DNA from: Candidatus Magasanikbacteria bacterium GW2011_GWC2_37_14
GTDB lineage: Bacteria > Patescibacteriota > Patescibacteriia > Magasanikbacterales > UBA922
Length of the DNA stretch: 64,000 bases
Assembly (NCBI GenBank): GCA_000990355.1
Contig: LBSX01000004.1
Span: forward strand, 1,757 to 65,756
Direction: 5' to 3'
Position numbers and translations under genes: made by a program
Shown here: in pieces, positions 1-64,000 of the stretch
How the letters are laid out: the number at the start of each line of letters is the position of its first letter
How positions within the stretch are numbered: position 1 is the first letter of the stretch
The notes under the pieces: generated by a model
What the model was told of the DNA's origin: nothing
The model's input: the letters and a program-made list of their open reading frames with translations, nothing else
Databases searched by the model: none

Positions 1-312
1 ATTGCCCACAACGAAGCGATAAATCATTTAAAAAAATATCATCGCGAAGTAATGTCCTTGGATGAAGGCGAGTGGGAAGTAGTAGATAGTAAAATTAATT
101 ATGGTGAAAAAATTGATTCACAAATTTTAAGAGAAAAAATTGGTAAATATTTATTACAAATAAAAGAAAAATATCGCACCCCGTTGGTTCTGTATTTTTT
201 TGAAGAAAAAAGTTATGAAGAAATTAGTGACATTTTGCGAGTACCAGTGAGTACTGTAGGAGTACTAATTATGCGGGGTAAAAAAATGCTAAAAAATTTA
301 ATAAACAATTAA
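1..312 (+). CDS. ECF-type RNA polymerase sigma factor, C-terminal part (5' truncated by window edge)
   Basis: Frame 1 is open from position 1. Sigma-70 region 4 HTH (YEEISDILRVPVSTVGVLIMRGKKMLKN). Confidence 0.6.
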   Translation: MAHNEAINHLKKYHREVMSLDEGEWEVVDSKINYGEKIDSQILREKIGKYLLQIKEKYRTPLVLYFFEEKSYEEISDILRVPVSTVGVLIMRGKKMLKNLINN

Positions 313-337
313 TTACTCGTCGTGAGTTTAACAAACT

Positions 338-1132
338 ATGGAAAATAATAATTTGGAAAATGTAGAAAAAAAAGTAATGTCGGAAATTAAAACTGGCCGG
401 ATAAAATTAAAATCTAAATATCTTTTTTTAGTAGAAAAACTTGGTTTAAGTAGCATTTTGGTTTTCTCTATTTTTTTGGCAGTATTGTTTTTTAGTTTAT
501 TTTTTTATTATTTAAAAACTACCGATAATTTGTGGTATTTAAGTTTTGGTAGTCGGGGTTTCTTTGCTTTTTTGGAATCTTTTCCCTATTTATTGATAGC
601 GTTGTTTATAATTTTAATTTTAATTGCCGGTTTAGTTATTAAAACCAAGGGGTGGCTTTATAAAAAGCCTTTTTCGCAAGTAGGTTTAATTTTATTGGGT
701 GTTATTGTTTTATTAGGTGTTGTTTTGTCGCTTACTAATGTTTGGGAATTTGCCGAAAGAAGAAGTTTTGGGCCAGGAGGTAGTCATTTTTTTCGACCAT
801 TTTTTGAACCGGGATTAGGTATACGTGGCAGTGGTATTGCTGGTTTGGTTGTTATGGTAGATGATAAAACTATCAGTATTCAAACTCCGCATGGCGAGGT
901 AAAATTGGATTTAAGCATGGCTATAGATAAACCGGAAAATATTTTACCAGGTAATTTTGTAATGGCAATTGGTGAAAGAAATGGCGACCTGTTTGTAGTA
1001 GAAAGAATTCGGATAGTAGAAGAAGGAACAATGCCCATGATTAGAAGGGGAGTAGAACGAAGATTTAATAGTGAACGTTTGCCTGTAAATTTTAGAGAAG
1101 ATTGTGGTCATCTTGATTGTTTTTTAAAATAA
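338..1132 (+). CDS. membrane protein downstream of sigma factor (possible anti-sigma factor)
   Basis: Several hydrophobic helices. Anti-sigma role is inferred only from its position right after the sigma gene. Confidence 0.3.
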   Translation: MENNNLENVEKKVMSEIKTGRIKLKSKYLFLVEKLGLSSILVFSIFLAVLFFSLFFYYLKTTDNLWYLSFGSRGFFAFLESFPYLLIALFIILILIAGLVIKTKGWLYKKPFSQVGLILLGVIVLLGVVLSLTNVWEFAERRSFGPGGSHFFRPFFEPGLGIRGSGIAGLVVMVDDKTISIQTPHGEVKLDLSMAIDKPENILPGNFVMAIGERNGDLFVVERIRIVEEGTMPMIRRGVERRFNSERLPVNFREDCGHLDCFLK

Positions 1133-1138
1133 TTTTTT

Positions 1139-3004
1139 ATGAAGAAAATTTTTGATTACATAAAACTTCACAAAATGTATTCTGTAATTATTTTAGTGAT
1201 TTTGTTTTTAGTTGTTTATTTTGCTTGGGGGAAAATTTTTTCAACCACAGCCGTGGTACGTTATGTTACTGCTCAAGCAGAAAAAGGCACTCTACTTTCT
1301 TCAATTACCGGCACGGGCCAGGTTTCTACTTTAAATCAATTAAATATTAAACCACTGGCCTCGGGAATTGTAAAAAGTGTAAATGTAAAAGCTGGGGATA
1401 TTGTTAAAGCCAATCAAATTTTGTTAACTCTAGATCAAAGTAAAGCTTATTTTACACTCTCGCAAGCTCAATCGGCAGTGGCAAGTGCCCAAGCCAATTA
1501 TAATGCTTTAATGAATGTTCCGCAAAAAGATTTGAATACTTTTTTGAATGCGGTAAAAAGTGCGGAATTGGATTTGGCCAAGACTAAAAATGATTCTAAT
1601 TCTAGTATTATTGTTGCAGAAAATACCGTGGTTACTGCCCAACAAAATTTAAAATTAGCAGTTGGAGGAGAAAATAGCGATATTGTTAATTCTGCTTACC
1701 AAGATGCTGTTTTTTATTTAAATAATTTATCAGTTAAATTACATGATACGCTTAATGAAGTTGACAGTATTTTGGGTATTGATAACCCTTTAATTAATGA
1801 TAGTTTTGAACAAATTTTATCAACTTTGGATGAAAGTAAATTAACAATTGCTAATCGAGATTATTATCCAGCTAAAGATACTACTATAATTGTGCAAAAA
1901 ACGGCCAATAGTCTGACTATTAATAGCAGTCATAGCGAGGTAGATCAAACTTTGGTTTTAGCAGGAGATGCTTTGCAAAAAATGTCTGATTTACTAACTA
2001 CTATGACTGACATGCTAAATGCTACTCCAGCTGTGGGAAATTTAACGCAAACAGAATTAGATAGTTTAAAAAGTAGTATTTCCAGTGCTCGCACTACCAT
2101 CAATAGCCAATATACAAGTTTACTTAGTCAAAAAGAGAGTTTAACAGATGCAAAAAATAGCTATACAAATTATCAGATTGCTTACGACAAAGCGGTACGA
2201 GATTTAGCTACTGCTAAATTGAATGCCGAAGTGAGTATTAATACCAAAGAAGTAGCTTTACAAACGGCTAAAGATAATTTAAATGAAAAACAAAATCCTA
2301 GTGAAGATGACATCAGAATCACGCAAACCAAATTAGCTTCGGCGCAAAATCAATTGGCTAGTGCTGTGGAAGATTACAATAATATGATTATTCGCGCGCC
2401 ATTTGAAGGAGAAGTGGCCGAGATTTCGGTTTTAAGAGGCGATCAAATTGGTGAATCAACTTCGGTAGCCACATTAATTACCGAACAAAAAATTGTCGAG
2501 ATTCCTTTAAATGAAGTGGATATTGCCAAAATAAAATTGGGACAAAAAGCCAGTTTAAATTTTGATGCATTTTCTGATTTAACTATTACTGGTCAGGTGA
2601 TTGAAATTGATACTTTGAGCACTGTTAGCCAGGGGGTGGTTAGTTACAATATTAAGATTGCTTTTGATGTACAAGATGAAAGAGTTAAACCTGGTATGAG
2701 TGTAAGTGCTAGCATTATTTTAAGTAGTAAACCAGATGTTTTGTTGGTACCTACTGGAGCAGTTAAAACTCAAAATGGCGCTAATTATGTAGAAGTATTA
2801 GTAAATAATTTACCAGTGCAAAAAAACGTAGAAATTGGTGAAGAAGGCGACACCATGACCGAAATTTTGAGTGGTTTAACCGAAGGTGAAGAGATAATTA
2901 CCCAAAAAATAACTACTTCGGCTACAACTGTTAGTGCAGGTACTCCTGCTTTTGGTGGTGGCAATAGTGCTTTAAGAACTTTGGGCGGTGGCGGTGGAAG
3001 ATAA
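1139..3004 (+). CDS. HlyD/MacA-family periplasmic adaptor subunit of ABC efflux system
   Basis: N-terminal TM, long coiled-coil, HlyD-type motif IRAPFEGEVAEISVLRGDQIGE, Gly-rich tail. Confidence 0.7.
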   Translation: MKKIFDYIKLHKMYSVIILVILFLVVYFAWGKIFSTTAVVRYVTAQAEKGTLLSSITGTGQVSTLNQLNIKPLASGIVKSVNVKAGDIVKANQILLTLDQSKAYFTLSQAQSAVASAQANYNALMNVPQKDLNTFLNAVKSAELDLAKTKNDSNSSIIVAENTVVTAQQNLKLAVGGENSDIVNSAYQDAVFYLNNLSVKLHDTLNEVDSILGIDNPLINDSFEQILSTLDESKLTIANRDYYPAKDTTIIVQKTANSLTINSSHSEVDQTLVLAGDALQKMSDLLTTMTDMLNATPAVGNLTQTELDSLKSSISSARTTINSQYTSLLSQKESLTDAKNSYTNYQIAYDKAVRDLATAKLNAEVSINTKEVALQTAKDNLNEKQNPSEDDIRITQTKLASAQNQLASAVEDYNNMIIRAPFEGEVAEISVLRGDQIGESTSVATLITEQKIVEIPLNEVDIAKIKLGQKASLNFDAFSDLTITGQVIEIDTLSTVSQGVVSYNIKIAFDVQDERVKPGMSVSASIILSSKPDVLLVPTGAVKTQNGANYVEVLVNNLPVQKNVEIGEEGDTMTEILSGLTEGEEIITQKITTSATTVSAGTPAFGGGNSALRTLGGGGGR

Positions 3005-3019
3005 ACAGGAGGATATTAT

Positions 3020-3703
3020 ATGATTAAATGTATTGATATTACAAAAATTTATAACACTGGAGGCAGTGAAGTGCCTGTACTCAAGAATGTTAATTTTGAA
3101 ATAAATAAAGGTGAATTTGTGGCAATTGTGGGTCCTTCGGGATCGGGCAAATCTACCTTAATGCATATTTTGGGGGCATTGGATAGGCCGACTAGTGGTA
3201 AATATTTTTTGGATAACAAAGATGTTTCTTCTTTAACCGACGAAGAGTTAGCTCAAATTCGTTCGCAAAAAATTGGTTTTGTTTTTCAATCTTTTAATCT
3301 TTTACCACGTTCATCGGTCCTGCGTAATGTTTCATTGCCTTTTATATATGATAAAAAAGTTTCTAGAAATGAACGTCAGGCAAAAGCAGAAAAAGCTTTA
3401 TTAGCTGTTGGTTTAGAAAAAGATCGTTGGCAACATTTATCCAACCAATTGTCTGGTGGCCAAATGCAACGTGTGGCAATTGCTCGGGCACTGGTCAATG
3501 ATCCCGATATTATTTTGGCCGACGAGCCGACGGGTAATTTGGATTCCAAAACCGGTGAAATTGTTTTGGAAACTTTTCGTAAAATTAATCAAGAAAAAGG
3601 ACATACTATTATTTTGATTACTCATGATAAAAGAGTAGCCAGTTTTGCCAGGCGAACAATTGAAATAAAAGATGGTTTAATTGTGGCTGATTTTAAAAAT
3701 TAA
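3020..3703 (+). CDS. ABC transporter ATP-binding protein (MacB/LolD-like)
   Basis: Walker [13 protein letters not shown] signature [15 protein letters not shown], Walker [12 protein letters not shown]. Confidence 0.9.
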
Positions 3704-4931
3704 TTATATGCAAGCTCCCGATTTATTTGAAGAAACCTTTTTTTCTTTATCGGCCAACAAATCACGGTCGATTTTAACAATTTTGGGAATTGTAATTGGT
3801 ATTGCTTCGGTAATTACCATGATTTCCGTTGGTCAAGGAGCCGCGCAAGATATTACTGGTCGTATTGAATCACTAGGTACTAATCTTTTAGTAATAAGTC
3901 CTGGTTCAGGACAGCAAGCCGGTACAATTGTACGTGGTGGCGCAGGTTCGGCGGAAACTTTAAAAATTTCCGATGCCGAAGCAATTAGAGCCAGTGTCCC
4001 CGAAGCAGAATTAGTAGCCCCGGTAGTAAATTCTCGTAAACAAGTAATCGCCAAAGGACAAAATACCAATACTAGTATTTATGGAATTGAGACTAATTAT
4101 TTTACAATTAAAGCTATTGTTGTAGAAAATGGTTCAGCATTTACTGATCGACAAAATACTTCTCGCGCCAAGGTGGCAGTTTTGGGTCCAACTGCGAATA
4201 CTGATTTATTTGGCGAGGGTTTTAATTCCGTAGGACAAAAAATAAAAATCAACAATCAAGAATTTACGGTGATTGGTATAACGCAAGCCAAAGGCGGAAC
4301 TGGTTTTGGCAATGCTGATGATTTAATTTATATTCCACTTAACACTGCCTTACAATACATTTCTGGTAGTGATTCTTTGAGTAGTATTAATGTTCAAGTG
4401 AGTGAAGCTGAACTAATGACTGTGGCTCAAGCGGAAATTCAAGATTTGTTATTGCAAAGACATCGAATAAATGATCCGGCTAATGCTGATTTTAGTATTG
4501 TTAGTCAAGCAGATCTATTAAGTTCTTTATCCTCGGTTAGTGATACTTTAACCATGCTACTTGGAGCAATTGGGGGAATTTCTTTAATCGTCGGTGGTAT
4601 TGGGATTATGAATATGATGTTGACTACAGTTACCGAACGTACTCGAGAAATTGGATTGCGAAAATCTTTGGGTGCTACCAAAAATGATATTAGCTGGCAG
4701 TTTTTGGCTGAATCGGTAGCGCTAACTTTTATTGGTGGAATAATTGGTATTATGATTGGTTATTTGGCATCTTTGGCAGTAACCAAATTTAGTGGTATTA
4801 ATACAAATATTACCATGTCTTCGGTTTTGATTGCCGTGGGTGTATCTGGTTTAATTGGCATTTTGTTTGGTTACTATCCGGCTCGCCGGGCTGCCAAAAT
4901 GGATCCAATTGAAGCTTTACGTTATCAATAA
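3681..4931 (+). CDS. ABC transporter permease, FtsX/MacB family
   Basis: MacB-type periplasmic domain followed by C-terminal four-TM FtsX-like region. Overlaps the ATPase gene. Confidence 0.8.
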   Translation: MWLILKINYMQAPDLFEETFFSLSANKSRSILTILGIVIGIASVITMISVGQGAAQDITGRIESLGTNLLVISPGSGQQAGTIVRGGAGSAETLKISDAEAIRASVPEAELVAPVVNSRKQVIAKGQNTNTSIYGIETNYFTIKAIVVENGSAFTDRQNTSRAKVAVLGPTANTDLFGEGFNSVGQKIKINNQEFTVIGITQAKGGTGFGNADDLIYIPLNTALQYISGSDSLSSINVQVSEAELMTVAQAEIQDLLLQRHRINDPANADFSIVSQADLLSSLSSVSDTLTMLLGAIGGISLIVGGIGIMNMMLTTVTERTREIGLRKSLGATKNDISWQFLAESVALTFIGGIIGIMIGYLASLAVTKFSGINTNITMSSVLIAVGVSGLIGILFGYYPARRAAKMDPIEALRYQ

Positions 4932-4934
4932 CAT

Positions 4935-4964
4935 AAAACCTCCCCAAGTGGGAGGTTTTATGTT
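4935..4964 (+). terminator. intrinsic terminator after efflux operon
   Basis: Hairpin aaaacctccc-caagt-gggaggtttt followed by a T-run. Confidence 0.55.
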
Positions 4965-4975
4965 AAAATAGTTTC

Positions 4976-7228
4976 ATGGCGTTAAATACCTCACTCGTAC
5001 AATTAAATACTTTTAGTAAGAGTTTGAGTGCCAAATTAAAAAAAATTGGACTTTTTTCAGTACAAAATTTACTATTTTATTTGCCTTTTCGTTATGAAGA
5101 CTATAGTAAAGTTTTAACAATTGCTAATTTAACCCCAGGAGAACAAGTAACCATTAAAGCGCAAATTAGTGCGATTGCGGTAAAACGTGGTTGGAAATAT
5201 AGTAAAATGTTTACTGAAGCCATTGCCGAAGATGAAACTGGAAAAATAAAATTAATGTGGTTTGGCCAACCCTTTATTGCCAAAGTTTTAAAAATGGGTG
5301 ATGTGGCTTATTTTTCGGGAATTGTGAAAGATGGTAAATTGGGTTTGAATATGGTGAACCCAGTTTATGAAAAAGATACCCCCCCTAGCCCCCCCTTATT
5401 AAGGGGGGGGAAACAGAACGACACCCTTGTTAAAGTGGGAAATCGGATACATACTGCTAGAATTGTGCCAATTTATCATACAACCGAAAAATTAACGCAA
5501 AAACAATTACGTTATTTAATTAGCCAAGTTATTGGTTTGGCAACAGAAATCAAAGAATGGCTGCCTGAAGAATTTTTGGAAAGTGCAGATTTAGTACCAT
5601 TAAGTGAAGCGATTCGGGGAATTCATTTTCCCGAAGATGAAACTGATTTAGTACAAGCGCAAAAACGTTTAAAGTTTGGGGAAATTTTTATTTTACAATT
5701 GCGAGCGGAAATGATTCGCCAGTCTTTAAAAAGAGCTAATGCGCCAATTATTAGTTTTCAAGAAAAAGCAGTAAAAGAATTTGTAGCTAAATTGCCATTT
5801 GAACTTACCGCACCACAAAAAGTAGCTAGTTGGGAAATATTAAAAGACTTAAACAAAAACGAACCAATGAATCGTTTGTTGGAAGGGGATGTGGGCAGTG
5901 GTAAAACTGTAGTAGCGGGTTTGGCACTTTACAATACAGTTTTAAATGGTTATCAGGGAGTGATTATGGCACCGACGGAGATTTTGGCAAGGCAACATTT
6001 TGAATCTTTAAAACAAATTTTGGGTGATAATGTTAGTTTGGCGTTATTAACACGTTCTCAATTTACAGTTTACAATTTACAATTTACAAAAAATTTCCAA
6101 TTTTCAAATGACAAATTAAGTAAACAAAAAATTGTTGAGTTAATCAAAAATGGGGAAATTGATGTGGTAGTTGGTACTCATTCATTGCTCTCAGATGATG
6201 TACAATTTAAACATTTGGGTTTGGCAGTGGTAGATGAACAACATCGTTTTGGTGTGGAACAACGTAAAATTTTGCGTGAAAAAGCTGGTGGTGGGCGACT
6301 TAACCCACATTTTTTATCAATGACCGCTACGCCAATTCCGCGTTCGTTCGCACTCCTGCTTTATGGTGATTTGGATTTATCAATTATTAATCAATTACCA
6401 GTTGGTCGCAAACCAATTAAAACCCGGGTAGTAGAACCTTATAATCGGCAGAAAGCTTATGAATTTATTAAAGAACAAGTAAAACTAGGCAGGCAAGTGT
6501 TTGTAATTTGTCCGCTAATTGAATCATCTGTCATCCCGACCGAGTCTCGCGACGAGTGGAGCCTGCCTGCCGGCGAGGCAGGGGATCCCTCGACTTCGCT
6601 TCGCTACGCTCGGGATGACAAAAGTGACGAGAAAAAAACAGTAATGAGTGAATATAAAAAACTTTCCGAAGAAATTTTTCCAGATTTAAAAGTTGCTTAT
6701 TTACATGGAAAATTGCCCGCCCGAGGCGGGTCCGCCTTGGGCGGAAAGCCATCAAAAGAATCCGTCATGGAAGCTTTTAGAAATGGGGAAACAAATATTT
6801 TGGTTTCTACTTCGGTAATTGAAGTAGGAGTAAATATTCCCAATGCGAGTGTAATGATGATTGAAGGAGCCGAAAGATTTGGTTTGGCACAATTACATCA
6901 GTTTCGCGGTCGGGTAGGCCGGGCCGAGCATCAATCATATTGTTTACTATTTTCTAATACAGAAAACGAGAAAGCCTTAGCACGTTTAGAATTTTTTCAA
7001 AATAATATTGATGGTTTTAAGGTAGCAGAATATGATTTGGAAACTAGGGGACCGGGTGAAGTGTATGGTACGGCGCAATCTGGTTTGGGTAATTTTAAAT
7101 TAGCGACTTTAAAAGATATTAAATTAATAAAACTAGCGCGGGATTTGGTAAGAGATATAGATTTTAACCAGTACCCGATTTTTAAAGAAAAAGTAAAAGA
7201 ATGGGAAAAAGGAGTGCATTTGGAGTAA
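4976..7228 (+). CDS. recG: ATP-dependent DNA helicase RecG (carrying in-frame palindromic-element insertions)
   Basis: Wedge domain, GDVGSGKTVVA, DEQHRFGV, helicase C motifs QLHQFRGRVGRA. Extra Pro/Gly-rich segments correspond to the repeat insertions. Confidence 0.9.
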   Translation: MALNTSLVQLNTFSKSLSAKLKKIGLFSVQNLLFYLPFRYEDYSKVLTIANLTPGEQVTIKAQISAIAVKRGWKYSKMFTEAIAEDETGKIKLMWFGQPFIAKVLKMGDVAYFSGIVKDGKLGLNMVNPVYEKDTPPSPPLLRGGKQNDTLVKVGNRIHTARIVPIYHTTEKLTQKQLRYLISQVIGLATEIKEWLPEEFLESADLVPLSEAIRGIHFPEDETDLVQAQKRLKFGEIFILQLRAEMIRQSLKRANAPIISFQEKAVKEFVAKLPFELTAPQKVASWEILKDLNKNEPMNRLLEGDVGSGKTVVAGLALYNTVLNGYQGVIMAPTEILARQHFESLKQILGDNVSLALLTRSQFTVYNLQFTKNFQFSNDKLSKQKIVELIKNGEIDVVVGTHSLLSDDVQFKHLGLAVVDEQHRFGVEQRKILREKAGGGRLNPHFLSMTATPIPRSFALLLYGDLDLSIINQLPVGRKPIKTRVVEPYNRQKAYEFIKEQVKLGRQVFVICPLIESSVIPTESRDEWSLPAGEAGDPSTSLRYARDDKSDEKKTVMSEYKKLSEEIFPDLKVAYLHGKLPARGGSALGGKPSKESVMEAFRNGETNILVSTSVIEVGVNIPNASVMMIEGAERFGLAQLHQFRGRVGRAEHQSYCLLFSNTENEKALARLEFFQNNIDGFKVAEYDLETRGPGEVYGTAQSGLGNFKLATLKDIKLIKLARDLVRDIDFNQYPIFKEKVKEWEKGVHLE

Positions 7229-7233
7229 ATGAT

Positions 7234-7360
7234 TTTCCCCCTTAACAAAGGGGGACCTGCCTACCGGCAGGCAGGTTAAGGGGGTTGTTGGCGAATATCC
7301 CCCCCGCCTGCCATGCCTGGCACTGGCGGGCAGGCCTAGCCCCCCTTTACCAAGGGGGGT
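7234..7360. repeat. array of C-run/loop/G-run mini-hairpins (family 2) plus a CCTGCCTNCCGGCAGGCAGG hairpin
   Basis: tcccccTTAACAAAGggggac is identical to the module inside ugd. ggggttgttggcgaatatccccc is the reverse complement of a module at 56467-56490. Confidence 0.7.
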
Positions 7361-7374
7361 AAATTGACAAGGTC

Positions 7375-7403
7375 TTGACAAAAGTCGTTATTTGTGCCAT
7401 AAT
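7375..7403 (+). promoter_or_regulatory. sigma-70-like promoter of rnpB
   Basis: TTGACA (7375-7380), 17-nt spacer, extended -10 TGcCATAAT (7395-7403). Confidence 0.55.
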
Positions 7404-7409
7404 ATTTAG

Positions 7410-7750
7410 GTGATTTTCAATTTAGGATCCAACCATAAAGTTGGTGTTGTCGCGAAAGTGACAGGATTGAAATCACTATCTTTCCACTGTGCTGGAGGAG
7501 AAACCCCATGAGGTGTAAGGAAGCGCGAGCCGCAGGTGGTGTCCCCGCGGGTCAAACTCCGGGGAAGAAGCCGAGGAGCAAGTTTTCCTATCGTAGCCTC
7601 CGCGTCCGCGTGGAGACTGTTGGGGTGGCCGACCTCAGTGAGATGTCGGAACACCGCCCGGCGTGCTGTACGACGGATGAAGACCACGTCCTTCTGCAAA
7701 TGGGGTTCAACCCCAGTGAGATGCCGGGTCGCAAAGATCCTTCGTAAAGC
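7410..7750 (+). ncRNA. rnpB: RNase P RNA, bacterial type A-like
   Basis: GC-rich (~57%) island with no credible ORF. GGAGGAgAAA + AACCCCAU (7494-7509) can pair with AUGGGGUU (7700-7707), as in P4. AAACUCC...GGAGCAAG (7554-7582). CAGUGAG (7636-7642) and GGAUGAAGAC (7675-7684) match the E. coli M1 P15-P18 region. P1-like AGGAUC/GAUCCU pairs the two ends. Boundaries are approximate. Confidence 0.65.
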
Positions 7751-7898
7751 CCTCCTTTGTCCGGCCAGTTCTTGGCCGAAGTTCTTTCTTACCTCCCCCC
7801 AAACGAGCTTGGTGGGGCTCTTCAGACCGCCAACTCGCTTCCTCTATAATTTCAGTTCGAGATTACTGGTGAAGCGAGCGGCCTGAAGTTTGTAAATT

Positions 7899-7931
7899 AA
7901 AAACATCCACCTCTTCGGCGGATGTTTTTTT
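7899..7931. terminator. bidirectional intrinsic terminator (rnpB transcript / minus-strand gene 7938-9398)
   Basis: Hairpin aaacatccacc-tcttc-ggcggatgttt followed by seven T's on the plus strand. Confidence 0.6.
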
Positions 7932-7937
7932 GTAAAA

Positions 7938-9398
7938 TTATTCTGGTAAAATTTTAGTATTTGAAGGACATTGATTTTTATCAACAGTCACATATAAATT
8001 TGTAACACCCAAGCCCATTACTGTGGCCGCAGTTCCAAAAGTGTAATCTCTTGGCGCACCACGAAATACTTTTTTCCCACCAAGACCGTACTTGGTGCCT
8101 GCGGGAAAGGTGGTATCTGGCCAAGTGTTTGGGTCACATTTAAATATATCGAGTGCTTGTTCCAAACCACCACTACCATTGGCATTACCAAAGTAGATCA
8201 TTAGAATTTTAATTTCGTCTGGGGCATTTTTACATTTGCTTTCAATTAATTTTAAATGGTACTTGATCATATTTACACCAATAGCAGTATTCACAGCAGG
8301 ATTTTTTATGGTAAGTGTATCACACAGACTTTCATTAAGTTTCATTTGTTTTAAATTTTCTTTGCAATATTCTGGTAATGTTTGAAAAAGTCCAGTATAG
8401 CCTATTTTGTTTACGATGTCGGCGTTTAAACCAGATTCTCTGTGCGAAATTCCTTTTAAAACTCTCCAATCTATTCCTATACAATTTGCAAAAGATTGGA
8501 ATACGCTATCGTATTGAGTAGAAGAAATAGGTTGGGCTTTCCAGTAGCCAACACTGTGTCCTTCCAAAATTAATTTGCTTAAATCAGCCCCAGTTACATA
8601 CGCCACTCTTAAATTTTTAAATTCCACCAAATTTGGATTGATACGATAAAGTAGGGAATAAGAACCAACTGCCAAAAGTATGCCAATGATTGCTTCACCA
8701 ATGCGTTTTTTGGAATGACTAATTTTTTCGGCTTCGCCAGCCGACATTACCCAGCCTAAGCCGGCACCAATAATCATCACAATGGAAATAACGGCCATAA
8801 CCGCGATAGCATATTTGTAAATGGCAGCAATGTATTCACCTAAAAAAGGAATATACATGTAAGTACTACCATTTTCTTCAACAGTTTTTATCTCACTAAA
8901 ATTTACTCCAGGAATACTAACACGGGGAGTGGGTTTAATAGTTTTTACTTCATCCAAAAGTTTTATAGTAGCAGGAGTAGCATCGGAGTTAACCAAATAA
9001 TCCCAAAAACTTTGGTCTTTAATAGGTAAAGGAAATTTTGAATTAGTGGCGTTTCTTTTATCTATACAATAGTCCAAGTCCCAGGTCATGTCTTCTCCAT
9101 CGTGGCATTTCCAGTCTTCGGGGACTCCACCAAATTCATCAGAGCAGGTTTTACTGGTTCCTGGATTAAAAGGAACCCACTCGCCATATACTTCTCCACA
9201 GTCACAGAAGGCCAGGGTTTTTCCATTTTCTTCTTTGTTACTGTTTTCACAATCATCGCTTTTGCATTCAGAATTATTATTACAAGGTTGACCAAAAGCT
9301 TTGGTACCAACGGCAAAAGTAAGACTGGGGAATAGACAGAAAATTAAAATAATAATAGACAAAGATTTTTTCATAGATTTTCTTCTGGATCCCCGCAT
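7938..9398 (-). CDS. secreted/membrane protein with Cys-rich N-terminal domain and C-terminal lytic transglycosylase (SLT/GH23-like) domain
   Basis: Signal peptide, TM helices, SLT-like catalytic motif HRESGLN...GYTGLFQ. Confidence 0.5.
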   Translation of the reverse strand: MRGSRRKSMKKSLSIIILIFCLFPSLTFAVGTKAFGQPCNNNSECKSDDCENSNKEENGKTLAFCDCGEVYGEWVPFNPGTSKTCSDEFGGVPEDWKCHDGEDMTWDLDYCIDKRNATNSKFPLPIKDQSFWDYLVNSDATPATIKLLDEVKTIKPTPRVSIPGVNFSEIKTVEENGSTYMYIPFLGEYIAAIYKYAIAVMAVISIVMIIGAGLGWVMSAGEAEKISHSKKRIGEAIIGILLAVGSYSLLYRINPNLVEFKNLRVAYVTGADLSKLILEGHSVGYWKAQPISSTQYDSVFQSFANCIGIDWRVLKGISHRESGLNADIVNKIGYTGLFQTLPEYCKENLKQMKLNESLCDTLTIKNPAVNTAIGVNMIKYHLKLIESKCKNAPDEIKILMIYFGNANGSGGLEQALDIFKCDPNTWPDTTFPAGTKYGLGGKKVFRGAPRDYTFGTAATVMGLGVTNLYVTVDKNQCPSNTKILPE

Positions 9399-9416
9399 TC
9401 GCGAGGATGACAGGGG

Positions 9417-10061
9417 TTATAATTTTAATAAAGTTTCCCAGCCTTCAAGAAGTTGTGGGGCTTGAATTTGTTTATTATTAAAAAATATAGTCGGCAGTGC
9501 TTGAATATTTAAAAGCATTGCCAATTGTTCGTTTTTTTGCAAATAATTTTTTGGCTCTGCCGAGGCTAAACAATCAGTTAATTTTTTTGAATCCAAATTA
9601 ATATTAACAGCAATCAAATCTAATACTTCTTTATTTAAGTTGTCACCATTTACAAAAGCGGTTTCGGCAAATTCATTAAATTTTTTTTGTTTATTGGCGC
9701 AATAAGCATAATTGTGAGCCAATTCGGTAGAAGCCGGGTAAACAGTACGAGATAAGCCTTTCCAAATCACTTTTACTTTTGTAGGATACTTAGTAATTAA
9801 TTCTTTTAATAATTCATGTTGAGCTTGGCAAGTAGGACAACCAAAATCTCCAAAAACTACCAAAGTTGTGCCAGTATTTTTGTTGCCAATTATTGGGTCT
9901 TCAAGATTTAAAGGTATATTGAAGCTGGTTGGTTTGATTTTTTCATATTCAGCCGCGCTGGGGTTTAGTGGGTTGTATTGAATTATTCTTACAAAGAAAA
10001 CTAGCATTACCAAAAGAATTGCCGGAATAAAAATTAATAAAAGTTGTTTGGTTTTTATCAT
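9417..10061 (-). CDS. DsbA-like thiol:disulfide oxidoreductase (thioredoxin fold)
   Basis: N-terminal TM anchor, CPTC active-site motif (FGDFGCPTCQ). Confidence 0.6.
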   Translation of the reverse strand: MIKTKQLLLIFIPAILLVMLVFFVRIIQYNPLNPSAAEYEKIKPTSFNIPLNLEDPIIGNKNTGTTLVVFGDFGCPTCQAQHELLKELITKYPTKVKVIWKGLSRTVYPASTELAHNYAYCANKQKKFNEFAETAFVNGDNLNKEVLDLIAVNINLDSKKLTDCLASAEPKNYLQKNEQLAMLLNIQALPTIFFNNKQIQAPQLLEGWETLLKL

Positions 10062-11275
10062 AAGCTTAAATTAAATAATCCTGTTTGATTTTTATCGGTA
10101 AAGTAAAGCGTTGTGCCATCAGGGCTTAGGTTTAAAGAATCAATGGTGTGATTTTCATTGAGTGGTACTTCAATTTTTACACCACTTTCCAAATCAATTT
10201 TAAAAATTTGGTCAGGTGTGCCATTGGCCAAAGCTGGAGCAAAGCCAGCACCAGTTTGCAAAGCAATTGGTACAGCGCAATAAGCATAGCGTTCGTCGGC
10301 AAAAGTACATTTGTCTACCCAAGTATTTACACTAAGCAAGCGGCGATTACTGCCAATATTGTCGCCTTCGGCATCAACTACCCAAATTTCTGGTTTGTAA
10401 TCGTTTCTGGCGCTATAAACACTATAAAGTAATTTTTTACCAGTTGGCGACCAAGAACTTTTTAGACCACGACCTTCTACAATAATTGAAGGAAAATTTT
10501 CTTTGTTTAAACCGACCATGAGTATTTCTTGGCGGTCATCTCCTAGTGCTTCACCAGTGGCCGAAAGAGCTACTATTTGTTTGTTTGGCGACCAATCTAC
10601 AGTTACTTTGCTAGAATTATCACCCATTGGTTCAATTAATTTAATATTTTTACCATCGGGATCCGAAGTTACCAGCCAACGATTTTCGGTTGCTAAACCT
10701 TCACTCTTGGCAGCAATTTTATCGCCAGTTGGAGAAAAGGAAAAATTTTCCCAGTGTTTTGGTAAAGAAGCTTTTTTGCCAGTATCAAAATCATAATAAA
10801 TATTAGAACCATCTGGGTATTCTAAAATTGATTCATTTTTTACTTTGGACCAAGTAACCTTTTGTACATTATAAAAAACTTCATCACTCAGGGCTTGCAT
10901 TTTTCCATTGGCGTCTAGTCGATAAAATTTTCCATCAATTTGATCATAAAATTTTACTTGCCCATCTTTGTCGGGATTAAGCCCAATTAATGGAGAATCT
11001 ACTACTTGTTTGCTAGTAATTTCTGTTTGATCAAAGCCTTGAGTGCTTGGTAAATTACCTGCAGTAGGTAAACCAACGGTAACATCGTCAGCAATAGTAG
11101 TAATGGTGCCTTCACCGGCAGTTGGTAATTTGCCTATAGTGGTAGTTGTGGTGCCTGTGCTTACATTTGATGGGGGAGTTTTTTTGGCAAAAAATACCCA
11201 ATACAATAAATAACCAAGGCCCAGACAAAGGATTACAAAGAGAATGGCAATTATTAGTCTTTTTTTGTTATCCAT
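10058..11275 (-). CDS. membrane-anchored PD40/TolB-like beta-propeller protein
   Basis: N-terminal TM. Repeated WSP(T/N)G/FSPTGDK and SPDGTTLYF PD40-type repeats. Confidence 0.5.
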   Translation of the reverse strand: MDNKKRLIIAILFVILCLGLGYLLYWVFFAKKTPPSNVSTGTTTTTIGKLPTAGEGTITTIADDVTVGLPTAGNLPSTQGFDQTEITSKQVVDSPLIGLNPDKDGQVKFYDQIDGKFYRLDANGKMQALSDEVFYNVQKVTWSKVKNESILEYPDGSNIYYDFDTGKKASLPKHWENFSFSPTGDKIAAKSEGLATENRWLVTSDPDGKNIKLIEPMGDNSSKVTVDWSPNKQIVALSATGEALGDDRQEILMVGLNKENFPSIIVEGRGLKSSWSPTGKKLLYSVYSARNDYKPEIWVVDAEGDNIGSNRRLLSVNTWVDKCTFADERYAYCAVPIALQTGAGFAPALANGTPDQIFKIDLESGVKIEVPLNENHTIDSLNLSPDGTTLYFTDKNQTGLFNLSL

Positions 11276-11302
11276 AGATAATTAATAAAAAATAAAATTT
11301 AT

Positions 11303-12688
11303 TTATTTCTGGGTTTTATTTCTAAACAAAGAGGCATTGTATAATTTATTGATTTGTAAACTAGTTTCTTTTATTTGTTTTTCAATATTTTTCACTTGTT
11401 TGTCAATATTACTTATTGATTTTTCTTTGGCGATGTTTTTTATTTCTGTGTTTACTTCTTTTATTTCTTTATTTATTTTTCGGTATTTGGGATAAAATCT
11501 CCAAACAAGTGGTAAACAAATAAAAATAAGCACAATTATAATTCCTCTAAGCTTGCGTTTTTTCTTTTTTAAAACATCTAGTTTGTCTTGCAAAGGTTTG
11601 TTTAATCTATTGTATTCTCGTTTTCGCTGGCCAATTAAACTACTTTTTTGGTTTGTTAGTTGTTCACTGATTCCTTCTAGTGGTTGTATTTTTTCACGAT
11701 TGCGCTGCGCGTTTATCATTTGGGTAAAACCGCTGCGTTGTTTAATTTTTTCTTGAGGATCTTCCTGTGGTTTGCCGTCTTCACCATTACCTTCTGGCTG
11801 ACTAGTACCATCGCCATTTTGGTTTTGGTTTGCACCAGTAGATTTAGCATCATTAGCGGTATCTTGGTTTGGTAAACCAGTCTGAGTATCAGCTTCGCCG
11901 TTTTCTGTTGGCATGCTGGGGGCAGTGTCGGTTGGTTTTTCTCCAGTATCATCTTGATTAGTTGGTGCAGTTTTGTTGTCTGGACTTGCTGGTTGTTTTG
12001 AAGGTGCTGTTTCTGGCGTTGTTTCTGGGTTCTGTTCAACAGGTTTTTCGGTAGGAGCTGTTTTGGGCTCAATTGGTGGTGGTAGGTCAGGATTTTCTGC
12101 TATTGGAGGAGTTGGTGGATTTTGGGGAATTCCACTGTCAGTTGGTTCTGGAGCGTTTGTTCCATTTGTATCGTCTTCATTACCACCGCTATTGTCGTCG
12201 TTATTACCAGCTGGATTACTACCGGCAGCTTGGGTAGGTGTGGCAATATTACCAGTTTTATTTGTTGATTTTGGTCCAGTTGGTTTTTGTTGGGCACCAG
12301 TAGTTGTTGGAGCTAGCGCTGTACCCTCATCTTCTGCAGATTCAGTTTCGTCTGTAGGGGTAGTAGTTTTAGGAGCCTCGGCAATCAGATCTCCTTCGGG
12401 AACTAATTCTGGTTCTTCTAAACCTAAATTTTCAATAGCAGACACAGCTTCTTCTTCTCCTAACTCATTTCCAACTGCTTGAATCAAGGCGGCATTTTTG
12501 ATAGCGTCTGTCATTGTTGCTTGTTCAACAATTTTTTTGGTTTCTTCCTCAGCAACTTGTTCGGCAATTTTTCTTATTTCTTTTTCAATATCTGGTTCAG
12601 CTGTTTCGGCCACGCTTTTAGCGGTATTATTAATTAGACCAGGTTTGATAGTTAATTTTTTATTAAATTGTTGGCTATTTTTGGCCAT
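11303..12688 (-). CDS. low-complexity acidic/Pro-Thr-rich protein with C-terminal TM helix and coiled coil
   Basis: Composition only. No recognisable catalytic motif. Confidence 0.35.
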   Translation of the reverse strand: MAKNSQQFNKKLTIKPGLINNTAKSVAETAEPDIEKEIRKIAEQVAEEETKKIVEQATMTDAIKNAALIQAVGNELGEEEAVSAIENLGLEEPELVPEGDLIAEAPKTTTPTDETESAEDEGTALAPTTTGAQQKPTGPKSTNKTGNIATPTQAAGSNPAGNNDDNSGGNEDDTNGTNAPEPTDSGIPQNPPTPPIAENPDLPPPIEPKTAPTEKPVEQNPETTPETAPSKQPASPDNKTAPTNQDDTGEKPTDTAPSMPTENGEADTQTGLPNQDTANDAKSTGANQNQNGDGTSQPEGNGEDGKPQEDPQEKIKQRSGFTQMINAQRNREKIQPLEGISEQLTNQKSSLIGQRKREYNRLNKPLQDKLDVLKKKKRKLRGIIIVLIFICLPLVWRFYPKYRKINKEIKEVNTEIKNIAKEKSISNIDKQVKNIEKQIKETSLQINKLYNASLFRNKTQK

Positions 12689-12689
12689 G

Positions 12690-13043
12690 TTAGTTACTAA
12701 AAACTTTTAACAATTTATTACATTCTAAATAATATTTTTTATATTCGTTTTCTATAAACAAATTACTAATAAATCCCAGATTTTCTTTTTCTTCTTCTAA
12801 ATGTAAAATCATTAGTTTGGCTCGAACTTTTATAACAGCTTGCAAATAATAATTTATATCTAAACTAGAATCATTTGGATTTTGGTATATTTTAAGTAAT
12901 TGATTTTTAAAATAACCAAGTTCTTCTTTTATTTGTTGGCGTTTTTGGGCTAGTGGTTGTTTGGGGGTATTTTTTTGTTGTTGTGTTTTTTTCAACACCG
13001 TTGCCCATTGTTGTTCGAAGTTTGGCATATTTTTGGTTGTCAT
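12690..13043 (-). CDS. hypothetical protein; start codon lies in the terminal TGTCAT of a MITE
   Basis: ORF only. The ATG is the reverse complement of the element's left terminus. Confidence 0.3.
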   Translation of the reverse strand: MTTKNMPNFEQQWATVLKKTQQQKNTPKQPLAQKRQQIKEELGYFKNQLLKIYQNPNDSSLDINYYLQAVIKVRAKLMILHLEEEKENLGFISNLFIENEYKKYYLECNKLLKVFSN

Positions 13044-13137
13044 GCTGAATCCTGAAATAAATTCAGGACAAGTACCATTTCAGCATCCCAGGGGATCCTG
13101 AAACAAGTTCAGGATGACAATTGTTTTCAGGATGACA
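13038..13137. mobile_element. MITE-like element, family 1 (copy A)
   Basis: Termini TGTCATGCTGAA...TTCAGGATGACA (right end duplicated). Two hairpin modules, GTCATGCTGAA/TTCAGCATC and GATCCTGAAAC/GTTCAGGATGAC. Confidence 0.75.
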
Positions 13138-13142
13138 GTTGT

Positions 13143-15662
13143 TTACTTTAACTGGTAATTATTTTCTGTAACCATCATTTGATAAGTTTTTTTGCGATTA
13201 TTTTTTTGTAAAATGTCAATTACCAAATCCTGAAAAGTATCTTGCAGTATTTTTTCTACTTGGCGGGCGCCTTCGTTTTCATTCCAAGATTCTTCGGCCA
13301 TTTTTTCCAAAGCGTCTTTGCTCAAATTAATTATTAAATTTTGTGTTTCTTTTAATTTGTTATTTAATAAATCTACTTGATTTTTTATAATTTCTTTAAT
13401 AGTATTTTTGTTTAATGGTGAAAAAATTAAAATATTATCTAAACGTCCAATAATTGTGGAAGTTAGTTCTTCTTTTAATTTGTTTTTAATATTTTTTTCT
13501 AATTCGGGATTAAATTCTGATGTGCTGGCGCCAAAACCAAAACCTTGGTTTTTAAAATATTCGGCGCCAAGATTGGTAGTTAAAATAATTACTGCATGGT
13601 TGAAATGAGTTTTTTTACCACCACTATCAGTTAATTGGCCTTCATCCAAAATTTGTAAGAGTAATTTAATAACATCGGGGTGGGCTTTGTCTATTTCGTC
13701 CAAAAGTAATACACAATAGGGACGGCGACGAATATCTTCTAAAAAGCGATTGCGTTCTTTGTAGCCCACATAGCCAGCTGGGGAGCCCAAGAGTTTGGAA
13801 GTACTGTGACTTTCGGAAAATTCACTCATATCTAGTTTAACCAGAGCTTTTTCATCGTGAAATAATTCTTTGGCTAATATTTTGGCTAAATAAGTTTTGC
13901 CCACACCGCTGGGGCCGGCAAATAAAAATGAGGCAAAGGGGCACTTTTTATTTTTTAATCCCAAACTAGCTTGACGGAGATTTTTTACCAGAGTTTTAAT
14001 GGTGTTTTCTTGTCCAAATAAATTTTGATTTAATCTTTCTGCCAAAGTGCTTAATTCCTGCCACTCATTATTGGTTAATATTTTTTCGTCGATGTTTAAA
14101 CGAGTGGCTAGTACATGAATAATATGTTCAGCACCTACTTTTTTGGTAATTATTTTTTTATTTTTTTGCAAACTTTTTTCTACATTATTTATACTTACAA
14201 TGGTATCTTCTAGTTGTTTTTTAAGTTCCAAAGCCTCGTTAAAATTACCACTACTAACAGCCAGGTCTTTTTTGCTAATAATTTCTTCTAAATTTTTTCT
14301 TAATTTGATAATTTTTTCTTCTTGCAGGTTGAGTTTGACTCCCGAACGCACATAGGCACAAGCTTCATCTAATAAATCAATTGTCTTGTCGGGTTGAAAA
14401 TTATCATGAATATAACGGTCGCTTAATTTTTGTGAGGTGATTAAAGCCTCGGCCGTAATTTTTAAATGATGGAAATTTTCGTAGTATTTTTTTATGCCCA
14501 ATAAAATTTCTGCAGTCTCGGCTTCATTGGGTTCATCTACCAAAATTGTTTGAAAACGTCGCTCTAGTGCTGGATCATTGGCTAAATGTTTTTTGTATTC
14601 ATCCAAAGTGGTGGCGCCAATACAACGTAGTAGCCCTCGGGCCAAAGCTGGTTTTAAAATATTGGCCGCATCCATGGCTCCTTGCGAAGAACCAGCGCCA
14701 ATAATATTGTGTAGTTCATCGATAAATAAAATAATATTGGGTGATTTACTTACCTCATCAATTACTTGTTTTAGCCGGGCTTCAAATTCGCCACGGTAAA
14801 TAGTCCCAGAGATTAAAAGGGTCATGTCTAGTGACAATAGTTTTTTACCGCGTAGTACTGCTGGTACTTTGTTTTCACTAATGCGTTTGGCCAAGCCTTC
14901 GACAATGGCAGTTTTGCCCACCCCTGGCTCGCCAATCAAGACTGGATTGTTTTTGGTGCGGCGGGCTAAAATATTTACTAGTCTTTCTATTTCTGACTCT
15001 CGGCCAATTACGGGGTCAATATTTTTTTGGATTTTTTCGTCGGTTAAATTGGTAGTATATAAATCCAAGGCACTAGAATTTCCGCGTTTATTTTTTGGTA
15101 AAGTAGAGGACCGTGGTGGCATTAGTGGTTCACGTTCATCATTGCCAAAAGTTTCTTCTAATTGCGACATAATACTGCCAACTTCTTCTATATCGGGAAA
15201 ATTACTAATACTCTGGACAATACTTTCTATTTGTTCGGTTATTTGGGCGTTGGAAATTTTAAAATAAGCCAAAGTTTTTTTAATTTCTTGATCATCACAA
15301 TTTATTAAGCCGTGCAATAAATGTTCACTACCTACATGGGCATGTCCGCGTTCGTAAGCCAAGAGCATGGCTTTTTCCATAGCTTTGCGAGCATTGGTAT
15401 TAAGTTGTGGCAAAATGGCGGTGGCAGTTTTTTCCGTGCCTAGTAGGGGAGTAGTTTCCAAAAGTTTATAAAGAATGTCGTTGTTCCATTTAAATTTATT
15501 TAAAATTTCCGCGGCGACTGAGCCTTTTTCTTCGTACAAGACAATCAAAAGCATAAGTGGATTCACTTGTGTTTGTTCCAAAGAAGTTGCCAAAGCCATG
15601 GCCTTGGCAACAATGTTTTTTAGATGTGAGGAAAAACGCTCCAAAATCTGTTCTGGATTCAT
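13143..15662 (-). CDS. clpC: ATP-dependent Clp protease ATP-binding subunit ClpC/ClpB family (two AAA+ modules)
   Basis: Clp_N repeats. NBD1 GEPGVGKTAIVEGLA / FIDELHNIIGAG. NBD2 GPSGVGKTYLAK / LLLDEIDKAHPDV. Confidence 0.85.
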   Translation of the reverse strand: MNPEQILERFSSHLKNIVAKAMALATSLEQTQVNPLMLLIVLYEEKGSVAAEILNKFKWNNDILYKLLETTPLLGTEKTATAILPQLNTNARKAMEKAMLLAYERGHAHVGSEHLLHGLINCDDQEIKKTLAYFKISNAQITEQIESIVQSISNFPDIEEVGSIMSQLEETFGNDEREPLMPPRSSTLPKNKRGNSSALDLYTTNLTDEKIQKNIDPVIGRESEIERLVNILARRTKNNPVLIGEPGVGKTAIVEGLAKRISENKVPAVLRGKKLLSLDMTLLISGTIYRGEFEARLKQVIDEVSKSPNIILFIDELHNIIGAGSSQGAMDAANILKPALARGLLRCIGATTLDEYKKHLANDPALERRFQTILVDEPNEAETAEILLGIKKYYENFHHLKITAEALITSQKLSDRYIHDNFQPDKTIDLLDEACAYVRSGVKLNLQEEKIIKLRKNLEEIISKKDLAVSSGNFNEALELKKQLEDTIVSINNVEKSLQKNKKIITKKVGAEHIIHVLATRLNIDEKILTNNEWQELSTLAERLNQNLFGQENTIKTLVKNLRQASLGLKNKKCPFASFLFAGPSGVGKTYLAKILAKELFHDEKALVKLDMSEFSESHSTSKLLGSPAGYVGYKERNRFLEDIRRRPYCVLLLDEIDKAHPDVIKLLLQILDEGQLTDSGGKKTHFNHAVIILTTNLGAEYFKNQGFGFGASTSEFNPELEKNIKNKLKEELTSTIIGRLDNILIFSPLNKNTIKEIIKNQVDLLNNKLKETQNLIINLSKDALEKMAEESWNENEGARQVEKILQDTFQDLVIDILQKNNRKKTYQMMVTENNYQLK

Positions 15663-15811
15663 AATTATGTGCGAAATACTAATATTACGAAAGTACGAAA
15701 TTTTCGAACTTCGTACATCTGCAGTTAACCCTTGATATAACTGCTATAATATTATATACTTTTTTCAGTTTTTAAGCAAAGTTTAAATATAGTTAATTTA
15801 TTATAATTATT

Positions 15812-17239
15812 ATGCAAATAAATCCACATATTTTTCGCGGTTATGATTTGCGCGGTTTGGCAGGCGAAGATCTCAATCCTTTGATAGCCGAACATTTGGG
15901 TAAGGCCTTTGGTACTTTTTTGTTGAGAAGAGATATACATGATGTAGTAGTTGGGCATGACTGTCGATCCACTAGTTCGGAGTATAGTGTTGCTTTAATT
16001 AAAGGACTTTTGTCAACTGGCGTTGATGTGGTTGATATTGGTATGAGCTTGGTAGGGACACTATATTGGTCACAATATTATTTTAAGCACAAAGGTGGGG
16101 TTTTTGTGACTGCTTCACACAACCCAGCACAGTATAATGGTTTTAAATTTGCCCATGATTTTTCTAGTACTTTGGTTTATGAAGAATTGCAAGAATTACG
16201 CAAGTTGGCGGAGATAGAGGATTATATTATTGCTGGTCAGCCGGGTAAATTAAAAGAATCTGGCATTAATGATTTATATATTAAAGATTTAGCTGGTCGT
16301 TTTGGTAAGTACAAAAATTTTAAGGTTTTAATTGATTCTGGCAATAATAATTCAGCTTTGATTGCTCCGGAGTTATTTAGACAAGTTGGGTGTGAAGTAT
16401 TTGAAAAAAATACAAATATAGATTCTAGCTTTCCGTTGGGTACTCCTGACCCCACTGACAAAATTGTGATGCAGAGATTGGCGGATGAAGTAATGAGCGC
16501 TGGTGCAGGAATTGGTTTTACTTACGATGCCGACGGCGATCGTCTTGGGGTGGTTGGAAATCAAGGCGAATTTGTGTGGAATGATGTGTTAGTGGCCTTG
16601 TTTGCGGCCGATGTTTTACACGATAACCCAGGCGCAAAAATTGTTTTTAATACTCTTTGTTCCAAAATTGTGGTGGACACTATAAAAAATAATGGCGGTA
16701 TTCCTGTGATGTGTCGCACTGGTCATTCTTTTATTAAAGCTAAAGCTAAGGAAGTACAAGCAAAATTTGCTGGTGAATTGTCAGGACATTTTTTCTTTTT
16801 AGATAAATTTTATCCGCACGACGATGGTCCTTATGCCACATTAAGAGTTTTAGACTATCTATCTAAAACCAATCAAACTTTGAGTCAGGCTATTGCTAGT
16901 TTACCCTTTTATATTTCTAGTCCAGAAATTAAAGTGTTTTGTGCTGATGATAAAAAAGTAGAATTGATGAGTAGAATTAGTCCTATATTGAAAAAAGATT
17001 TTCCTGAAGCAGAAGTAATTGATGATGAAAGAGCAGCCGACGGTGTACGTTTGGAATTGTTTGATGGAATGTTTGTGGTACGATATTCACAAAATGGACC
17101 TTATCTAACTGTTAAGTTTGAGGCCAAGACACAAGAAAAATATCAAGAATTAAAACAATACATTGATAAATTATTACATCAGTTTGGAGATATTGATTGG
17201 CAATCTAAAATGAATGTAAATATTGAGTCTTTGGACTAA
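15812..17239 (+). CDS. phosphomannomutase/phosphoglucomutase (alpha-D-phosphohexomutase)
   Basis: Active-site TASHNPAQYNGFK. Metal-binding DADGDR. Four-domain length. Confidence 0.8.
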   Translation: MQINPHIFRGYDLRGLAGEDLNPLIAEHLGKAFGTFLLRRDIHDVVVGHDCRSTSSEYSVALIKGLLSTGVDVVDIGMSLVGTLYWSQYYFKHKGGVFVTASHNPAQYNGFKFAHDFSSTLVYEELQELRKLAEIEDYIIAGQPGKLKESGINDLYIKDLAGRFGKYKNFKVLIDSGNNNSALIAPELFRQVGCEVFEKNTNIDSSFPLGTPDPTDKIVMQRLADEVMSAGAGIGFTYDADGDRLGVVGNQGEFVWNDVLVALFAADVLHDNPGAKIVFNTLCSKIVVDTIKNNGGIPVMCRTGHSFIKAKAKEVQAKFAGELSGHFFFLDKFYPHDDGPYATLRVLDYLSKTNQTLSQAIASLPFYISSPEIKVFCADDKKVELMSRISPILKKDFPEAEVIDDERAADGVRLELFDGMFVVRYSQNGPYLTVKFEAKTQEKYQELKQYIDKLLHQFGDIDWQSKMNVNIESLD

Positions 17240-17276
17240 AAAATTAGCAGAAATAAAAAAAATAATTATTTAATTT

Positions 17277-17984
17277 ATGTTAAAAGAAGGTCGAAGAGTT
17301 GTTCCACCAGTAGATTCAGGAAGTGAAATATTGGTAGGTAGTAAGATAGACTGCATAGAGACTGGTTTCAATCCAAATTTTAGTTTGGCAGAGTTTGTTG
17401 AAAAAAGAGTGGCTGATGAGAGTCGTTTTTTGGGGAGGGGTGGAGTTGGCAAAGTGTTTGAGTTGGGACATGGTTTGTGTATAAAAATTATGGAAAATAG
17501 ACATACCAAACCAGATGCGCACAAATATAATCTGGGCAATTCACCACTTGATGAGTTTAGAATTCAAAATCGTTTGCGTGGCTTTGAAGCAAGTGGTTGT
17601 TTTGCGCCAAATACAGTAGCTTGTTATGCTGGGGCAGAAACATCAGCCATTATGATGGAGCAAATTGATGGTGCTGAATTACAAAAAATTTTAAATGGCG
17701 AGGAAGTATTGCCAGATAGTTTTGATTTTGATACTTTTTTTGAAGCGTTGGATGATTATCTTCAGGAGATGCACGATCGTTTTGGTATTGTTCATAATGA
17801 TTTGGAGCCAAGAAATCTTATGGTTGACAGGACTACGGGTTTGCCCAGACTTATAGATTTTGGGCGATCTTTAGAAGTAGGTGCTTTGGATACACAAAAA
17901 GCAGAAAGGATTAAAAACGCAGAATTAGATAAAATGGATGTTGTTTATCAAACAGTGGAGAGATTTTTAAATAAAATAAATTAA
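17277..17984 (+). CDS. protein kinase-like fold protein (eukaryotic-like Ser/Thr kinase / Kdo-RIO-like)
   Basis: Gly-rich loop LGRGGVGKVF, catalytic-loop-like HNDLEPRN, DFG motif (LIDFGRS). Confidence 0.5.
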   Translation: MLKEGRRVVPPVDSGSEILVGSKIDCIETGFNPNFSLAEFVEKRVADESRFLGRGGVGKVFELGHGLCIKIMENRHTKPDAHKYNLGNSPLDEFRIQNRLRGFEASGCFAPNTVACYAGAETSAIMMEQIDGAELQKILNGEEVLPDSFDFDTFFEALDDYLQEMHDRFGIVHNDLEPRNLMVDRTTGLPRLIDFGRSLEVGALDTQKAERIKNAELDKMDVVYQTVERFLNKIN

Positions 17985-18000
17985 TTTTAATATCAATTAT

Positions 18001-18246
18001 ATGAATGCTTTTTCAGAAGGGCCTAGTGTTTCGGGTGAATATTCTCCAGAAATTTTACAGGCAGCTGAAGCTTTGGCACACGAAATGCTCTTGAAAGGAG
18101 AAACAGGGGTGCGCAAGTTTCCTTTTGGCCAGAGAGCCGGTGACTTGTTTTTAACTACTGATCCTAATTTAGTTATTGGTTCCAAAACTATAGAAGTAGA
18201 GGATCAGACATTTTATATTGGTTTATCTTTGGCTGGTGAGAATTAA
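18001..18246 (+). CDS. hypothetical small protein
   Basis: ORF only. Confidence 0.25.
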   Translation: MNAFSEGPSVSGEYSPEILQAAEALAHEMLLKGETGVRKFPFGQRAGDLFLTTDPNLVIGSKTIEVEDQTFYIGLSLAGEN

Positions 18247-18277
18247 AATCTTGTAGCAGTGTATTAGTGCAGTAATA

Positions 18278-18306
18278 CAAAACCCCGGGATGAACCCGGG
18301 GTTTTT
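18278..18306. terminator. bidirectional intrinsic terminator between convergent genes
   Basis: aaaaccccggg-atgaa-cccggggttttt. Confidence 0.6.
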
Positions 18307-18318
18307 CTATGTATATGT

Positions 18319-18579
18319 TTACATCTGTGCTGGAGGAGTTGGTGGGGTAGTAGTTTTGTGTTCACAACAGCCACCAGAACAATTATGCTTAGCAAACACG
18401 TAAATGTACAAAATTTCCAAAATACCTACAGTATTGATTATGCACAAGGCAATAAACCAGCCCAAATCATTGTTACGGGCGGCTTTCCAAAGTGCAATGG
18501 CTTTCCAAACGCCAGACCAAATTACCACAGCGGTAATTAATAGGCCAAATCCGGCGATAAATGGAACAATGTCTTCCAT
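18319..18579 (-). CDS. small two-TM membrane protein, PLDc_N-like domain, Cys-rich C-terminus
   Basis: W...WKAxxW...WFIALCIINTVGILEILY resembles the PLD N-terminal membrane domain. Tail CSGGCCEHK. Confidence 0.35.
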   Translation of the reverse strand: MEDIVPFIAGFGLLITAVVIWSGVWKAIALWKAARNNDLGWFIALCIINTVGILEILYIYVFAKHNCSGGCCEHKTTTPPTPPAQM

Positions 18580-18606
18580 ATTTTATTGTTTAAGAATTAA
18601 ACGGTT

Positions 18607-18688
18607 TGTCATGCTGAATCCTGAAATAAATTCAGGACAAGTACCATTTCAGCATCCCCAGGGATCCTGAAACAAGTTCAGGATGACA
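18607..18688. mobile_element. MITE-like element, family 1 (copy B)
   Basis: Near-identical to copy A (TGTCATGCTGAATCCTGAAATAAATTCAGGACAAGTACCATTTCAGCATCCC...GTTCAGGATGACA). Confidence 0.75.
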
Positions 18689-18695
18689 GTTGTTG

Positions 18696-20546
18696 TTAAT
18701 TAGTTATTTTTACACCCTTACTTTGCCCTAGGGCGTCGGTTTTAAGACTTATATCCAAGTCACCAAAATTTTTATTAATTGTTGTTTCTAAATAAGTATC
18801 AACAGCCGAAAAATTAATATTTTTTATTAAGATTGGTGAAGTGCCAACTTGATCTGTAGTAGGAGTAAAGCCAAGTTCAAAATATACTCCGGCTGTGGTA
18901 TGAGCGTTTAAGGAATTTAACGTCCAACTTATATTTCGTTTATTGGCGTCATATACTGGATTATTACCAAACGTTACACTACTTTTTCCAGTCCAATTAA
19001 CAAAACTAGGTAATTCGGCAGATAGTTTTAAATTGCTAATTTTACTGGTGCCGTTGCTAATCGGTATAAAGACCCAATATTTGGTTTCTTGCCCAACTTG
19101 CGGTGGCAAAGGCCCACGACCCAATTGATCACCTTCAAAAGTATAATAGCGCAATTCCGGTGTGCCAGCAACACTAGTACCAATTTTTATGTTTGGTGAT
19201 AAGCCGTCGGTTTGAAATAAACTATTTTTGATTTCGGCTACATTTGATTGCCAGTTAATTCCTTGGGCAAAAGATAAATCAGTACCGCCTTGGGGAATAT
19301 TTTTAATAAGCAACTGAATATTAATATTTGCTGTATCATTTATTTTTAATTCTTTTAAAGCTGAAATTTGTTCAACAGAAATTATTAAATTATTATTTTT
19401 TATTTGGCCTAAATTAAGTTTTTGTGTGGCTGGTACGTCAATAATCGCCGAAGAAAGTGGTAAACTAAGTTGACCGTTTACTAAATTAATATTGCCATTA
19501 TTTTTAATTTGAATTTGTAAGGTAGCTGTTTCGCCAGGCTGAATTTTAGCCAAATCATTTTGCCAGTTGCTAGTAATTTGTGCTTTGGGATAAGCAATAG
19601 CGACTTCTTGAATTAAAGGACTTTGAGGTACAGAAGTATTATTAATTTTAATTACTGGTGTAAAGTTTAAAGAAATTTTGTCACCAGTCGCTGGATTAGT
19701 ATTTTTTAATTCTGCTGTCAAAAATACACTTTCATTTGGTTCTAACTTGTCTAGGTACCAAAGATCATTTTCAATTATACCTTTATTAACAATTATTTGC
19801 TCCAAACTTAAGCCAGGGTTTTGGTTTAAAGGTACTTGTAAATTGGTTAAATTTTGACTGCCAGTATTTTGGAATTCTAAATTAATAGGTGTGTTGCCGT
19901 TATAAAGAATATGAGTGGGAACAATAATTTTACCAACCAATACCGAACCGCGCAAGGTTTTAATCAGTAAAGTATTTTTTTCTTCAAAAACTTGACGTGA
20001 ATTTTGGCGATAAGATAAAGTGGCAGTAATATTTTCATCTTTGTCTGGTGTGCCATAGATCCAACCAGCCACACTTAAAACACCAGTTTCACCTGTACCA
20101 AGGTCATTTAACTTAAAACTTTGTTTAGTTTTATCAAATAAGTTTTCGGGATTCGCACTTATCAAAATAAAACCAGTGGGAAGTTTTAAAGAAAGAGTGG
20201 GGGAAACAAGTTTTTGGTCACTTTGGTTTTTATAAGAAATTTGGTATTCCACATATTCGCCACTCTTTACTTTGTTGGCTGTAGGGTGAATAGATAAGTA
20301 AACCAAGTTAGTAACTTCTGGGTTATAGTTAAACAAAAAAATTGTCGTGCCAAATAAAAATACTGCCGATAAAAGTAAAGTAATATCAAAAATGAAAAGC
20401 TTACGAGCATTCTCGTATTTAAGATGGTAGCGATTTTTATAATGTAATTCCGCAAAGTGAATAGGGGACAAGAGAAAGGCCAAAAACCATTTATGGGGTG
20501 TGTGGGTAAAATGGTGTTTTGTAAAATAGGTAGTGAAGAATTGCAT
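18696..20546 (-). CDS. large membrane-anchored, Asn/Thr-rich, beta-rich surface protein
   Basis: N-terminal TM helices, long extracytoplasmic low-complexity region. No catalytic motif. Confidence 0.35.
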   Translation of the reverse strand: MQFFTTYFTKHHFTHTPHKWFLAFLLSPIHFAELHYKNRYHLKYENARKLFIFDITLLLSAVFLFGTTIFLFNYNPEVTNLVYLSIHPTANKVKSGEYVEYQISYKNQSDQKLVSPTLSLKLPTGFILISANPENLFDKTKQSFKLNDLGTGETGVLSVAGWIYGTPDKDENITATLSYRQNSRQVFEEKNTLLIKTLRGSVLVGKIIVPTHILYNGNTPINLEFQNTGSQNLTNLQVPLNQNPGLSLEQIIVNKGIIENDLWYLDKLEPNESVFLTAELKNTNPATGDKISLNFTPVIKINNTSVPQSPLIQEVAIAYPKAQITSNWQNDLAKIQPGETATLQIQIKNNGNINLVNGQLSLPLSSAIIDVPATQKLNLGQIKNNNLIISVEQISALKELKINDTANINIQLLIKNIPQGGTDLSFAQGINWQSNVAEIKNSLFQTDGLSPNIKIGTSVAGTPELRYYTFEGDQLGRGPLPPQVGQETKYWVFIPISNGTSKISNLKLSAELPSFVNWTGKSSVTFGNNPVYDANKRNISWTLNSLNAHTTAGVYFELGFTPTTDQVGTSPILIKNINFSAVDTYLETTINKNFGDLDISLKTDALGQSKGVKITN

Positions 20547-20719
20547 ACAATATTGTACAATGTATATGTATTATAGCACCTTTGTTGTTGTCAGAGAATA
20601 GTTAAAATTTTCAATTTACAATTTACAGTTTCCTGTGAATTATCAATTTTGTAATTTACAATATTGAAAATTGGTAATTGTAAATTTATTGAAAATTGAT
20701 TATTGTTAAAATGTAAATT

Positions 20720-20746
20720 AAAAACCCCTTTTAGTTAGGGGTTTCA
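20720..20746 (-). terminator. intrinsic terminator of HTH gene (minus strand)
   Basis: Minus strand reads aaacccct-aactaaa-aggggttttt. Overlaps the stop codon. Confidence 0.5.
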
Positions 20747-21093
20747 TTCTTATCATTTTCAGTGGGTTTAGGAACAACGGCTTTGGTACTAGGAGAATAG
20801 AGAGTATTGGATATTTTCCACTTATCCACATATTGGCCAATGCCATGGGTATTGGCTTTTTTCTTAACAGTGGTCTTTTGTTGACTCCAGCGCACTAAAC
20901 TTTCAAAGTTAATTTTATAACGGCCGGCCACTACTACATAAGTAATCTCGCCAGCCTTGATTGCTCTACGGATTGTTTGGGCATTTACCCCAAAAAGCTT
21001 ACCAGCCTCTGATATGGAAAGGCGGATCATTTCTTTGTTTTTCAGCTCATTTTTAGGGTTTTCTGCCATATTTGTATAATATAGTTTATACAA
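20731..21093 (-). CDS. helix-turn-helix DNA-binding protein (excisionase/MerR-type HTH_17-like)
   Basis: GKLFGVNAQTIRRAIKAGEITYVVVAGRYKINFESLVRWSQQ. Confidence 0.5.
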   Translation of the reverse strand: MYKLYYTNMAENPKNELKNKEMIRLSISEAGKLFGVNAQTIRRAIKAGEITYVVVAGRYKINFESLVRWSQQKTTVKKKANTHGIGQYVDKWKISNTLYSPSTKAVVPKPTENDKNETPN

Positions 21094-21276
21094 TTATAGC
21101 ATATTTGGGTTAAATTGTCAATAGGACAGTATGTGCATAGTTTATTAGTGATTTTTTTGAAAATATCTTAATTTTGTATACACTAGTGTATACAAAAATA
21201 GTATTTTAAATTAGCAAAATAATTAGGTAAATAGTAAAAATGTATAGGCTAGTGTATACAAACGTCTGTCATTGCG

Positions 21277-21457
21277 AGGAAGTGCCTGTAAGAGTACGAC
21301 GAAGCAATCCCACTGTTGTCATTTTCGCGAATGTGGAGATCCAGAAATCGTTGGCCATTTGCCTGGATTCCTGCCGGAGTTTATCCTCGTGTAGACGGGG
21401 GCAGGAATGACAATAATGGGATTGCTTCACCCCGCTCGGGCGGGGTTCGCAATGACA
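21277..21457. mobile_element. composite/nested MITE (family 3 element containing a TGTCATTTTCGCG...AATGACA element)
   Basis: Outer termini TGTCATTGCGAGGAAG...CGCAATGACA. Internal cgacgaagcaatccc / gggattgcttcacc inverted copies. Inner element 21317-21412 has its own TGTCAT/ATGACA ends. Confidence 0.65.
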
Positions 21458-21607
21458 GTGGATGTGTATAACCCGCTTGTCTATGTTGCCTTGCTCTGCT
21501 ATACTTAGCCCTATCTTTTAGTTTGAACGCCAAAAGATATTATGAAAATAATCTAATTTAACTGTGGAAAACGCGTGTTTTTGGTTATAATTTTGTTTTC
21601 CGTGTTT

Positions 21608-21690
21608 TCCCCTCCTTAGAAAGGAGGGGCTAGGGGTGGTTGAGTTTATTACGTCAACCCCTCCTGACCTCCCCTTTCCAAGGGGAGGAA
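21608..21690. repeat. family 2 C-run/G-run mini-hairpin array
   Basis: cccctccTTAGAAAGgaggggctagg ... ctcccctTTCCAAGgggaggaaa. Confidence 0.6.
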
Positions 21691-21731
21691 ACCAAAAACT
21701 GTAACACTTTGTTAAATTCCACGTCTTCTAT

Positions 21732-22283
21732 ATGGTAAGGATATTGAATGAAAAATGGCTAGTTTACCAAGTACGAGCAAAGAAAGATCCAGAAGCTTTT
21801 GCTAGTCTTTATGATTTGTATGTAGAAAAGATTTACCGATTTGTGTATTTTAAAATAAATAACAAAGAAGATGCTGAGGATATAGTAAGTAGTGTCTTTT
21901 TAAAAGTTTGGAGTTATTTAATAGAATATACGGAAAAAGAAATAGATAGTTTTAGTGGTTTGATTTATAAGATTGCCCGCAACTTAGTGATTGATCATTA
22001 CCGGGAAAAAGGGAAAATTAAAAAAGAAGATTTAGAAGATTTTGAGGAACTGCCAGCAGAAGAAAATAATTATGAAACTGTGGCAACAAATATGGAAGTT
22101 GAACAGCTAATGGTGGTGATTAAAAAAATGAAACAAGATTATCAAGAGGTGTTACTGTTAAAACATGTGGAAGAATTATCCACTGCCGAGATTGCCGAAA
22201 TTTTGGGCAAGTCGCAAGTAGGGGTAAGGATTACTTTACATCGTGCCATAAAGAAGTTGCAGGAGATGGTTAATAAAAAATAA
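21732..22283 (+). CDS. ECF (sigma-24/sigma-70 family) RNA polymerase sigma factor
   Basis: Region 2 (DIVSSVFLKVW, IARNLVIDHYR) and region 4 HTH (LSTAEIAEILGKSQVGVRITLHRAIKKL). Confidence 0.8.
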   Translation: MVRILNEKWLVYQVRAKKDPEAFASLYDLYVEKIYRFVYFKINNKEDAEDIVSSVFLKVWSYLIEYTEKEIDSFSGLIYKIARNLVIDHYREKGKIKKEDLEDFEELPAEENNYETVATNMEVEQLMVVIKKMKQDYQEVLLLKHVEELSTAEIAEILGKSQVGVRITLHRAIKKLQEMVNKK

Positions 22284-22289
22284 TAAAGT

Positions 22290-22347
22290 TGTCATGCTGA
22301 ATTTATTTCAGCATCCCAGGGGGTCCTGAAACTAGTTCAGGATGACA
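22290..22347. mobile_element. MITE-like element, family 1 (minimal copy C)
   Basis: TGTCATGCTGAATTTATTTCAGCATCCCAGGGGGTCCTGAAACTAGTTCAGGATGACA. Confidence 0.75.
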
Positions 22348-22358
22348 GAACTAAACAT

Positions 22359-23369
22359 GTGTCCCAAGAACTTATCTCACAATTAAAAAAGATTAGAGAA
22401 ACAAATGGTCGCATAAATGCAGACCAGTCTTGGGTTGTGCAAAATAAAGCACGCATGTTGACTCAAATAAAAAATACTGTTCCAGAAGAACCAGTAAAGT
22501 TTAATTTACATATGGTTTGGCAGGCAATGGAAGTTTTGTTGCCTGGTCGAGTGGTATATAGTGTAGTACGTCCAATGGCAGTGTTTATTTTAGTTGGTGG
22601 TATTGCTCTTAGTGGTTGGATAACTAGTGCTAGTGCTACAGAAAATTGTTTGCCAGGAGAAATGTGTTATGGTGTAAAAATGGCAGTCGAAAAAACTCAA
22701 GAAGTAATAGTAAATGTTACTGGAAGTAACGATGCCAAAACTCAAATGCATTTGGAATTTGCCAGTCGTCGTGCCAATGAAGTAAAACAAGTGATTGCCA
22801 AAAATGATTCCAATTCTTCTGCCCAAGCTACCGAAACCATCAAAATGTTAGAAGAATCTTTACAATCAGTGCGCGATAATTTTTCCAAGTTGGGTGTAGA
22901 CAAACCAGAAAGAGCCAAAGAAATTACCAAAGAAATTACCAAGAAGACCGAAGAAATTAAAACCAAATTAGAAGATGTAAAGGTTTTGATAGCCGACAAC
23001 ATGAATAAAGTATTGGCCGAAGCTCAAGTAGTAAACAAAGAAATTACTACCAATACTTTGCCTGTGTTAGAATCGGCCTCCGCTGAAGCTACGGCAGACA
23101 AGAAAGTTTTGGAGGATAAGAAAGCTACGACAACACCAATTGTTATTAGCACTACCACAGTTATTGTTAGTGAAGAAAAACCTGGGCTGACGATTGACGA
23201 AGTTTTGGCAAAATTAAACGAAGCCACAGCGAGTAGTGTACAAACCGAACAAAAAATTTCTGATTCCGATAAAAGTGTTAAAGAAGCTGTTGCTAGTAAT
23301 TTAGCTAGTACCACACCAAGCGTGGCTGTACCGATTATCAATACTACTAGCACCACTAGTTCTTTATAA
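22359..23369 (+). CDS. single-pass membrane protein downstream of ECF sigma (putative anti-sigma factor) with long extracytoplasmic coiled-coil/Thr-rich tail
   Basis: GTG start. Cytoplasmic N-terminal segment, TM (VFILVGGIALSGWI), coiled-coil C-terminal region. Role inferred from position. Confidence 0.35.
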   Translation: MSQELISQLKKIRETNGRINADQSWVVQNKARMLTQIKNTVPEEPVKFNLHMVWQAMEVLLPGRVVYSVVRPMAVFILVGGIALSGWITSASATENCLPGEMCYGVKMAVEKTQEVIVNVTGSNDAKTQMHLEFASRRANEVKQVIAKNDSNSSAQATETIKMLEESLQSVRDNFSKLGVDKPERAKEITKEITKKTEEIKTKLEDVKVLIADNMNKVLAEAQVVNKEITTNTLPVLESASAEATADKKVLEDKKATTTPIVISTTTVIVSEEKPGLTIDEVLAKLNEATASSVQTEQKISDSDKSVKEAVASNLASTTPSVAVPIINTTSTTSSL

Positions 23370-23371
23370 AC

Positions 23372-23467
23372 TGTCATTCTGAATATGTTTGTCATGCTGA
23401 ATTCACCTGCCTATCGGCAGACAGGTTTCAGCATCCCAGGGGATCCTGAAACTAGTTCAGGATGACA
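23372..23467. mobile_element. MITE-like element, family 1 (copy D, with CCTGCCTATCGGCAGACAGG hairpin insert)
   Basis: TGTCATTCTGAA...GTCATGCTGAATTCACCTGCCTATCGGCAGACAGGTTTCAGCATCCCAGGGGATCCTGAAACTAGTTCAGGATGACA. Confidence 0.7.
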
Positions 23468-23530
23468 GTTATGTTCAGCATGACAATGAATAATTCATTT
23501 GCCTGTGGTACTGTGTGGCTAAGATGGTTT

Positions 23531-23615
23531 TCCTCCCCCTACGAGGGGGAGGCGAGGAGGGGGTTTGGCCAACCGCGAAACCCCATCCCACCCTCCCCTT
23601 GTAGGGGAGGGAAAC
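23531..23615. repeat. family 2 C-run/G-run mini-hairpin array
   Basis: cctcccccTACGAgggggagg ... ccctccccTTGTAggggaggg. Confidence 0.6.
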
Positions 23616-23833
23616 ACCCTCTCGTGCCATACAGTATTGCCGTGAATCTTTAATAGGTTTGCGGTTGGCTGTCCTTCACAAGACGGCCAGGGCACCCCGA
23701 TTTAATCGGGGAGCATAAAGTATAAAGGTCGATCCGTGGCAACACGGAACAGCATGCAAAATTTAAATGCACACTTATTTGGCCAGATTGTGGCGCAAGT
23801 CGCAACGCTGACGAATAAGTTTCTTAATTTATT

Positions 23834-26800
23834 ATGACTTTAATGAAATTAGGGAAAAAAGTGTTTACTGTGTCTGTAGTTGTATTAACAATCGTTTGGA
23901 GTATGGGCTTAGCCGCCTTGGTGCCATCCGTAGTTAATGCAGTAGACTGCCCAACATTAGAAGCCGGTGACCTTTTCAAGGTTGAAGGCAATACTGCAGT
24001 TTACTTACTCAACGCCGACATGGAACGCATGTATTTTCCATCCTCAGAAATCTATCATACTTGGTATACAGATTTCTCTGGCGTTCAAACAATCTCCAAC
24101 TCTTGTGTGGATGCTTATCCAGCTCCATCCAAGGCTCCTTATGGTGTCAACTTCCGCCCAGGATCTCGCATGGTTAAAGTGCAGATTTCCAACAGCGTAT
24201 ACGTAGTTGAACCAAACAACACCAAATCCAAAATTGCTTCCGAAGCTGTAGCTTCTGCACTTTATGGTGCTAACTGGAGTACTTTGGTTCGCGACGTTTC
24301 CGATGTATATTGGCCAAACTATGTAAACAACGGTACTGAATTAACAGTTGCTGCTCTTACCAATGGAATGTTGGTAAAGAAAGCTTCTGCTACTGCTGTT
24401 TATGCTGTAGTTGGTGGTAAATTATATCAAGTAGACGGCACCTTGGGTGACGCTGCTAAAGATGATGTACGCACTGTTTCTGATGCTTTGTTTAATGCAA
24501 CAGAAATGGGCACTGGTACAAAGACTGCTGCTTCTGTTTTGGAAAATCCTTCCCAAACAACTGCAACTGGTACTGGTACTACAACCGTTACTACTGGTGA
24601 CTTAATGGTATCTTTGTCTGCTGCTTCTCCAGCTGCCACAACTTTACCAGCTGGCTCCGAAGCTGAATTGTTGAAAATCAACTTAAAAGCTGGTGCTGCT
24701 GCTCAAAAAGTTACTGGTTTAACTGTTCAAAGATCCAATTTAATGGCTGCTGCCACTTTGTCCGAAGTAGGAATTTACATTGGTAACGTTCGTTACGGCA
24801 ATGTAAAGACCTCTTGGAATACTGACAAGCAAATGGCTTTCAGTTTCTCCACTCCAATCGAAGTTGCTGCCAATGCTACTGTTACAGTTACTGTAAAAGT
24901 TAAAATTGGTACAACTGGTAGTTACGCTGGTGTAACTATCCCAAGTGCTGCTGCTGTGATTACTACTGCAAAAGTTGGCGGTTCCTTCCCAATTGCTGGA
25001 GCTGTGATGACTTTGGCTACTGATGTAGTTGCTGGTAGTTTAACTTTGGATAACATTGTTGATCACACCAATGCTAGTGCTCAATTTGGCGATAGTGATA
25101 CATCTTTTGCCGAATTTGACTTAAACAACGCTTCCTCAGTTATGGATGTGTTGGTAAATGGTATTGTGTTTGAAAACGGTGGCACTGCTCCATCTACTGC
25201 TGTAAACAATTTACGTTTATATGTAGAAGGTGACGAAGTAGCTACTGCTGAAATGGACGGCGACCGCGTTGTCTTTGATTTTGACGCTTACAAGATTGAA
25301 AAATCCAAAGATGTAACTGTTGAATTAAAAGGTGATTTGGTAAATGGTGAATCTGGAGATACTTTTGATTTCTTCATTTACACTATTGACGCTACTGATT
25401 TAGAAAGTGGCTTAAGTGCCGCTGCTACTTTCACTACTTTAGACAAAAAGTCTGATGCTGGTGTAAGTACTGTTACCTTAAATGCTGGTGATGTAACCTT
25501 AGCCATGAACAAAACTGCTGCTTCTGGTACTCCTGCCAAGGATGTTCGTCCAGATACCAATAATGTTGTTTTGGCTACTTTGGAAATGACTTCCAATGAT
25601 GAAGATTTAATCATCAACAGTATTACTGATACCGACGGTCATCCTTTCCGTATCGTTACTACCACTGCTTCTGGTGCTTTGGAAAATATCCAATTCGAAG
25701 AAGTTGGTGGTGGTACTTATGATTTGGATGCCACTATGGATAGTGGTCACTATGATTTCACCTTAAGTGATGAAATTTACTTAGCCAAAGGTGTTAAAAA
25801 GACTTTTAGAGTTGTAGCCGATGTAGCTTCTACTGCTGCAGAAGGTACTACTTATCAAGTATCTTTTGATGCTGACGCTATTGACTACGAAGGCCAAACT
25901 TCTGGAGCTGTTACTGGTATTACTATCACTCCAAACACTCTTTCTTCGGCTATCACAACCGTTAAGAAAGCTTACTTAACCATTACCAATACCACTTTGT
26001 CTGGAGAAACTTTGGTTGGTGGTGAAGAAAATATCTTGGTTTACCAAGGTAAATTAAAAGCTGGTACCTCTTCTGATTTGTACATCAAAGAAATGACTGT
26101 TTCTACTTATGATGCAGGCGCTCCTGGACATGAAGAAGAATACTTTGCTGATACTTACATTTCTCAATTACGCTTGTACATTAACGACGAATTAGTAAAA
26201 TCAAGAAGTAATGCTATTACCGAAACTGCTGGTGCAGCAACTACTTCTACCATTGCTTTCTCGGGTATTAGTGTAAAGATCCCAGCTGGCAAAGAATATA
26301 CTGTAAAAGTAAAAGCTGATTTTGCTTCCACTTTGGTGGCTGGTGAATGGGCTTTGACTATCAATGCTAACACTGATGTAGTAGCTCGTGACCAAGACAA
26401 TACCGTATTGGATGCTGACCAAAAGAACACCGTTGCTGTAGCTGAAAGTAAAGTTGTTACTTATGCTACTGCCGGTACCTTAAAAGTTGACATGCAAGTA
26501 GACGGTGCTAACTGGAGTAAGGATCTATATGTTTTGGCTGGTTCTACTGGCCCAACTGGTCGTTACTTAGGTGAATTAGTCTTTACTGCTGCCAACGAAG
26601 ATGTAACTGTAACTCAATTAGATTTAGCTGCCACTTCTACAGCTTCTGCTGGTACAGATGATATTGACCAAGTAGAATTGGTAAACAATAGTGGTGTAGT
26701 AGTTGGTACTGCCAACTATGATACTGTTACTGAATTTACCGAGCTTAACTACTTAGTTAAGAAAGATTCTGCTCAATCTTTGTATATTAGAGTTAAAGCC

Positions 26801-27478
26801 AGAGGCATGAATGTTGCTGGTGATGATTCTGCTACTGCTGATTCTGGAGCTACTGTAATCTTCGGAGTTGATGATGTAGTTGCCAGTGGTGCTACTTCTG
26901 GCGACATTGCTATGTCTGCTGGTGCTGGTACTGCCGATGATACATTCGATACTGTTACCGCTTCTAAAGAAGGTTTGGTAATGGGTGTTGTATTAACAAA
27001 CGTTACCAACCAATTAGCTGACGGTACTTTAACCGGAGGTACAAACAGAATCTTGGCTAAATTTGCCTTAACCTTTGACAATGGTTCCAATCGTTTGGAA
27101 GCTGATGACACAGATTTATTAGCAGTGTTAGGTAATGCTTTCAAGCTAACCTTCACTACTTCTTCTGCTGTTGCTGTAACCAATGTTGAAGCCTACATTG
27201 AAGGCGATGATTCCAATGTAACTGATCCAACTAGTACTTTTGCTAGTGGAATAGCTACTTTAGACATGACCACTTTAGACAACAGCGCCAATCAAGTTGA
27301 TGGTGTAGTTGTTATTGTAGTTCGTGGTGATGTAGTTACTACTTCTGCCGACAGTGAATACTGCCAAGTAGATATAGCTGCTATGTCCACCGATGTTAAT
27401 TGGGGTGATGCTACAACTACTGTTACTAACAGTCGTTTGAAGATCACTACTGTTACCGGTGCCAACCTTCATGAATAA
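23834..27478 (+). CDS. giant Thr/Ala/Val/Gly-rich cell-surface protein (S-layer/adhesin candidate)
   Basis: N-terminal TM/signal helix. 1214 aa, almost Cys-free and beta-rich. Long 5' leader and strong terminator suggest high expression. Confidence 0.4.
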   Translation: MTLMKLGKKVFTVSVVVLTIVWSMGLAALVPSVVNAVDCPTLEAGDLFKVEGNTAVYLLNADMERMYFPSSEIYHTWYTDFSGVQTISNSCVDAYPAPSKAPYGVNFRPGSRMVKVQISNSVYVVEPNNTKSKIASEAVASALYGANWSTLVRDVSDVYWPNYVNNGTELTVAALTNGMLVKKASATAVYAVVGGKLYQVDGTLGDAAKDDVRTVSDALFNATEMGTGTKTAASVLENPSQTTATGTGTTTVTTGDLMVSLSAASPAATTLPAGSEAELLKINLKAGAAAQKVTGLTVQRSNLMAAATLSEVGIYIGNVRYGNVKTSWNTDKQMAFSFSTPIEVAANATVTVTVKVKIGTTGSYAGVTIPSAAAVITTAKVGGSFPIAGAVMTLATDVVAGSLTLDNIVDHTNASAQFGDSDTSFAEFDLNNASSVMDVLVNGIVFENGGTAPSTAVNNLRLYVEGDEVATAEMDGDRVVFDFDAYKIEKSKDVTVELKGDLVNGESGDTFDFFIYTIDATDLESGLSAAATFTTLDKKSDAGVSTVTLNAGDVTLAMNKTAASGTPAKDVRPDTNNVVLATLEMTSNDEDLIINSITDTDGHPFRIVTTTASGALENIQFEEVGGGTYDLDATMDSGHYDFTLSDEIYLAKGVKKTFRVVADVASTAAEGTTYQVSFDADAIDYEGQTSGAVTGITITPNTLSSAITTVKKAYLTITNTTLSGETLVGGEENILVYQGKLKAGTSSDLYIKEMTVSTYDAGAPGHEEEYFADTYISQLRLYINDELVKSRSNAITETAGAATTSTIAFSGISVKIPAGKEYTVKVKADFASTLVAGEWALTINANTDVVARDQDNTVLDADQKNTVAVAESKVVTYATAGTLKVDMQVDGANWSKDLYVLAGSTGPTGRYLGELVFTAANEDVTVTQLDLAATSTASAGTDDIDQVELVNNSGVVVGTANYDTVTEFTELNYLVKKDSAQSLYIRVKARGMNVAGDDSATADSGATVIFGVDDVVASGATSGDIAMSAGAGTADDTFDTVTASKEGLVMGVVLTNVTNQLADGTLTGGTNRILAKFALTFDNGSNRLEADDTDLLAVLGNAFKLTFTTSSAVAVTNVEAYIEGDDSNVTDPTSTFASGIATLDMTTLDNSANQVDGVVVIVVRGDVVTTSADSEYCQVDIAAMSTDVNWGDATTTVTNSRLKITTVTGANLHE

Positions 27479-27513
27479 TTGCTTTTCTTTATAAGGCATT
27501 AAACATGCAAGTT

Positions 27514-27545
27514 CAAAACCCGCCGCAAGGCGGGTTTTGGTTTGG
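27514..27545 (+). terminator. intrinsic terminator after surface-protein gene
   Basis: aaaacccgcc-gcaa-ggcgggttttgg. Confidence 0.65.
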
Positions 27546-27575
27546 GTGGACAAGAAATAGATAAAGCGTTATAAT

Positions 27576-27697
27576 TGTCATGCTGAATTTATTTCAGCAT
27601 CTTTTCGTTAAATAATTACACTAAGTAAATATAATCTTAAGAAAGATCCTGAAACCCTTCGGCATGAGCTCAGGTCGAATGCAAGTTCAGGATGACA
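27576..27697. mobile_element. MITE-like element, family 1 (copy E, long variant)
   Basis: TGTCATGCTGAATTTATTTCAGCATC, then AAGTAAATATAATCTTAAGAAAGATCCTGAAAC...CTCAGGTCGAATGCAAGTTCAGGATGACA. The ATG of the downstream ORF is the terminal ATGACA. Confidence 0.75.
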
Positions 27698-29755
27698 AAT
27701 TCTATGAATAAAATTATTGAAAAAATTGCCAAGTATCTCATCATCGCTTCGTTTTTCGTCCCGCTTATTGTTTTGCCAACCAGCTATATTTTTCCCTTCA
27801 TCGTTCCTAAGATTTTATGGTTTCGGAGTATTAGTTTGTTAATTTTTGCTAGTTATTTATTATTGTTATTTAGCAATTGGCAAAAATTTAAAATTAAATT
27901 TAATTTTTTAAATATTGCTGTTGGTTTGTTTTTTTTAAGTTTTATTGTTTCCACTTTTGTGGGAGTGGATTGGTACAAAAGTTTTTGGGATTCTCACGAA
28001 AGAATGCTGGGTTTGTTTACTTTGTTTCATTATTTACTTTATTACTTGGCTGTTAGCCGTCTCATTAATGGTTGGCCAGAATGGAAAGTGATCTTGCGTT
28101 GGTTTTTGGGTGCTGGGTTAATTGTAATGGTAATTGGCGGCATGCAACAAATTAATCCTGAACTTTTAATTAATCGTGGTGCTCATCGTGTTTCGGCCAC
28201 TCTTGGTAATGCGATATATTTTTCTGGTTATGGTTTGTTTTTATTTTTGCTTGGCTTGCTTTTGGCTATAAAAGAAAAAAAAACAACCCTTCGGCTGGGC
28301 TCAGGACAAGCCTTCTGGTTTTGGTATGCTTGTATAGGTAGTTTGTTTGGTTTTTTGGGAATATTTTGGGGTGGTACTCGTGGTACTACTTTGGGGTTGT
28401 TAGTGTCTTTGGCGGTTATATTTTTTGGTTATGTAATTACTACCAAAGAACACAAAAAATTAAGACAAATGTTATTGTTTTTATCGATATTTTTTATAGT
28501 AGTTTTGGGAATATTGTTTGTTTATCGGAAAAATGAAACCATAAAAAGTATTCCTACACTTGGCAGGTTGTTAAATGCTTCGATTACCGAAGGTAGTGGT
28601 CTTACGCGTTATATGGCTTGGGGGATTGCGGTTGAAGGCTTTAAAGAAAAACCAGTGTTTGGTTGGGGGCCAAATAATTATTATTATGCTTTTAATAAAT
28701 ATTATAACCCAGCGTTTTTAGAACATGGTTGGACTGAAACCTGGTTTGACAATGCTCATAGTGTCATTTTTAATACTTTGGCAGTACAAGGATTTACTGG
28801 TTTGGGTGCCTATCTATTAATGTTTATAGCTGGGGCTTGGATGTTAATTAAGGCTTATAGAAATAAAGGAATAGACCAGCATATTTTAGTATTAAGTATG
28901 GCATTTTTAGCTGGCCATTTTGTGCACAATGCTACAGTATTTGAAAATCCTACGTCATATTTATATTTCTTTTTCTTTTTGGCATTTATAAATTCACAAA
29001 CTGCAGATAACAAACAGCAGATAACAGATAACAAAAAAACATCAGAAATTTCTGTTGGTTTGCTAGTGACAATCGGTCTGATTTTATTGCTCATCATTTA
29101 CTCTACGAATATTAATCCTGGACGGGCAAATAATAATACTCTGCAAACTTTAATGGCTTTTTCTACTGGCAAGGATGTTTTTGGCCCTTATGAAATAGCC
29201 CAAAGTACTCCCACACCTCATATAGATGATATTCGTAGTGATTTTGCTCGTACTGCTATTCAAGCTTTGCCACAAATTTATCAAAGTAAACAAACAGATT
29301 TGGCCAACAAATTAGCTGATTTGGTAATTAATGAATTACAAAAGAATCTAGTTTTACACCCAATGGATATTCGTACTAATCTGGCTTTAAGTCAGGTTTA
29401 TGGTTTACGTGCTCAGGCAGAAAACAATGGGCAGTGGCTTCTAAAAAGTGAACAAATTTTAAATCAAGCTTTAAGTTATTCACCAAAAAGACAACAAGTG
29501 CTTTTTGTATTATCTAGTGTAGAATTAGGTTTGGGCAAAGTGCCTGAAAGTTTAAAATTAATCCAGCAAGCCTTGGATAGTGATAATAAAATTGCCGAAG
29601 GTTGGTGGCGCTTGGCAGTTACTTATGCGCAAATTGGCAACAAAAAAATGGCTATAGAAACCATTAATAAAGCAAAAAGTTTAAATATTGAGCCTACCGA
29701 AGAACAACAAGCTTTACTTGATCAGGTTATGGGTGTAAGTAGCACTCAAAAGTAG
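27692..29755 (+). CDS. O-antigen ligase-like (Wzy_C) polytopic membrane protein with C-terminal TPR repeats
   Basis: About 12 TM helices with a large periplasmic loop (WFDNAHSVIFNTLAVQG), then TPR-like C-terminal region. True start may be the second ATG at 27704. Confidence 0.55.
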   Translation: MTNSMNKIIEKIAKYLIIASFFVPLIVLPTSYIFPFIVPKILWFRSISLLIFASYLLLLFSNWQKFKIKFNFLNIAVGLFFLSFIVSTFVGVDWYKSFWDSHERMLGLFTLFHYLLYYLAVSRLINGWPEWKVILRWFLGAGLIVMVIGGMQQINPELLINRGAHRVSATLGNAIYFSGYGLFLFLLGLLLAIKEKKTTLRLGSGQAFWFWYACIGSLFGFLGIFWGGTRGTTLGLLVSLAVIFFGYVITTKEHKKLRQMLLFLSIFFIVVLGILFVYRKNETIKSIPTLGRLLNASITEGSGLTRYMAWGIAVEGFKEKPVFGWGPNNYYYAFNKYYNPAFLEHGWTETWFDNAHSVIFNTLAVQGFTGLGAYLLMFIAGAWMLIKAYRNKGIDQHILVLSMAFLAGHFVHNATVFENPTSYLYFFFFLAFINSQTADNKQQITDNKKTSEISVGLLVTIGLILLLIIYSTNINPGRANNNTLQTLMAFSTGKDVFGPYEIAQSTPTPHIDDIRSDFARTAIQALPQIYQSKQTDLANKLADLVINELQKNLVLHPMDIRTNLALSQVYGLRAQAENNGQWLLKSEQILNQALSYSPKRQQVLFVLSSVELGLGKVPESLKLIQQALDSDNKIAEGWWRLAVTYAQIGNKKMAIETINKAKSLNIEPTEEQQALLDQVMGVSSTQK

Positions 29756-31160
29756 TGGCAAGCATTTTTTCTAGTGTATAATTTGGTTTAGGGCTTTGTG
29801 TAAATTGTTCTTGCAAATTTTGATTAGAAATAATTTTTACTAAATTTTCTGCTAATAATTCCGAAGAAGCAGGGGAGAGCAACCCTGTTTTTTCATGTTC
29901 TATTAATTCGGGAATTCCACCAACGTTTGTGGCGACAATTGGCAAATTAGCGCTTAAAGCTTCCAAAATAGTATAAGGCAAACCTTCTTTTCTGGAAGGT
30001 AAAACAAAAATATCAAAGGCAGTTAAATATTGGCTAGCGTTTTCTATTGAACCAAGTAGGTGAATGTTGTTAATTTGTAATTTGTTTATTTGTTGTTGTA
30101 ATTTTTCATGTTCTGGCCCTTCGCCAATAATGATAAACTTGGCACTGTCATTGCGAGGAGCCTCAAAAGGCGACGAAGCAATCCCGCCGCTTTCATTACG
30201 AGCCTCGCTCGAGGGAGGCGTGGCAATCCCTTGCTTCATTGGGATTGCTTCGTCAGTCAATGCGAATTGACTTCCTCGCAATGACAATAACTTTACCGCC
30301 TCAATCAAAATATCAATTCCTTTAGTTTTATATAAATTAGCAATCGTACCTACCCAAATGTTACCACTGTCATCCCGACCGAGGCTCGCGACGAGTGGAG
30401 CCTGCCTGCCGGCAGAGGCAGGGGATCTCTTGGTGTTGTGTAAGGGATTCCTCGGTTCCGCTCCGCTACACTCGGAATGACAGACAGACGCTAAAAATCG
30501 TCTCGCCACATCTCTTTCCAAAAACACCGTCTTTTCAATTCCCAATGGTATTTTAACTAATTTGTTTTTTGCAATACCTAAATCCATTCCATCCTGATAA
30601 TCTTTATCCGACAAAACAATAATTTTATCTTTTAATTTAGCAGTAATTTTTTCCAAAAATCTATAAATTGTTTTTCTAAAATTGTTCATTGGCTCATTAA
30701 ACACCCAGCCGTGAACCGTGTACACCAACTTGTCATTGCGAGAAGTCCCGAAGGGCGACGAAGCAATCCCAAGTCTAGCAAGAGACCCAACAATTCCTGC
30801 TTTAGAGCTATTTAAATGTACAACATCTGGCTTTAGTGTTTTATATAGTCTTCTAAGCTCAAAAATAGCTAAAATATCATGCCAAGGACAAATTTTTCTT
30901 ACTAAATGTGAAAGTTGTACTATTGTTATGCTATTTGCCCCTCGGCCTGAGCTCGGGACGAAGGTTATCTGTTTTTTGTTATCTGCCAAAATTTTCTCTT
31001 GTAATTCCTTTTTTCTATTCTTTTCTCCCACAGCCACAAAAACCTGCCAGTCAGTAGGTGTATTAATAGCCAAGTCATATACATATCTCTGCGCTCCACC
31101 CCACTCACCTTGGGTAATTACATAGAGAATTTTCTTTTTTTGTTTATCTTGACTTTCCAT
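29727..31160 (-). CDS. GT4-family glycosyltransferase interrupted in-frame by three palindromic elements
   Basis: GT4 C-terminal motif PSRKEGLPYTILEALSANLPIVATNVGGIPELI. Inserted peptides SLARLGIASSPFGTSRNDK, ...ECSGAEPRNPLHNTKRSPASAGRQAPLVASLGRDDS and ...EAIPMKQGIATPPSSEARNESGGIASSPFEAPRNDS. A single ORF is maintained. Confidence 0.6.
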   Translation of the reverse strand: MESQDKQKKKILYVITQGEWGGAQRYVYDLAINTPTDWQVFVAVGEKNRKKELQEKILADNKKQITFVPSSGRGANSITIVQLSHLVRKICPWHDILAIFELRRLYKTLKPDVVHLNSSKAGIVGSLARLGIASSPFGTSRNDKLVYTVHGWVFNEPMNNFRKTIYRFLEKITAKLKDKIIVLSDKDYQDGMDLGIAKNKLVKIPLGIEKTVFLERDVARRFLASVCHSECSGAEPRNPLHNTKRSPASAGRQAPLVASLGRDDSGNIWVGTIANLYKTKGIDILIEAVKLLSLRGSQFALTDEAIPMKQGIATPPSSEARNESGGIASSPFEAPRNDSAKFIIIGEGPEHEKLQQQINKLQINNIHLLGSIENASQYLTAFDIFVLPSRKEGLPYTILEALSANLPIVATNVGGIPELIEHEKTGLLSPASSELLAENLVKIISNQNLQEQFTQSPKPNYTLEKMLATTFECYLHP

Positions 31161-31215
31161 AGTATTTATAGCATAATATATTTAGACTTTTTTTGCAAGA
31201 ATAAGCGGAAAAAAC

Positions 31216-31329
31216 TGTCATGCCTAACTAGTCTGTCATGCTGAATTTATTTCAGCATCTCTCTTAATATTAAAAAGATCCTGAAACCTTTCGGCGTGAG
31301 CTCAGGTCGAATGCAAGTTCAGGATGACA
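31216..31329. mobile_element. MITE-like element, family 1 (copy F, long variant with duplicated left terminus)
   Basis: TGTCATGCC...TGTCATGCTGAATTTATTTCAGCATC...GATCCTGAAACCTTTCGGCGTGAGCTCAGGTCGAATGCAAGTTCAGGATGACA. Confidence 0.75.
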
Positions 31330-32295
31330 ATTACTATGAACATTCTAATAACCGGTGTGGCAGGTTTTATAGGCTCGCACTTAGCCGAAGCCCTTATTGC
31401 CAATGGGCATCAGATAATTGGCGTAGATAATTTATTTACGGGGAGTTTGGAAAATATTAAGCATTTACAAAATAATGCTAATTTTAAGTTTATTGAACAC
31501 GATATTGTTGAACCTTTGTTTTTAGACCCTTCGGTAAACTCAGGGCAAGCGAAAATTGATCAAATTTACAATCTTGCCTGTCCTGCCTCGCCCATTCATT
31601 ATCAAAACAACGCGGTACATACTATCAAAGCTAATACTTTGGGTGTAATCAATATTTTGGGCTTGGCCCGAAAGTATGGGGCGACAATTTTACAAGCTTC
31701 TACCTCCGAAGTGTATGGCGACCCAGAAATTCACCCTCAAACAGAGGAATATCGTGGCAATGTAAACCCTATTGGTCCGCGAGCTTGTTATGACGAGGGT
31801 AAACGCGTAGCCGAGACTCTTTGTTTTGATTATCACCGCATGCACGGCTTAAAAATCAAAGTGGCCCGGATTTTTAATACTTATGGACCAAAAATGTCTT
31901 TTAATGACGGCCGAGTGGTTTCTAATTTTATTGTCCAAGCTTTACAAAACCAGCCAATTACGATTTATGGTCAAGGTGAGCAAACTCGTAGTTTTTGCTA
32001 TGTAAGTGATTTGGTAGAAGGGCTAATTAAATTAATGAACAGTGGAGAAGAAGTTACCGGGCCAATAAATTTAGGCAATCCTGAAGAATTTACTATTTTA
32101 GAATTAGCTAAAAAAGTTATTAATTTAACCAAAAGTTCTAGCGAATTAGTTTTTAAAGATTTGCCAGTAGATGATCCACAAAAACGTTGTCCTAATATTA
32201 CCAAAGCCAAAGAAATATTAAATTGGCAACCAGAAATTGATTTGGAAGAGGGACTAAAATTAACAATTAGTGAATTTAAAGAAAGATTATGTTAA
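31324..32295 (+). CDS. uxs: UDP-glucuronate decarboxylase (UDP-xylose synthase), SDR family
   Basis: Near-colinear with the UXS family: [78 protein letters not shown]. Likely real start at the second ATG, 31336. Confidence 0.85.
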
Positions 32296-32296
32296 C

Positions 32297-32354
32297 TGTC
32301 ATCCTGAATTTATTTCAGGATCCCTTGGGATTCTGAAACGAGTTCAGAATGACA
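32297..32354. mobile_element. MITE-like element, family 1 (minimal copy G, CCTGAA/CCTGAA variant)
   Basis: TGTCATCCTGAATTTATTTCAGGATCCCTTGGGATTCTGAAACGAGTTCAGAATGACA. Confidence 0.7.
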
Positions 32355-33128
32355 TTTTGTATTATGAAACAAAAAATTTGTTTTTTAGCAATAGACACCG
32401 AAGAGGACTTTATAAATAGTCAGACTGTTAATAGTTTTGAAGGGGTCAAAAATTTAAAATTAATTAGTCCAATTCTAAAAGAGTTTAAACTTCGGCCAAC
32501 TTTTTTTTGTACGGGTAAAGTCTTAGAAAATTTTGCTAGTTTATTTAAGCAATATCAAAATTTTGGTTGTGAAATTGCTTTACATGGTTTTTATGACCAT
32601 TTAAATATGAAAGAACAAAATCAAAAAGAACGAGAAGAAAAATTATCTAAACATTACAATTTATATCAAAATATTTTTAAGGAAGCACCAGTCGGTTTTC
32701 GCGCGGTGCAAAATACTATTGACGAAGCAGGTTTAAAACTATTAGAAAATAAATTTAAATACGATTCTAGTATAATTTCTTTTTATCCACATTTTAAAAA
32801 ATATATTGGTTATACTGGTAAAACTGCCAGTAAACTTTATCGGCCAGATAATTTAAATATTTTGGAAATTCCCTTAAATCCCTTGTTTGCTGGGGTGCAA
32901 TTGCAAGGTAAATGGCTTAGAGAATTAGGTGTAGTTTTTTATAAATTTTGGTTGAAAATAAAACAACCAGAGTTAATTAGCCTAAGTTTTCATAGTTGGG
33001 ATTTAAATCCAGAACAAAAAAATGGGGGAGAAATTTTTGTTGGTTATTTGCGAAAAATTATTTTACTCTTAAAAGAACAAGGTTATGAGTTTAAGAATGG
33101 CCAAGAAATTTATGGAGAATATAAATAA
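32349..33128 (+). CDS. polysaccharide deacetylase-like protein (CE4-like, tentative)
   Basis: IALHGFYDH His motif and size. Weak assignment. Confidence 0.3.
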   Translation: MTFCIMKQKICFLAIDTEEDFINSQTVNSFEGVKNLKLISPILKEFKLRPTFFCTGKVLENFASLFKQYQNFGCEIALHGFYDHLNMKEQNQKEREEKLSKHYNLYQNIFKEAPVGFRAVQNTIDEAGLKLLENKFKYDSSIISFYPHFKKYIGYTGKTASKLYRPDNLNILEIPLNPLFAGVQLQGKWLRELGVVFYKFWLKIKQPELISLSFHSWDLNPEQKNGGEIFVGYLRKIILLLKEQGYEFKNGQEIYGEYK

Positions 33129-34086
33129 CAATTTAAAAGAAATTACTAATTTGTTAGAATGGCAAAATTTTTTAGACAAAGCTGAACGCCAGCATTGTTT
33201 TTTTTCTGTTGTTTGGGAAAAGCAAGTGGAAAATTATTTTTCTGATTGGCAGTTTAAACATTTTTTATTCAAAGATAATTTTTTAGTTAGTGTTTTGGTG
33301 AATAAAGAAGGTAGAGCAGTGAGTGTGCCTTTTTCAGAAGTAGGTAACATTATTGCTTTAGATTATAGTCAAGAGCTTGATACAAATGATCTAAAAATCG
33401 TTTTAGCAAATATTTTTAACAGTTTTAAATTAACAGTCAACATTTTTTATTGCCCTGTAAAAAACATAGAAGAAACAATGTTGATAGATTATGTTTTGCC
33501 TTTAAACAAATTTAATTCTTTGGAAGAATTAGAAAACAACTATCGCAAAACTACACGTCAAGAAATTGAAAAGTCCAAAGTAGAAATAAAAGTAATGGAA
33601 AACATCAAAGAACTCAAACAAGTTTATAAATTATATTTAAAAAATATTCGGGCAAAAATGAATTTAGTTTTGCCATATAGTTTTTTTGAGTATTGGTTCC
33701 AAAACAAAGAAACTTTTTTGTTATCGCTGATGAACGGTAAAATTGTTGGTTTTTCGCTGTATTTAGAAAATAAAAATCTTACTCATTATTTTTTAAATGC
33801 TTCTAGTCTTGTAGGTAAACAAAGTGGCGCTACGCATGCACTTTTAAGTAGTCAAATTAAAAATAGTTTTAATAAACAAATAAAGTATTTTGAATTTGGC
33901 GGTACTAAAAAAGATTCAAATTTAGAAATATTTAAAAAGGGTTGGGGTGGAGAAGTTTATAATATTTATACTATTAGTAATCAAGAATTTGTAAACATCA
34001 AATCAAAAGGTCGTACTTTATGGAAATTCGTGCCGTTGTGTTTGTTACCGTATCTAAGTAAAATTTTGTGGAAGAGATTTTTATAA
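33085..34086 (+). CDS. FemAB-like / GNAT-fold acyltransferase family protein (tentative)
   Basis: About 330-aa two-lobed architecture common in glycan loci. C-terminal GWGGEVY. Overlaps the upstream gene, so the start is uncertain. Confidence 0.3.
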   Translation: MSLRMAKKFMENINNNLKEITNLLEWQNFLDKAERQHCFFSVVWEKQVENYFSDWQFKHFLFKDNFLVSVLVNKEGRAVSVPFSEVGNIIALDYSQELDTNDLKIVLANIFNSFKLTVNIFYCPVKNIEETMLIDYVLPLNKFNSLEELENNYRKTTRQEIEKSKVEIKVMENIKELKQVYKLYLKNIRAKMNLVLPYSFFEYWFQNKETFLLSLMNGKIVGFSLYLENKNLTHYFLNASSLVGKQSGATHALLSSQIKNSFNKQIKYFEFGGTKKDSNLEIFKKGWGGEVYNIYTISNQEFVNIKSKGRTLWKFVPLCLLPYLSKILWKRFL

Positions 34087-34087
34087 T

Positions 34088-35920
34088 ATGAAAATATTAA
34101 TGCCAGTTTTACATTATCATCCAATTATTGGTGGTTTTGAAATTTTTATAAAAAATATTTGTGATCGGCTTAAAGACAAGGCTGAAATTTTTGTGGTAAC
34201 TGGAAAAGTAAATAATCAGCCAGCTTTTGAGCAAAGTGCAGGTTTAAGAATTTATCGCAACGCTTCGTTGTTTACTTTAAAAGATTATTCTTATAGTTCT
34301 TATTGGTATATTTTTACCATGTTACCAATTTTATTTATTAAATCTTGGTCGTTAATCAAAAAAGAAAAAATTGAATTACTCCATGCCCAAGGTTATTTTA
34401 GTGGAATTATTTGTTTATTACTAAAAAAATTAACTGGCGTGCCTTATCTTATTACTATTCAATCAGCCGATTTTACAGTTTATCATTCCGAAGTAAAAGC
34501 AAATTTTATTGTCCGTTGGCAAGATAAACTAGAAAAAAAGGTTTACCGCGAAGCGAGTATTTGCCATGCTGTAAGTAATGATTTAGTAAAACATTTTGCC
34601 AATCAAGGTCGGACCGACGCGATAATGATTCCGAATGGTGTAGAAACCGACATTTTTAAACCAATTATATGGCAAGAAAAAAATAAAATAAGAAATGAAA
34701 TTGGTATCCGAGAAAAATTTGTAATTAGTTGTGTTTCGCGACTGCAAGAGAAAAATGGTACTCATGATTTAATTTCGGCAATTGCTTTGCTAAAAAAAGA
34801 GGGAATTGCTGTAGAATGCTGGATAATTGGTGACGGTCAAGAACGAGCTAGGCTAGAAAAATTAGTTGGTGAATTAAATATTAAAGATAATATAAAATTT
34901 TTGGGTCAAATTTTACACGAAGATGCAGGAAAATTGGTGGCAGCCACCGATTTGTTTGTGCGTCCTTCTTTGGCTGAAGGCTTTGGTATTGTTTATTTGG
35001 AGGCCTTTGCCTGTGGCGTGCCAGCAATTGGCACTCCGGTTGGAGGAATTCCAGACTTTATTGTTGAAGGGGAGACTGGTTTAATTTGTCAAGTTGCCAA
35101 CCCCAAAGATTTAGCAGAAAAAATAAAATTACTAATAAGTAATGAAGAATTAAGAAATAAAATTATTGCCAATAGTTTTAAATTGATAAAAGAAAAATAC
35201 AGTTGGGACAAGATTGCCGAAAAAATTCATAATCTTTATTTAGAAAATAATCAAAAAAATGATCAAATAAAAAAATGGGTCTCTGAATTTAGAGTTAGAA
35301 ATAATTGGGATTCGGCCAAACAAAGAAAAGTTCAAGAAAAAGAAGCAAAATATATTTATAATTTTTTTAAAAAAATAGCTTTACCAAATAAAAATATTTT
35401 AGAAATTGGCAGTGGCAATGGTTATTTAGGTGCTTATTTAATTGAGTTGTTTTCTAAAAATGAAAAAATAAAGTATACTTTTTCTGATCTTATTCCTGAA
35501 TGTGTGGAATTGTGTAAAAAAAATACTGTATTATTAAAGAATGATAATATATTTTACAAAGTATTAGATGTTTATAACCCGGGAAATATTTCTGGTTATA
35601 ATATAATAATTTCCACGGGCTATGCGTCGGCAGCAACTTACAAAGAAGCAGTGCCAATTTTAGCAAAAAATATCCAAAGTGGGGCATATTTAATTTGTGA
35701 TTTTGTTAATCATTTTTCAATATTTGTTTTTTTTCAGCACCCTTACAATAGATTAAAACAATTTATTAAATATCTACTAAAGAAATCAGACAAGAAAAAT
35801 TATCATTTTGGAAAATTAGGTATAAAAAATTATTTTGGTGTTTATGATTTAAAATTAGTAAAGATAAATAGTTTAAGGTTTAGAAGAAATCCGTTTATAG
35901 CAGTTTTTAAAAAAATATGA
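34088..35920 (+). CDS. GT4 glycosyltransferase fused to C-terminal class I SAM-methyltransferase-like domain
   Basis: GT4 motif EGFGIVYLEAFACGVPAIGTPVGGIPDFI (residues ~290-330). C-terminal motif I LEIGSGNGYLG. Confidence 0.65.
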   Translation: MKILMPVLHYHPIIGGFEIFIKNICDRLKDKAEIFVVTGKVNNQPAFEQSAGLRIYRNASLFTLKDYSYSSYWYIFTMLPILFIKSWSLIKKEKIELLHAQGYFSGIICLLLKKLTGVPYLITIQSADFTVYHSEVKANFIVRWQDKLEKKVYREASICHAVSNDLVKHFANQGRTDAIMIPNGVETDIFKPIIWQEKNKIRNEIGIREKFVISCVSRLQEKNGTHDLISAIALLKKEGIAVECWIIGDGQERARLEKLVGELNIKDNIKFLGQILHEDAGKLVAATDLFVRPSLAEGFGIVYLEAFACGVPAIGTPVGGIPDFIVEGETGLICQVANPKDLAEKIKLLISNEELRNKIIANSFKLIKEKYSWDKIAEKIHNLYLENNQKNDQIKKWVSEFRVRNNWDSAKQRKVQEKEAKYIYNFFKKIALPNKNILEIGSGNGYLGAYLIELFSKNEKIKYTFSDLIPECVELCKKNTVLLKNDNIFYKVLDVYNPGNISGYNIIISTGYASAATYKEAVPILAKNIQSGAYLICDFVNHFSIFVFFQHPYNRLKQFIKYLLKKSDKKNYHFGKLGIKNYFGVYDLKLVKINSLRFRRNPFIAVFKKI

Positions 35921-37110
35921 AAATATTAATTACCACAGGAATTTATCCACCAGACATTGGTGGGCCAGCTCGAATGATAGAAAAAATGGCTGAAGAATTA
36001 AGCAATAACAATTTTAAAATTGAAATTTTGACTTTTGGTGACGAGGGATTGGTGGAAAATGGAAAATACAAAGTTTTTAAAGTTTCTAAGAAAAAATCAA
36101 AAATAAGTCAAAAAATAAAGTATGCTTTTTGGCTTTTTCGTTTGGCAAAAAAAAGTGACTTAATTTATACTTTTGATTTGTATACTGCTGGTTTTTTTTC
36201 TTGGTTAATCGGCAAAATTATTTTAAGAAAAAAATTGGTTGTTCGTTTTGCTGGAGATAGCGCTTGGGAAATAGCTAATAACCGTGGTTATACCAGTGAT
36301 GATATTCTTAATTTTCAAAATAAATTTTATGGGATTTACATTGCAGTTATAAAAAAATTTAGAAATTTGATTTTGCGAGGCGCCGATAAAGTTGTTTGTG
36401 TAAGTGAATTTATGGGTGATTTGGCAGAAAAAATTGGAGTAGCAAAAAATAAAATTGAGGTTATATATAATTCTGTGGAGTTTTTAGATTTTTCTAATAA
36501 ATCTAAAAATAATTTAATATCAGAATTAGATTTGCCTACAGAATCAAAAATAATTGTTACTGCCGGACGTTTGGTTCCTTGGAAAGGCGTCGCTGGTTTG
36601 ATAAAATCATTAAAAATTATTAAAAATACTCCAATTGGAAAAAATTTAAAATTATTAGTAATTGGAGATGGTCCGGAATTAGAAAATTTAAAAAAATTAG
36701 CTGGAGAAGAAGGAGTGTTGGAATCGGTTCATTTTACAGGTTTAATTTCCTTAAATAAGGTAATTGAGTATTATAAATTAGCTGATGTTTTTGTTTTAAA
36801 TTCTAATTATGAAGGATTATCGCATACTTTGTTGGAAGTTTTAAGTTTAGGGATACCGGTAGTGGCTAGTAATGTTGGTGGTAATCCCGAACTGGTTGAG
36901 AATAACAAAAATGGTGTTCTGATTTCCTACAATGATCTCTCGGCAATATCCTCGGCAATTGTGAGAATTTTGACCGAAGAAAAATGGAAAAGTGACGAAT
37001 ATAAAAAAGAGTGTGCTAAGATTTTAGAAAAATTTACTTGGAAAAATAATATTGAAAAAACCATTAATCTTTTAAAAAATATTTACCATGAGCAAAGTAC
37101 TTTTAATTAA
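35917..37110 (+). CDS. GT4 glycosyltransferase
   Basis: EGLSHTLLEVLSLGIPVVASNVGGNPELV. Confidence 0.7.
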   Translation: MKILITTGIYPPDIGGPARMIEKMAEELSNNNFKIEILTFGDEGLVENGKYKVFKVSKKKSKISQKIKYAFWLFRLAKKSDLIYTFDLYTAGFFSWLIGKIILRKKLVVRFAGDSAWEIANNRGYTSDDILNFQNKFYGIYIAVIKKFRNLILRGADKVVCVSEFMGDLAEKIGVAKNKIEVIYNSVEFLDFSNKSKNNLISELDLPTESKIIVTAGRLVPWKGVAGLIKSLKIIKNTPIGKNLKLLVIGDGPELENLKKLAGEEGVLESVHFTGLISLNKVIEYYKLADVFVLNSNYEGLSHTLLEVLSLGIPVVASNVGGNPELVENNKNGVLISYNDLSAISSAIVRILTEEKWKSDEYKKECAKILEKFTWKNNIEKTINLLKNIYHEQSTFN

Positions 37111-38533
37111 TCCACCATTTAATATTGCCAAAGAAAACTACGACAGTTCATTATCTGTTGGTCTTTTGAGTATTGCTTCATATTTGGATAGCAAAGGAAT
37201 AGATGTAAAAATAGTTGATGGTGTTAGAGAAGCAGACTACCGAGAAAAAATAATCAAAGAAGCTAAAAATTGTAGTTATGCGGGAATTTCGTTAATGACT
37301 ACCCAGCTTTCCGAAGCTTTAAAAATTTCTCAGTTAATTAAAACCACTAATAAAAATTGTCAGATTGTTTGGGGCGGTCCACATCCTACTTTTTTTATGG
37401 AACAATGCGCCCTATCACCATTGGTAGACGTAGTTTGTGTGGGGGAGGGTGAGGAATCTTTTTACGAAGTAGTTAGCGGTCAGGAATTATCTCAAATTCG
37501 GGGAATTTTATTTAGAAAAGAAGATAAGTTGAGAGGTAATCCTAATCGCCCTTTGCACAATCCAGCCCAAATGCCCTTGTTTAATTGGGATTTAATTGAT
37601 AACCAAGTTCTCAAAGAATTATCTTTTATTCCTTCTTTAACTTCGCGTGGTTGTCCGCATATTTGTACTTTTTGTATCAATGCTATTTTAAAATTAAGTT
37701 GGCGGCCAAGAACAGCGGAACAGGTAATTGAGGATTTAAAAATAATAAAAAGTAAAGAATATTTTAAAGATAAAAAATTGCGGTTTTGGGATGAAAATTT
37801 TTTTGTTAACATCGAGAGAGCCAAAAAAATTATTAATGGCATGTTAGAAAATAATTTAATTTTTCCTTGGGAAACAACCGTGCGTGCCAACTATCTTAAA
37901 GAGGGCATGGTTGATGATGAATTTTTAGAAAAATTAAAACAATCTGGTTGTTATCTTTTGGCCTTTGGTGCCGAATCCGGCTGTCCTAGGATTTTGAAAA
38001 AAATAAAAAAGAATATCAATCCTGAGGACATAATTAATTCTGCCAAAATGTGTCTTAAACATGGGATTATTCCCCAGTATTCTTTTATGATCGGTTTGCC
38101 TGGAGAAGAAAAGCACGAGATGATGGAGACTTTAAAAGTTATTGACCAGCTTTTAAAATTAAGTGATAAAGTAGAGATTTTGGGGCCCCAAGCATTTCGT
38201 CCTTATCCTGGTTCAGAATTGTATGACGAATGTGTGGCCGCTGGTTGGCGGGCGCCACAAACTTTGGATGAATGGGTTCATTTGGTTGAAAATGAATTAA
38301 ATTATTTAACCGTACAGAATTTCCCTTGGGTAAAAGAAAAAGATTTTGTGGAATCAATGGAAGCTTATGTGCGTTTTGGTGCTCATACTGTTAAAAATGC
38401 CATGGCTTCTAGTATCAAGGCTCCTAAACTTCTAAAATTAGGTTTTGTTTTACTCTGTAAATTACGTTGGAAATTAAAGTTTTTTTATTTTCCAATTGAA
38501 TTTAAAATAGCTAAAAAGTTTGTCACCAAATAA
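37088..38533 (+). CDS. B12-binding domain radical SAM enzyme (class B)
   Basis: N-terminal cobalamin-binding-like Rossmann region. CxxxCxxC cluster motif SRGCPHICTFC. Confidence 0.7.
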   Translation: MSKVLLINPPFNIAKENYDSSLSVGLLSIASYLDSKGIDVKIVDGVREADYREKIIKEAKNCSYAGISLMTTQLSEALKISQLIKTTNKNCQIVWGGPHPTFFMEQCALSPLVDVVCVGEGEESFYEVVSGQELSQIRGILFRKEDKLRGNPNRPLHNPAQMPLFNWDLIDNQVLKELSFIPSLTSRGCPHICTFCINAILKLSWRPRTAEQVIEDLKIIKSKEYFKDKKLRFWDENFFVNIERAKKIINGMLENNLIFPWETTVRANYLKEGMVDDEFLEKLKQSGCYLLAFGAESGCPRILKKIKKNINPEDIINSAKMCLKHGIIPQYSFMIGLPGEEKHEMMETLKVIDQLLKLSDKVEILGPQAFRPYPGSELYDECVAAGWRAPQTLDEWVHLVENELNYLTVQNFPWVKEKDFVESMEAYVRFGAHTVKNAMASSIKAPKLLKLGFVLLCKLRWKLKFFYFPIEFKIAKKFVTK

Positions 38534-38535
38534 CT

Positions 38536-39615
38536 ATGAGAATTTTGAGTTTAAGTTTGGATAGAAATTTATTTGATTCTCAATCCGCAGTTGCCGAAAG
38601 AACATTGTCTTATGGCAGTTTAGTAAATTTATACCATGTCATAGTGCAAGACAAGAAAGATAATGTCTTAAATTTGTCAGAACAAGTTATAGTTTTTGGC
38701 AGTGGGGGATCAAACAAAATCTGGCGTTTTTTTAAGATTTACCATTTAGTTTGTGATTTGTCAAAAAAATTTAAATATGATATTATTACGACTCAAGATC
38801 AGTATTATTTGGGCTTTTTAGCCTTAATTTTAAGTAAAAAATTAAGGTTAGGTCTAGAAGTGCAAGTTCATGGTTGGGATAATTTTTGGGGATTAAGGTA
38901 TTTATTGGCTAGAATTGTCTTGCCTCGAGCTAAAACTATTAGAACTGTAGGTGAAAGATCAAGTAAAAAATTAGTTGGTTTGGGAATTTCAAATCAAAAA
39001 ATAGTAGTTGTGCCAATATTTACAGATTATCTAAATTTTTTAGTTGCTAACAAGCAAAAAAGTAATAGCGAAAAATTTGTTTTTTTAACAGTTGGTCGTT
39101 TGGTAAAAGTAAAAAATATTCAGCAACAAATTTTGTGTTTTGCCCAGTTGTCTAAACAATTTAGGAATATAGAACTACGAATAGTAGGAGACGGGCCAGA
39201 GAGAAATAAATTAGAAAAAATCGTTGCAAATTTAAATTTAAAAGATAAAATTTTATTTACTGGTTGGTTGAATGGTAATGAATTAAATAGGGAATACGAA
39301 AATGCTAATTGTTTTTTACTTACTTCAAAGAATGAGGGTTGGGGATTGGTAATAGTAGAAGCAGCCAATTATTCTTTGCCAATAATAATGACCGATGTTG
39401 GTTGTGCTGGCGAATTTATAAAGGATGGGGAAAATGGTTTGGTAATAGAAATAAACAATAATGAATTATTGCTAAAAAAGATGAAAGAAATTTTAGAAAA
39501 CAAAGATTTAGCCTTTAAATTGGGGCAAGCTGCCCAACATTCGGTAGTAACGATGCCTAGTAAAGAAGAAACTTTAGCTTTATATAAAAAATCTTGGGTC
39601 CGGGCTTTAAAATAA
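38536..39615 (+). CDS. GT4 glycosyltransferase
   Basis: EGWGLVIVEAANYSLPIIMTDVGCAGEFI. Confidence 0.7.
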   Translation: MRILSLSLDRNLFDSQSAVAERTLSYGSLVNLYHVIVQDKKDNVLNLSEQVIVFGSGGSNKIWRFFKIYHLVCDLSKKFKYDIITTQDQYYLGFLALILSKKLRLGLEVQVHGWDNFWGLRYLLARIVLPRAKTIRTVGERSSKKLVGLGISNQKIVVVPIFTDYLNFLVANKQKSNSEKFVFLTVGRLVKVKNIQQQILCFAQLSKQFRNIELRIVGDGPERNKLEKIVANLNLKDKILFTGWLNGNELNREYENANCFLLTSKNEGWGLVIVEAANYSLPIIMTDVGCAGEFIKDGENGLVIEINNNELLLKKMKEILENKDLAFKLGQAAQHSVVTMPSKEETLALYKKSWVRALK

Positions 39616-42038
39616 TTATGTTAGTTAAATATAGTAAAAAAATATATTTAAGCGTAATTTTAATAGTAATTGCAGTTTTTGGTTGTTTGTTAGTTTTTTT
39701 AAATTCTTTGCCAATGACAGCCAAGGCCAAAGTGCTTAATACTTTTCCTCTATTATATAGAGCTTCGGAATTAACAAAATTTTTTGACTTTTTTTATTTA
39801 CCAATGACTATTGGGGAGTCTAAGACCGAAAAATGGAATTTGATTATAAAACAAAAAAATTTGGATCAATTAGACTCAAGTTTGCCAAAAGATTTTTTAC
39901 ACGAACAACCGGGGTCTGGTTTTAAAGATGAAGTAAAAGCCAAATTGTATATTGGCAATGAAGAATATGATGTAAATGTACGCTATCGCGGGGCCACCCC
40001 ATCTCATTGGGCTTGGGCCAAAAAATCTTGGTCAATTAATTTTGATAAAGATAAATCATATAAGGGTATAGACAAGATTAATTTAATTGAGCCAAAAGAT
40101 CGGCATTTCTTTATTGAAGCTCTCAATAATTATCGTGCCAAAAAATTAGGTTTAGTGGTGCCACATTATGATTTTATTAATTTATCTATTAATGGGCAGA
40201 ATCAGTCATTTTATTATTTATCCGAACAGCTTTCTGCTACCATGTTGGCAAAAAACAATAAACCCGACTCTTCAAATATCTATGGTGATTCAACCGAAGA
40301 TAACTATCTTTATCAAGATCCAGCTGTTTGGAAGAAGTTGAGTGGAGGAGAAACAGATGATCGGTCGGATCTAAGTGCTTATTTAACTTTTTTTCAAAAT
40401 AAAGATCGAGATTCTTTGTTGAATTTAACTTCCAGAAATAATCTTATTTCTTGGTCAGCTTTAAATTTATTGGCCGGTTCTCGGCATCAAAATAATGGTA
40501 ATAATGTTAAAATATTTTTTAATAATTCTGTTGGTCGGTTTGAATGGATTCCCGATGATGTGGCTTTGTTTGAATTAACTGGTGATATTAATCAGACTGA
40601 TAATGATTTAATTGATTATATTTTTACAGATAATTCTTTAAGACAACAAAGGGATGACTTGCTTAAGAATTATTTAAATAATGAAGATAATCTAAAAGAT
40701 GATTTAAATTATTTGGCTGGTTTGTATAAACAATACAAAGCAGATGTTTATTCCGACAATTTTAAGAGATATGGCAATGTAATGTTTAGTTTGGAGTATT
40801 GGAACTATCGCGATATGTTGGAAGATAATGTGGAGAAGCTAAAAGAAATTTTAACAAAAACTACCTATGAAAAAGAAACTGTTCAAGGTCCGGTAGCATC
40901 TCTAGATGATAAGTATGTAAAAAATAATCAGATTCTAAATCATTTTTTTGAAATTACTGATGTAGAAAAATTTAAAAATCAAAACAAAATGTTTCTGGTA
41001 AACGAAAAGAATAAAGAGATTATTTTACCAGCTGGATTGTATAGCTTTTATAGTACTGTTGTTATACCCAAAGGTTTTACTTTAAAAATAAATGCTGGGG
41101 TGACGGTTTTAATGTCTCCGGGGGTTTCTTTAGTAAGTTATAGTCGGGTAATAGCAGAGGGAAGTATTTCCGCACCAATAGCTTTCAAGAGACTGAATTC
41201 TTTAAAGCCCTGGGGAAGTTTCGCTGTTTTGGTAGAAGGGGGAGCAAATAGTTTGTTTGATTATTGTGATTTTTCTGGTGGTAAAGATGACACTATTAAT
41301 GGTGCTTTTGTTTCGGGAATGTTGAATATTTATTCATCGGGGGCAGAAATAAAAAATTGTTCATTTAGTAATGCCACTGGAGATGATTCTTTAAATATCA
41401 AAAATGGTTATGGTTATTTGGAGAATAATATTTTTAAAAACAATATCTCTGATGCTATAGATTTTGATTGGGGGACTGGTGCAGTGCTGAGTAATAAATT
41501 TTATGGTAATGGCAATGATGCTATAGATTTGGGAGGCTGTAATGGAGTGTTAGTCAAGGATAATTTGGTATTTAATTCTGGTGATAAATGTGTTAGTATT
41601 GGTGAAGAATCATTAAATATTAAATTGTTTAATAATTTGTTTTCCCATTGCAATATTGGCGTAGCGGTAAAGGATAAATCTGTTGCCCAGGCAGCCAATA
41701 ATATTTTTTGTGCTAACAAAACCGGGATTGCCGCCTATATGAAAAAGGATATCTTTGGCGGATCAGAATTTGAAGTTTATAATTCAATAATTTGGGGTGG
41801 AGAAAAAATGGTGGATATTGATGAACTTTCCAAAGTTAAAATTTTGTACAGTGACGTGGCTGGCGGTTATAGTGGAAAGGGGAACATTACCACAGATCCA
41901 AAATTGGATGTCAGTTGTCATGTTTTGTCAACCGACAGTAATTTTTCAACAGGTGGTGAAGTAAAATATTTAGAAAATTTTGATATTTTAAAAGTCGATA
42001 AAACTCCGATTGGTTTGTTTAATCCTGCTATTTATTAA
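39594..42038 (+). CDS. CotH kinase-like domain protein with C-terminal right-handed parallel beta-helix repeats
   Basis: N-terminal TM. CotH signature VRYRGATPSHWAWAKKSWSINFDKDKSYKGIDKINLIEP. C-terminal beta-helix repeats (NATGDDSLNIKNG..., NISDAIDFDWGTG..., GNDAIDLGGCNG...). Confidence 0.6.
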   Translation: MGPGFKIIMLVKYSKKIYLSVILIVIAVFGCLLVFLNSLPMTAKAKVLNTFPLLYRASELTKFFDFFYLPMTIGESKTEKWNLIIKQKNLDQLDSSLPKDFLHEQPGSGFKDEVKAKLYIGNEEYDVNVRYRGATPSHWAWAKKSWSINFDKDKSYKGIDKINLIEPKDRHFFIEALNNYRAKKLGLVVPHYDFINLSINGQNQSFYYLSEQLSATMLAKNNKPDSSNIYGDSTEDNYLYQDPAVWKKLSGGETDDRSDLSAYLTFFQNKDRDSLLNLTSRNNLISWSALNLLAGSRHQNNGNNVKIFFNNSVGRFEWIPDDVALFELTGDINQTDNDLIDYIFTDNSLRQQRDDLLKNYLNNEDNLKDDLNYLAGLYKQYKADVYSDNFKRYGNVMFSLEYWNYRDMLEDNVEKLKEILTKTTYEKETVQGPVASLDDKYVKNNQILNHFFEITDVEKFKNQNKMFLVNEKNKEIILPAGLYSFYSTVVIPKGFTLKINAGVTVLMSPGVSLVSYSRVIAEGSISAPIAFKRLNSLKPWGSFAVLVEGGANSLFDYCDFSGGKDDTINGAFVSGMLNIYSSGAEIKNCSFSNATGDDSLNIKNGYGYLENNIFKNNISDAIDFDWGTGAVLSNKFYGNGNDAIDLGGCNGVLVKDNLVFNSGDKCVSIGEESLNIKLFNNLFSHCNIGVAVKDKSVAQAANNIFCANKTGIAAYMKKDIFGGSEFEVYNSIIWGGEKMVDIDELSKVKILYSDVAGGYSGKGNITTDPKLDVSCHVLSTDSNFSTGGEVKYLENFDILKVDKTPIGLFNPAIY

Positions 42039-42044
42039 AGATCT

Positions 42045-42860
42045 ATGGGTTATAATGTTCATTTTCAAAGGTTTGAATTTAAATATATTATTACTTTGGC
42101 TCAAGAGAAGGAAATTATGGAACGAATTGGTAAGTATTTGTGTCCTGACAGTTATGTTAAAGAATCCAAAACTGGCTATGAAGTTAGAAGTCTGTATTAT
42201 GATAGCCCACAGTTTTTTTATTATGACGAAAAAAATGATGGCGTTGGTTTAAGAAAAAAGATACGTTTGCGTTGTTATGGAGTTGATGAAGAATCAAGAA
42301 ACAATGTTTTTTTTGAAATTAAACGTAAGAATGATGCCGTAGTAATTAAAGATAGATTTTTGCTTTCTCGAGATGAATACAACAAATTGATCAGTTTTGA
42401 CGATTTATTGTTTGAAGAATTAAAAAAAGATTCTCATAGGGCCAATGTTATTGAGGAGTTTAGGTGTGAGAGGGGTTTACGTAGTATTGCCCCCAAGGTT
42501 TTAGTGGTGTATGATAGAATTCCTTTTTTGGATAGATACAACCCTTCTTTTAGAATTACCTTTGATAAGAATATAAGAGCTGCCAAGACTGATGATTTAT
42601 TTTGTGATAATAAGGATTTGTTGGATGTTTTTCCCGATGGGGTAGTTATGGAAATAAAATTTAATGGTACGATGCCATTTTATATAAGGGGAATAATAGA
42701 ATTTTTTGATTTACAGCGAACTTCTTTTTCCAAATATTGTACAGCTGTGGATACTTGTGGTGCCAATTCAGCTTTTATCTTTCCTTATCAAAATAGATTA
42801 AATAACAATTTAAATTTTTATTCATTTAACCAATCTTTCTATGACGGATTTAATTCTTAG
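42045..42860 (+). CDS. VTC-domain (polyphosphate-polymerase-like) protein
   Basis: YEVRSLYYDSP...GLRKKIRLRCYG, typical of the bacterial VTC domain. Confidence 0.5.
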   Translation: MGYNVHFQRFEFKYIITLAQEKEIMERIGKYLCPDSYVKESKTGYEVRSLYYDSPQFFYYDEKNDGVGLRKKIRLRCYGVDEESRNNVFFEIKRKNDAVVIKDRFLLSRDEYNKLISFDDLLFEELKKDSHRANVIEEFRCERGLRSIAPKVLVVYDRIPFLDRYNPSFRITFDKNIRAAKTDDLFCDNKDLLDVFPDGVVMEIKFNGTMPFYIRGIIEFFDLQRTSFSKYCTAVDTCGANSAFIFPYQNRLNNNLNFYSFNQSFYDGFNS

Positions 42861-43515
42861 TGGGGGGAGTCAGGTGACCTTGTATGCAGTAATATTGAAT
42901 TTGTTACTGACTTTTGTTTTGGTGTCCTTTGTTTGTTTTCTTTACAAAAAAACGCATAGTGGGGTTTCTTATTCTCAAACTTTTGTCTTTACTTTAATAA
43001 TTGTTGGTATTGTGGGAGCAATGGTGATGATGGTGGTTGGTAGTAATATTGCTACAGCTTTTGGACTTTTAGGGGCTTTTTCAATTATTAGATTTCGGAC
43101 ACCAATGAAAGATAGTAAAGATGCTGGTTACATATTTTTTGTTTTGGCAGTGGGAGTAGCCATTGGTACTAGTAATTATGCTATTGGTGTTATTGGTACT
43201 TTTTTGTTATCGGCGATAATTTGGTTTTTACATAGAATTAATTTTGGTTCTATAAAAAAATATGATTATTTATTGGTTTTTACCAGTACTAACGGCAGTT
43301 CTTCCAACAAATATGAAAGTATACTTAAGAAATATTTAAAATCTAGTTTGTTATTGAATATTTCGTCTAAAAAAGATGGTGAAGAAAGTGAAATTACTTA
43401 TCATATTACTTTCTTGGACAAAAATACCCCAGATAGCTTTATGCAAGAAATGTCTCATGCCGAAGGAGTCAAGAACGTGCATTTAGTTACTTCTTGGGAT
43501 AATGTGGAATACTAA
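42841..43515 (+). CDS. DUF4956-like small membrane protein (partner of VTC/CotH)
   Basis: Three to four TM helices, IIRFRTPMKDSKDAGYIFF. Conserved neighbourhood with the VTC domain. Confidence 0.45.
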   Translation: MTDLILSGGSQVTLYAVILNLLLTFVLVSFVCFLYKKTHSGVSYSQTFVFTLIIVGIVGAMVMMVVGSNIATAFGLLGAFSIIRFRTPMKDSKDAGYIFFVLAVGVAIGTSNYAIGVIGTFLLSAIIWFLHRINFGSIKKYDYLLVFTSTNGSSSNKYESILKKYLKSSLLLNISSKKDGEESEITYHITFLDKNTPDSFMQEMSHAEGVKNVHLVTSWDNVEY

Positions 43516-43530
43516 TTTAACCCCAAAACA

Positions 43531-44148
43531 ATGTCATTATTAAAACCCAGTTTATTTTTCATTCTTCTTAAAAGATTACAAAAAAAGAGTTTTTTGTATG
43601 AATTTTATTTTAAAAATAAGCAGACTCTTGATATTGGTTGTGGGGAAGGTGAATTTCTTAATAATGACCCAGAGAATATCTATGGGGTAGATCTTAACAA
43701 GACAGCTATCGGGAGACTTTTGAACAAAGGCTGTAAAGTGAAGCTGGGGGATATAACCAAACTGGATTACGAAAGTAATTATTTTGAGGCAGTTCATTGT
43801 TCCAATGTTATTGAACACCTGAATGTGGAGGAGGCACTACAAATGATAAAAGAAGGAGCTAGGGTCTTAAAAAAGGCCGGTATTTTTGTCTTGGCCTCAG
43901 AAATGCCCACTCGTTTTTTTTTGGACACCTTTGGACATATTAAGCCCTATCCGCCAAAGGCCATAAAAAAATTACTTCGGGAAAATAGTTATGAAGCTTT
44001 TGAAGGAGTAGATAATCTGGAGTATCTAACTGAATTTTATATTGGTAATTATCATAAAAATCCAATTTTGTATGCATGTTCTTTTATTTTAGGTTTTTAC
44101 CTGCCATTTTTTAGGAGAGAGTATTTTGTGATTTTAAGAAAAAAATAA
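43531..44148 (+). CDS. class I SAM-dependent methyltransferase
   Basis: Motif I LDIGCGEGEFL, post-I DLN, motif II-like AVHCSNVIEHL. Confidence 0.65.
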   Translation: MSLLKPSLFFILLKRLQKKSFLYEFYFKNKQTLDIGCGEGEFLNNDPENIYGVDLNKTAIGRLLNKGCKVKLGDITKLDYESNYFEAVHCSNVIEHLNVEEALQMIKEGARVLKKAGIFVLASEMPTRFFLDTFGHIKPYPPKAIKKLLRENSYEAFEGVDNLEYLTEFYIGNYHKNPILYACSFILGFYLPFFRREYFVILRKK

Positions 44149-44163
44149 TTATTTTTTAGTTGG

Positions 44164-45252
44164 TTGGATATGAATTTACTGTTAATTACTCAGAAAATTG
44201 ATAAAGATGATCCAATTTTAGGTTTTTTTCATCGTTGGGTTGAAGAATTTGCCAAACATTGTAAAAAAATAACGGTGATTTGTTTACAAAAAGGCGAATA
44301 TAACTTACCAGATAATGTAAAAGTGTTAAGTCTTGGTAAACCAGCCCAAGGCTGGCCAGCCTTGGGCTGGGAAAAGTATTTGGGAAAATTGAAAGCGTTG
44401 GTAAATTTTTACAAATACATCTGGCAGGAACGAAAAAATTATGATTCAGTATTTGTGCACATGAATCATTTTTACGTTATTTTAGGTGGTTTGTTGTGGA
44501 AATTGTTGGGAAAAAAAGTTGGCTTGTGGTATGCTCATGGGCATGTACCACCAACGTTAAAATTGGTAGAAAAACTTTCTAATATTATTTTCACCTCTAC
44601 AGTTAGTGGTTTTCGTTTACCAAGTAACAAATTAAAAGTAATTGGCCAAGGCATAGATACTGATTTTTTTATTCCCAATTATAATTTAACAAAACAGAAT
44701 AATGATCTTATTTTAATTAGTGTTGGACGAATTAGCGTAATAAAAAATTATGAAACTATTGTTGAAGCACTTGATGTATTATACAATAAGCAAGGAATAA
44801 CCAAACTTAAGTTGATTTTGGTAGGTGAGGCTAGTGTGGGTGCCGAAGACTATGAAAGAAAAATTAGAGAATTTATTGTAAATAAAAATTTATCAGTCGT
44901 AGTTGATTTTGTTGGTGCTTTGCCCAATTACCAAATAGTTGAATATTTGCAAAAAGCGGATTTATTTTTAAACTCTAGTCTTACTGGTAGTTTGGATAAG
45001 GCGATGGTAGAAGCCATGGCTTGTGCTTTGCCAGTTTTAACCTGTAACGAGTCAATGCAGGAAGTATTAGGTGGTTATCAAGATTTGTTAATGTTCCCCA
45101 AAAAAGACAGTCAAAAATTAGCATCTTTGATAAGTTCTTTTTTAAACAAAAGTTTGGAAGAAAGAATTGAACTTGGTTTGGCGTTGAGACAGCTAGTTGT
45201 AGAAAAACATAATTTAAAAGATTTTATTGTTAAAATTTTATCTCAATACTAA
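44164..45252 (+). CDS. GT4 glycosyltransferase
   Basis: GT4 C-terminal region LTGSLDKAMVEAMACALPVLTCNES. Confidence 0.6.
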   Translation: MDMNLLLITQKIDKDDPILGFFHRWVEEFAKHCKKITVICLQKGEYNLPDNVKVLSLGKPAQGWPALGWEKYLGKLKALVNFYKYIWQERKNYDSVFVHMNHFYVILGGLLWKLLGKKVGLWYAHGHVPPTLKLVEKLSNIIFTSTVSGFRLPSNKLKVIGQGIDTDFFIPNYNLTKQNNDLILISVGRISVIKNYETIVEALDVLYNKQGITKLKLILVGEASVGAEDYERKIREFIVNKNLSVVVDFVGALPNYQIVEYLQKADLFLNSSLTGSLDKAMVEAMACALPVLTCNESMQEVLGGYQDLLMFPKKDSQKLASLISSFLNKSLEERIELGLALRQLVVEKHNLKDFIVKILSQY

Positions 45253-45266
45253 AATTAAATAATATT

Positions 45267-45893
45267 ATGATGACTCCCTGGCGAGAATTATTTTATAAAA
45301 AATTAAAGGGGCTTAAATTGGAAGGTGAAGTTTTGGATATGGGTGGAGCCGTAGACGCCGATTATCATAATTTGTTTCAAAAAAAAGATGGTACTCATAT
45401 TTATGTTTTAGGATTTGATAAAAATTATGGTTATGACATACAAGCTGATCTAGAAAAAGCAACCACTTTGAATAATAATCAATATGATACAGTCCTTTGT
45501 TTTAATCTTTTGGAACATATCTTTAATTATGAGAATGTTTTACAAGAAAGTTATCGAGTACTTAAAATTAATGGTCAATTTTTGTTAGCTGTGCCCTTTT
45601 TGTTTAATTTACATCCTTGTCCAGCGGATTATTGGCGTTTTTCTGGGGATTGTTTAAGAAAAAATTTGGAAAAAACTGGTTATCGCAATATTGAAGTGAT
45701 AGAAATTTATACGGGTTTATTTGAGACCTTATTTCAAATTGCTTATAATTTTTATGGGTTTAATTTTTTAAGATTTGTTTTTAAAAAGATTGCTATCTTT
45801 TTGGATTTACTACTGGGTTTAATTGGCGGAATCAAGTATAAAAATTTAATTAAAAATTATCCCTTGGGTTATTTGGTAAAAGCATACAAATAA
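45267..45893 (+). CDS. class I SAM-dependent methyltransferase
   Basis: VLDMGGAVDADY, FNLLEHIFNYENVLQESYRVLKINGQFLLAVP. Confidence 0.55.
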   Translation: MMTPWRELFYKKLKGLKLEGEVLDMGGAVDADYHNLFQKKDGTHIYVLGFDKNYGYDIQADLEKATTLNNNQYDTVLCFNLLEHIFNYENVLQESYRVLKINGQFLLAVPFLFNLHPCPADYWRFSGDCLRKNLEKTGYRNIEVIEIYTGLFETLFQIAYNFYGFNFLRFVFKKIAIFLDLLLGLIGGIKYKNLIKNYPLGYLVKAYK

Positions 45894-45895
45894 AT

Positions 45896-47563
45896 ATGGG
45901 AAACAGAAAAGTTTTGGTGGCTATTAACGATTTAAACTTTGGCGGAGCACAAAAATTGGCTGTTGAACAAGCCAATCGTTTGTTTGTTTTGGGTTACAAA
46001 GTATCATTCTTAATTTTTTTTGATAACCGAGAACAGAGTTTTGAAAAAAAAATATTGTCGGGAATTAATATCTATAAAATTAAAAATTCTAAGTTTAATT
46101 TTATAACATTTTTTAGGTGTTTTAAATTCATTTATAAAAATAGATTTGATTTAATTTTTACTCATTTATTCTTTTCTAATACTTTGGTTAGAGCTGTTTC
46201 AATATTTTTGTGGAGAAAACCGTTTATTATTTCCTATGAACACAACGTGTATACTGGACAGAAAAGTTCACTCTCTCTACAAATAGATTACTTTTTATCT
46301 AGTCGTTCTGATTTAATAATTGCCGTCTCTGAGGAGGTTAAAAATTATTTGATTGAGAAAAGGATTAATTCGAAAAAGATATTATTGGTTAACAATGGTA
46401 TTAACTTGTTAGAACCAAAAAATTTAGTTAATTTAAAAAGAAAAGAATTAAATATTAGCAATGATAAATTTATAATTGTTTCGGTTGGCAATGTTGATTA
46501 TCAAAAAGGTCATGATATTTTGGTTGAGGCAGCAAATTTAATTATTAAAAAATTTCCCAATTGTATTTTTTTGGTTTGTGGAAATGATAGTAATAAGGTT
46601 ATGGTGGATAAGATAAAAGCCAAGATAGTTAAATATGGATTAGAGAATGAATTCAAATTACTAGGTAATAGAGCTGATGTAGAAGAAATTGTGGAAGCTG
46701 CTGATATTTTTGTGATGCCTTCTCGATTTGAAGGATTGAGCATTGCTCTGCTTGAAGCCATGTCACTTAAAAAAGCTATTGTCGTATCGGACATAGACAG
46801 TATGAAAAATATTTTGACCAATGGCAATAATGGTATATTTTTTTCTACCGAAGATCCTGTTGATTTAGCAGAAAAAATAATTGGCTTAGTTCCTGATTCT
46901 ATTTTGAGAGAAAAGTTGGGTAGAGTAGCCTATTCAACGGTTCAAAATTATTCAATTGAAAATAATGTTATTAATATAATTAAGGCTGTTGAATCATTAA
47001 AAAAAAGGAAACATTATTTTTTTAATAAGTATAATTTGAATCATCAAAAATCACTTAAGTGGACAGAGAGGTCCAAAGAAGCATTGGAGTTGTTTAAAAA
47101 TATAAATTTTACAAACAAAATTATAAAAATTGCTGACTTGGGTTGTGGTGATAAAAAATTATTTGAATTAATTAATAAACTTAAAAATTTGGAATTTACA
47201 TATAAAGGTTTTGATATAATGCCACAAGCCGATGATGTAGAAAAAATAAATTTGTCTGAAAACGTTATTAATGAAGAGTTTGACGTTGTTTTTTGTCTTG
47301 GATTAATTGAATATTTAAAAAATATTGATTTTTTCTTTGCAAATTTAGTAAAAATATCTAACTATGTTATATTGAGTTGTGTAGTTAGTGATTATGCTGA
47401 TTATAATGAAAAAGTAATTCGTAGAAAAGGTTGGGAAAATTATTTATCTGTTAAACAATTAGAGATGTTAATTAAAAAATACGGTTTTGAGATTATTAAA
47501 AGTAAAATGATTGATAACGGAGTAACTTATCTGTGTATTTTAAAAAAGATAGAAACTAAATAA
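45896..47563 (+). CDS. GT4 glycosyltransferase fused to C-terminal SAM-methyltransferase-like domain
   Basis: N-terminal GT4 (MPSRFEGLSIALLEAMSLKKAIVVSDIDSM). C-terminal IADLGCGDKKLFE...FDVVFCLGLIEYL. Confidence 0.6.
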   Translation: MGNRKVLVAINDLNFGGAQKLAVEQANRLFVLGYKVSFLIFFDNREQSFEKKILSGINIYKIKNSKFNFITFFRCFKFIYKNRFDLIFTHLFFSNTLVRAVSIFLWRKPFIISYEHNVYTGQKSSLSLQIDYFLSSRSDLIIAVSEEVKNYLIEKRINSKKILLVNNGINLLEPKNLVNLKRKELNISNDKFIIVSVGNVDYQKGHDILVEAANLIIKKFPNCIFLVCGNDSNKVMVDKIKAKIVKYGLENEFKLLGNRADVEEIVEAADIFVMPSRFEGLSIALLEAMSLKKAIVVSDIDSMKNILTNGNNGIFFSTEDPVDLAEKIIGLVPDSILREKLGRVAYSTVQNYSIENNVINIIKAVESLKKRKHYFFNKYNLNHQKSLKWTERSKEALELFKNINFTNKIIKIADLGCGDKKLFELINKLKNLEFTYKGFDIMPQADDVEKINLSENVINEEFDVVFCLGLIEYLKNIDFFFANLVKISNYVILSCVVSDYADYNEKVIRRKGWENYLSVKQLEMLIKKYGFEIIKSKMIDNGVTYLCILKKIETK

Positions 47564-47566
47564 AAT

Positions 47567-48607
47567 ATGAATTATTCTGTTCTCACACCTTATTTAATAC
47601 CCAAAGAGTTAGAGGGTTATAAAATACAAAATATTGGCGATGGTTTTATTTTATTGGCCATTAAAAATATTCTAGAACCATTTAATGCTCTTTTTGAATT
47701 TTCAAGCAGAAAAATTTTGGTTCAAGAAGACTTTGACAAAATTAATTCTACTAAGGCTTTAATTGTAGCGGGTGCTAATCCGTTAAATGATGAATATACG
47801 ATAAGCCCTAGTTTGAATTTAGAATCATTAAAAAAAATTAAAGTACCAATTATTTTTTTAGGAGTAGGTTACAGTGGTCTTGATTCGTTAAATTTAAAAA
47901 TGACGAATTTAACAAAAAATATTCTTTTGCAAGTTCATTCGGGTATTGAATATAGTTCGTGGCGTTGCCCAATTACCGTAAGATATTTAGAAGCTAATAT
48001 TCCAGAAATAAAATCAAAATTTTTGATGACTGGTTGCCCTGTTATTTACGGAGAAAAACTTTTGTCGGGACAGCCATTTACTGATAACCCAGAGAGAATA
48101 GCCGTCACGATTACCGAGCGTGGTAATTGGTGGGGTAGAGAGAAGAAGACTATAGATTTTGTAGCGAATAAGTTTAAAGGTAAAGAATTATTTCTAGTAT
48201 TGCATCAGGATTTTACTAAGAAAAAATTAAAAACTAAGATTAAAGATTTGTTAAAATTAAATCCACCTGCCAGACTAATTCACTGGTATGCCCAATGTAA
48301 GGGTTTTAAAATAATTAAGCCAGTTTCGGTAGAAATTTGCCAACACTTTTATGACTCTTGTGATTTGCATATTGGTAGCAGGTTACATGCTCACTTGTAT
48401 TGTTTAAGCAATTGTTCCAAATCATTTTTAACCTATGTTGATGGAAGGGCTACAGGTTTTTCGGAATATTTAGGTTTTCCTGCTGTGGATGTTGATAATA
48501 TAGAATCATTTTTAGATTATGATTTTGAAATTTACAGAACTAATGTTTTAAAACATTATAAAAATATGAATTTTTTTATTAATTATCTAAAAGAAAAGAT
48601 TTTATGA
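47567..48607 (+). CDS. hypothetical protein (possibly polysaccharide pyruvyl-transferase-like)
   Basis: Size and locus context only. Confidence 0.25.
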   Translation: MNYSVLTPYLIPKELEGYKIQNIGDGFILLAIKNILEPFNALFEFSSRKILVQEDFDKINSTKALIVAGANPLNDEYTISPSLNLESLKKIKVPIIFLGVGYSGLDSLNLKMTNLTKNILLQVHSGIEYSSWRCPITVRYLEANIPEIKSKFLMTGCPVIYGEKLLSGQPFTDNPERIAVTITERGNWWGREKKTIDFVANKFKGKELFLVLHQDFTKKKLKTKIKDLLKLNPPARLIHWYAQCKGFKIIKPVSVEICQHFYDSCDLHIGSRLHAHLYCLSNCSKSFLTYVDGRATGFSEYLGFPAVDVDNIESFLDYDFEIYRTNVLKHYKNMNFFINYLKEKIL

Positions 48608-49161
48608 GCCCAAAAGTTTTTAAGTGTTTTGAAAAAATTATTCAAAATTATTATGAGCAAAAGTCAAAACCGTTAAGCGTAATTGAGCTTGGCGCTTATT
48701 ACTGGAGTTTGCTTAAAATTGATACTTTTGCTAATTCTCGCAAAGTGGCTTTTAATCTCTCTTTTACTGATGGTGACAAATTAGCTCTAAAAGATTATGA
48801 AATAGTCGAAGGTAATATAAATAATTTACCATTTAAAGACAATGAACTTGATTGCATTTTATCCTGTTCGGTATTTGAACATGACAAATATTTTTGGAAG
48901 TCGTTTGCTGAAATAAATAGAGTAATTAAAATTGGTGGTTTGTTGGTTATAGGAGTACCAGTTTATGTTTCTCTAAAAACTGATTGTTTAAATACAACTT
49001 TAACTTATCACCGCCATGGAAAAAATTATAATGCTGATTTTTATCGATTTAGCGAACAGGCAGTTAGAGAAGTATTTTTTGAAGGATATAAAATAGTCGC
49101 CACTCAATTAGTGCGAAGATATCCCAATCCTTATTTGATAATGGCGGGTATAAAACTCTAA
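48604..49161 (+). CDS. SAM-dependent methyltransferase (type 11-like)
   Basis: LSCSVFEHDKYFWKSFAEINRVIKIGGLLVIGVP. Confidence 0.5.
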   Translation: MSPKVFKCFEKIIQNYYEQKSKPLSVIELGAYYWSLLKIDTFANSRKVAFNLSFTDGDKLALKDYEIVEGNINNLPFKDNELDCILSCSVFEHDKYFWKSFAEINRVIKIGGLLVIGVPVYVSLKTDCLNTTLTYHRHGKNYNADFYRFSEQAVREVFFEGYKIVATQLVRRYPNPYLIMAGIKL

Positions 49162-49195
49162 TTATTTATTACCCTATTTATTTTATAGAAGCAGT

Positions 49196-50590
49196 TTAGG
49201 CCCGAGCAAATAGCTGGTTTTTGAGAGAAGAAAAAAGTTTTTTTAATTTATAAAAAGTTTCTTGGGCATATTCTCTGGCTACATAAAAAGCGAAGTGGCT
49301 GTAAGGATGTTTGATCGTGTAAATAAGTTTTGCTTTGTTAAATTTTTTTACAGCTTTTCTTTGCAAAGTAACAATTTCTTCTTTGGTAAAATTTTCAGTT
49401 TCAAAACAAGGATCAAATCTAGTGAAATCAAAGTCTCGATCTATTTCATATCCCATATTAATCGTTTGATCATAAATTTCAGTATTGGGAAGTGGGGTGA
49501 GAACAGAAAATTGGGCGTCATAGGGCAAAATCTGGCAAGCAAAATCAATGGTGTCTTCGATCATTTTTTTTGTTTCCCAGGGAAAGCCAATCATCATATA
49601 AGCTTTGGAAACTATACCAACTTTTCTACATAAAGACATGGCCTTTGCCGATTCCTCAGGTTTAATCATTTTATTTATTCTTAGAAGTGTTTCCGGAGAA
49701 CTAGATTCAATACCAAAAGCAATTTCTTGACAGCCAGCTTTTTTCATTAGCCGCATTAAATATTCATCTAAGACATTTACTCGGGATAGGCAACGCCACA
49801 ATATTTTTAATTTTTTTTCTAATATTAAATTACAAATATCAATTAGCCTTTGTTTATCGACTGTAAAATTATCATCATAAATTATAAAAGCCCGATAATT
49901 AAAAGTATTGTATAAGTATTCAATTTCAGCTATTACGTTTTTGGCACTACGGCGTCTATAAATTTTTCCATGAAAGTCATGGAAACAAAAAGAACATCTA
50001 AATGGACAACCACGAGAAGTTATAATGTTGGTAGCTTTTTTTAGAAAGAATTTAGAGTTATATCTTGGTAGATTAAATATTGATCGATCTACTATTGGTA
50101 TTGTATCAAGGTCTTTGATTATTGGTTCTGCTTCACTAGTAATTACTTCTTCGCCTTTTTTGTACACCAAATTGGTCACTTGTTCTAATGATATTTTTTC
50201 ATCTAAATAATCTAGCAGTTTAAGAAAAGTTTTTTCACTTTCACCTTTAAGGACAAAAGTTTTAATTTGTTCAACAGTTTTTCTTTTTAAATATTCTTCG
50301 GGTTCAGAAGTTGATTGGGGGCCACCGAATACCACATTGTAGTCTTTTAGTAGCTCAGCAATTTTAAGAGCTTCTTTTTTTGAACGAATAGTTGAAGTAA
50401 TACCTACTAATTTTGGATTATGTTGTTTGATTTCCACAATTAAATCAGCATATTTTTTTTGTTCTATTTCTAAATCTATAATTTTAACACTGTGTCCGGC
50501 AACTTTTGCTACTGTACCAATATAGCCCAGGCCCAAAGGAGGAAAGTTGTCATAGCCTACAGTTTTTGGTTGAATTAAACAAATATTCAT
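49196..50590 (-). CDS. B12-binding domain radical SAM enzyme (second copy)
   Basis: N-terminal B12-binding-like region. SRGCPFRCSFC CxxxCxxC motif. Confidence 0.7.
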   Translation of the reverse strand: MNICLIQPKTVGYDNFPPLGLGYIGTVAKVAGHSVKIIDLEIEQKKYADLIVEIKQHNPKLVGITSTIRSKKEALKIAELLKDYNVVFGGPQSTSEPEEYLKRKTVEQIKTFVLKGESEKTFLKLLDYLDEKISLEQVTNLVYKKGEEVITSEAEPIIKDLDTIPIVDRSIFNLPRYNSKFFLKKATNIITSRGCPFRCSFCFHDFHGKIYRRRSAKNVIAEIEYLYNTFNYRAFIIYDDNFTVDKQRLIDICNLILEKKLKILWRCLSRVNVLDEYLMRLMKKAGCQEIAFGIESSSPETLLRINKMIKPEESAKAMSLCRKVGIVSKAYMMIGFPWETKKMIEDTIDFACQILPYDAQFSVLTPLPNTEIYDQTINMGYEIDRDFDFTRFDPCFETENFTKEEIVTLQRKAVKKFNKAKLIYTIKHPYSHFAFYVAREYAQETFYKLKKLFSSLKNQLFARA

Positions 50591-51939
50591 AGGTTTGTTG
50601 TTTCTAGTGATTTCTTAGTAGTTTCTTTTAATGATATTATTGTTGCTAATACTAAATTAAAAATGCCAGCTAATAGTTTTCCGGTCATGATTCCTATAAT
50701 TCCCAGTGGGCTTAACAAAACAATTGCCGAAATTTGAATAATGGAACTGGTTATGGATAAATGTAATATTTTTTTCTGACTTTTTTTGGCGTATAAAACC
50801 GAGTAGGGAATAATAGTCGCCGAAGTAATTAAAATTAATGAATAAATTTGTGAATAAGCAATTGATTCAAGATAATTAGGGAAAAATAGTTTATAAATTA
50901 TAGGAGAGATTATTATATAAATAATAATTAGTGGGATAATAATAAAAATTAATTTGAGTATTGAGGGGAGTATTTTAGCTTGCCAATTTTTTTTATCGGA
51001 ATTTAAAAATTTTGTAAAAACCATTATTTGTAAAGACCTTAGCATGTCTTTCATTATTTCTGGTGGAATAACTGCAAAAAGAAAAATAGCTACCTCTTTG
51101 GCTCCCAGGTAATGGAAGATCAGTATTTTATCAAATTGTTCAGAGATTGTTTCTAGAGCGTTAATGACTGACAAATTTTTTCCATATTTAACAATTGATT
51201 TGCCGGTTGTTAAGTTGGAAGTTATCTCAGGGTTTGGGTCATTTTTTATTTTTTTAAATGTAAATTTTAGTATTATTAAATTGGTAAGAGTAATAACTGT
51301 AAAATAAACAATTAGCAAAGTAAGTATGTTGGTTGTTTGTGTAATGGTAATTATCATTGCTAAAAGATAAACTATTTTGCTAATAGTTTGGTAATAGTTT
51401 AGTTTTTTAAATTCATTTTTTCCATTAAGAATATTTACATAAATAGTAGAAGAATAAAAAAGAGGTATAAAAAAACTACTAATTAAAAAGCAAGTGAACA
51501 AAAGATTGTCGCCTTGGTAATAATAATATGCAGATAATAAGATACTAACAACTGTGCCAATAATTCCATATTGATTTTTTTTCCAAAAACAAAATAAAAT
51601 ATCTTTTTTTGTTGTCCCGGTAATCACTGCTTGGGTTATGGCTGTGGACATTCCTTGCAAAGTTATAATGGCAATTACTCCTATTACCGATAAGATAAAT
51701 TTGTATAATCCATAAGTTTCTTTAGGTAGATTATGGGCAATAAAGACTGATAAAACAAAATTAATTAAAGCCCCAATAATTTGGTTGGAAGTAAGCCAAA
51801 AACTGCCTTTGGCAAAATAAAGCATGTCAATTCGGGTGTATTTTTGGCTCCAAATTAGCGCTGTCTTGATTTTTTCTCTAATTTTGTTAAAATTCATATG
51901 TTCGTTTTTAATTTTAGCATAAATAGGCTTAAAAGCCAA
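50587..51939 (-). CDS. Wzx-type polysaccharide/O-unit flippase (MOP superfamily)
   Basis: About 12-14 TM helices, no soluble domain, typical Wzx length. Confidence 0.55.
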   Translation of the reverse strand: MAFKPIYAKIKNEHMNFNKIREKIKTALIWSQKYTRIDMLYFAKGSFWLTSNQIIGALINFVLSVFIAHNLPKETYGLYKFILSVIGVIAIITLQGMSTAITQAVITGTTKKDILFCFWKKNQYGIIGTVVSILLSAYYYYQGDNLLFTCFLISSFFIPLFYSSTIYVNILNGKNEFKKLNYYQTISKIVYLLAMIITITQTTNILTLLIVYFTVITLTNLIILKFTFKKIKNDPNPEITSNLTTGKSIVKYGKNLSVINALETISEQFDKILIFHYLGAKEVAIFLFAVIPPEIMKDMLRSLQIMVFTKFLNSDKKNWQAKILPSILKLIFIIIPLIIIYIIISPIIYKLFFPNYLESIAYSQIYSLILITSATIIPYSVLYAKKSQKKILHLSITSSIIQISAIVLLSPLGIIGIMTGKLLAGIFNLVLATIISLKETTKKSLETTNL

Positions 51940-51953
51940 TTACTTTAGGGTTT

Positions 51954-52697
51954 ATGAAAAAAATAGGAATAATCGGTGGCTCGGGTTTAGAAAATTTAGA
52001 GTTAACGGGAAAAGTTCAAAATTTGGTTGTTAATACTCCTTATGGCAGTGTGCCTTTAAAAATTATTAGTTTTTCTGAAAAAGAAATAGTTATTTTGTCT
52101 CGTCATGGTATCAATCACATTATTCCTCCCACGCAAATTAATTTTCGGGCCAATATTTTTGCTTTAAAAGAATATGGTTGCGATTGTGTTTTGGCCACCA
52201 CTGCTGTAGGCTCTTTGCGCGAAGAAATCAAACGAGGTGATTTGGTAATTCTGGATCAATTTATAGATTTTACCAAACATCGCTTGGCTACTTTTTATGA
52301 ATCATTTGAACCAAATAAACCTGTGCATACGGCTATGGCTGATCCTTTTTCCGTATTTTTAAGAGAAAAATTAATTGAGAATTGTCAGAAATTAAATTTT
52401 TCGTTTCATAAAAAAGGTACAGTGGTAACTATCGAAGGTCCGCGTTTTTCTACGAGAGCCGAAAGCAAAATGTTTAAAATGTGGGGAGCCGAGGTAATTA
52501 ATATGAGCACTGCTCCTGAAGTAATTTTGTGTAATGAAGTAGGTTTGCCTTATGCCTCCGTAGCTATGTCCACAGATTATGATTGTTGGAAAGAAGATGA
52601 AGAACAAGTGTCTTGGGAAGGAATTGCTAAAATTTTTGGGGAAAATGTAAAAAAAGTTACTGATTTGCTAGAAGCAACAATTTTAAGTTTAGAATAA
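51954..52697 (+). CDS. mtnP: S-methyl-5'-thioadenosine phosphorylase / purine nucleoside phosphorylase family
   Basis: N-terminal KIGIIGGSGL. PNP fold motifs (VVTIEGPRFSTRAES, GAEVINMSTAPE). Confidence 0.7.
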   Translation: MKKIGIIGGSGLENLELTGKVQNLVVNTPYGSVPLKIISFSEKEIVILSRHGINHIIPPTQINFRANIFALKEYGCDCVLATTAVGSLREEIKRGDLVILDQFIDFTKHRLATFYESFEPNKPVHTAMADPFSVFLREKLIENCQKLNFSFHKKGTVVTIEGPRFSTRAESKMFKMWGAEVINMSTAPEVILCNEVGLPYASVAMSTDYDCWKEDEEQVSWEGIAKIFGENVKKVTDLLEATILSLE

Positions 52698-52699
52698 AT

Positions 52700-53233
52700 A
52701 TGAATGATTTTATAAAAGAAAAAATTAGAACTATACCTAATTGGCCAAAAGCAGGGGTAATGTTTAGAGATATTACTACGTTGTTAAAAGATCCTGCTGG
52801 TTTTCAAGAAGTAATGAAACTTTTTTTTGAACGTTTTCAGAATGAAAAAATAGACAAAATTGTTGGTGTGGAATCTCGGGGTTTTATTATTGGTGGGGCT
52901 TTGGCCGATAGATTAAAAATTGGTTTTGTGCCAGTACGTAAAATTGGCAAGTTGCCAGCCGAAACTATTACCGAAGATTATGAATTAGAATATGGCAGTA
53001 ACAAATTACAGATTCATCTTGATGCTATAAACCCTGGAGAAAAGATTTTAATTATTGATGATTTGTTGGCTACTGGTGGAACAGCTTTGGCGACTTGTAA
53101 GCTAGTTAAAAATTTAGGAGGAGAAATTGTGGAATGTGCTTTTATCATAAATTTGCCCGATTTAGGTGGAAGTGATAAACTTAAAAAACATGATTTTAAA
53201 GTTTTTAATTTAGTGGAATTTTTAGGTGAATAA
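52700..53233 (+). CDS. apt: adenine phosphoribosyltransferase
   Basis: PRPP-binding motif ILIIDDLLATGGTALA. Size 177 aa. Confidence 0.8.
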   Translation: MNDFIKEKIRTIPNWPKAGVMFRDITTLLKDPAGFQEVMKLFFERFQNEKIDKIVGVESRGFIIGGALADRLKIGFVPVRKIGKLPAETITEDYELEYGSNKLQIHLDAINPGEKILIIDDLLATGGTALATCKLVKNLGGEIVECAFIINLPDLGGSDKLKKHDFKVFNLVEFLGE

Positions 53234-53253
53234 TTGGTTGTGCCATTTATCCA

Positions 53254-53428
53254 CACCCTCATCTTTACCAATTACGGAGGGTGATCATAAATTGAGTATA
53301 AGACGTTTCTGTTTTTTATCATTTTTGATAAAAAACAGAAACGTCTTACTATCAAAGTTATTCGCAATGGGATATATTTGGCAGGTTGTTTCCAGATTAG
53401 TATAATTATTATACTAATCTGGAAACAA
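53254..53428. repeat. three intergenic hairpins, including two long perfect palindromes
   Basis: caccctc...gagggtg. 19-bp stem taagacgtttctgtttttt/aaaaaacagaaacgtctta (53299-53348). 19-bp stem ttgtttccagattagtata/tatactaatctggaaacaa (53386-53428). Confidence 0.7.
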
Positions 53429-53509
53429 TTGTATAATTGAAGAATTAGAGGAAAAAGCAAAAAATTTTCTTATCAGACAAAAATTAAGTGGAAAGTATAA
53501 TTTGCGCCT

Positions 53510-54673
53510 ATGTTTAAAAAAATAAATAGTGATTATACTTATAATTTTTCGGTTGAAGAAGAAGGTCTTTATTCAATTTCTATTTCTGCTACTTGTAAAA
53601 AAAAGAATTATTTAAGAGTAGAAATTGATGACTTGGCTTTAAAAGGTTTATTACCAAAGAGCAAGAATGAACATTTTAATATTCCACCTGCCTGGAATGG
53701 TAATGAATTGAAAGGTGTTTTGAAGACAGTTGTTTTTATTTTAAAATTGTCTAAAGGCAAACAAAGTTTAAAATTTGTTCCCAAAGGAGAAGCAGAGATT
53801 AGTTTTGAACCTGAAGTAGTTTTGTTGGCTAAAAGTGGTTTAATAACCCTATTTAAAGATCTTAAAAGTGAAGAAAGAAATTGTCAACCGTGGATAACTG
53901 TAGCCCTAATTAATTTGCCTTTGCCAATTTTGGATGCTTCAATTAGTTGTCAAAAAAAGTTTTTAGATAGTGACGAGGCTAAATTAATCATCGATGGTCA
54001 AATTCAAAAAAATACCCAAACTATTTTGCGAGGAAAAAATTGGTTTTGGAGGGGTTGGCAGCTTAAAGGAAAAATTTTGACTTCTAGATTTTATCCAAAT
54101 TTACCAGCGGGGGTTCACTATATAGAATTATGGGCAGACAGAACACCGATTTTAAAAAGTTTGGATATCCTAGTAGTTAAAGAAGTTTCAATAAAAAGAA
54201 TTCCCACAGTTGAGAACCCCGAGTGGACTGGCAATTTTCTTGATGATCCAGAGGAAATTATATTAGCTAGATTAATTTTTGGAGAAGCTAATAATCAACC
54301 ATCTGAAGCCAAAGTTTGGGTTGGCTGGTCGGTGATTAACAGAACAAAAGCAAAATCGTGGTGGCCGGATAATATTCACGGTGTTGTCTTGCAAATTGGT
54401 CAATATGACGCTTTTAAATTGAGTGACAGAAATTTTTCTAAAATCATCAATCCTTTGGGTTTTAATAATGTTGGTCAATCAGATAAAAAAAGTTGGTATG
54501 AATGTTATGAAATTGCTGAGAAAATTATTTTAGGAAAAATTGAAAATCCGACAGAAGCAACCCATTTTCATGGTGTTGGAGTTAGTAAAGATTGGTTCGA
54601 AAAACATCAAGTTCCAAAGGGAAATTTTTTAAAAAAAATAGGTGATACTTACTTTTATTGGAGTCCGAATTAA
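53510..54673 (+). CDS. cell-wall hydrolase with SleB/Hydrolase_2-like domain
   Basis: ILARLIFGEANNQPSEAKVWVGWSVINR matches the SleB-family core. N-terminal domain unassigned. Confidence 0.5.
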   Translation: MFKKINSDYTYNFSVEEEGLYSISISATCKKKNYLRVEIDDLALKGLLPKSKNEHFNIPPAWNGNELKGVLKTVVFILKLSKGKQSLKFVPKGEAEISFEPEVVLLAKSGLITLFKDLKSEERNCQPWITVALINLPLPILDASISCQKKFLDSDEAKLIIDGQIQKNTQTILRGKNWFWRGWQLKGKILTSRFYPNLPAGVHYIELWADRTPILKSLDILVVKEVSIKRIPTVENPEWTGNFLDDPEEIILARLIFGEANNQPSEAKVWVGWSVINRTKAKSWWPDNIHGVVLQIGQYDAFKLSDRNFSKIINPLGFNNVGQSDKKSWYECYEIAEKIILGKIENPTEATHFHGVGVSKDWFEKHQVPKGNFLKKIGDTYFYWSPN

Positions 54674-55178
54674 AGAAAATATGATGTACAAATTTGGCAA
54701 AATTATTTTCTTTTTCATATTATTTTTAATCTTTGGTTTAACCATTGTTTTTTCAATTTGTCCTTCTTTATTAGTTTATATATACAGAGGTGATGATGAA
54801 AAAACTATTTGGGTTGAAACAAAATATTTCCCAATTAAAAAAAATATTTTCAGCACAAATTATTTGATAGCACCAAATGTGGAATGGTCACCTAATGGTA
54901 CATATTTTTCTTTTTATGATTATGTGAGACTAGAATGGGCTACTAAAGAATGGGCGTTAAAGATTATTAATGCCAGAACTTTTAGAATAAAAACTATTTT
55001 CATAGGTGATTATAAAACTAGTGAATATAAATGGATTGATAATGAAAATGTAAGGGTCTATGAAGATGCTGGTAGTGGAGTAAGAATTTATCGGGACATA
55101 AATATTAATGTACCTGAACCATTTATTGCTACTGATCATGCTTCACCGGAATATTGGACACCAGAAAAAACATTTTAA
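54642..55178 (+). CDS. hypothetical membrane-anchored protein
   Basis: N-terminal TM helix. ORF only. Confidence 0.3.
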   Translation: MILTFIGVRIKENMMYKFGKIIFFFILFLIFGLTIVFSICPSLLVYIYRGDDEKTIWVETKYFPIKKNIFSTNYLIAPNVEWSPNGTYFSFYDYVRLEWATKEWALKIINARTFRIKTIFIGDYKTSEYKWIDNENVRVYEDAGSGVRIYRDININVPEPFIATDHASPEYWTPEKTF

Positions 55179-55220
55179 TTTTTTAAATTAATATTTTATT
55201 TATAGTGAATTTATTGAACT

Positions 55221-56711
55221 ATGAAAATACTTTATATTGGTTCGGGGTTTGTGGGTGCTTGTAGTGCGGCGGTATCGGCCGACAGTGGCCACGAGACTTT
55301 GGTCTACGATATTGATCAAAGAAAAATTGATCTTTTGTCGTCTGGCGATCGTGATACCATTCAATCTTGCCTATACGAAGAAGGGCTAGGGGATTTGCTT
55401 ATTCGTAATCGCGAACGAATTAAATTTACTACCGATTATGCGCTTGTGGAAGAGTTTTTAAATACGGCCGAAGCAGTTTTTATGTGCTTGCCTACGCCAG
55501 AAATTGGTGAAACTGGTGAGAGTAATTTAAGTTATTATTTTTCTGCTGCCGAAAAATTGGCTGAGAGTCTTTTGAAACGCAATAAAAATAAGCAAACTCA
55601 ATACATCGTGATTATCAACAAGAGCACTGTGCCAATTGATATGATAAATAAAACTGCGGAAATTATGGATAAAAGCCAAGTAAAAAATTATGGTGTGGTT
55701 TCTAACCCAGAATTTTTGGTAGAAGGCAAAGCAGTGCAAGATTCACTTCACCCCGATCGCGTGGTAGTAGGTGCTTGGACCGAAAAAGATTTTGCGATTA
55801 TGCGTCAAGTTTATAATCGTTTTTATAATTCGGCAAATGTAAAATATTTGGAAGTAAATCCCAAAGAAGCGGCGGCCGGAAAATTATTGGCCAATTTTAC
55901 TTTGTTTAATAAATTGGCAATTTGTTTTGATGTAATTGGCCGTACTTGTGAAACTTTTAGCGATTTAAAATTTGAAAATTTACGGCAGATTTTAACTAGC
56001 GACCCTCGTATTGGCACTTGGGGTATGTATGATAGTTTGTATGCTGGTGGTAGTTGTTTTATCAAAGATGCGCGTTCATTGTCGCACCAATTACAAACTG
56101 CGGGGCAAAACGCGGTAATGGTCAATGAAACTTATTTGGCCAACAAGCGCCAATTGGAATTGTTTATGAGTCGGGCAGAGAAAGAAGTCCTTCGACCAGC
56201 TCAGGATAAATCTAATTTTTCTTGGACTGGTAAAAAAGTTGCCTTACTTGGTTTGGCTTTTAAACAAGCCACCAATGATATTCGTAATTCTCCGGCAATT
56301 GATATTGTACGGATTTTACAAGAAAAACAAGTAGGTGAGATTCGTTGTTTTGATCCAGCGGCAATGTTTTGGTTTAAAACAATATTTCCCGAAAATGAAC
56401 AGATGAAGTATTGTGAGAGTGAGGTAGATTGTCTTGGTTCGGTCTCCCCCTTAACAAAGGGGGACGAAGGGGGATATTCGCCAACAACCCCCCAACCCCC
56501 CTTTATTAAGGGGGGGAATAGTGACTGTATTGTTGACGTTGTCATCATCGCCACAGACTGGCCACAATTTAGAAATTTAACTACTAGTTTATTAAATTTA
56601 AAAAACAAACCACTTATAATGGACGGCCGGCGCATGCTCTCGGGAGATTACGAAAAATTAAAAGAAAATGGTTTTGTAGTTATTCCAGTTGGGGGACAGG
56701 TAGTGAAGTAA
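55221..56711 (+). CDS. ugd: UDP-glucose 6-dehydrogenase with in-frame mini-hairpin insertion
   Basis: MKILYIGSGFVGACSA (NAD binding), catalytic GGSCFIKD, C-terminal UDP-binding domain. Inserted peptide SPLTKGDEGGYSPTTPQPPFIKGGNS. Confidence 0.8.
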   Translation: MKILYIGSGFVGACSAAVSADSGHETLVYDIDQRKIDLLSSGDRDTIQSCLYEEGLGDLLIRNRERIKFTTDYALVEEFLNTAEAVFMCLPTPEIGETGESNLSYYFSAAEKLAESLLKRNKNKQTQYIVIINKSTVPIDMINKTAEIMDKSQVKNYGVVSNPEFLVEGKAVQDSLHPDRVVVGAWTEKDFAIMRQVYNRFYNSANVKYLEVNPKEAAAGKLLANFTLFNKLAICFDVIGRTCETFSDLKFENLRQILTSDPRIGTWGMYDSLYAGGSCFIKDARSLSHQLQTAGQNAVMVNETYLANKRQLELFMSRAEKEVLRPAQDKSNFSWTGKKVALLGLAFKQATNDIRNSPAIDIVRILQEKQVGEIRCFDPAAMFWFKTIFPENEQMKYCESEVDCLGSVSPLTKGDEGGYSPTTPQPPFIKGGNSDCIVDVVIIATDWPQFRNLTTSLLNLKNKPLIMDGRRMLSGDYEKLKENGFVVIPVGGQVVK

Positions 56712-56722
56712 AAAATTATTTT

Positions 56723-56760
56723 GTAGAGACGTCCCGAATGCGGGACGTCTCTATTTTATT
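56723..56760. terminator. intrinsic terminator after ugd
   Basis: agagacgtcccg-aat-gcgggacgtctct followed by a T-run. Confidence 0.6.
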
Positions 56761-56761
56761 A

Positions 56762-56790
56762 TTGACAAAAATATTTTTTAGTGTTTAAAT
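56762..56790 (+). promoter_or_regulatory. sigma-70-like promoter ahead of GC-rich ORF
   Basis: TTGACA (56762-56767), 17-nt spacer, TTAAAT. GAGGGA SD lies 6 nt before the ATG at 56822. Confidence 0.45.
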
Positions 56791-56821
56791 TAGTTTGCGT
56801 GAACCACGTCCCGAGGGACAA

Positions 56822-57139
56822 ATGGCCAAGGCGAAGTTGCCCTTCCTGTTGCGTTTGGACTTGGGGGAACCCATTCCTTTCTACCCCCAGAGTCCGGTGT
56901 GTACCGAGCCCAAGAGCAAGCGGCGCTACCTCTTGCTCTGCACGAGCTTGATGGTTGGGGTGCTCACCTTCATCGAGAACCCCGCCAAGATCGTGCACTC
57001 CGACGGCGGGCTCGCCAAGCTGATGTTGCCCAAGGGCGCCAAGCCCGGCGACAAGCTGATCCCTGTGCGCAGGAGCCACAAGTTCAAGTGCTACTGGGCC
57101 AGGATCGCTGCGCCCACCACCACCACCACCAAGCGCTAG
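56822..57139 (+). CDS. small (105 aa) protein of unknown function encoded in a compositionally foreign GC-rich island
   Basis: Strong GC3 codon periodicity (AAG, GCC, CCC, ATC, GAG) in this frame only. Ends in a Thr5 run. No recognisable family. Confidence 0.45.
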   Translation: MAKAKLPFLLRLDLGEPIPFYPQSPVCTEPKSKRRYLLLCTSLMVGVLTFIENPAKIVHSDGGLAKLMLPKGAKPGDKLIPVRRSHKFKCYWARIAAPTTTTTKR

Positions 57140-57361
57140 GTGCGCGCCATGCTCTTTTCTACTGGACCGCCCTGTCTTGTACGATTATTCAATTGTACAG
57201 CAGGCCAAGACCACATCCCCAGCCTGTTTAGTTTTTAAAAGATTAAAAATTGAGCAGGCCTGCCTGCCGGTAGGCAAGGAGAAATAGGGATGTGGTTTTT
57301 GTTTTAGTTAATTTTTTTGAAGCGATTATTTTTTTGTGATATAATATTGTCATTATTTTTT

Positions 57362-57514
57362 TCTGTCATGCTGAACTCGTTTCAGCATCTTCGCGTCATT
57401 CCCGTGTAGACGGGAATCTTACAAACAAAAAAAGATCTCCGCCTACGCGGAGATGACGCATAAAAAAGATTCTGAAACCTGCCTGCCGGTAGGCAAGGTA
57501 AATTCAGGATGACA
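57362..57514. mobile_element. MITE-like element, family 1 (copy H, nested inserts)
   Basis: TGTCATGCTGAACTCGTTTCAGCATC, then GTCATTCCCGTGTAGACGGGAATC hairpin, then AGATCTCCGCCTACGCGGAGATGACG hairpin, then GATTCTGAAACCTGCCTGCCGGTAGGCAAGG...TTCAGGATGACA. Confidence 0.7.
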
Positions 57515-57529
57515 ATGTAACAAAACAAT

Positions 57530-58018
57530 ATGTTTAATAAAAAAAATTTCTTGGTGACAATAATTATTATTGTGGCAGTATTGTTGGTAGGTGGCGGGGT
57601 AACGTGGTACAAAAATTGCCAAGAGTATGTAAAAAGAGGTTTGGCAAAAAACACTTTTCCGTACACAAAATATAATCAAGATGAGTTGAATAGTTTGTAT
57701 TCACAATACCCATTGGAAAATGTGGCTACTACTCAAACTCCCGAACAAACTTATCAAAAATTTAGAGAATATTTAAAAAATCAAGATATTGATGGGGCAT
57801 TGAGTTTGATTTTTGAACGTTATCGAGCAGAATATAAAAAAGCTTTTGAAAAAGCAAAAAATGAGGGCAAAGTTTTAGAATTGTATAAAGCCTTGCCTGA
57901 AACTTTACAAAAAGTTAGTTGTTATGACACGATTTGTACTTACAAAATTGGAAATAAAGATGTTGAAGTTGAATTTGTGAAAAATTTGCAAGGTGTTTGG
58001 TTGATTGAATCAATTTAA
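57530..58018 (+). CDS. hypothetical membrane-anchored protein
   Basis: N-terminal TM. ORF only. Confidence 0.3.
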   Translation: MFNKKNFLVTIIIIVAVLLVGGGVTWYKNCQEYVKRGLAKNTFPYTKYNQDELNSLYSQYPLENVATTQTPEQTYQKFREYLKNQDIDGALSLIFERYRAEYKKAFEKAKNEGKVLELYKALPETLQKVSCYDTICTYKIGNKDVEVEFVKNLQGVWLIESI

Positions 58019-58027
58019 AATACCAAT

Positions 58028-61000
58028 ATGCCAGAAAGGAGAAAGAAAATTTGGGGCTGGGGCTTTTTATTTGGTTTGGTATTTATTTTGATTCTCTTTA
58101 TTTATTTGTCCGAGGATTCTTATACCTACGACACCAAGGTAGCTCACCCGGGAATTGTGGATGCAGCCGTAAAACTTTATAATGAAAAAAATCCTGATAA
58201 AAAAATTACTGTTCAACAAACAATTTGGTTGCGTGAAGGCGCAATGGACGAAGATACTCCCACTCGTTGGCTTAATCATTTTTATGATCCCGTGTATAAC
58301 CGCGGGATTTGGTTTACAGATCAACAATTGTCGGCCAAGGCCTGGTATGATAGTTCTTTTACGCAAAAAATGTTTGCTTTGGGTGATTTTAGTTGGAGCA
58401 GAGCTTTGAATGATTATGTAAATAATGATCAAAAAATGGCTTTTATTGGTTTGGGGCATACTTTGCATTTATTGGCCGATATGACTGTGCCAGCTCATAC
58501 TCGCGATGATATTCATGTTATTCCTGGTGATTCTTATGAACAGTATTTAAAAAGCAATTGGAAAAATATTCCTAAAGGGGAATATGTAGAAATTACTGAT
58601 TTGGATAGTGCGTTTGATGAATTAGCTGGTTTTACTAATAATAATTTTTATAGTGATGATACAATTGTTAATGAAAAATATATTTTTCCTAAATTTGACG
58701 TCAAAGAAAAAGTTGGTGATTATTTGATTAAAAATTTAGGAGGTAAAAAATATAAACTTCTTTATAAAAAACAAACTGCTTTTGAAGGGATAGAAGATAT
58801 ATACGTTTTTAAATTTAATGATTTAGTCCGTTATGACTACTCCCAACTCCTCCTCCCCAAAGCCATTGGCTATAGTGTCGGAGCAATAAAATTATTTTTT
58901 GATGAAGCAGAAAAATATCAAGGAGAAATTACTGAAAGTAGAATTAATTCTTTAGGTTATACAGATTATTTACTTGGCAAAGGCATTAGTTTTTTGGGTG
59001 AATTAAAAGATTATTTTAAAACGAAAACCGGTGATAATACTGTGATTACTGAAACGCCTCCAGAAATTAAAACTACCACAGAAAACACTCCTAAAACCGA
59101 AACCAAACCGGCTGTGCCAGTAGTCGTGGCACCAATAGTAAAACCCATTGTTACCTTGCCTGTAGAGCCCAAAAATGAGCCCCAAAGCCCAATAATCCCT
59201 GTTTTAGATATTCCAGCTCCGGAAACAGAAATACCCTTGCCAGAGCCTGTTTCTACTACTCCGCCAGTGGTCTATCCTGGCAATGGTGGACATGATGGTG
59301 GTAGTAGTGATAATATCTCTGGTAACACTTGTACAGACGCATTATTATGCGTCTCTACACCAACTTCTACCATTCCCGACCCGATTGTGCCAACTACAAC
59401 TCCAACCTCCACTATTCTTGATCCAATTGTTCCGACTTCCACTTGTACAGACGCAACATCTTGCGTCTCTACAACTACACCACCGATTGACCCACCTCCG
59501 ACTTCTACTCCAACTTCTACACCTCCAGACACAACGCCCCCAGAATTGCCAATTATAAATATTACGCAAACAAATTTTGTGACGCCAACTTTACAAATCA
59601 CTTGGGAAAGTGTTGGAGCAATTGCTTTTGCTTTGGAATACAGAGTGGGGGATTCGGAAAATTTAAGTGGCATAGAATATCTTAATTTAACTACTAGCAC
59701 CACCAGTACAGTTTGGGAATTTGTGGGCGAAAAATTAAAAGTTTATCAATTTCGTGTGCAAGCAGTAGACGAAGTTGGCAATGCGACCGACTGGGTAGAA
59801 AGCGATACTGTAATTCCGGATTGGCCAAAAACAATAATAATCAATGAAATTGCTTGGATGGGTACTGGCCCCACACCAGATCAAAAAAACGATGAATGGT
59901 TGGAACTTTATAATAATACGGAGGCAGAAATTGATTTGAGTACTTGGCAAATATTAATTAATAGTCAGCCCCTGACTTGGAATAAAATTAATACCAAAAT
60001 TTCCGCCGGTGGTTATTATTTATTGGAACGTACCGATGATAGTTCTGTAGTAAATATTCCAGCCGATGGTTTCTTTACCATTTCCGGTGGCCTTAATAAT
60101 AGCGGTGCAAATTTAAAATTAGTTAATAATGGCCAGACAATTGATGAAATAAATTGTGTTAGTGGTTGGTATGCGGGACTAATTGCCAATAATAAATATC
60201 GAAGCATGCAAAGAATTTTTGCTAATCAGCCAGGGTCTATGGTGAATAATTGGCAAACAGCGTTGGGTGCGGCGCCCAAAGCTAAAGTTTCTGGTGGAGA
60301 AGTAATCTATGGTTCACCAAAATTGTCAAACCAAGGTTATTGGCTTTTATATGGTGATTTGTCAAATTATTATAATCAAGCAATTACCAGTAATGTTTTG
60401 CATTTAACCAAAGATAATAGCCCATATTTTATTGGTTATCAAGTAACTATTCCTAGTACTTTAAAAGTAGAAATAGATCCTGGAGTAATCTTGGTGGGTT
60501 TTGATCGTTCATCTTTTATAGATGTAAGTGGGGAATTAAACTTACTTGGTACAGAAACAGAGCCAGTTATTATTACTTCTGCACTGGATAGTAATTATTT
60601 TAATCAGAATTATTTAGCTTTTACAAATTTAACTGCAGGTGAACCAGCGCCAGGGGATTGGAGTCGGATTCAAGTAAAACAAGCTGGGAAATTTACTGCC
60701 AATTATACAAACTTTTTTTATGGCGGAGCCAGGTTTTTAAAAAATAATGGCTGGGTGTATGGTGATTTTGTGGCCCAAGTAATTCGTAATTTGGGAGGAA
60801 CAGTGGAAATAAATAACACTACTTTTAATAATAATTATTTGGAAACTCGCTCAGCCGAATTGGGATCAAATGCAATTCTTTGGAATGAAGCGCCACCAGC
60901 AGGTACTGCCAATTTAAAAGTAGAAAATTCACGCTTTAATGGCGGGAATTTGGCAATCAAAAATACTAGTGAGGTAGAATCAATAATTAGTAATAATTAT

Positions 61001-61741
61001 TTTACTGAATTTCAAAGTGCCAATGGTCCAATTGATACTTCGTTTTTAAAAACTAGTTTAGAAAACAATGAATTAGTAAACAATTTACTTGATCGAGTAG
61101 AATTCGGCCAATTAATTTTAAATAGAGACGTGACTTTAACTGGTGACAACAATTATTCTTTTAGTACTATCAATGTACCAAGTGATTATACTTTAACCAT
61201 TGAACCAGGAGTTAATTTGTATTTAATTGGTGATTTTGTGGTAAATGGCAATTTGGAAGCACAGGGCACAAGTGAAGCACCAATAAATATTTTACCCAAA
61301 AATGAACATTGGGGAGTATTGTCTTTAAATAATGCTAATACAAATTTAGCTTACACAAATTTGGAATTAGGTAATCATTCAAGCGTTAGTTCGGTTTTTA
61401 CTCGGGGTATGATTACGGCAAATAATTCTAATTTAACACTAGAAAATGTAAATTTAAAAAATTCCGAACGTCCGGCCAACATGATTTATGCTAAAAATAG
61501 TGCTTTACAAATAGATAATAGTCGTTTAGAATGGATAGAGGAGTGGAACGATCCTGGAGACTGGATTATTGCTGGTATTATTGTAGACGGTGGGTCTTTG
61601 GCACTCACAAATAGTTATTTGGATAATATGGATTATGGTGTGGAATTTTTGGGTGGAGCGACTTTTGATCCTCTAAATTTGTTTACTAATACTTTTTCTA
61701 GAATTACACTTGGTAATTGGTGGCCTTTAATTCCTAATTAA
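58028..61741 (+). CDS. large secreted multidomain protein: zinc phospholipase C / S1-P1 nuclease-like N-domain, Pro/Thr-rich linker with Cys hairpin repeats, lamin-tail (LTD) domain, beta-helix repeats
   Basis: N-terminal TM. HFYDP and GHTLHLLADMTVPAHT Zn-site-like motifs. LTD signature IINEIAWMGTGPTPDQKNDEWLELYNNTEAEIDLSTWQI. C-terminal NNT/beta-helix repeats. Confidence 0.5.
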   Translation: MPERRKKIWGWGFLFGLVFILILFIYLSEDSYTYDTKVAHPGIVDAAVKLYNEKNPDKKITVQQTIWLREGAMDEDTPTRWLNHFYDPVYNRGIWFTDQQLSAKAWYDSSFTQKMFALGDFSWSRALNDYVNNDQKMAFIGLGHTLHLLADMTVPAHTRDDIHVIPGDSYEQYLKSNWKNIPKGEYVEITDLDSAFDELAGFTNNNFYSDDTIVNEKYIFPKFDVKEKVGDYLIKNLGGKKYKLLYKKQTAFEGIEDIYVFKFNDLVRYDYSQLLLPKAIGYSVGAIKLFFDEAEKYQGEITESRINSLGYTDYLLGKGISFLGELKDYFKTKTGDNTVITETPPEIKTTTENTPKTETKPAVPVVVAPIVKPIVTLPVEPKNEPQSPIIPVLDIPAPETEIPLPEPVSTTPPVVYPGNGGHDGGSSDNISGNTCTDALLCVSTPTSTIPDPIVPTTTPTSTILDPIVPTSTCTDATSCVSTTTPPIDPPPTSTPTSTPPDTTPPELPIINITQTNFVTPTLQITWESVGAIAFALEYRVGDSENLSGIEYLNLTTSTTSTVWEFVGEKLKVYQFRVQAVDEVGNATDWVESDTVIPDWPKTIIINEIAWMGTGPTPDQKNDEWLELYNNTEAEIDLSTWQILINSQPLTWNKINTKISAGGYYLLERTDDSSVVNIPADGFFTISGGLNNSGANLKLVNNGQTIDEINCVSGWYAGLIANNKYRSMQRIFANQPGSMVNNWQTALGAAPKAKVSGGEVIYGSPKLSNQGYWLLYGDLSNYYNQAITSNVLHLTKDNSPYFIGYQVTIPSTLKVEIDPGVILVGFDRSSFIDVSGELNLLGTETEPVIITSALDSNYFNQNYLAFTNLTAGEPAPGDWSRIQVKQAGKFTANYTNFFYGGARFLKNNGWVYGDFVAQVIRNLGGTVEINNTTFNNNYLETRSAELGSNAILWNEAPPAGTANLKVENSRFNGGNLAIKNTSEVESIISNNYFTEFQSANGPIDTSFLKTSLENNELVNNLLDRVEFGQLILNRDVTLTGDNNYSFSTINVPSDYTLTIEPGVNLYLIGDFVVNGNLEAQGTSEAPINILPKNEHWGVLSLNNANTNLAYTNLELGNHSSVSSVFTRGMITANNSNLTLENVNLKNSERPANMIYAKNSALQIDNSRLEWIEEWNDPGDWIIAGIIVDGGSLALTNSYLDNMDYGVEFLGGATFDPLNLFTNTFSRITLGNWWPLIPN

Positions 61742-61752
61742 AACTATTTATT

Positions 61753-62664
61753 ATGTCACATTATTTAGTCACTGGTGGAGCTGGATTTATTGGCTCCAAT
61801 TTAGTAAAAAAATTAATTGCTCAAGGCCATAAGGTGCGAGTTTTTGATAATTATTCGGGTGGGAAAAAACCTGAGCGCCTATTTCCCGAGGTAGAATATA
61901 TTGAAGGGGATATTAGAAATTTAGCAGATTTAAAAAAAGTAATGATTGGTATTGATGGCGTGTTCCATACGGCTGCCATTCCCCGCATGCCATATTCTGT
62001 AGAACAACCTTTGGAAACCAATGAGGTAAATGTAACTGGTACTTTGCAAGTGCTTTTGGCAGCCAGGGATGCAGGTGTAAAAAGAGTGGTCTATAGCGCC
62101 TCTTCTTCGGCTTATGGCGATCAACCCGCCTTACCATACCAAGAAACCATGAAAACCCGTCCTATGAGCCCCTATGGCCTGCAAAAGTACATCGGTGAGG
62201 AGTATTGCAGGCTGTTTTTTGAGCTCTACGGCCTACAAACTGTGTCCCTGCGGTATTTTAATGTTTATGGTCCTTTGATGGACCCAGAGGGCGCTTATGC
62301 CCTAGTAATTGGTAGATTTTTGAAGCAAAAAATGGCAGGTGAGCCAATGACTGTCTGTGGCGATGGCGAGTATTATCGTGATTATACTCATGTAACAGAC
62401 GTAGCCGAGGCTAATATTTTGGCTATGACAACAGAAGGAATTGGCAAGGGCGAAGTAATAAATATTGGTAATCATGATCCGCATTCAGTAAATGAATTAG
62501 TAAAATTAATTGGTGGAGATTTTGTAAATGTGCCAGCTCGGGCTGGAGATCCACGTAAAACTGATGCGGACAACACTTTAGCAAAAAATCTTTTAAATTG
62601 GCAGCCACAAATTGCCTTGGCCGAAGGGGTAGAAATGTTGAAAAAAGAGTGGAATATTGCTTAA
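61753..62664 (+). CDS. NAD-dependent epimerase/dehydratase (GalE/UDP-sugar 4-epimerase family)
   Basis: YLVTGGAGFIGSNLV, SSSSAYGD, catalytic YGLQKYIGE (YxxxK). Confidence 0.65.
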   Translation: MSHYLVTGGAGFIGSNLVKKLIAQGHKVRVFDNYSGGKKPERLFPEVEYIEGDIRNLADLKKVMIGIDGVFHTAAIPRMPYSVEQPLETNEVNVTGTLQVLLAARDAGVKRVVYSASSSAYGDQPALPYQETMKTRPMSPYGLQKYIGEEYCRLFFELYGLQTVSLRYFNVYGPLMDPEGAYALVIGRFLKQKMAGEPMTVCGDGEYYRDYTHVTDVAEANILAMTTEGIGKGEVINIGNHDPHSVNELVKLIGGDFVNVPARAGDPRKTDADNTLAKNLLNWQPQIALAEGVEMLKKEWNIA

Positions 62665-62703
62665 AACAAAAAATGACCGTCTAGTATTAGCTAGGCGGTT
62701 TTA

Positions 62704-62732
62704 TTGACTTTTTTCGCTTAATTATATATAAT
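62704..62732 (+). promoter_or_regulatory. sigma-70-like promoter upstream of infB (precedes a MITE in the 5' UTR)
   Basis: TTGACT (62704-62709), 17-nt spacer, TATAAT (62727-62732). Confidence 0.5.
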
Positions 62733-62749
62733 CAAAGCACTTTTGGGTC

Positions 62750-62843
62750 TGTCATCCTGAGCTTGTTTCAGGATCTATCCTAAAGTCATATTTGTTAAGT
62801 AAAATAATCTTAAGAAAGACCCTGAAACAAGTTCAGGGTGACA
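62750..62843. mobile_element. MITE-like element, family 1 (copy I, variant with CCTGAG/CCCTGAAAC arms)
   Basis: TGTCATCCTGAGCTTGTTTCAGGATC...AAGTAAAATAATCTTAAGAAAGACCCTGAAACAAGTTCAGGGTGACA. Shares the AATCTTAAGAAAGAYCCTGAAAC insert with copy E. Confidence 0.7.
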
Positions 62844-62848
62844 ATTTT

Positions 62849-64000
62849 ATGAACGTCTCAGAACTAGCTCGAACACTTAGAATAAATACTCACGAATTAC
62901 TGGAAATTTTACCCAAGTACGGTTTTGATGTTGGTTTGCGAGCCGTAAAGATTGATGACCGAGTGGCCGAGAAAATTACCCGTCAATGGAAATATATTAA
63001 AAAAGAATTAGAAGAAAAGAAAAAGAAAGAATTAGAAGAGAAAAAAATAAAAGAAAAAGAATTACGTAAAGAGAGTGGTCAAACAGTTATTTTGCCGCAT
63101 TTAATTACCGTTCGCGCTTTTGCCGAAAAATTAAATTTACCAGTTAGCCAAATTATTACCGAACTCATGAAAAATGGTATTTTGGCCAACCAAAACCAAA
63201 ATATTGACTATGAAACTGCCGCGATTATGGCCGAGGATTTGGGTTTTACTGTACAAAAAGAAATTGGTGAAAAAATTGACGTAGCTAAAGAAGAAGAAAT
63301 GAGTAAAGCTTTGGAAGAAGCTTTGAGTAAAGTAAAAAATCTAGAATCACGTCCACCGGTCGTGGTAGTTATGGGCCATGTAGACCATGGTAAAACCAAA
63401 TTACTAGATGCAATTCGCAGTGCCAATGTAATTGATACGGAAGCTGGTGGTATTACCCAGCATATTGGTGCTTATCAAACTGTTTGGAAAGATCCCAAGA
63501 CCAAAGAAGAGCGCGCGCTTACTTTTATTGATACTCCTGGCCACGAAGCTTTTACGGTAATGCGTAGTCGTGGTGCCAAAATTGCCGATATTGCCATTAT
63601 GGTTGTAGCCGCCGATGATAGTGTAAAACCACAAACCGAAGAAGTAATAAAAATTATTCAAGCTGCTAAATTACCACTTGTCGTGGCGATTAATAAAATA
63701 GATAAAGAAGGCGCTGATCCAACTCGCGTGCGCGCTGATTTGGCGCAACGTGGTATTCAATGTGAAGAATGGGGTGGTAATGTGCCAATGGTAGATATTT
63801 CTGCCAAACAAAATTTAAATATTGATAAACTTTTGGATGTTTTATTATTGGTCGCCGATATTAATGCCGAAAAAATTCAGGCTGACTCGGGCATCCCAGC
63901 TGTGGGTACAATTATTGAATCACATGTAGACAAAGGCATGGGTCCAGTGGCCACAGTATTAGTTCAGGCTGGTACACTGGTGGCCAATGATCCATTGGTA
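62849..64000 (+). CDS. infB: translation initiation factor IF-2 (3' truncated by window edge)
   Basis: Open frame from the ATG at 62849 to the window end. G-domain motifs [33 protein letters not shown]. Confidence 0.9.

Follow-up and report, generated by a model that had tools for sequence, protein, structure and literature searches.

In-frame REP-like palindromes at four loop-coding sites of a glycosyltransferase gene from Candidatus Magasanikbacteria

Among the small repeats described in bacteria, the CGTC-tagged REP superfamily (Di Nocera et al. 2013; PMC3733652) includes the Neisseria repeat dRS3 and the Rickettsia elements RPE-4 and RPE-6. Its members have a terminal CGTC tag, which is TGTC in many repeats, a stem that starts with A-T, and a short, C-rich tail with the consensus CCA. 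They are mostly arranged as inverted dimers and are mainly intergenic, with some copies in frame, often within DNA-repair genes, and they have no associated transposase. The superfamily has been reported in five phyla, and the Candidate Phyla Radiation (CPR) is not listed among them (PMC3733652).

The Rickettsia palindromic elements (RPEs; Ogata et al. 2000 and 2002; reviewed in PMC10969869) occur in frame in unrelated housekeeping genes, where they are translated into additional peptide stretches that are judged compatible with the fold, and also between genes. The REPINs (Bertels and Rainey 2011; PMC3116915 and PMC3337134) are inverted REP pairs with a spacer, of the GTAG type and extragenic, accompanied by a single-copy gene for a RAYT transposase. 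ERIC, Correia and BOX, finally, are small non-autonomous repeats with occasional in-frame fusions to host ORFs (reviewed in PMC10969869).

The gene considered here lies in a 64-kb stretch of DNA (64,000 nucleotides, called the window below) from an uncultured groundwater bacterium, Candidatus Magasanikbacteria, of the CPR. Its minus-strand ORF is one reading frame, as a previous sequence-only reading of the window had stated, and the protein is identical to US42_C0004G0024 of NCBI, from a Candidatus Magasanikbacteria metagenome-assembled genome (MAG). Pfam matches Glyco_transf_4 (PF13439, E = 3e-16) at residues 20-209 and Glycos_transf_1 (PF00534, E = 2e-33) at residues 336-455, that is, two Rossmann-like domains with the N- and C-domain matches of the GT4 family. 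The EX7E motif is intact, in keeping with the intact GT4 catalytic motif noted in that reading, and E392 and E400 are invariant across the 25 sequences of alignment A1. No NCBIfam equivalog matches the protein above the cut-off.

The gene has a Wzy_C/TPR gene on one side and a UDP-sugar epimerase/decarboxylase-like gene on the other. The surrounding cluster is of the polysaccharide type (Wzy_C, epimerase and deacetylase genes) and contains several further GT4 paralogues, and the synteny around the gene is kept in five orthologues. Three independent assemblies, two from ENA and one from JGI, are identical over 2434 nt of the region, which makes sequencing or assembly errors, including any that would hide stops or frameshifts, unlikely. 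From sequence comparison and structure prediction, we put the probability at about 0.8 that the product is a functioning glycosyltransferase from a gene cluster for cell-envelope polysaccharide, and that the gene has been colonised repeatedly by small GC-rich palindromic units. The features are collected in Table 1.

Table 1. Positions of the glycosyltransferase gene, its inserts and related repeats in the window (., no strand assigned)
Feature	Position	Strand	Remarks
GT4 (GT-B fold, retaining-type) glycosyltransferase gene	29727..31160	-	477 aa, single ORF
EX7E motif, GT4 C-terminal domain	29961..29987	-	intact, E392...E400; alignment A1
Site A, 21-nt palindromic module	30942..30962	.	TCGGCCTGAGCTCGGGACGAA; residues about 65-79
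Site B, REP-like singlet (half element)	30731..30770	.	GIASSPFGTSRNDK; residues about 131-144
Site C, 115-nt dimer	30368..30482	.	begins TGTCATCCCGACCGAGG, ends CTCGGAATGACA; residues about 227-265
Site D, 96-nt REP-like dimer	30191..30286	.	encodes roughly residues 292-323
Site D, extra unit	30146..30190	.	40-nt REP-like singlet TGTCATTGCGAGG...GAAGCAATCCC plus 5 nt; 15-codon gap in orthologue P0003
Insert junctions of the GT4 protein			within peptides such as LLSLRGSQFALTDEAIPMK and FLASVCHSECSGAEPR
Sister copy of site C element, in frame in recG	6529..6620	.	first 47 nt of site C 98% identical to 6528-6574 (alignment A2)
Intergenic TGTCATTGCGAG-family copy	21267..21457	.	another TGTC-type element nested in the spacer
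Intergenic TGTC-tagged REP cluster directly upstream of the GT4 start	31216..31329	.	holds the site A palindromic module
Textbook CGTC/TGTC-type REP dimer, 58 nt	32297..32354	.	TGTC, 8-bp stem ATCCTGAA, 5-nt loop, CCC tail, inverted partner

GC-rich palindromic inserts are found in frame at four sites of the gene, called A to D, and comprise at least five repeat units. They make up ca 117 of the 477 residues (about 25%), and their GC content is 55-67%, compared to about 30-32% in the surroundings. Of these insertions, three had been pointed out before, in frame and with coordinates and sequences that are all correct, while site A had been missed. The suggestion made at that time, that the gene tolerates intragenic insertions, was thus an understatement. 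At the protein level, Gly, Ala, Arg and Pro together constitute 38% of the inserts versus 19% of the core, and the tripeptides derived from the tags (R[ND]D and GND) are 20-30 times enriched in loops B-D relative to the core.

The site A module sits within a GC-rich stretch at 30938-30970. It has three forward-strand copies in the window, corresponding to five matches on both strands of the palindrome, where none is expected, and the other two copies lie inside intergenic TGTC elements (27659-27679 and 31291-31311). The orthologue P0002 does not have this 15-codon insert. Site B consists of one arm only, with 88% identity to 30146-30185, and it is common to P0002 at the same codons, with 36 of 39 nt identical.

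The site C element as delimited is not a multiple of three in length, but becomes 117 nt when the flanking C and G are included. It holds a nested 22-nt palindrome (CCTGCC...GGCAGG, 30401-30422) that is missing from a further in-frame copy of the element, in ligA of another genome (L130). The dimer is absent from P0002 and P0004. Its proposed homology to the element inside recG is confirmed by the alignment, the recG ORF being 750 aa long with RecG_wedge, DEAD and Helicase_C domains.

Site D (30146-30286, beginning with TGTCATTGCGAGGA and ending with TCCTCGCAATGACA) had been described as one element of 141 nt. The length, exactly 47 codons, is right, but the element is a composite of a 96-nt dimer and an extra 45-nt unit. 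In the dimer, a unit with an intact TGTC tag on the coding strand (30241-30286) is followed by a 10-nt spacer (30231-30240) and an inverted unit with a degenerate tag (30191-30230). The dimer is common to the orthologue P0003, at the same codon; identity is about 91% over the element codons that the two have in common, and 86 of 96 positions agree when the dimers are compared directly. The extra unit agrees at 38 of 40 nt with a singlet that P0003 carries elsewhere, at site C, and at 35 of 40 nt with the singlet of site B. The predicted RNA fold of the whole 141 nt has an energy of -72.4 kcal/mol (z = -7.9).

We now turn to the copies outside the gene. With at most two mismatches, TGTCATTGCGAG is found 10 times in the window, where 2.7 copies are expected, and TGTCATCCCGAC 15 times, where 1.5 are expected. 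Many repeat copies in the window are intergenic; the REP cluster upstream of the gene, for instance, has a sister copy at 27576-27697, and the 58-nt dimer a second copy at 22290-22347. The TGTCATTGCGAG...GAAGCAATCCC unit recurs, nearly invariant, in at least 119 DNA stretches (84 of them listed) from genomes of many phyla. In low-GC sequences (the fetched loci and the window), 39 of 46 copies are located outside long ORFs, and the intragenic copies in other phyla, which are too few for a firm comparison, display no frame or orientation bias. Arms often occur singly or in head-to-tail arrays, and among 121 distinct units the distal stems vary in sequence and keep their self-complementarity (P = 4e-12). 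Mobility is evidenced by the near-identical arms in the GT4 gene and recG, by the ligA copy, by the 38/40-nt singlet located at different sites in two orthologues, and by the number of intergenic copies in the window.

Another option considered was that the GC-rich stretches are ordinary lineage-specific expansions of native loops and not mobile DNA. The four positions are indeed length-variable in the family. However, the same sequences are present in intergenic DNA and in unrelated genes, they are palindromes at the DNA level, they are about twice as GC-rich as the gene, and one unit type spans many phyla, which effectively refutes this option.

Searches with the inserts themselves gave few matches. 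There is no Rfam match at gathering thresholds over the whole window, and none at E <= 1 in the gene region, which means that the elements are not a curated RNA family. With the insert peptide, a word-index search of large protein sets gave no match, and an exhaustive phmmer search (E <= 0.001) returned only the GT4 protein itself and the protein P0121, a 50-residue query being too short to gauge breadth. A metagenome scan for the distal stem specific to site D was also without match, in a collection that is incomplete at this point, as a JGI contig carrying the stem exists. A search for tRNA and tmRNA genes found none. As a separate observation, two long GC-rich islands are mutually unrelated and have weak fold z-scores and no Rfam or Pfam match.

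Concerning classification, every unit in the GT4 gene ends in TGTC/GACA, except 30191-30230 where the tag is TTTC, and the units of the orthologues have both TGTC and CGTC tags. The stems in the gene (ATTGC...GCAAT, ATCCC...GGGAT and ATTCC...GGAAT) have A and T at the first and second positions and are followed by CCC. Together with the 83 dimers in the fetched loci, the mainly intergenic location of the copies, with in-frame ones often in DNA-repair genes, and the window being free of flanking transposases, this resembles the CGTC REPs in tag, stem start, C-rich tail and arrangement. The published dimensions, 8-9 bp for the stem and 4-5 nt for the loop, are found in 22290-22347, 32297-32354 and the site D singlet of P0002 (CGTCATTCCCGCGCAGGCGGGAATC). 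The units inside the GT4 gene deviate from them: they span 33-53 nt, and a basal stem of 5 bp (ATTGC/GCAAT or ATTCC/GGAAT) is followed by the internal loop GAG/CGAA and by a distal stem-loop that varies. This long form is found in many more phyla than the five published for the superfamily. We have therefore filed them as a long-form relative, and not under CGTC-1 to CGTC-4.

The sequence-only reading had called the elements MITEs, that is, in the classical sense, deletion derivatives of a DDE-type insertion sequence that are mobilised in trans via their terminal inverted repeats. The elements are small, multicopy and non-coding without an ORF, and they have terminal inverted repeats (TGTCAT...ATGACA), so this part of the label stands. 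However, no target-site duplication of at least 4 nt flanks any of the 82-83 dimers in the fetched loci, and matches of 2-3 nt are at the control level. Arms also frequently stand alone or head to tail, and every one of them forms a stem-loop of its own, with covariation in the distal stems. Furthermore, the 48 ORFs of the window contain no transposase domain, including no PF01797-type match, the 64-kb window has no parent insertion sequence with the same termini, and the TGTCATTGCGAG-type unit extends over many phyla without a known parent. A classical MITE origin is accordingly unlikely in our judgement, and a more fitting description is that of REP-like units and dimers belonging to the CGTC/TGTC-tagged superfamily.

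The similarity to the RPEs is also considerable, since palindromes are found in frame in protein genes of a small AT-rich genome, in a fold-compatible manner, and in intergenic DNA as well. The differences are that the host here belongs to the CPR/Patescibacteria, that the units are about 40 nt or form dimers of 90-115 nt compared to roughly 150 bp for the RPE-1 type, and that four loops are occupied in one gene, with different repeat types in the same loops of the orthologues. At E <= 10 in NCBIfam, a library whose content of RPE models is unconfirmed, neither the insert peptide nor the whole protein nor P0121 matches a repeat element. The link to RPE-4 and RPE-6 is drawn from the shared CGTC-REP architecture (PMC3733652). 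In the open-access literature searched we found no account of protein-coding palindromes in the CPR, and the present case extends the Rickettsia type to this group.

Compared with the REPINs, the dimers of sites C and D have the same inverted units with a spacer, singlets as remnants, no target duplications and populations of copies within the genome, but their tags are TGTC, many copies are intragenic, and the 64-kb window has no RAYT. ERIC, Correia and BOX differ in having DDE-type parents or target duplications, with in-frame cases being exceptional, whereas here there are no duplications and many in-frame copies.

Next, we consider where the inserts fall in the protein. The AF2 model has a pLDDT of 82 and is a confident GT-B fold, its closest PDB folds being BshA, HepE and MshA (probability 1.0). 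The inserts are the only long stretches with pLDDT below 50 (residues 66-72 at site A, 236-257 at site C and 298-335 at site D), and each is located between a helix and the next strand; the structural modelling that had been proposed as a check places all inserts in loops. In Rossmann-like folds, helix-to-strand connections generally face away from the catalytic cleft, and from this topology we infer that the four sites lie on the faces of the GT-B domains opposite the cleft. According to the model, the inserts would be translated as disordered surface loops. The gene can be regarded as a natural experiment on which GT-B positions, all four of them helix-to-strand connections, accept 15-50 extra residues.

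In most of 120 homologues these loops are short, and at three of the four the GT4 protein exceeds all or nearly all of them in length. Six orthologues have different REP types in the same loops, site D being occupied in 6/6 and sites B and C in 4/6 each; other types are found in the site C loop of P0003, P0007 and P0010, and in the site B loop of P0004 and P0010. The comparison with orthologues, which had been proposed as a check, thus speaks against the inserts being conserved native domains. Annotators of CPR and other MAGs should take orthologues that are over-long and contain RND, SLRG or IASSP-type peptides for genes decorated by repeats, and not for new domains or misassemblies.

It is important to point out that every intragenic copy examined, in the GT4 gene and its orthologues, recG, ligA and P0121, is in frame and free of stops. 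This bears on the possibility that the palindromes are excised or processed from the RNA before translation, as the intervening sequences of rRNA genes are. In its favour, the transcript hairpin at site D is very stable (-72 kcal/mol). However, stop-free frames are expected only if the copies are translated, there is no match to an intron or ribozyme family, and cleavage of an mRNA hairpin would give no religation. Removal at the RNA level would thus be extremely improbable. No terminator-like site (intrinsic terminator) is predicted on the GT4 coding strand from the insert hairpins.

The other alternative raised by the sequence-only reading was a young pseudogene, in which the latest insertions have inactivated the enzyme and a stop codon has yet to arise. 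Three of the inserted pieces, namely the dimer at site C, the module at site A and the extra unit at site D, occur only in this lineage and are possibly very recent. About a quarter of the protein is insert, and the GT4 paralogues in the cluster might compensate for a loss. Against this, the core has a dN/dS of 0.17-0.18 versus two orthologues, over dS of 0.57-1.0, and three-taxon arithmetic on the pairwise distances gives the gene's own branch an omega of about 0.15. Of the 83 columns that are at least 90% conserved, the protein keeps 82, which is better than most of the 120 homologues and the median homologue. Moreover, purifying selection also acts on the orthologues with which the older inserts at sites B and D are shared, ORFs remain intact in orthologues whose inserts in the same loops are of comparable size, and the sequence is fixed, being identical in the three assemblies. 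These numbers indicate that the gene as a whole is not decaying, and a pseudogene is very unlikely. An exception may be inactivation only after the latest lineage-specific insertions, on which selection may not have had time to act; their tolerance is inferred because the older inserts are tolerated.

For the working gene, the following course of events can be envisaged. The REP-like repeats, whose stem-loops have a TGTC tag, AT at the start of the stem and a CCC tail, would spread within genomes as selfish, non-autonomous DNA, as singlets or inverted dimers. As no target duplications are seen, transposition of the DDE-type MITE kind is less likely than a mechanism that works through hairpins or single strands, possibly with a Y1/HUH transposase. 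Copies that land in genes would persist only if they keep the frame, contain no stop and add a peptide that is harmless at that position. Since the four sites are at helix-to-strand connections, the inserts would become disordered surface loops.

The shared inserts have diverged far less than the synonymous sites, with differences at 8/93 and 3/39 nt as compared to pS of 0.55 and 0.40. In the site D dimer, counted from the listed positions, 5 of the 10 spacer nucleotides differ versus 5 of the 86 in the arms; only this contrast stands out, as the distribution between stems and loops of the predicted fold is not significant (Fisher P = 0.26). In addition, four orthologues with three different repeat bodies have the 3' tag at one and the same codon. 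Simple neutral decoration does not explain the low divergence and the fixed tag codon.

One can therefore ask whether the elements have been exapted, as DNA or mRNA hairpins or as encoded loops with a host function (translational pausing, mRNA processing or stability, surface interaction), and are kept by selection. The low divergence, its concentration in the spacer, the fixed tag and the strong orientation and frame preference of the intragenic copies (GT4 gene and orthologues, ligA and P0121) are all consistent with this. However, most homologues are without inserts at these loops, the repeat type differs between close orthologues, and dN/dS inside the inserts is about 0.8-2.3 (tiny samples), which argues against constraint at the peptide level. 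Conserved arms are equally expected from gene conversion or from recent parallel insertion of an active subfamily, of which the singlet elsewhere in P0003 is an example. We consider exaptation improbable.

A tentative proposal, for which the odds are low, is that the repeats at fixed loop-coding codons across the Magasanikbacteria orthologues are held by a process at the nucleotide level. This could be selection on the hairpin in mRNA or single-stranded DNA, for example for translation pausing between beta-alpha units or for guiding repair, or it could be site-specific re-targeting or templated replacement of the repeat body at the conserved tag. If this were the case, pan-bacterial REP-like hairpins would use protein loops as stable niches in which they turn over without disrupting the frame. 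The wide phyletic spread of the nearly invariant TGTCATTGCGAG...GAAGCAATCCC unit, its conservation and its fixed position within orthologues bear, in any event, on how CGTC-type REPs without a known transposase move and persist.

The GT4 glycosyltransferase protein is identical to database entry US42_C0004G0024 of a Candidatus Magasanikbacteria MAG (CPR/Patescibacteria); nine contigs encode it. Over 2434 nt, three independent assemblies agree with the window at every position, so that neither sequencing error, named in the sequence-only reading as a possible refutation, nor assembly error is a concern. The protein matches PF13439 (N-terminal domain, residues 20-209) and PF00534 (C-terminal domain, residues 336-455), the latter from profile position 44 onwards, since an insert interrupts the C-domain. 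The core of the gene has 32.5% GC (window 34.6%) and the intervals flagged earlier are islands of 55-67%, while the terminal 12-mers of the inserts are several-fold over-represented within the window. The gene lies at the edge of a ca 30 kb envelope-polysaccharide cluster (31324-62664) with at least five further GT4 genes, two B12-radical SAM genes, methyltransferases, a pyruvyl transferase, a flippase and CotH and VTC domain proteins.

To define the insertion sites, the gene was aligned by codons with its two nearest orthologues. These are P0002 (392 aa) and P0003 (440 aa), each 64% identical to the protein by BLASTP and 82% and 77%, respectively, over the core without inserts. Four sites, here called A-D, were found (see table). 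The three inserts listed in the sequence-only reading are thus real, but their number was underestimated: counted over all sites, at least five units entered the gene. Together they encode ca 117 of the 477 residues, with Gly, Ala, Arg and Pro making up 38% of the inserts and 19% of the core. The site A module has two more copies in the window, within intergenic elements flanking the GT4 neighbourhood (0 expected by chance). The left arm of the site C dimer (two inverted units) recurs within recG with 98% identity over 47 nt, and the DNA ligase gene of another metagenomic genome contains a shorter in-frame copy; in a three-way alignment, the GT4 and recG copies have in addition a nested palindrome of 22 nt. 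The additional singlet (one unit) at site D matches a singlet at another site of P0003 at 38 of 40 nt.

Table. Insertion sites of the GT4 gene, with flanking helix and strand in the structural model, and other genes with repeats
Feature	Position	Content	Context	Preceding helix; following strand
GT4 glycosyltransferase gene	29727-31160, minus strand	ORF, 477 codons, single frame		
Site A	30942-30962	21-nt palindromic module	residues ~65-79	H52-66; E78-82
Site B	30731-30770	single 40-nt unit	same codons occupied in P0002	H119-133; E144-148
Site C	30368-30482	dimer	only in the window's lineage	H216-231; E268-273
Site D	30146-30286	composite: 96-nt dimer and further 45 nt		H282-298; E340-345
Site D, dimer	30191-30286	96 nt	common to P0003, same codon	
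Site D, extra part	30146-30190	45 nt, contains singlet	P0003 without singlet there	
recG	4976-7228	three separate in-frame GC-rich palindromic inserts	inserts 5375-5417, 6529-6620, 6701-6758	
UDP-glucose dehydrogenase gene	55221-56711	83-nt GC-rich palindromic insert	insert 56436-56518, family of intergenic 7236-7363	
ligA, another metagenomic genome	L130 6833-8998	in-frame site C-type copy, 85 nt		

Judged from its sequence, the gene is alive, and several lines of evidence agree on this. Without the inserts, dN/dS is 0.18 against P0002 (dS 0.57) and 0.17 against P0003 (dS 0.99), and our three-taxon decomposition of the core distances to these two gives an omega of ca 0.15 for the window's own branch. 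Of the 83 columns with at least 90% conservation, the protein matches the family in 82, the sole mismatch being L to I, while the median homologue has about three mismatches. The EX7E residues E392 and E400 are invariant in the alignment of 25 sequences, and the gene order epimerase/decarboxylase-like, GT4, Wzy_C-TPR is kept in the window and in five orthologues. The gene had been proposed to be either a case of tolerated in-frame repeats or a young pseudogene that has not yet acquired a stop. The former holds, while the purifying selection, the kept columns and the synteny leave room for the latter, which is unlikely, only in the time since the youngest insertions.

The comparison with orthologues that had been suggested shows inserts variable in type and presence among six orthologues and 120 homologues. 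The anchor-to-anchor lengths at sites A-D are 26, 18, 50 and 54 residues, compared to medians of 12, 12, 18 and 13 in the 120 homologues, of which ca 8-10% are expanded at each site with peptides that are characteristic of several repeat families. Per residue, sites B-D contain 20-30 times more of the tripeptides R[ND]D and GND, which derive from the tag, than the core does. At the DNA level, site D is occupied in all six orthologues, by a TGTCATTGCGAG-type dimer, a mixed dimer, a dRS3-like CGTCATTCCCGCGCAGGCGGGAATC singlet and two other singlet types; for sites B and C the number is four of six each. The loops thus repeatedly receive or retain repeats, and the window's gene is the most heavily loaded member seen, yet not unique in kind. 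AT-rich TTTACAATTTACAA-type repeats also occur in the window (6062-6107, 20608-20709), and in the alignment of 25 sequences, loops A and B of P0003 and of the further orthologues P0011 and P0016 contain peptides like KLQITNYKLQI or FHWKLEIGNWK. These permissive sites may therefore also serve a second kind of repeat, one rich in AT.

Structural modelling, also suggested earlier, places all four inserts between a helix and the next strand. The AlphaFold2 model, built on 25 homologues (mean pLDDT 82, pTM 0.82), matches solved GT4 enzymes, among them BshA, HepE, MshA, PimB' and PglA. The segments with pLDDT below 50 (residues 66-72, 236-238, 240-257, 298-302 and 304-335) correspond to sites A, C and D, and site B is within a block of pLDDT 71. 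Rossmann-like domains bind their ligands with loops that come after the C-terminal ends of strands, and the helix-to-strand connections are on the opposite face. From this topology we infer that the inserts lie away from the catalytic cleft.

The arms of the repeats follow the plan TGTC - ATTGC (or ATTCC/ATCCC) - GAG - variable stem-loop - CGAA - GCAAT (GGAAT/GGGAT) - CCC, and full elements consist of two inverted arms with a spacer between them. When one genome per species was scanned with the pattern TGTCATTGCGAG-N(10-30)-GAAGCAATCCC, the arm was found in at least 119 stretches of DNA; among the 84 stretches listed, the hosts include Chloroflexota, several proteobacterial classes, Cyanobacteria, anammox Planctomycetes, Ignavibacteriota, Bacteroidota, Acidobacteriota, Bacillota, Gemmatimonadota and Patescibacteria. 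The GC content of the fetched stretches lies between 39% and 71%, and the copies are mostly intergenic; many are dimers. The variable segment is distinct in 121 of 137 arms and still folds better than shuffled sequence (mean −5.5 vs −3.0 kcal mol−1, P = 4e-12), which indicates that the distal stem is maintained. In higher-GC genomes the TGTCATTGCGAG unit also forms head-to-tail tandem arrays, with a spacing of 47-48 nt in L079 (1769-1899) and L098 (690-960) and further examples in L017 and L024, both Chloroflexus; these suggest insertion beside an existing unit.

The label "MITE" used for these repeats was wrong, as none of 83 dimers has a target-site duplication, which speaks against classical MITEs. 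No transposase domain was found in the 48 window ORFs of at least 90 aa, and no Rfam family matches the elements. A closer counterpart is the CGTC-tagged REP superfamily (Di Nocera et al., PMC3733652), with the tag CGTC, or TGTC in many repeats, an 8-9 bp stem beginning with A-T pairs, a 4-5 nt loop and a CCA-like tail. Its members, which include Neisseria dRS3 and Rickettsia RPE-4 and RPE-6, are mostly inverted dimers without a dedicated transposase; intragenic copies were noted especially in DNA-repair genes, and two Xanthomonas species have different REPs at about the same recB site (PMC3733652). The window's 58-nt intergenic dimers and the P0002 singlet fit this definition exactly. In the GT4-gene units the tag, the A-T start and the tail agree with it, but the basal stem is short and the distal stem variable; we therefore regard them as long-form relatives and not as belonging to any of the four families described. 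REPINs (PMC3337134, PMC3116915) are alike in layout; our search of the window found no RAYT. Tolerated palindromes in genes have precedents in Rickettsia and among the tagged REPs of other bacteria, and the GT4 gene is a new, unusually dense example in a CPR genome; the open-access literature searched yielded no paper linking CPR with such elements.

Because near-identical arms occur in different genes and sites, the repeats are shown to be mobile, or to have been so recently. They are palindromic, and in frame and stop-free in every host gene examined. They would be mobilised in trans by an enzyme acting on hairpins or single strands, and selection would then filter the insertions by frame, stop codons and structural permissiveness, one of the three frames being excluded by the TGA inside ATGACA. 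The inserted peptides would be disordered surface loops without a function of their own.

It is important to point out that the inserts common to orthologues have diverged far less than neutral sites. The site D dimers of the window and P0003 differ at 8 of 93 nt, compared to a synonymous divergence of 0.55 (binomial P = 4e-21) and an overall core divergence of 0.23 (P = 2e-4), and by our count the changes cluster in the 10-nt spacer (5 of 10 spacer vs 5 of 86 arm positions). The site B singlet differs at 3 of 39 nt, compared to a synonymous divergence of 0.40. In addition, the 3' tag AATGAC is at one same codon in four orthologues with three types of repeat body, and one reading frame dominates, nearly all singlets reading ...IASSP...PRND. 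These patterns may reflect recent insertions made in parallel by a subfamily that is still active, gene conversion between copies, or selection on the hairpin. On this basis one can speculate that a nucleotide-level process, either hairpin selection or re-targeting or templated replacement at the tag, holds the units at fixed loop codons, although we consider this improbable.

Other genes are decorated as well. P0121, a 365-aa protein of the representative library, is an even denser case, with at least five TGTCATTGCGAG-family singlets, all in one frame (xIASSPxxAPRNDx). The recG inserts are of the CCCCCC..GGGGGG type, a site C-type dimer and the CCGCCCGAGGCGGG type, echoing the published remark on DNA-repair genes (PMC3733652). 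The insert in the UDP-glucose dehydrogenase splits the C-terminal domain, the Pfam match ending at profile position 56 of 103, just before it. In ligA of L130 there is another REP-like dimer as well (peptide ...MRHSRESGNLGNQNKIPAYAGMT...). The Wzy_C/TPR gene (28282-28321) and a glycosyltransferase gene (44330-44379 within 44164-45252) also contain short palindromic stretches rich in GC, and a GC-island scan of the window found no comparable stretch in the GT4 paralogues 35917-37110 and 38536-39615.

Finally, the intergenic clusters 23522-23757, 7236-7363 and 21607-21693 contain other palindrome families, CCCCTT..AAGGGG and CCTGCC..GGCAGG, the latter being the palindrome nested in the site C element and its recG copy. 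Two GC islands of 360-380 nt (7484-7845 and 56796-57174; 60-62% GC vs 35% in the genome) are mutually unrelated, match no Rfam or Pfam family and have weak fold z-scores of −1.4 and −2.2. The second one resembles an ORF of 114 codons (56795-57139), its codon usage is of the high-GC kind, and it may be foreign DNA.

Follow-up and report, generated by a model that had tools for sequence, protein, structure and literature searches.

A conserved CotH-like, VTC and DUF4956 gene trio in a Magasanikbacteria glycan locus: a possible phosphate module spanning the cell envelope

Introduction

What do a CotH-like protein, a VTC-type protein and a DUF4956 membrane protein do side by side among glycosyltransferase genes? 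The question arises from a window of 64,000 nucleotides (the whole stretch of DNA analysed here) from the genome of a Candidatus Magasanikbacteria member, an uncultivated groundwater bacterium of the CPR. The trio itself is not new: cotH, polyphosphate-polymerase and DUF4956 genes were published in 2020 as accessory genes of Gram-positive Pel loci (Whitfield et al. 2020, PMC7112168), and again in 2025 as the Pel-locus trio SIR_1594-1592 of S. intermedius (PMC12345266). Both papers leave the mechanism open, in agreement with the original prediction, which held that the trio has no established function. The 2025 paper reports that the trio was not found outside Pel loci (PMC12345266), which the loci found here contradict. 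Newly shown here are the near-obligate pairing of VTC with DUF4956, the retention of Vtc4 residues, the topology of the trio, an adaptor-like gene in non-CPR loci and the lineage-specific embedding in glycan loci. We propose that the trio probably transfers phosphate to the cell surface.

Results

Three tightly packed genes lie in a Wzx/Wzy-type glycan locus

The original prediction placed a CotH-family protein fused to a beta-helix at 39594-42038, a VTC protein at 42045-42860 and a DUF4956 protein at 42841-43515. We found open reading frames at these positions, all on the + strand and tightly packed, and Pfam bore out the identities: CotH PF08757 (E 4e-14, 53.2 bits against a cut-off of 23.8), Beta_helix PF13229 in the same protein (E 2e-9), VTC PF09359 (E 6e-40, 137.6 bits against a cut-off of 23, the match covering 232 of 235 profile positions) and DUF4956 PF16316 (E 6e-16, 59.2 bits against a cut-off of 30.6). 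For the CotH gene, ATG 39618, 2 nt past the stop of the upstream GT4 gene, is a likelier start than TTG 39594 (814 aa): two out of three public gene calls (L001 and L002; 806 aa) use this ATG, and homologue alignments begin at its Met. The gap between the CotH and VTC genes is 6 nt, and the VTC and DUF4956 genes overlap by 20 nt; the predicted spacing thus held, and from it we infer the translational coupling that had been stated as a fact. The trio region is AT-rich. The features are as follows:

39618..42038, +, CotH-like protein with beta-helix, 806 aa (ORF, Pfam CotH and Beta_helix, AlphaFold2)
39621..39707, +, predicted N-terminal membrane anchor, aa 2-30, after the cationic MLVKYSKK (hydropathy; model helix 2-30)
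39816..40856, +, CotH kinase-like domain, aa 67-413 (family profile, Foldseek)
40476..40505, +, catalytic-loop motif GSRHQNNGNN (alignment to Bacillus CotH)
40548..40562, +, IPDDV motif (alignment to B. cereus CotH)
40995..41852, +, right-handed beta-helix of polysaccharide-active type, aa 460-745 (Pfam, AlphaFold2 model, Foldseek)
42045..42860, +, stand-alone VTC-type triphosphate tunnel protein, 271 aa (Pfam, profile against 3g3q)
42841..43515, +, DUF4956/MgtC-like membrane protein, 224 aa (Pfam, NCBIfam, AlphaFold2)
42880..43239, +, five membrane helices of the DUF4956 protein, aa 14-133 (hydropathy, model)
42943-42978, +, invariant polar/cationic loop YKKTHSGVSYSQ of the DUF4956 protein
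43087-43113, +, invariant polar/cationic loop IRFRTPMKD of the DUF4956 protein
43264..43494, +, C-terminal beta-alpha-beta-beta-alpha-beta (ACT-like) domain of the DUF4956 protein, aa 142-218 (model)

As predicted, the trio sits between glycosyltransferases, within a closely spaced run of glycan genes on the same strand. Besides the genes listed below, this run holds an epimerase/dehydratase, a B12-radical SAM enzyme and a pyruvyl transferase; it contains five GT4 genes in all, two of them methyltransferase fusions, and three further methyltransferases.

27692-29755, Wzy-like protein, flanking the run
29727-31160, -, sixth GT4, flanking the run
31324..49161, +, run of glycan genes around the trio
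32349-33128, polysaccharide deacetylase, within the locus
38536-39615, GT4, upstream neighbour of the CotH gene (Pfam)
43531-44148, methyltransferase, downstream of the DUF4956 gene (Pfam)
44164-45252, GT4, downstream after the methyltransferase (Pfam)
49196-50590, -, second B12-radical SAM enzyme, flanking the run
50587-51939, -, Wzx, flanking the run

The surroundings are thus those of a Wzx/Wzy-type glycan locus. The trio is not contiguous with pelDEADAFG: its neighbours are GT4s, methyltransferases, B12-radical SAM enzymes, a pyruvyl transferase, Wzx and Wzy, Pfam reported no Pel families among them, and the fourth Pel accessory gene (DUF4832, or DGC/PDE as in bifidobacteria) is absent by Pfam among the genes from 27692 to 53233. 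What the locus shares with the Pel accessory set is the contiguity of the three families and their attachment to an exopolysaccharide locus, a CotH protein predicted to be secreted, and an MgtC-like membrane protein with an ACT-like C-terminus. It differs in its locus type, in the fusion of CotH to a polysaccharide-type beta-helix instead of FN3, in a His at the position of the catalytic Asp, and in its CPR host.

The VTC protein resembles the catalytic domain of Vtc4

The VTC family profile matches the catalytic domain of yeast Vtc4 (3g3q; E 6e-16), and all its PDB matches at E <= 0.01 are Vtc4, Vtc2 or Vtc3; by sequence, the family is specifically nearest to Vtc4 among tunnel enzymes. In an alignment of 27 diverse homologues, K13, R74, R76, E203 and K230 are invariant and correspond to K200, R264, R266, E426 and K458 of Vtc4; invariant residues of the family also align with Vtc4 K281, K294, R296, Y359, R361, R373, K428 and S457. 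Yeast Vtc4 is inactivated by the R264A/R266A/E426N mutations, and K458 is its catalytic lysine. By sequence alignment, R9 (R196 in Vtc4) and K205 (K428) match Vtc4 in being basic, but at position 11, which is T198 in Vtc4 and an acidic-patch residue in hydrolytic tunnel enzymes, the family has an invariant Glu (E11). Even with a near-identical centre, a tunnel enzyme may be a tripolyphosphatase instead of a polymerase. From the homology and the conserved catalytic residues we infer a polyphosphate (polyP) polymerase activity; the literature searched contained no report of polyP synthesis by any bacterial VTC protein.

Neither an SPX domain nor a membrane segment was found in the window's VTC protein (Pfam, hydropathy). 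Hydrophobic segments occur in 0 of 120 VTC homologues, so the protein is cytoplasmic. The bacterial pair and the eukaryotic VTC complex (Vtc4/Vtc3/Vtc1) therefore have in common a homologous catalytic tunnel domain with conserved key residues, a cytosolic catalytic unit with a membrane partner and, as we propose here, a coupled logic of synthesis and transit. In contrast to the eukaryotic complex, the window's protein is separate, without SPX or fused membrane helices, carries E11 in place of T198, and is partnered by a 5-helix MgtC-like protein instead of 3-helix Vtc subunits.

The DUF4956 protein is a membrane partner that weakly resembles MgtC

Hydrophobic segments were found in all DUF4956 proteins (120/120). 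The AlphaFold2 model of the window's protein (mean pLDDT 77.5) shows membrane helices with few basic residues. The loops YKKTHSGVSYSQ and IRFRTPMKD are predicted to lie on the cytoplasmic face, given the positive-inside rule and a cytoplasmic C-terminal domain. The Foldseek matches of this domain are weak (all at E > 1e-3) and comprise ACT domains, NikR and the C-terminal domain of MgtC (2lqj). Sequence matches to the MgtC/SapB/YhiD family are likewise weak and fall below curated cut-offs (MgtC/SapB PF02308, 25.7 bits against 31.4; NCBIfam PRK09977, MgtC/SapB, E 5e-11 and 42.6 bits against 214). Together with the shared plan of membrane helices and an ACT-like C-terminal domain, they indicate a resemblance at the superfamily level only; DUF4956 is a separate Pfam family and, unlike MgtC/SapB/YhiD, is obligately paired with VTC. 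The MgtC relatives that have been characterised are regulators and not channels, and MgtC affects ATP synthase and PhoR in Salmonella. Foldseek returned no solved-structure match for the membrane part, Vtc1/Vtc4 membrane subunits included, and its likeness to the membrane channel of the eukaryotic VTC complex would be one of analogy and not of homology.

The CotH-like protein is external and joins an atypical kinase fold to a beta-helix

An N-terminal hydrophobic segment is present in 150 of 152 CotH-like representatives, and this anchor places the remainder of the protein outside the cell. The trio is thus laid out with VTC inside, DUF4956 in the membrane and CotH outside. The CotH family profile matches B. 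cereus CotH 5jd9 (E 7e-35, chain residues 14-356), and the AlphaFold2 model (mean pLDDT 75) matches 5jd9/5jda with a Foldseek E of 8e-16 and a TM-score of 0.79-0.81 on the target. By profile and model, the window's protein has the atypical kinase fold known from B. cereus CotH. As a family, CotH is a distant relative of Fam20C. The secretory pathway offers a parallel, although by analogy only: FAM20B, a xylose kinase, and POMK (Fam20C-related) are atypical kinase-like enzymes that act on sugars of glycoconjugates outside the cytosol, and such glycan kinases draw on ATP that is brought into the Golgi or ER.

The catalytic residues are partly replaced. His290, in a catalytic loop with zero acidic residues (GSRHQNNGNN), aligns with the catalytic Asp of Bacillus CotH (equivalent to PKA D166; D228 in B. 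subtilis, where the D228Q mutant is inactive), and His occupies this position in 136 of 155 representatives of the CotH clade. The metal-binding positions are retained: Asn296 is equivalent to N171 (Asn in 151/155) and Asp315 to D184 (Asp in 136/155). In B. cereus CotH the adenine lies between Tyr142 and Trp245. The window's protein keeps the Tyr142 equivalent (SNIYGD) and has Asp314 in the place of Trp245, a position that is Trp in 120 of the 155 representatives and Asp in just eight. KKS and HW motifs are strongly conserved in the clade. The protein thus shares with the Bacillus spore-coat kinase (5JD9/5JDA) the fold, the N171, D184 and Tyr142 equivalents and the KKS motif, and differs from it in both replacements, in its external, membrane-anchored position and in its beta-helix; Bacillus CotH acts inside the mother cell, at the surface of the spore. 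Without the catalytic Asp and the stacking Trp, the window's protein could be inactive. CotH proteins of Bacillota trios retain the catalytic Asp, and with it the complete set of canonical catalytic residues.

The best Foldseek matches of the beta-helix are alginate C5-epimerases (AlgG, AlgE4), PL6 lyases, GH87, RbmB and phage tailspikes (E 4e-6 to 1e-3); NosD matches the region below its Pfam cut-off. These folds lend support to the carbohydrate binding that the original prediction had read from the beta-helix. Most CPR loci encode CotH and beta-helix as one fused protein; in two (L010, L023) they are split between adjacent genes.

VTC and DUF4956 form a near-obligate pair, and glycan embedding is lineage-specific

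VTC and DUF4956 genes are adjacent in 26 of 27 evaluable CPR loci (28 loci) and in 57 of 60 non-CPR loci, making them a near-obligate pair. Of the 28 CPR loci, 26 have a CotH gene within 10 kb, which is directly adjacent in 20; outside CPR, a CotH gene is linked in only 10 of 24 loci. The trio also occurs in a marine lineage, on Bacillota plasmids and on FCB-type metagenome contigs, so that the predicted conservation as a unit holds beyond CPR; synteny with an exported CotH covers at least three phylum-level lineages (CPR, Bacillota, FCB-type). Individual cases include a Pseudobutyrivibrio heteropolysaccharide locus, a Planococcus locus with a chitin-synthase-like GT2, a marine glycan locus, and one Bacillota-type locus where a two-component system adjoins the trio.

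The neighbourhood survey confirmed the expected co-occurrence with glycan genes for CPR (19/19 loci) but not elsewhere (2/24, same probes). Embedding in glycan loci is thus lineage-specific and, given that CotH linkage is also partial outside CPR, a glycan role is not universal. Of 58 non-CPR loci, 50 carry a distant HlyD/AcrA-type adaptor gene directly upstream of VTC; none of 28 CPR loci does. Many non-CPR CotH partners bear T9SS-type secretion tails; because of these tails on a subset of its CotH proteins, the non-CPR set is probably diderm.

Discussion

We tentatively propose that the trio forms an envelope-spanning phosphate module, in which a VTC-DUF4956 polyP synthase-exporter would supply an external, glycan-directed phosphotransferase. 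Cytoplasmic VTC, as a Vtc4-type tunnel enzyme, would polymerise phosphate from nucleoside triphosphate. It would then dock on the MgtC-like DUF4956 protein and the polyanion would cross the membrane, a step suggested by the obligate pairing, the topology and the extra adaptor-like gene of the non-CPR relatives; yeast VTC, which ties cytosolic polyP synthesis to membrane transit, provides a precedent. Outside, the anchored CotH-like domain, kept on the polymer by the polysaccharide-type beta-helix, may spend external phosphoanhydride bonds on attaching phosphate, or polyphosphate, to the product of the Wzx/Wzy glycan locus; its location and fold are established here, and its substrate and donor are what we would assign to it. 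The link to glycans draws on the type of beta-helix, its fusion or adjacency to CotH, the glycan flanks in CPR and the trios in the Pseudobutyrivibrio, Planococcus, marine and Pel loci. Several observations count against the module: the invariant E11, the few basic residues in the DUF4956 helices and their lack of a solved-structure match, the regulatory role of characterised MgtC relatives, the possible inactivity of the window's CotH and the low rates of CotH and glycan linkage outside CPR. Most CotH relatives retain both adenine-stacking residues, which favours a nucleotide donor and disfavours polyP. In S. intermedius, deletion of the DUF4956 or CotH gene changes Pel levels and aggregation, whereas no phenotype is reported for the VTC knockout (PMC12345266). 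Overall, our findings strengthen the proposal that the trio may serve phosphorylation or polyP-dependent modification of a glycan.

Surface polyP could instead be the end product, with VTC-DUF4956 exporting an anionic wall or matrix polymer, and CotH/beta-helix acting as a glycan-binding pseudokinase, largely non-catalytic, whose part as a scaffold would be to keep polyP in place or to link it to a glycan that is cationic through partial deacetylation. The two replacements in the window's CotH would fit such a scaffold, as would the deacetylase in the locus; Pel, the best-known partner polymer, likewise needs a deacetylase (the deacetylase-like domain of PelA), and deacetylated Pel is cationic. 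VTC-DUF4956 often lacks a linked CotH in non-CPR loci, and Bacillus has been reported to have extracellular polyP whose origin is unexplained. Yet such strong conservation of the clade's His, Asn and Asp and of KKS/HW would be unusual in a dead enzyme, and the Bacillota trios keep the canonical set, so we regard this reading as unlikely. We judge it equally unlikely that an exported CotH is a regulatory protein kinase that phosphorylates glycan-assembly or surface proteins, as suggested for Pel loci, while VTC and DUF4956 would adjust the phosphate or energy state of the cell. Bacillus CotH is a Ser/Thr protein kinase, this role was proposed earlier for Pel-associated CotH (PMC7112168), the S. 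intermedius mutants shift Pel amounts in opposite, regulatory-looking directions (PMC12345266), and one trio adjoins a two-component system. However, it is not evident where a protein kinase outside the cytoplasm would obtain ATP, the fused or adjacent beta-helix points to a glycan substrate, and the obligate VTC-DUF4956 pairing and the adaptor-like gene are left unexplained.

An activity other than polymerisation seems more improbable still: VTC would be a tunnel enzyme that hydrolyses or cyclises, serving the homeostasis of phosphate or magnesium together with an MgtC-like regulator, and its position in glycan loci would be mechanistically meaningless. Possible tripolyphosphatases among near-identical tunnel enzymes, the hydrolase-type E11, the Salmonella targets of MgtC and the silent streptococcal VTC knockout (PMC12345266) speak for it. 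Against it stand the proximity to Vtc4, the Vtc4-type R9 and K205 with the catalytic K230, the synteny with exported CotH across phyla together with an adaptor-like gene seen only outside CPR, and the contrast in glycan embedding between CPR and other lineages.

A broader and more doubtful extension is that VTC and DUF4956, with the periplasmic-adaptor-like protein in non-CPR, probably diderm lineages, constitute a widespread, unrecognised bacterial polyP synthase-exporter. On this reading the pair would be the bacterial counterpart to the polymerase-translocase of eukaryotic VTC and could also yield extracellular bacterial polyP. It would be a third bacterial polyP route besides PPK1 and PPK2, providing phosphoanhydride energy outside the cell for exported CotH-type enzymes to use in phosphorylating surface glycans.

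The CotH-VTC-DUF4956 trio in the window

The trio is present in the window where the original prediction had placed it, with all three genes on the same strand:

39618-42038, + strand, CotH/beta-helix gene
42045-42860, + strand, VTC gene (271 aa)
42841-43515, + strand, DUF4956 gene (224 aa)

Pfam searches bore out the predicted identities. In the first protein they found CotH (E = 4e-14) together with a right-handed beta-helix (E = 2e-9). The second matched VTC over the full length of the domain (E = 6e-40); the third matched DUF4956 (E = 6e-16) and, below threshold, MgtC. The start of the CotH gene needs revision: it had been placed at TTG 39594, but two of three public gene calls begin at ATG 39618 (806 aa), 2 nt past the stop of the upstream GT4 gene. 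The genes carry locus tags US42_C0004G0032-34 in this groundwater Candidatus Magasanikbacteria genome. A gap of 6 nt separates CotH from VTC, and 20 nt of VTC are shared with DUF4956, a spacing that makes translational coupling plausible. Promoter and terminator scans, a tRNA scan, and Rfam yielded nothing useful.

The predicted placement of the trio amid glycan genes also held, as Pfam matches define a long same-strand run that includes GT4 glycosyltransferases. Besides GT4s, the genes around the trio encode an epimerase/dehydratase, a polysaccharide deacetylase, methyltransferases, a pyruvyl transferase, and one B12-binding radical SAM enzyme. The run is bordered by genes for a Wzx flippase, a Wzy-like protein, an additional GT4, and another B12-radical SAM enzyme. 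The locus belongs to the Wzx/Wzy heteropolysaccharide type and is not a Pel locus. Elsewhere the window carries ordinary chromosomal genes (RecG, ClpB, phosphoglucomutase).

VTC and DUF4956 form a conserved core

To survey gene neighborhoods, we used 28 CPR loci from a genome scan with a narrowed VTC alignment, whose patterns reach CPR only, and 80 further non-CPR loci from a metagenome scan with a likewise narrowed alignment of a different VTC clade. VTC is followed directly by DUF4956 in 26 of 27 evaluable CPR loci, and the two genes adjoin in 57 of 60 non-CPR loci. The CotH gene is directly adjacent in 20 CPR loci, and 26 of 28 have it somewhere in the 10 kb available; in four of these it is 6-9 kb off (partial ORFs and a broader model counted). 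Among non-CPR loci, only 10 of 24 have it within 8 kb. The claim of a conserved three-gene unit holds, with the VTC-DUF4956 pair as its core and CotH joining often but depending on lineage. No VTC-DUF4956 gene fusions occur among the 120 VTC and 120 DUF4956 matches listed. In most CPR loci, CotH and the beta-helix seen in the window form one fusion protein; L010 and L023 instead encode them as separate neighboring genes, an arrangement that favors a functional link between them.

Three loci (L006, L012, and L026) come from MAG records titled 'uncultured Gammaproteobacteria', yet they carry CPR-type VTC sequences, and L006 and L012 additionally carry CPR-type CotH/beta-helix genes; these labels look doubtful. 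The Parcubacteria MAG SURF_57 has two VTC-DUF4956 pairs on separate contigs (L017 and L021), each amid glycan-type genes and with a CotH gene 6-9 kb downstream. Tandem CotH paralogues occur upstream of VTC in five loci (L004, L005, L011, L013, and L022), where a 436-578-aa CotH-only protein accompanies a second, usually longer CotH protein, which in L004, L005, L011, and L013 also has a beta-helix (750-967 aa).

The trio itself was known before this analysis. Whitfield et al., 2020 (PMC7112168) reported that streptococci and clostridia carry an accessory group directly adjoining pelDEADAFG, made up of cotH, a 'polyphosphate polymerase', DUF4956, and DUF4832. In Streptococcus intermedius, deletion of SIR_1592 (DUF4956) or SIR_1594 (CotH) halved aggregation in sputum medium and shifted Pel levels in opposite directions, and no phenotype was reported for deletion of SIR_1593 (VTC); the authors did not find the trio outside Pel loci (2025 mBio study, PMC12345266). 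Our loci correct this statement. We found the trio in a marine glycan locus, where a CDP-alcohol phosphotransferase, GT2, and GT4 accompany it; in another locus beside a two-component system and GH44; in a heteropolysaccharide locus of the Pseudobutyrivibrio xylanivorans plasmid pNP95 with a gene order identical to that of the window; and on a Planococcus plasmid that also has HEAT and chitin-synthase-like GT2 genes. The last represents a second conserved layout:

L040, Planococcus maritimus plasmid NZ_CP059541, 4470-12824: TIM-barrel-like hypothetical, VTC, DUF4956, CotH, 689-aa protein, HEAT-repeat protein, chitin-synthase-like GT2

This layout matches Clostridium perfringens NELoc-2, reported to contain genes for VTC, CotH, a HEAT protein, and a chitin-synthase-like protein as well as a mis-named 'tubulin' gene; this NELoc-2 gene, annotated 'tubulin/FtsZ GTPase', is the DUF4956 gene. 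As the original prediction had said, the trio has no established function: our literature search found no paper giving a mechanism and none proposing export. The trio is a real and conserved module, described in 2020 and 2025 but unexplained. New in the window are the CPR host, the Wzx/Wzy context, the CotH-beta-helix fusion, and a His-type catalytic loop.

Topology and context suggest probable outward export

A hydrophobic segment is present in none of 120 VTC homologues and in all 120 DUF4956 homologues; among CotH-like representatives, it is found at the N-terminus of 150 of 152. The CotH proteins of non-CPR loci have signal peptides, many with T9SS-type tails that suggest a diderm set. Directly upstream of VTC, the non-CPR (FCB-type) clade encodes a distant, N-terminally anchored periplasmic adaptor of the HlyD/AcrA type, as in three non-CPR loci:

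L036, 9222-9998, adaptor-like gene
L037, 8942-10000, adaptor-like gene
L038, 8932-9996, adaptor-like gene

NCBIfam matches (E = 2e-10, 2e-7, and 9e-8) all fall under the curated cut-offs, and in a PDB profile search every match at E <= 0.1 was an adaptor. The gene occurs in 50 of 58 evaluable loci of the metagenome set (L041-L120) and in none of the 28 CPR loci. Because HlyD/AcrA-type adaptors work with inner-membrane exporters, it offers independent context evidence for outward movement by VTC-DUF4956.

Among loci with at least 5 kb of flank per side, identical probes detected glycan genes beside 19 of 19 CPR loci versus 2 of 24 non-CPR loci, although the probes come mostly from the CPR window and their sensitivity in other phyla may be lower. 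These counts rule out embedding in a glycan locus as a universal trait. The association is seen where CotH is fused to or adjoins a beta-helix, and also in Bacillota, in Pel, GT2-synthase, and heteropolysaccharide contexts.

Active sites and folds of the three proteins

Against solved structures, the VTC family profile matched only Vtc4, Vtc2, and Vtc3 (Vtc4 catalytic domain, E = 6e-16). Residues invariant in 27 diverse bacterial homologues align with Vtc4 K200, R264, R266, K281, K294, R296, Y359, R361, R373, E426, K428, S457, and K458; K458 is the catalytic lysine, and the R264A/R266A/E426N mutant inactivates yeast VTC. An acidic patch sets hydrolytic tunnel enzymes apart from Vtc4. At its positions in the alignment, the bacterial family resembles Vtc4 in having basic R9 and K205 but differs in retaining one glutamate, E11. 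Judged from these residues, polymerase activity is likely but not assured.

In the AlphaFold2 model of the DUF4956 protein (mean pLDDT 77.5), five membrane helices precede a beta-alpha-beta-beta-alpha-beta C-terminal domain. In Foldseek this domain bears a weak resemblance to ACT domains and to the C-terminal domain of MgtC. Foldseek found no match for the membrane part among solved structures, VTC membrane subunits included, and with matches to the ACT-like domain only, homology to the Vtc1/Vtc4 channel is unsupported. Invariant residues gather in two polar/cationic loops, YKxTHxGxSY and RFRxxxKD, which the cytoplasmic C-terminal domain of the model and the positive-inside rule would place on the cytoplasmic face.

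In the CotH protein model, the N-terminal anchor is followed by a kinase-like domain (aa 67-413), which falls on Bacillus cereus CotH (Foldseek TM-score 0.8 on the target). The beta-helix after it (aa 460-745) has Foldseek matches to alginate C5-epimerases, PL6 lyases, NosD, GH87, RbmB, and phage tailspikes. An exhaustive search collected about 1,660 CotH relatives. We aligned the active site to the B. cereus structure, with residue roles taken from two later papers and PKA numbering for equivalents. The clade of the window protein keeps the N171 equivalent (151/155), the D184 equivalent (136/155), and the stacking Tyr, and a conserved His replaces the catalytic Asp in 136 of 155 members (window 40476-40505). 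In the window protein, Asp also stands where the adenine-stacking Trp is expected (40548-40562). The His-for-Asp clade occurs in CPR and a marine lineage. Bacillota trio proteins keep the canonical Asp and Trp, which rules out the His as a hallmark of all trio CotH proteins and marks it as a variant of the CPR/marine clade.

A tentative model of polymer export and use

Exported kinase-like enzymes have no obvious phosphoryl donor outside the bacterial cell. A Vtc4-like enzyme and a membrane protein that form an obligate pair, associated with exported CotH proteins in different phyla, suggest an answer. A cytoplasmic Vtc4-like polymerase would supply a phosphate polymer through, or along, its MgtC-like DUF4956 partner, and outside the cell a CotH-type enzyme, tethered to the glycan through its beta-helix, would consume the exported phosphate supply. 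We tentatively regard polymer export and use as the most economical reading of the trio. It is weakened by the membrane partner, which lacks a channel-like precedent, and by the silent streptococcal VTC knockout. The E11 kept by the VTC family also counts against it, and it is at this residue that one might instead see a tunnel enzyme other than a polymerase; set beside the shared Vtc4 residues, that reading seems very unlikely to us. The CotH evidence weakens export and use as well, since most relatives keep their adenine-stacking residues and the window protein has a non-canonical catalytic loop. Two further rivals, CotH as a regulatory protein kinase and polyP itself as the surface product with CotH as a scaffold, appear improbable.

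If export and use is correct, the module would be a PPK-independent route to bacterial polyphosphate, and it could bear on the origin of extracellular polyP, although B. cereus, the organism of the extracellular polyP study, was reported to be without a Vtc4 homologue. It would likewise inform the evolutionary origin of the eukaryotic VTC complex. CPR bacteria are thought to live attached to host cells, and a phosphate-modified surface glycan could influence this attachment. With the comparative data, the vague label 'phosphate metabolism' gives way to a specific model open to test, for which P. xylanivorans pNP95 and P. maritimus provide cultivable carriers.

Other features of the window

Further genes in and around the glycan locus were recorded:

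21732-27478, ECF sigma factor and DUF5667 protein, then a 1,214-aa ORF (23834-27478) with no Pfam match
27692-29755, Wzy/O-antigen-ligase-like membrane protein with fused C-terminal TPR repeats
33085-34086, 333-aa ORF adjoining the deacetylase; sole match, weak and below threshold, to a phosphatidylglycerol lysyltransferase C-terminal domain (E = 0.002)
34088-35920, GT4 fused to a C-terminal methyltransferase domain
37088-38533, + strand, B12-binding radical SAM enzyme of the glycan locus
45896-47563, GT4 fused to a C-terminal methyltransferase domain
49196-50590, - strand, second B12-binding radical SAM enzyme of the glycan locus
58028-61741, 1,237-aa protein with a lamin-tail domain (LTD) as its only match

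The two GT4-methyltransferase fusions suggest that sugar transfer is coupled with methylation. B12-radical SAM enzymes, methyltransferases, and GT4s recur beside VTC-DUF4956 in six CPR loci (L012, L015, L017, L020, L021, and L025) and in Pseudobutyrivibrio pNP95. LTD domains are also carried by the CotH proteins of two Bacteroidota-type loci (L036 and L038).

Follow-up and report, generated by a model that had tools for sequence, protein, structure and literature searches.

A palindromic element lying in frame within ugd of a Magasanikbacteria genome is probably a gene-less miniature of a DUF559-associated repeat

The window studied here, i.e., the whole stretch of 64,000 nucleotides from Candidatus Magasanikbacteria bacterium GW2011_GWC2_37_14, contains a surface-polysaccharide (glycan) gene cluster around ugd, and this gene holds a GC-rich palindrome within its reading frame. 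The gene, the element and its parts are the following.

55221..56711, + strand: host gene ugd, encoding a UDP-glucose/GDP-mannose dehydrogenase family protein (Ugd-like) of 496 aa, apparently intact
56445..56516, + strand: the full palindromic element with its three parts, H1 - M - H3, set in the reading frame of ugd, residues 409-432
56445..56464, + strand: H1 hairpin, the left arm, TCCCCCTT-aaca-AAGGGGGA, with a perfect 8-bp stem
56469..56493, + strand: M centre, G5 - ATATTCGCCAACAA - C6, the G-run and C-run arms around the central loop
56496..56516, + strand: H3 hairpin, the right arm, CCCCCCTT-tatt-AAGGGGGG(G)

The N-terminal, central and C-terminal domains of the family were all detected in the 496-aa product by Pfam, and the protein matched UDP-glucose dehydrogenases in the PDB at E 1e-43. 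Its AF2 model (pLDDT 83) aligned with BceC and UgdG at TM 0.77-0.88, and the invariant residues G276, G277, S278, C279, K282 and D283 of the GGSCFIKD stretch are retained, so that the three domains, the catalytic Cys motif and the fold typical of the Ugd family are all present. The Pfam match to the C-terminal domain is split in two, and the best stretch listed extends to residue 399, which is ten residues short of the insert. Both the ugd DNA and the 496-aa protein are identical on independently assembled contigs (ENA ERZ27254739 and ERZ27254745, JGI 3300025308; nine contigs in total), which rules out an assembly artefact as the source of the insert. Across these three assemblies, no insertion/excision polymorphism was seen in the population, and no length variants of the C/G tracts were found among the assembled consensus sequences.

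The ugd reading frame through the insert encodes SPLTKGDEGGYSPTTPQPPFIKGGNS, which corresponds to residues 409-434 of the 496-aa ORF, and the net gain over orthologues with an empty site is about 30 codons when the short flanks are counted. Of the three sense frames through the element, that of the gene is the single open one. The element locally exceeds 70% GC in a window of 34.6% GC, and its two inverted ends, of 21 nt each (56443-56463 and 56497-56517), show 90% complementarity. The predicted RNA fold is stable on both strands; its MFE of -44.3 kcal/mol (z -3.97) was equalled by none of 200 shuffles, and the MFE structure pairs C1:G3, G1:C3 and G2:C2. In the AF2 model, residues 409-434 fall between the helix 401-405 and the strand 440-443, with pLDDT below 50 for residues 415-433; the insert is thus a C-terminal-domain loop modelled with low confidence, in a protein whose overall fold still matches Ugd structures.

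We rejected a known structured RNA as an explanation of the element on the absence of matches: in Rfam, no family (ribozymes and introns included) reached its gathering score anywhere in the window, a search of 7200-7960 at E<=1 gave only hits below threshold and at the level of chance, and a tRNA/tmRNA search found none. An intrinsic terminator was rejected as well, since a T-run precedes the palindrome and an A-run trails it, which is the opposite of the terminator order.

The element is not alone in the window, which holds four full copies (three intergenic and the one in ugd) and a half copy in recG. The further copies are listed below.

5379..5410, + strand: C7-TAG-C7-TTATTAA-G8, half of the element, read in the frame of recG as ..TPPSPPLLRGGKQ..
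7236..7359, + strand: intergenic copy of the ugd-type element directly downstream of recG, with the central loop flipped
21609..21688, + strand: intergenic copy upstream of a sigma-70 family gene, stem variant CCCCTCCTT/AAGGAGGGG ... CCTCCCCTT/AAGGGGAGG
23532..23611, + strand: intergenic copy of a conserved subfamily (CCTCCCCCTacgAGGGGGAGG - GGAGGGGGTTT..AAACCCCATCC - CCCTCCCCTtgtAGGGGAGGG)

In total, nine H-type hairpins and four M centres lie within the 64 kb, and a search for GC-rich perfect hairpins gave 45 raw matches vs. 0-2 in mononucleotide shuffles. A first-pass annotation made from the letters of the window had proposed an in-frame C-run/G-run hairpin insertion in ugd, and the location of 56445-56516 inside the ORF 55221..56711 bears this out. 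It had also reported that the first hairpin is identical to one elsewhere; the identity holds (the 21-nt TCCCCCTTAACAAAGGGGGAC at 56445-56465 recurs at 7236-7256 on the same strand, 21/21), with the coordinates corrected from 56444 to 56445 for the start and from 7239-7259 to 7236-7256 for the twin. The middle module is indeed the reverse complement of a part of the intergenic array: the 24-nt GGGGGATATTCGCCAACAACCCCC at 56469-56492 (+) is matched exactly at 7280-7303 (-), 24/24. The last hairpin resembles the recG insert as described, CCCCCCTTTATTAAGGGGGG at 56496-56515 having one mismatch to 5389-5408 and two mismatches to 7340-7359. Matches of this kind are not expected by chance (for the exact ones, 0 in 100 dinucleotide shuffles), and the central 24-mer had no exact match in a collection of genome contigs.

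Thus, the sharing of modules is real, but they are not three independent pieces; they are the left arm, the centre and the right arm of one unit of about 72-80 nt, which recurs whole at 7236-7359, 21609-21688 and 23532-23611. The proposed occurrence in either orientation applies to the centre alone, whose loop is flipped, H1 having the same orientation in both copies; hairpins of the C-run..G-run type read alike on both strands, so orientation is carried by the loops alone. The units end in T/C-run ... G-run/A, and their parts meet at the junctions CGAA, AA, TTAA, CTAG, TGAC, CGA and CAC. TAG or CTAG is seen at some internal junctions (5386-5388, 7336-7339, 21630-21633) and not as flanking duplications, and GTAG is confined to the interior of some subfamily-A hairpins.

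The copy at 7236-7359 harbours a pair of unrelated CCTGCC..GGCAGG hairpins, one nested where H1 meets M (7256-7275) and the other between M and H3 (7306-7335); three metagenome copies (L062, L066, L079) show nesting at these two junctions as well. The copy at 21609-21688 folds as three hairpins (-47.7 kcal/mol, z -4.6), and that at 23532-23611 has near-identical counterparts at non-orthologous sites of two related contigs, L001 (11938-12011) and L010 (20466-20544). Three of the four full copies are intergenic, yet ORFs of at least 150 aa span 89% of the window, which we count as a sign of purifying selection.

The orthologue alignment of Ugd, the check that the first-pass annotation had proposed, clearly confirmed the insertion: in about 105 of the 120 homologues the site is empty, the sequence running ...EAI-K-xADVVIIATDW without additional residues, and about 12 carry hairpin inserts at the same site, the DNA of which is C-run/loop/G-run in every case read. 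On an NJ tree, built without support values, the insert-bearing proteins stand at at least five places and have empty-site sisters. The right halves of the inserts in L003, L005, L006 and L009 (C-run/C-run-loop-G-run) have the layout caaca-C6-NN-C6-loop-G6, as in the window, and are homologous to its H3. The ugd copy of the closest relative's contig, L001, shares H1 and the 5′ part of M with the window at the same position, the two ugd genes being 76% identical in DNA; it bears stem and loop variants common to L001's own copies at 16238 and 16317. Outside ugd, L001 has one intergenic copy and one, a full copy, in frame inside a GT2 gene. No other hairpin of the family was found in the 77 kb around ugd in L003, L005, L008 and L009. 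A segment conserved in Ugd homologues that lack intergenic counterparts, the picture against which the first-pass annotation had set its idea, is approached by these roughly 12 related inserts at one site, but is not what we found, as at least L001 has copies elsewhere, which its ugd copy resembles more than it does that of the window.

The half element of recG is missing from an 82%-identical RecG (P0122), and the recG inserts are missing from the DNA of a colinear relative, 80% identical (L026). The same hairpins therefore occur between genes and, in frame, inside conserved genes, as had been claimed: for ugd this follows from the orthologue alignment, and for recG from the alignment and the 80%-identical relative. 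All of the approximately 13 in-gene copies examined keep the frame and have no in-frame stop codons, and C and G are retained at the third codon positions of ugd inserts in genomes of 31-44% GC. Comparison of filled and empty recG and ugd sites gave neither a target-site duplication nor a defined target motif. A search of genome contigs for related loci with Ugd returned matches merely 24-27% identical, from Planctomycetota and others (L011-L025).

No DUF559 gene, transposase or RAYT was found within the 64-kb window. In relatives, the element-type hairpin framework encloses a gene of about 120 aa for a DUF559 (Vsr-like) protein, namely in a Magasanikbacteria MAG locus (L162) and in metagenome contigs. 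In L111, L107, L072 and L162, the DUF559 gene is located between the G-arm and the C-arm, and the framework of the copy at 23532-23611 recurs around it in L111 and L162. Among 118 contigs fetched solely by a 21-nt hairpin, seven encode DUF559, in six of them within about 220 nt of the hairpin. Conversely, when the flanks of 15 stand-alone DUF559 genes were read, C/G-run hairpins were found on both sides of 13 and on one side of the other two. The hairpin-flanked genes belong to cultured genera as well (Deinococcus, Azospirillum, Sphingomonas, Pseudanabaena, Picosynechococcus and Synechocystis), and the gene of Pseudanabaena ABRG5-3 is flanked by a C-run-TAG-hairpin unit like the half element in recG. 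The hairpin motif is present in contigs spanning 31-72% GC. The DUF559 proteins of the relatives' elements match PF04480 at E 1e-33 to 1e-37 and, as the nearest structure, 3HRL (E 1.5e-19), itself uncharacterised. Their genes are lone small genes in operon spacers (paaD|paaZ, hpaB|hpaE, pntA|pntB). The Vsr/DUF559 clade of the PD-(D/E)xK superfamily includes a proven homing endonuclease, I-Bth0305I (PMC3424549, PMC3239194).

Because DUF559 genes are framed by the same hairpin framework, we take the ugd insert to be, most plausibly, a gene-less miniature, translated and tolerated but no part of the enzyme function, of a palindromic element associated with DUF559; we give this reading a probability of about 0.68. 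The unit consists of two inverted arms, each a hairpin with a homopolymer tail (H1 + G-run; C-run + H3), around a short central loop, so that either three hairpins or a single long one can form. Elements of this family are scattered through this Magasanikbacteria genome and those of its relatives, the longer ones having the DUF559 (Vsr-like, PD-(D/E)xK) gene in place of the central loop, and the short form would therefore stand to the long one as a MITE to its parent or a REPIN to its REPtron. Most probably, the ugd copy landed, or was kept, where the C-terminal UDP-sugar-binding domain has a permissive loop; as it lies in the sole stop-free sense frame, it would be translated as a Pro/Gly-rich disordered loop and tolerated. 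We infer that the insert is neutral for Ugd and that the element is, or was, mobile. Each genome's ugd copy resembles its own other copies, a likeness that suggests that copying or gene conversion between them is still going on; the flipping of loops and the lasting perfect stems may reflect recombination or template switching between inverted G/C runs. The DUF559 nuclease may drive the mobility in trans; alternatively, its gene could be a passenger homing into pre-existing palindromes rather than encoding the enzyme that moves them.

The same-site inserts in about 12 homologues might also descend from one ancestral entry into the ugd loop, followed by vertical inheritance and lineage-specific decay or loss, with no mobility today. 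The detailed layout shared by the right halves in four relatives (L003, L005, L006, L009), the H1 and 5′ part of M common to the window and L001, the several relatives with no second copy nearby and the absence of population polymorphism all agree with this; given the lack of other copies near ugd in L003, L005, L008 and L009, the inserts there may be old vertical relics. Overall, we find such an origin unlikely: H1 (21/21) and M (24/24) of the window equal another locus of its own genome, although its ugd gene is only 76% identical to that of L001, the L001 copy bears L001-specific stem variants, insert-bearing proteins are scattered over the tree among empty-site sisters, and the third-position C and G have been kept in genomes of 31-44% GC.

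It is improbable that the element is, instead of selfish DNA, a selected cis-acting structure, be it a regulatory mRNA/DNA hairpin (translation, mRNA stability, replication), a Shine-Dalgarno switch in the intergenic copies, a G-quadruplex/i-motif or phase-variable C5-6/G5-7 tracts of a surface-polysaccharide gene. The very stable fold, the position of ugd within a glycan cluster, the pattern GGGGAGGG-N2-3-GGGTGGGG in many copies and the preservation of stems by compensated changes on both arms would fit such a role. The compensation was read directly from individual copies; a MAFFT alignment of 12 copies was not used for pair counts, which are unreliable there because loops of 3 vs. 4 nt shift the stem columns. 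However, template switching or gene conversion keeps the arms of a palindrome complementary without selection, the contexts of the copies, protein loops among them, are unrelated, the insert is missing from most Ugd orthologues, and the consensus sequences of the three assemblies have no tract-length variants. In six of about nine full copies from low-GC contigs, the 3′ arm contains GGAGG and an ATG follows the end of the copy at 8-11 nt, but 115 metagenome hairpin matches showed neither an orientation bias nor a distance peak relative to starts. Sequestration of the Shine-Dalgarno sequence was rejected on these matches, the low-GC set of which had 18 starts in sense and 16 in antisense orientation at a distance of up to 40 nt. 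As a minor observation, it is retained for the full low-GC copies alone.

A classical REP/REPIN mobilised by a RAYT (an IS200/IS605-like tyrosine transposase) seems quite improbable to us. The palindromes are short, mostly extragenic and arranged as inverted doublets forming a long hairpin, as in the definition of REPINs (PMC3116915), their half units resemble REP singlets, and intragenic REPs are on record, some as dimers, some in repair genes and some at one site shared by related species (PMC3733652). Yet the units bear no consistent terminal GTAG or CGTC tag, no Y1 transposase domain or other sign of a transposase or RAYT was detected in the 42 window ORFs, and tblastn with an approximate IS200 TnpA query, a weak negative, gave no match in the 1.17 Mb of the window and loci; the gene actually inside the framework is DUF559. 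Finally, it is hardly credible that the insert remains untranslated, either cut out of the mRNA or skipped by the ribosome, as are the 'byp' elements that derive from GC clusters in Magnusiomyces mitochondria: a GC-rich hairpin in a coding sequence of an AT-rich genome is the setting of the described bypassing (PMC8811140), but all of the roughly 13 in-gene copies examined are in frame and stop-free, the other two sense frames are closed in ugd, no ribozyme or intron was matched in Rfam, and the predicted loop position would make translation harmless.

Taken together, the data favour the reading of the ugd insert as a gene-less miniature, and a wider, tentative idea, to which we give somewhat less than even odds, may be built on it. 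There may exist a pan-bacterial, previously undescribed selfish class (CPR, Cyanobacteria, Deinococcota, Alphaproteobacteria) in which DUF559 genes are framed by inverted C-run/G-run hairpins, REPtron-like but based on a PD-(D/E)xK nuclease, and the gene-less miniatures would spread by homing-like repair or gene conversion into spacers and repeatedly enter the same surface loops (Ugd, RecG, glycosyltransferases), adding Pro/Gly-rich loops; this would give DUF559 a function.

In-frame palindromic repeats are already known in Rickettsia (RPE), some REP-rich bacteria and yeast mitochondria, and our literature search found no in-frame palindromic repeat of this kind described for CPR/Patescibacteria. 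We know of no partner enzyme for RPE, CGTC-tagged REPs or GC clusters, the repeats commonly found inside genes. Here, the miniature repeat is physically tied to a candidate partner, the DUF559 gene at the centre of the same framework in four phyla, and selfish DNA of this type can ride inside working proteins. If the link with DUF559 is functional, a very common 'domain of unknown function' acquires a role, a new REPtron-like element type is defined, and many Pro-/Gly-rich loops would have a single origin, possibly including the 'PPxxKGG'-type peptides that occur in metagenome annotations. Such inserts lengthen proteins and split domain matches, as seen with Pfam in ugd; alignments and gene calls in CPR genomes can be misled by them.

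Among known systems, REP/REPIN/REPtron shares with the ugd element short imperfect palindromes, inverted doublets giving a long hairpin and decayed singlets (PMC3116915, PMC3733652); the window units are likewise repeated imperfect palindromes of 20-40 bp, in inverted doublets folding as one hairpin. REPs are also mostly intergenic, with occasional in-frame gene copies, also in repair genes and at a site shared between related species, and in a REPtron, as in the DUF559-bearing framework, a protein gene is framed by repeats. In contrast, the stems of the ugd type are homopolymer-like C-/G-runs, with no consistent GTAG/CGTC tetranucleotide at one end of the window units, the framed gene encodes a DUF559 PD-(D/E)xK (Vsr-like) endonuclease and not an HUH tyrosine transposase, and it lies inside the doublet, between the arms, whereas RAYT lies beside REP arrays.

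The RPE of Rickettsia, in the part of the work of Ogata 2000 relayed by PMC10969869, are palindromic selfish repeats placed in frame in unrelated conserved genes, translated and tolerated by the fold; the in-frame insertion, predicted translation, conserved genes and structurally permissive sites are common to our element. RPE differ in being Rickettsia-restricted families of about 100-150 bp with no known partner gene, the ugd element having 72-80 bp, a CPR host that the best protein matches also assign to Candidatus Magasanikbacteria, and a candidate nuclease partner. The GC clusters of yeast mitochondria are GC-rich palindromic mini-elements of an AT-rich genome that lengthen proteins in frame (var1), and they too form arrays, nest, merge, change their loops fast and have TAG-like junctions (PMC8811140). 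Unlike the ugd element, they are mitochondrial, have AG/TAG terminal target duplications, which the bacterial window lacks, and no associated nuclease gene, and some are bypassed in translation, of which there is no sign in ugd.

Like a MITE, the ugd element is a short non-coding derivative sharing termini with a longer gene-bearing element: its terminal inverted repeats are 21 nt long, and the H1-G arm ... C arm-H3 termini are common to the DUF559-bearing L111, L107, L072 and L162. It differs in the absence of a target-site duplication in filled vs. empty recG/ugd sites and in its parent gene, DUF559 rather than a recognised transposase. The small dispersed repeats (SDR) of Nostoc, reportedly described by Elhai et al. 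in 2008 as hairpins of 21-27 nt nesting in each other and in other repeats, resemble the ugd-type units as very small nesting hairpins and are cyanobacterial; to our knowledge, neither in-frame protein inserts nor a nuclease partner has been described for them. The Vsr-like/EDxHD homing endonucleases such as I-Bth0305I have the Vsr/DUF559 fold of the partner in the relatives' elements (PMC3424549, PMC3239194), and free-standing homing endonuclease genes, like the DUF559 genes, are lone small genes in operon spacers that resemble selfish insertions; the DUF559 elements, known from sequence, differ from them in having no intron or intein, in being framed by hairpin inverted repeats and in possessing gene-less miniatures.

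The segment under study lies in the ORF 55221..56711 (+ strand), whose product contains all three UDP-glucose/GDP-mannose dehydrogenase domains, matches solved UDP-glucose dehydrogenases with E 1e-43 and retains the invariant residues G276, G277, S278, C279, K282 and D283 (the GGSCFIKD stretch). The C-terminal domain match is broken in two, and its listed best stretch stops at residue 399, just before the insert. The gene is surrounded by a surface-polysaccharide cluster (GT4/GT1 transferases, Wzx, Wzy, methyltransferases, radical-SAM enzymes, epimerases), and both Ugd and RecG have their best matches in Candidatus Magasanikbacteria (CPR/Patescibacteria). The same 496-aa protein and the same ugd DNA are present in the independent assemblies ENA ERZ27254739 (which includes the 72,189-bp source contig), ERZ27254745 and JGI 3300025308; therefore, neither the insert nor its homopolymer runs are artefacts, and both are stable at the consensus level. 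Directly 3′ of ugd lies a small ORF of 114 aa (56795-57139) whose core is GC-rich (30-nt windows reach 70% GC or more over 56979-57152) in a genome of 35% GC; a similar protein is encoded in the relative L001 (about 6790-7110), and a conserved non-coding segment comes after the ORF.

The segment 56445-56516 reads TCCCCCTTAACAAAGGGGGA-CGAA-GGGGGATATTCGCCAACAACCCCCC-AA-CCCCCCTTTATTAAGGGGGGG and is translated as SPLTKGDEGGYSPTTPQPPFIKGGNS (residues 409-434 of 496); of the three sense frames compared, only that of the gene is open across it. It is as the first-pass annotation described, except that it starts one base later than 56444. Its opening 21 nt recur unchanged at 7236-7256 on the same strand, so the twin reported for the first hairpin exists, but three bases away from 7239-7259. 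The central 24 nt match the opposite strand of 7280-7303 exactly, which bears out the inversion noticed relative to 7283-7305, and the end hairpin differs from 5389-5408 by one mismatch, confirming its kinship with the recG insert, and from 7340-7359 by two. None of these matches is expected by chance. The window (34.6% GC) holds about 30 distinct perfect GC-rich hairpins, compared to 0-2 in shuffled sequences.

The three modules are one palindromic unit, in the order hairpin (C-run..G-run), short spacer, G-run...C-run centre, short spacer, second hairpin, found in full at four places in the window and once as a half:

56445-56516: full copy in ugd, same order
7236-7359: full copy with two unrelated CCTGCC..GGCAGG hairpins nested, one per junction, and the central loop flipped
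21609-21688: full copy, same order
23532-23611: full copy, same order
5379-5410: half unit (C-run, spacer, hairpin), in frame in recG

Half units are also present in ugd of the relatives L003, L005, L006 and L009, and the left half is kept in that of L001. The outer arms of the ugd copy are mutual inverted repeats (21 nt, 90% complementarity), and the copy folds into three hairpins or one long hairpin (−44.3 kcal/mol, z −4.0; antisense strand −51.7 kcal/mol, z −5.3). The middle module appears inverted because C-run..G-run hairpins are the same on both strands, such that orientation is visible in the loops only. REPINs, which are inverted doublets of REP-like units accompanied by decayed singlets, have this same architecture (PMC3116915).

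The alignment of Ugd orthologues showed that the segment adds residues, as the first-pass annotation had supposed: about 105 of 120 aligned homologues have none at this site, whereas some 12 of the closest ones carry Pro-...Gly-rich inserts of 4-17 residues at exactly the same position. At the DNA level (9 loci fetched), these always contain a C-run/loop/G-run hairpin, often with a second C-run ahead (for example, ccaacaCCCCCCaaCCCCCCtcaaGGGGGG in L005); an empty site is seen in L010. On a neighbour-joining tree built with the insert columns excluded and carrying no support values, insert-bearing proteins occupy at least five places beside empty-site sisters. In the AlphaFold2 model (pLDDT 83, pTM 0.79), the insert lies between the helix 401-405 and the strand 440-443 of the C-terminal Rossmann-like domain, with residues 415-433 below pLDDT 50, while the remainder resembles BceC, UgdG and human UGDH (TM 0.77-0.88). 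From the Rossmann topology, this helix-to-strand loop would face away from the nucleotide-sugar pocket. Within ugd there is a full but gene-less copy of a palindromic unit that occurs dispersed; it sits in frame, in a disordered loop, and the enzyme is otherwise intact.

Several observations point to turnover of the copies. The related locus L026 is colinear with 1122-14510 at about 80% identity, and two recG inserts are cleanly absent from it, with no target duplication visible between its empty sites and the filled ones; other RecG homologues have patchy P..G-type inserts in the same variable loops. In L001, a full copy is in frame within a GT2 glycosyltransferase. The ugd copy of the window is identical to the 7236 copy (21/21 and 24/24), and that of L001 has the stem CCCCCTCTT/AAGAGGGGG and the loop ACC of the L001 copies at 16238 and 16317. 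Each ugd copy resembles other copies in its own genome, and identity between the two ugd genes is just 76%, a pattern that calls for copying or gene conversion in recent times and not for vertical decay alone. Although 89% of the window is taken up by ORFs of 150 aa or more, three of the four full copies are intergenic, which we read as signs of selection against coding insertions. No other hairpins of the family were found in the 77 kb of L003, L005, L008 and L009, where the ugd inserts may be old relics.

Further palindromic sequences were observed within genes. An in-frame double hairpin in recG (6713-6745; GCCCGCCcgaGGCGGGT and CCGCCttgGGCGG) is translated as PARGGSALGGK; this same peptide insert is patchy at that RecG site, being present in the homologues P0136, P0142, P0146 and P0162 and missing from the 82%-identical P0122 of L026. 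A perfect 30-nt palindrome at 44341-44370, CCAGCCCAAGGCTGG|CCAGCCTTGGGCTGG, in frame (..KPAQGWPALGWEK..) in a GT1-family glycosyltransferase gene (44164..45252), is probably another such insert. A second, MITE-like family with the termini GTCATyCyGA ... TCrGrATGAC (about 16 termini in the window) often has a CCTGCC..GGCAGG hairpin nested at its centre; its recG copy lies in frame and yields VIPTESRDEW..SLRYARDDK, and another is found in the interdomain linker of a glycosyltransferase. Its sites include:

6530-6619: in recG
30369-30481, − strand: in a GT4 gene
23373-23466 and 32298-32353, among others in the window
L001 7337-7433

The intergenic stretch 7229-7937, which includes the hairpin array, is 709 nt long vs. 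41 nt in L026. It contains a consensus sigma-70-type promoter (TTGACA at 7376, TATAAT at about 7399), after this a GC-richer part of about 500 nt without a long ORF and finally an intrinsic terminator (7903-7930). No Rfam family matched it; it may represent a new ncRNA or one more mobile insertion.

The exact 21-mer of a conserved subfamily (CCCTCCCCTTGTAGGGGAGGG, as at 23591-23611) was found on at least 118 metagenome contigs of 31-72% GC, as well as on two IMG/VR contigs classified as viral (L145, L146). Low-GC matches again showed the complete unit, some of them with nested hairpins at the two junctions that hold them in the 7236-7359 copy, and high-GC contigs had the same layout. A screen for hairpin-framed ORFs yielded in L107 and L111 a protein of about 120 aa belonging to DUF559 (PF04480, E 1e-33 to 1e-37). 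Among the matches listed, DUF559 is encoded on 7 of the 118 contigs, in six of them about 220 nt or less from the hairpin; in L111 (GC 0.31), L107 and L072 the order is H1 - G arm - [DUF559] - C arm - H3. Longer versions of this framework hold a Vsr-like nuclease gene. Its homologues include proteins named Magasanikbacteria or Patescibacteria by NCBI, and the Magasanikbacteria MAG GCA_016182085.1 has a DUF559 gene framed likewise (5′ side ..AGGGGGAGGatataGGAGGGGGTTT..ATG, 3′ side TAAACCCCACCCtttatCCCTCCCCTtgtAGGGTAGGG). Cultured bacteria show the same framing. For stand-alone DUF559 genes whose flanks were read, hairpins occurred on both sides in 13 of 15 cases and on one side in two:

Deinococcus psychrotolerans: between paaD and paaZ, with inverted hairpin-plus-tail units around
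D. proteolyticus and D. aetherius: between hpaB and hpaE; of four and two such hairpins in 20 kb, respectively, two each frame the gene
Azospirillum lipoferum: between inverted hairpin-plus-tail units
Sphingomonas parapaucimobilis: hairpin-framed, between genes of NAD(P) transhydrogenase subunit alpha and the proton-translocating transhydrogenase family
Pseudanabaena ABRG5-3: flanking units GCCCCCC-TAG-CCCCCCaattctGGGGGG, which parallel the recG insert of the window
Picosynechococcus and Synechocystis: framed by units of this kind in inverted order

In plasmid records of Deinococcus, Sphingomonas and Sphingobium (L153, L156, L160, L159, L161), hairpin-framed DUF559 genes are lone small genes in catabolic or respiratory clusters, namely at paaD|paaZ, at hpaB|hpaE, between transhydrogenase subunit genes and among genes for acyl-CoA carboxylase, carboxyl transferase and isovaleryl-CoA dehydrogenase. 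A selfish insertion would look like such lone genes in operon spacers. DUF559 and Vsr are grouped in the PD-(D/E)xK superfamily, and to their clade belongs a homing endonuclease of the EDxHD family, I-Bth0305I (PMC3424549, PMC3239194, PMC9403480). Among solved structures, the nearest is the uncharacterised 3HRL, and none of the papers listed as mentioning DUF559 deals with palindromic repeats in its title or abstract.

The hairpin/homopolymer-tail junction frequently reads CTAGG on one strand (5386-5390, 7336-7340, 21630-21634; also L158, L152 and L157), though not in the ugd copy. This corresponds to CTWGG, the T:G-mismatch recognition sequence of E. coli Vsr, the fold relative of DUF559, and is a lead only. 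Behind the hairpin G arm there is often a second G block, GGGGAGGG-N2-3-GGGTGGGG (L028, L034, L050, L111, L136, L137 and many other metagenome loci), which makes a canonical G-quadruplex motif and, on the opposite strand, an i-motif. In 6 of about 9 low-GC full copies, the ATG of the next gene comes 8-11 nt after the end of the 3′ arm AGGGGAGGG, a sequence containing GGAGG (L001 12011-12022, L010 20544-20556, L066, L074, L079, L062 and, in the Magasanikbacteria MAG locus L162, 10536-10564), so that the element may supply or mask a Shine-Dalgarno sequence; across all 115 hairpin matches, hairpins showed no bias toward gene starts.

Most probably, the short units are non-autonomous derivatives, propagated or homogenised either through homing-like repair of nuclease-induced breaks or through gene conversion from copy to copy. 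Loops would be flipped, and stems kept perfect, when inverted G/C runs recombine or serve in template switching. Copies in coding sequences would survive only in permissive loops and with an open frame, to be translated into Pro/Gly-rich peptides, because C-runs are Pro codons and G-runs Gly codons. The 64-kb window contained no DUF559 gene or transposase, which counts against the nuclease-driven view; neither a target duplication nor a target motif of the unit was found, and the ugd copy showed no polymorphism within the population in the three assemblies, both of which also count against the proposed explanation.

In its way of working, the ugd element resembles REP/REPIN, Rickettsia RPEs and yeast mitochondrial GC clusters. 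In-frame copies inside genes are known in these systems (PMC3733652, PMC10969869, PMC8811140); therefore, the phenomenon as such is not new. The element falls outside the GTAG/CGTC REP superfamilies because it lacks the tag, and no RAYT was found as its partner; nor does it qualify as a classical MITE, since it has neither a target-site duplication nor a transposase. What appears new is the lineage (CPR), with no earlier description found in the literature searched, the homopolymeric C/G stem architecture and, most of all, the physical association with genes for DUF559 endonucleases in different phyla, which is the part that merits follow-up.
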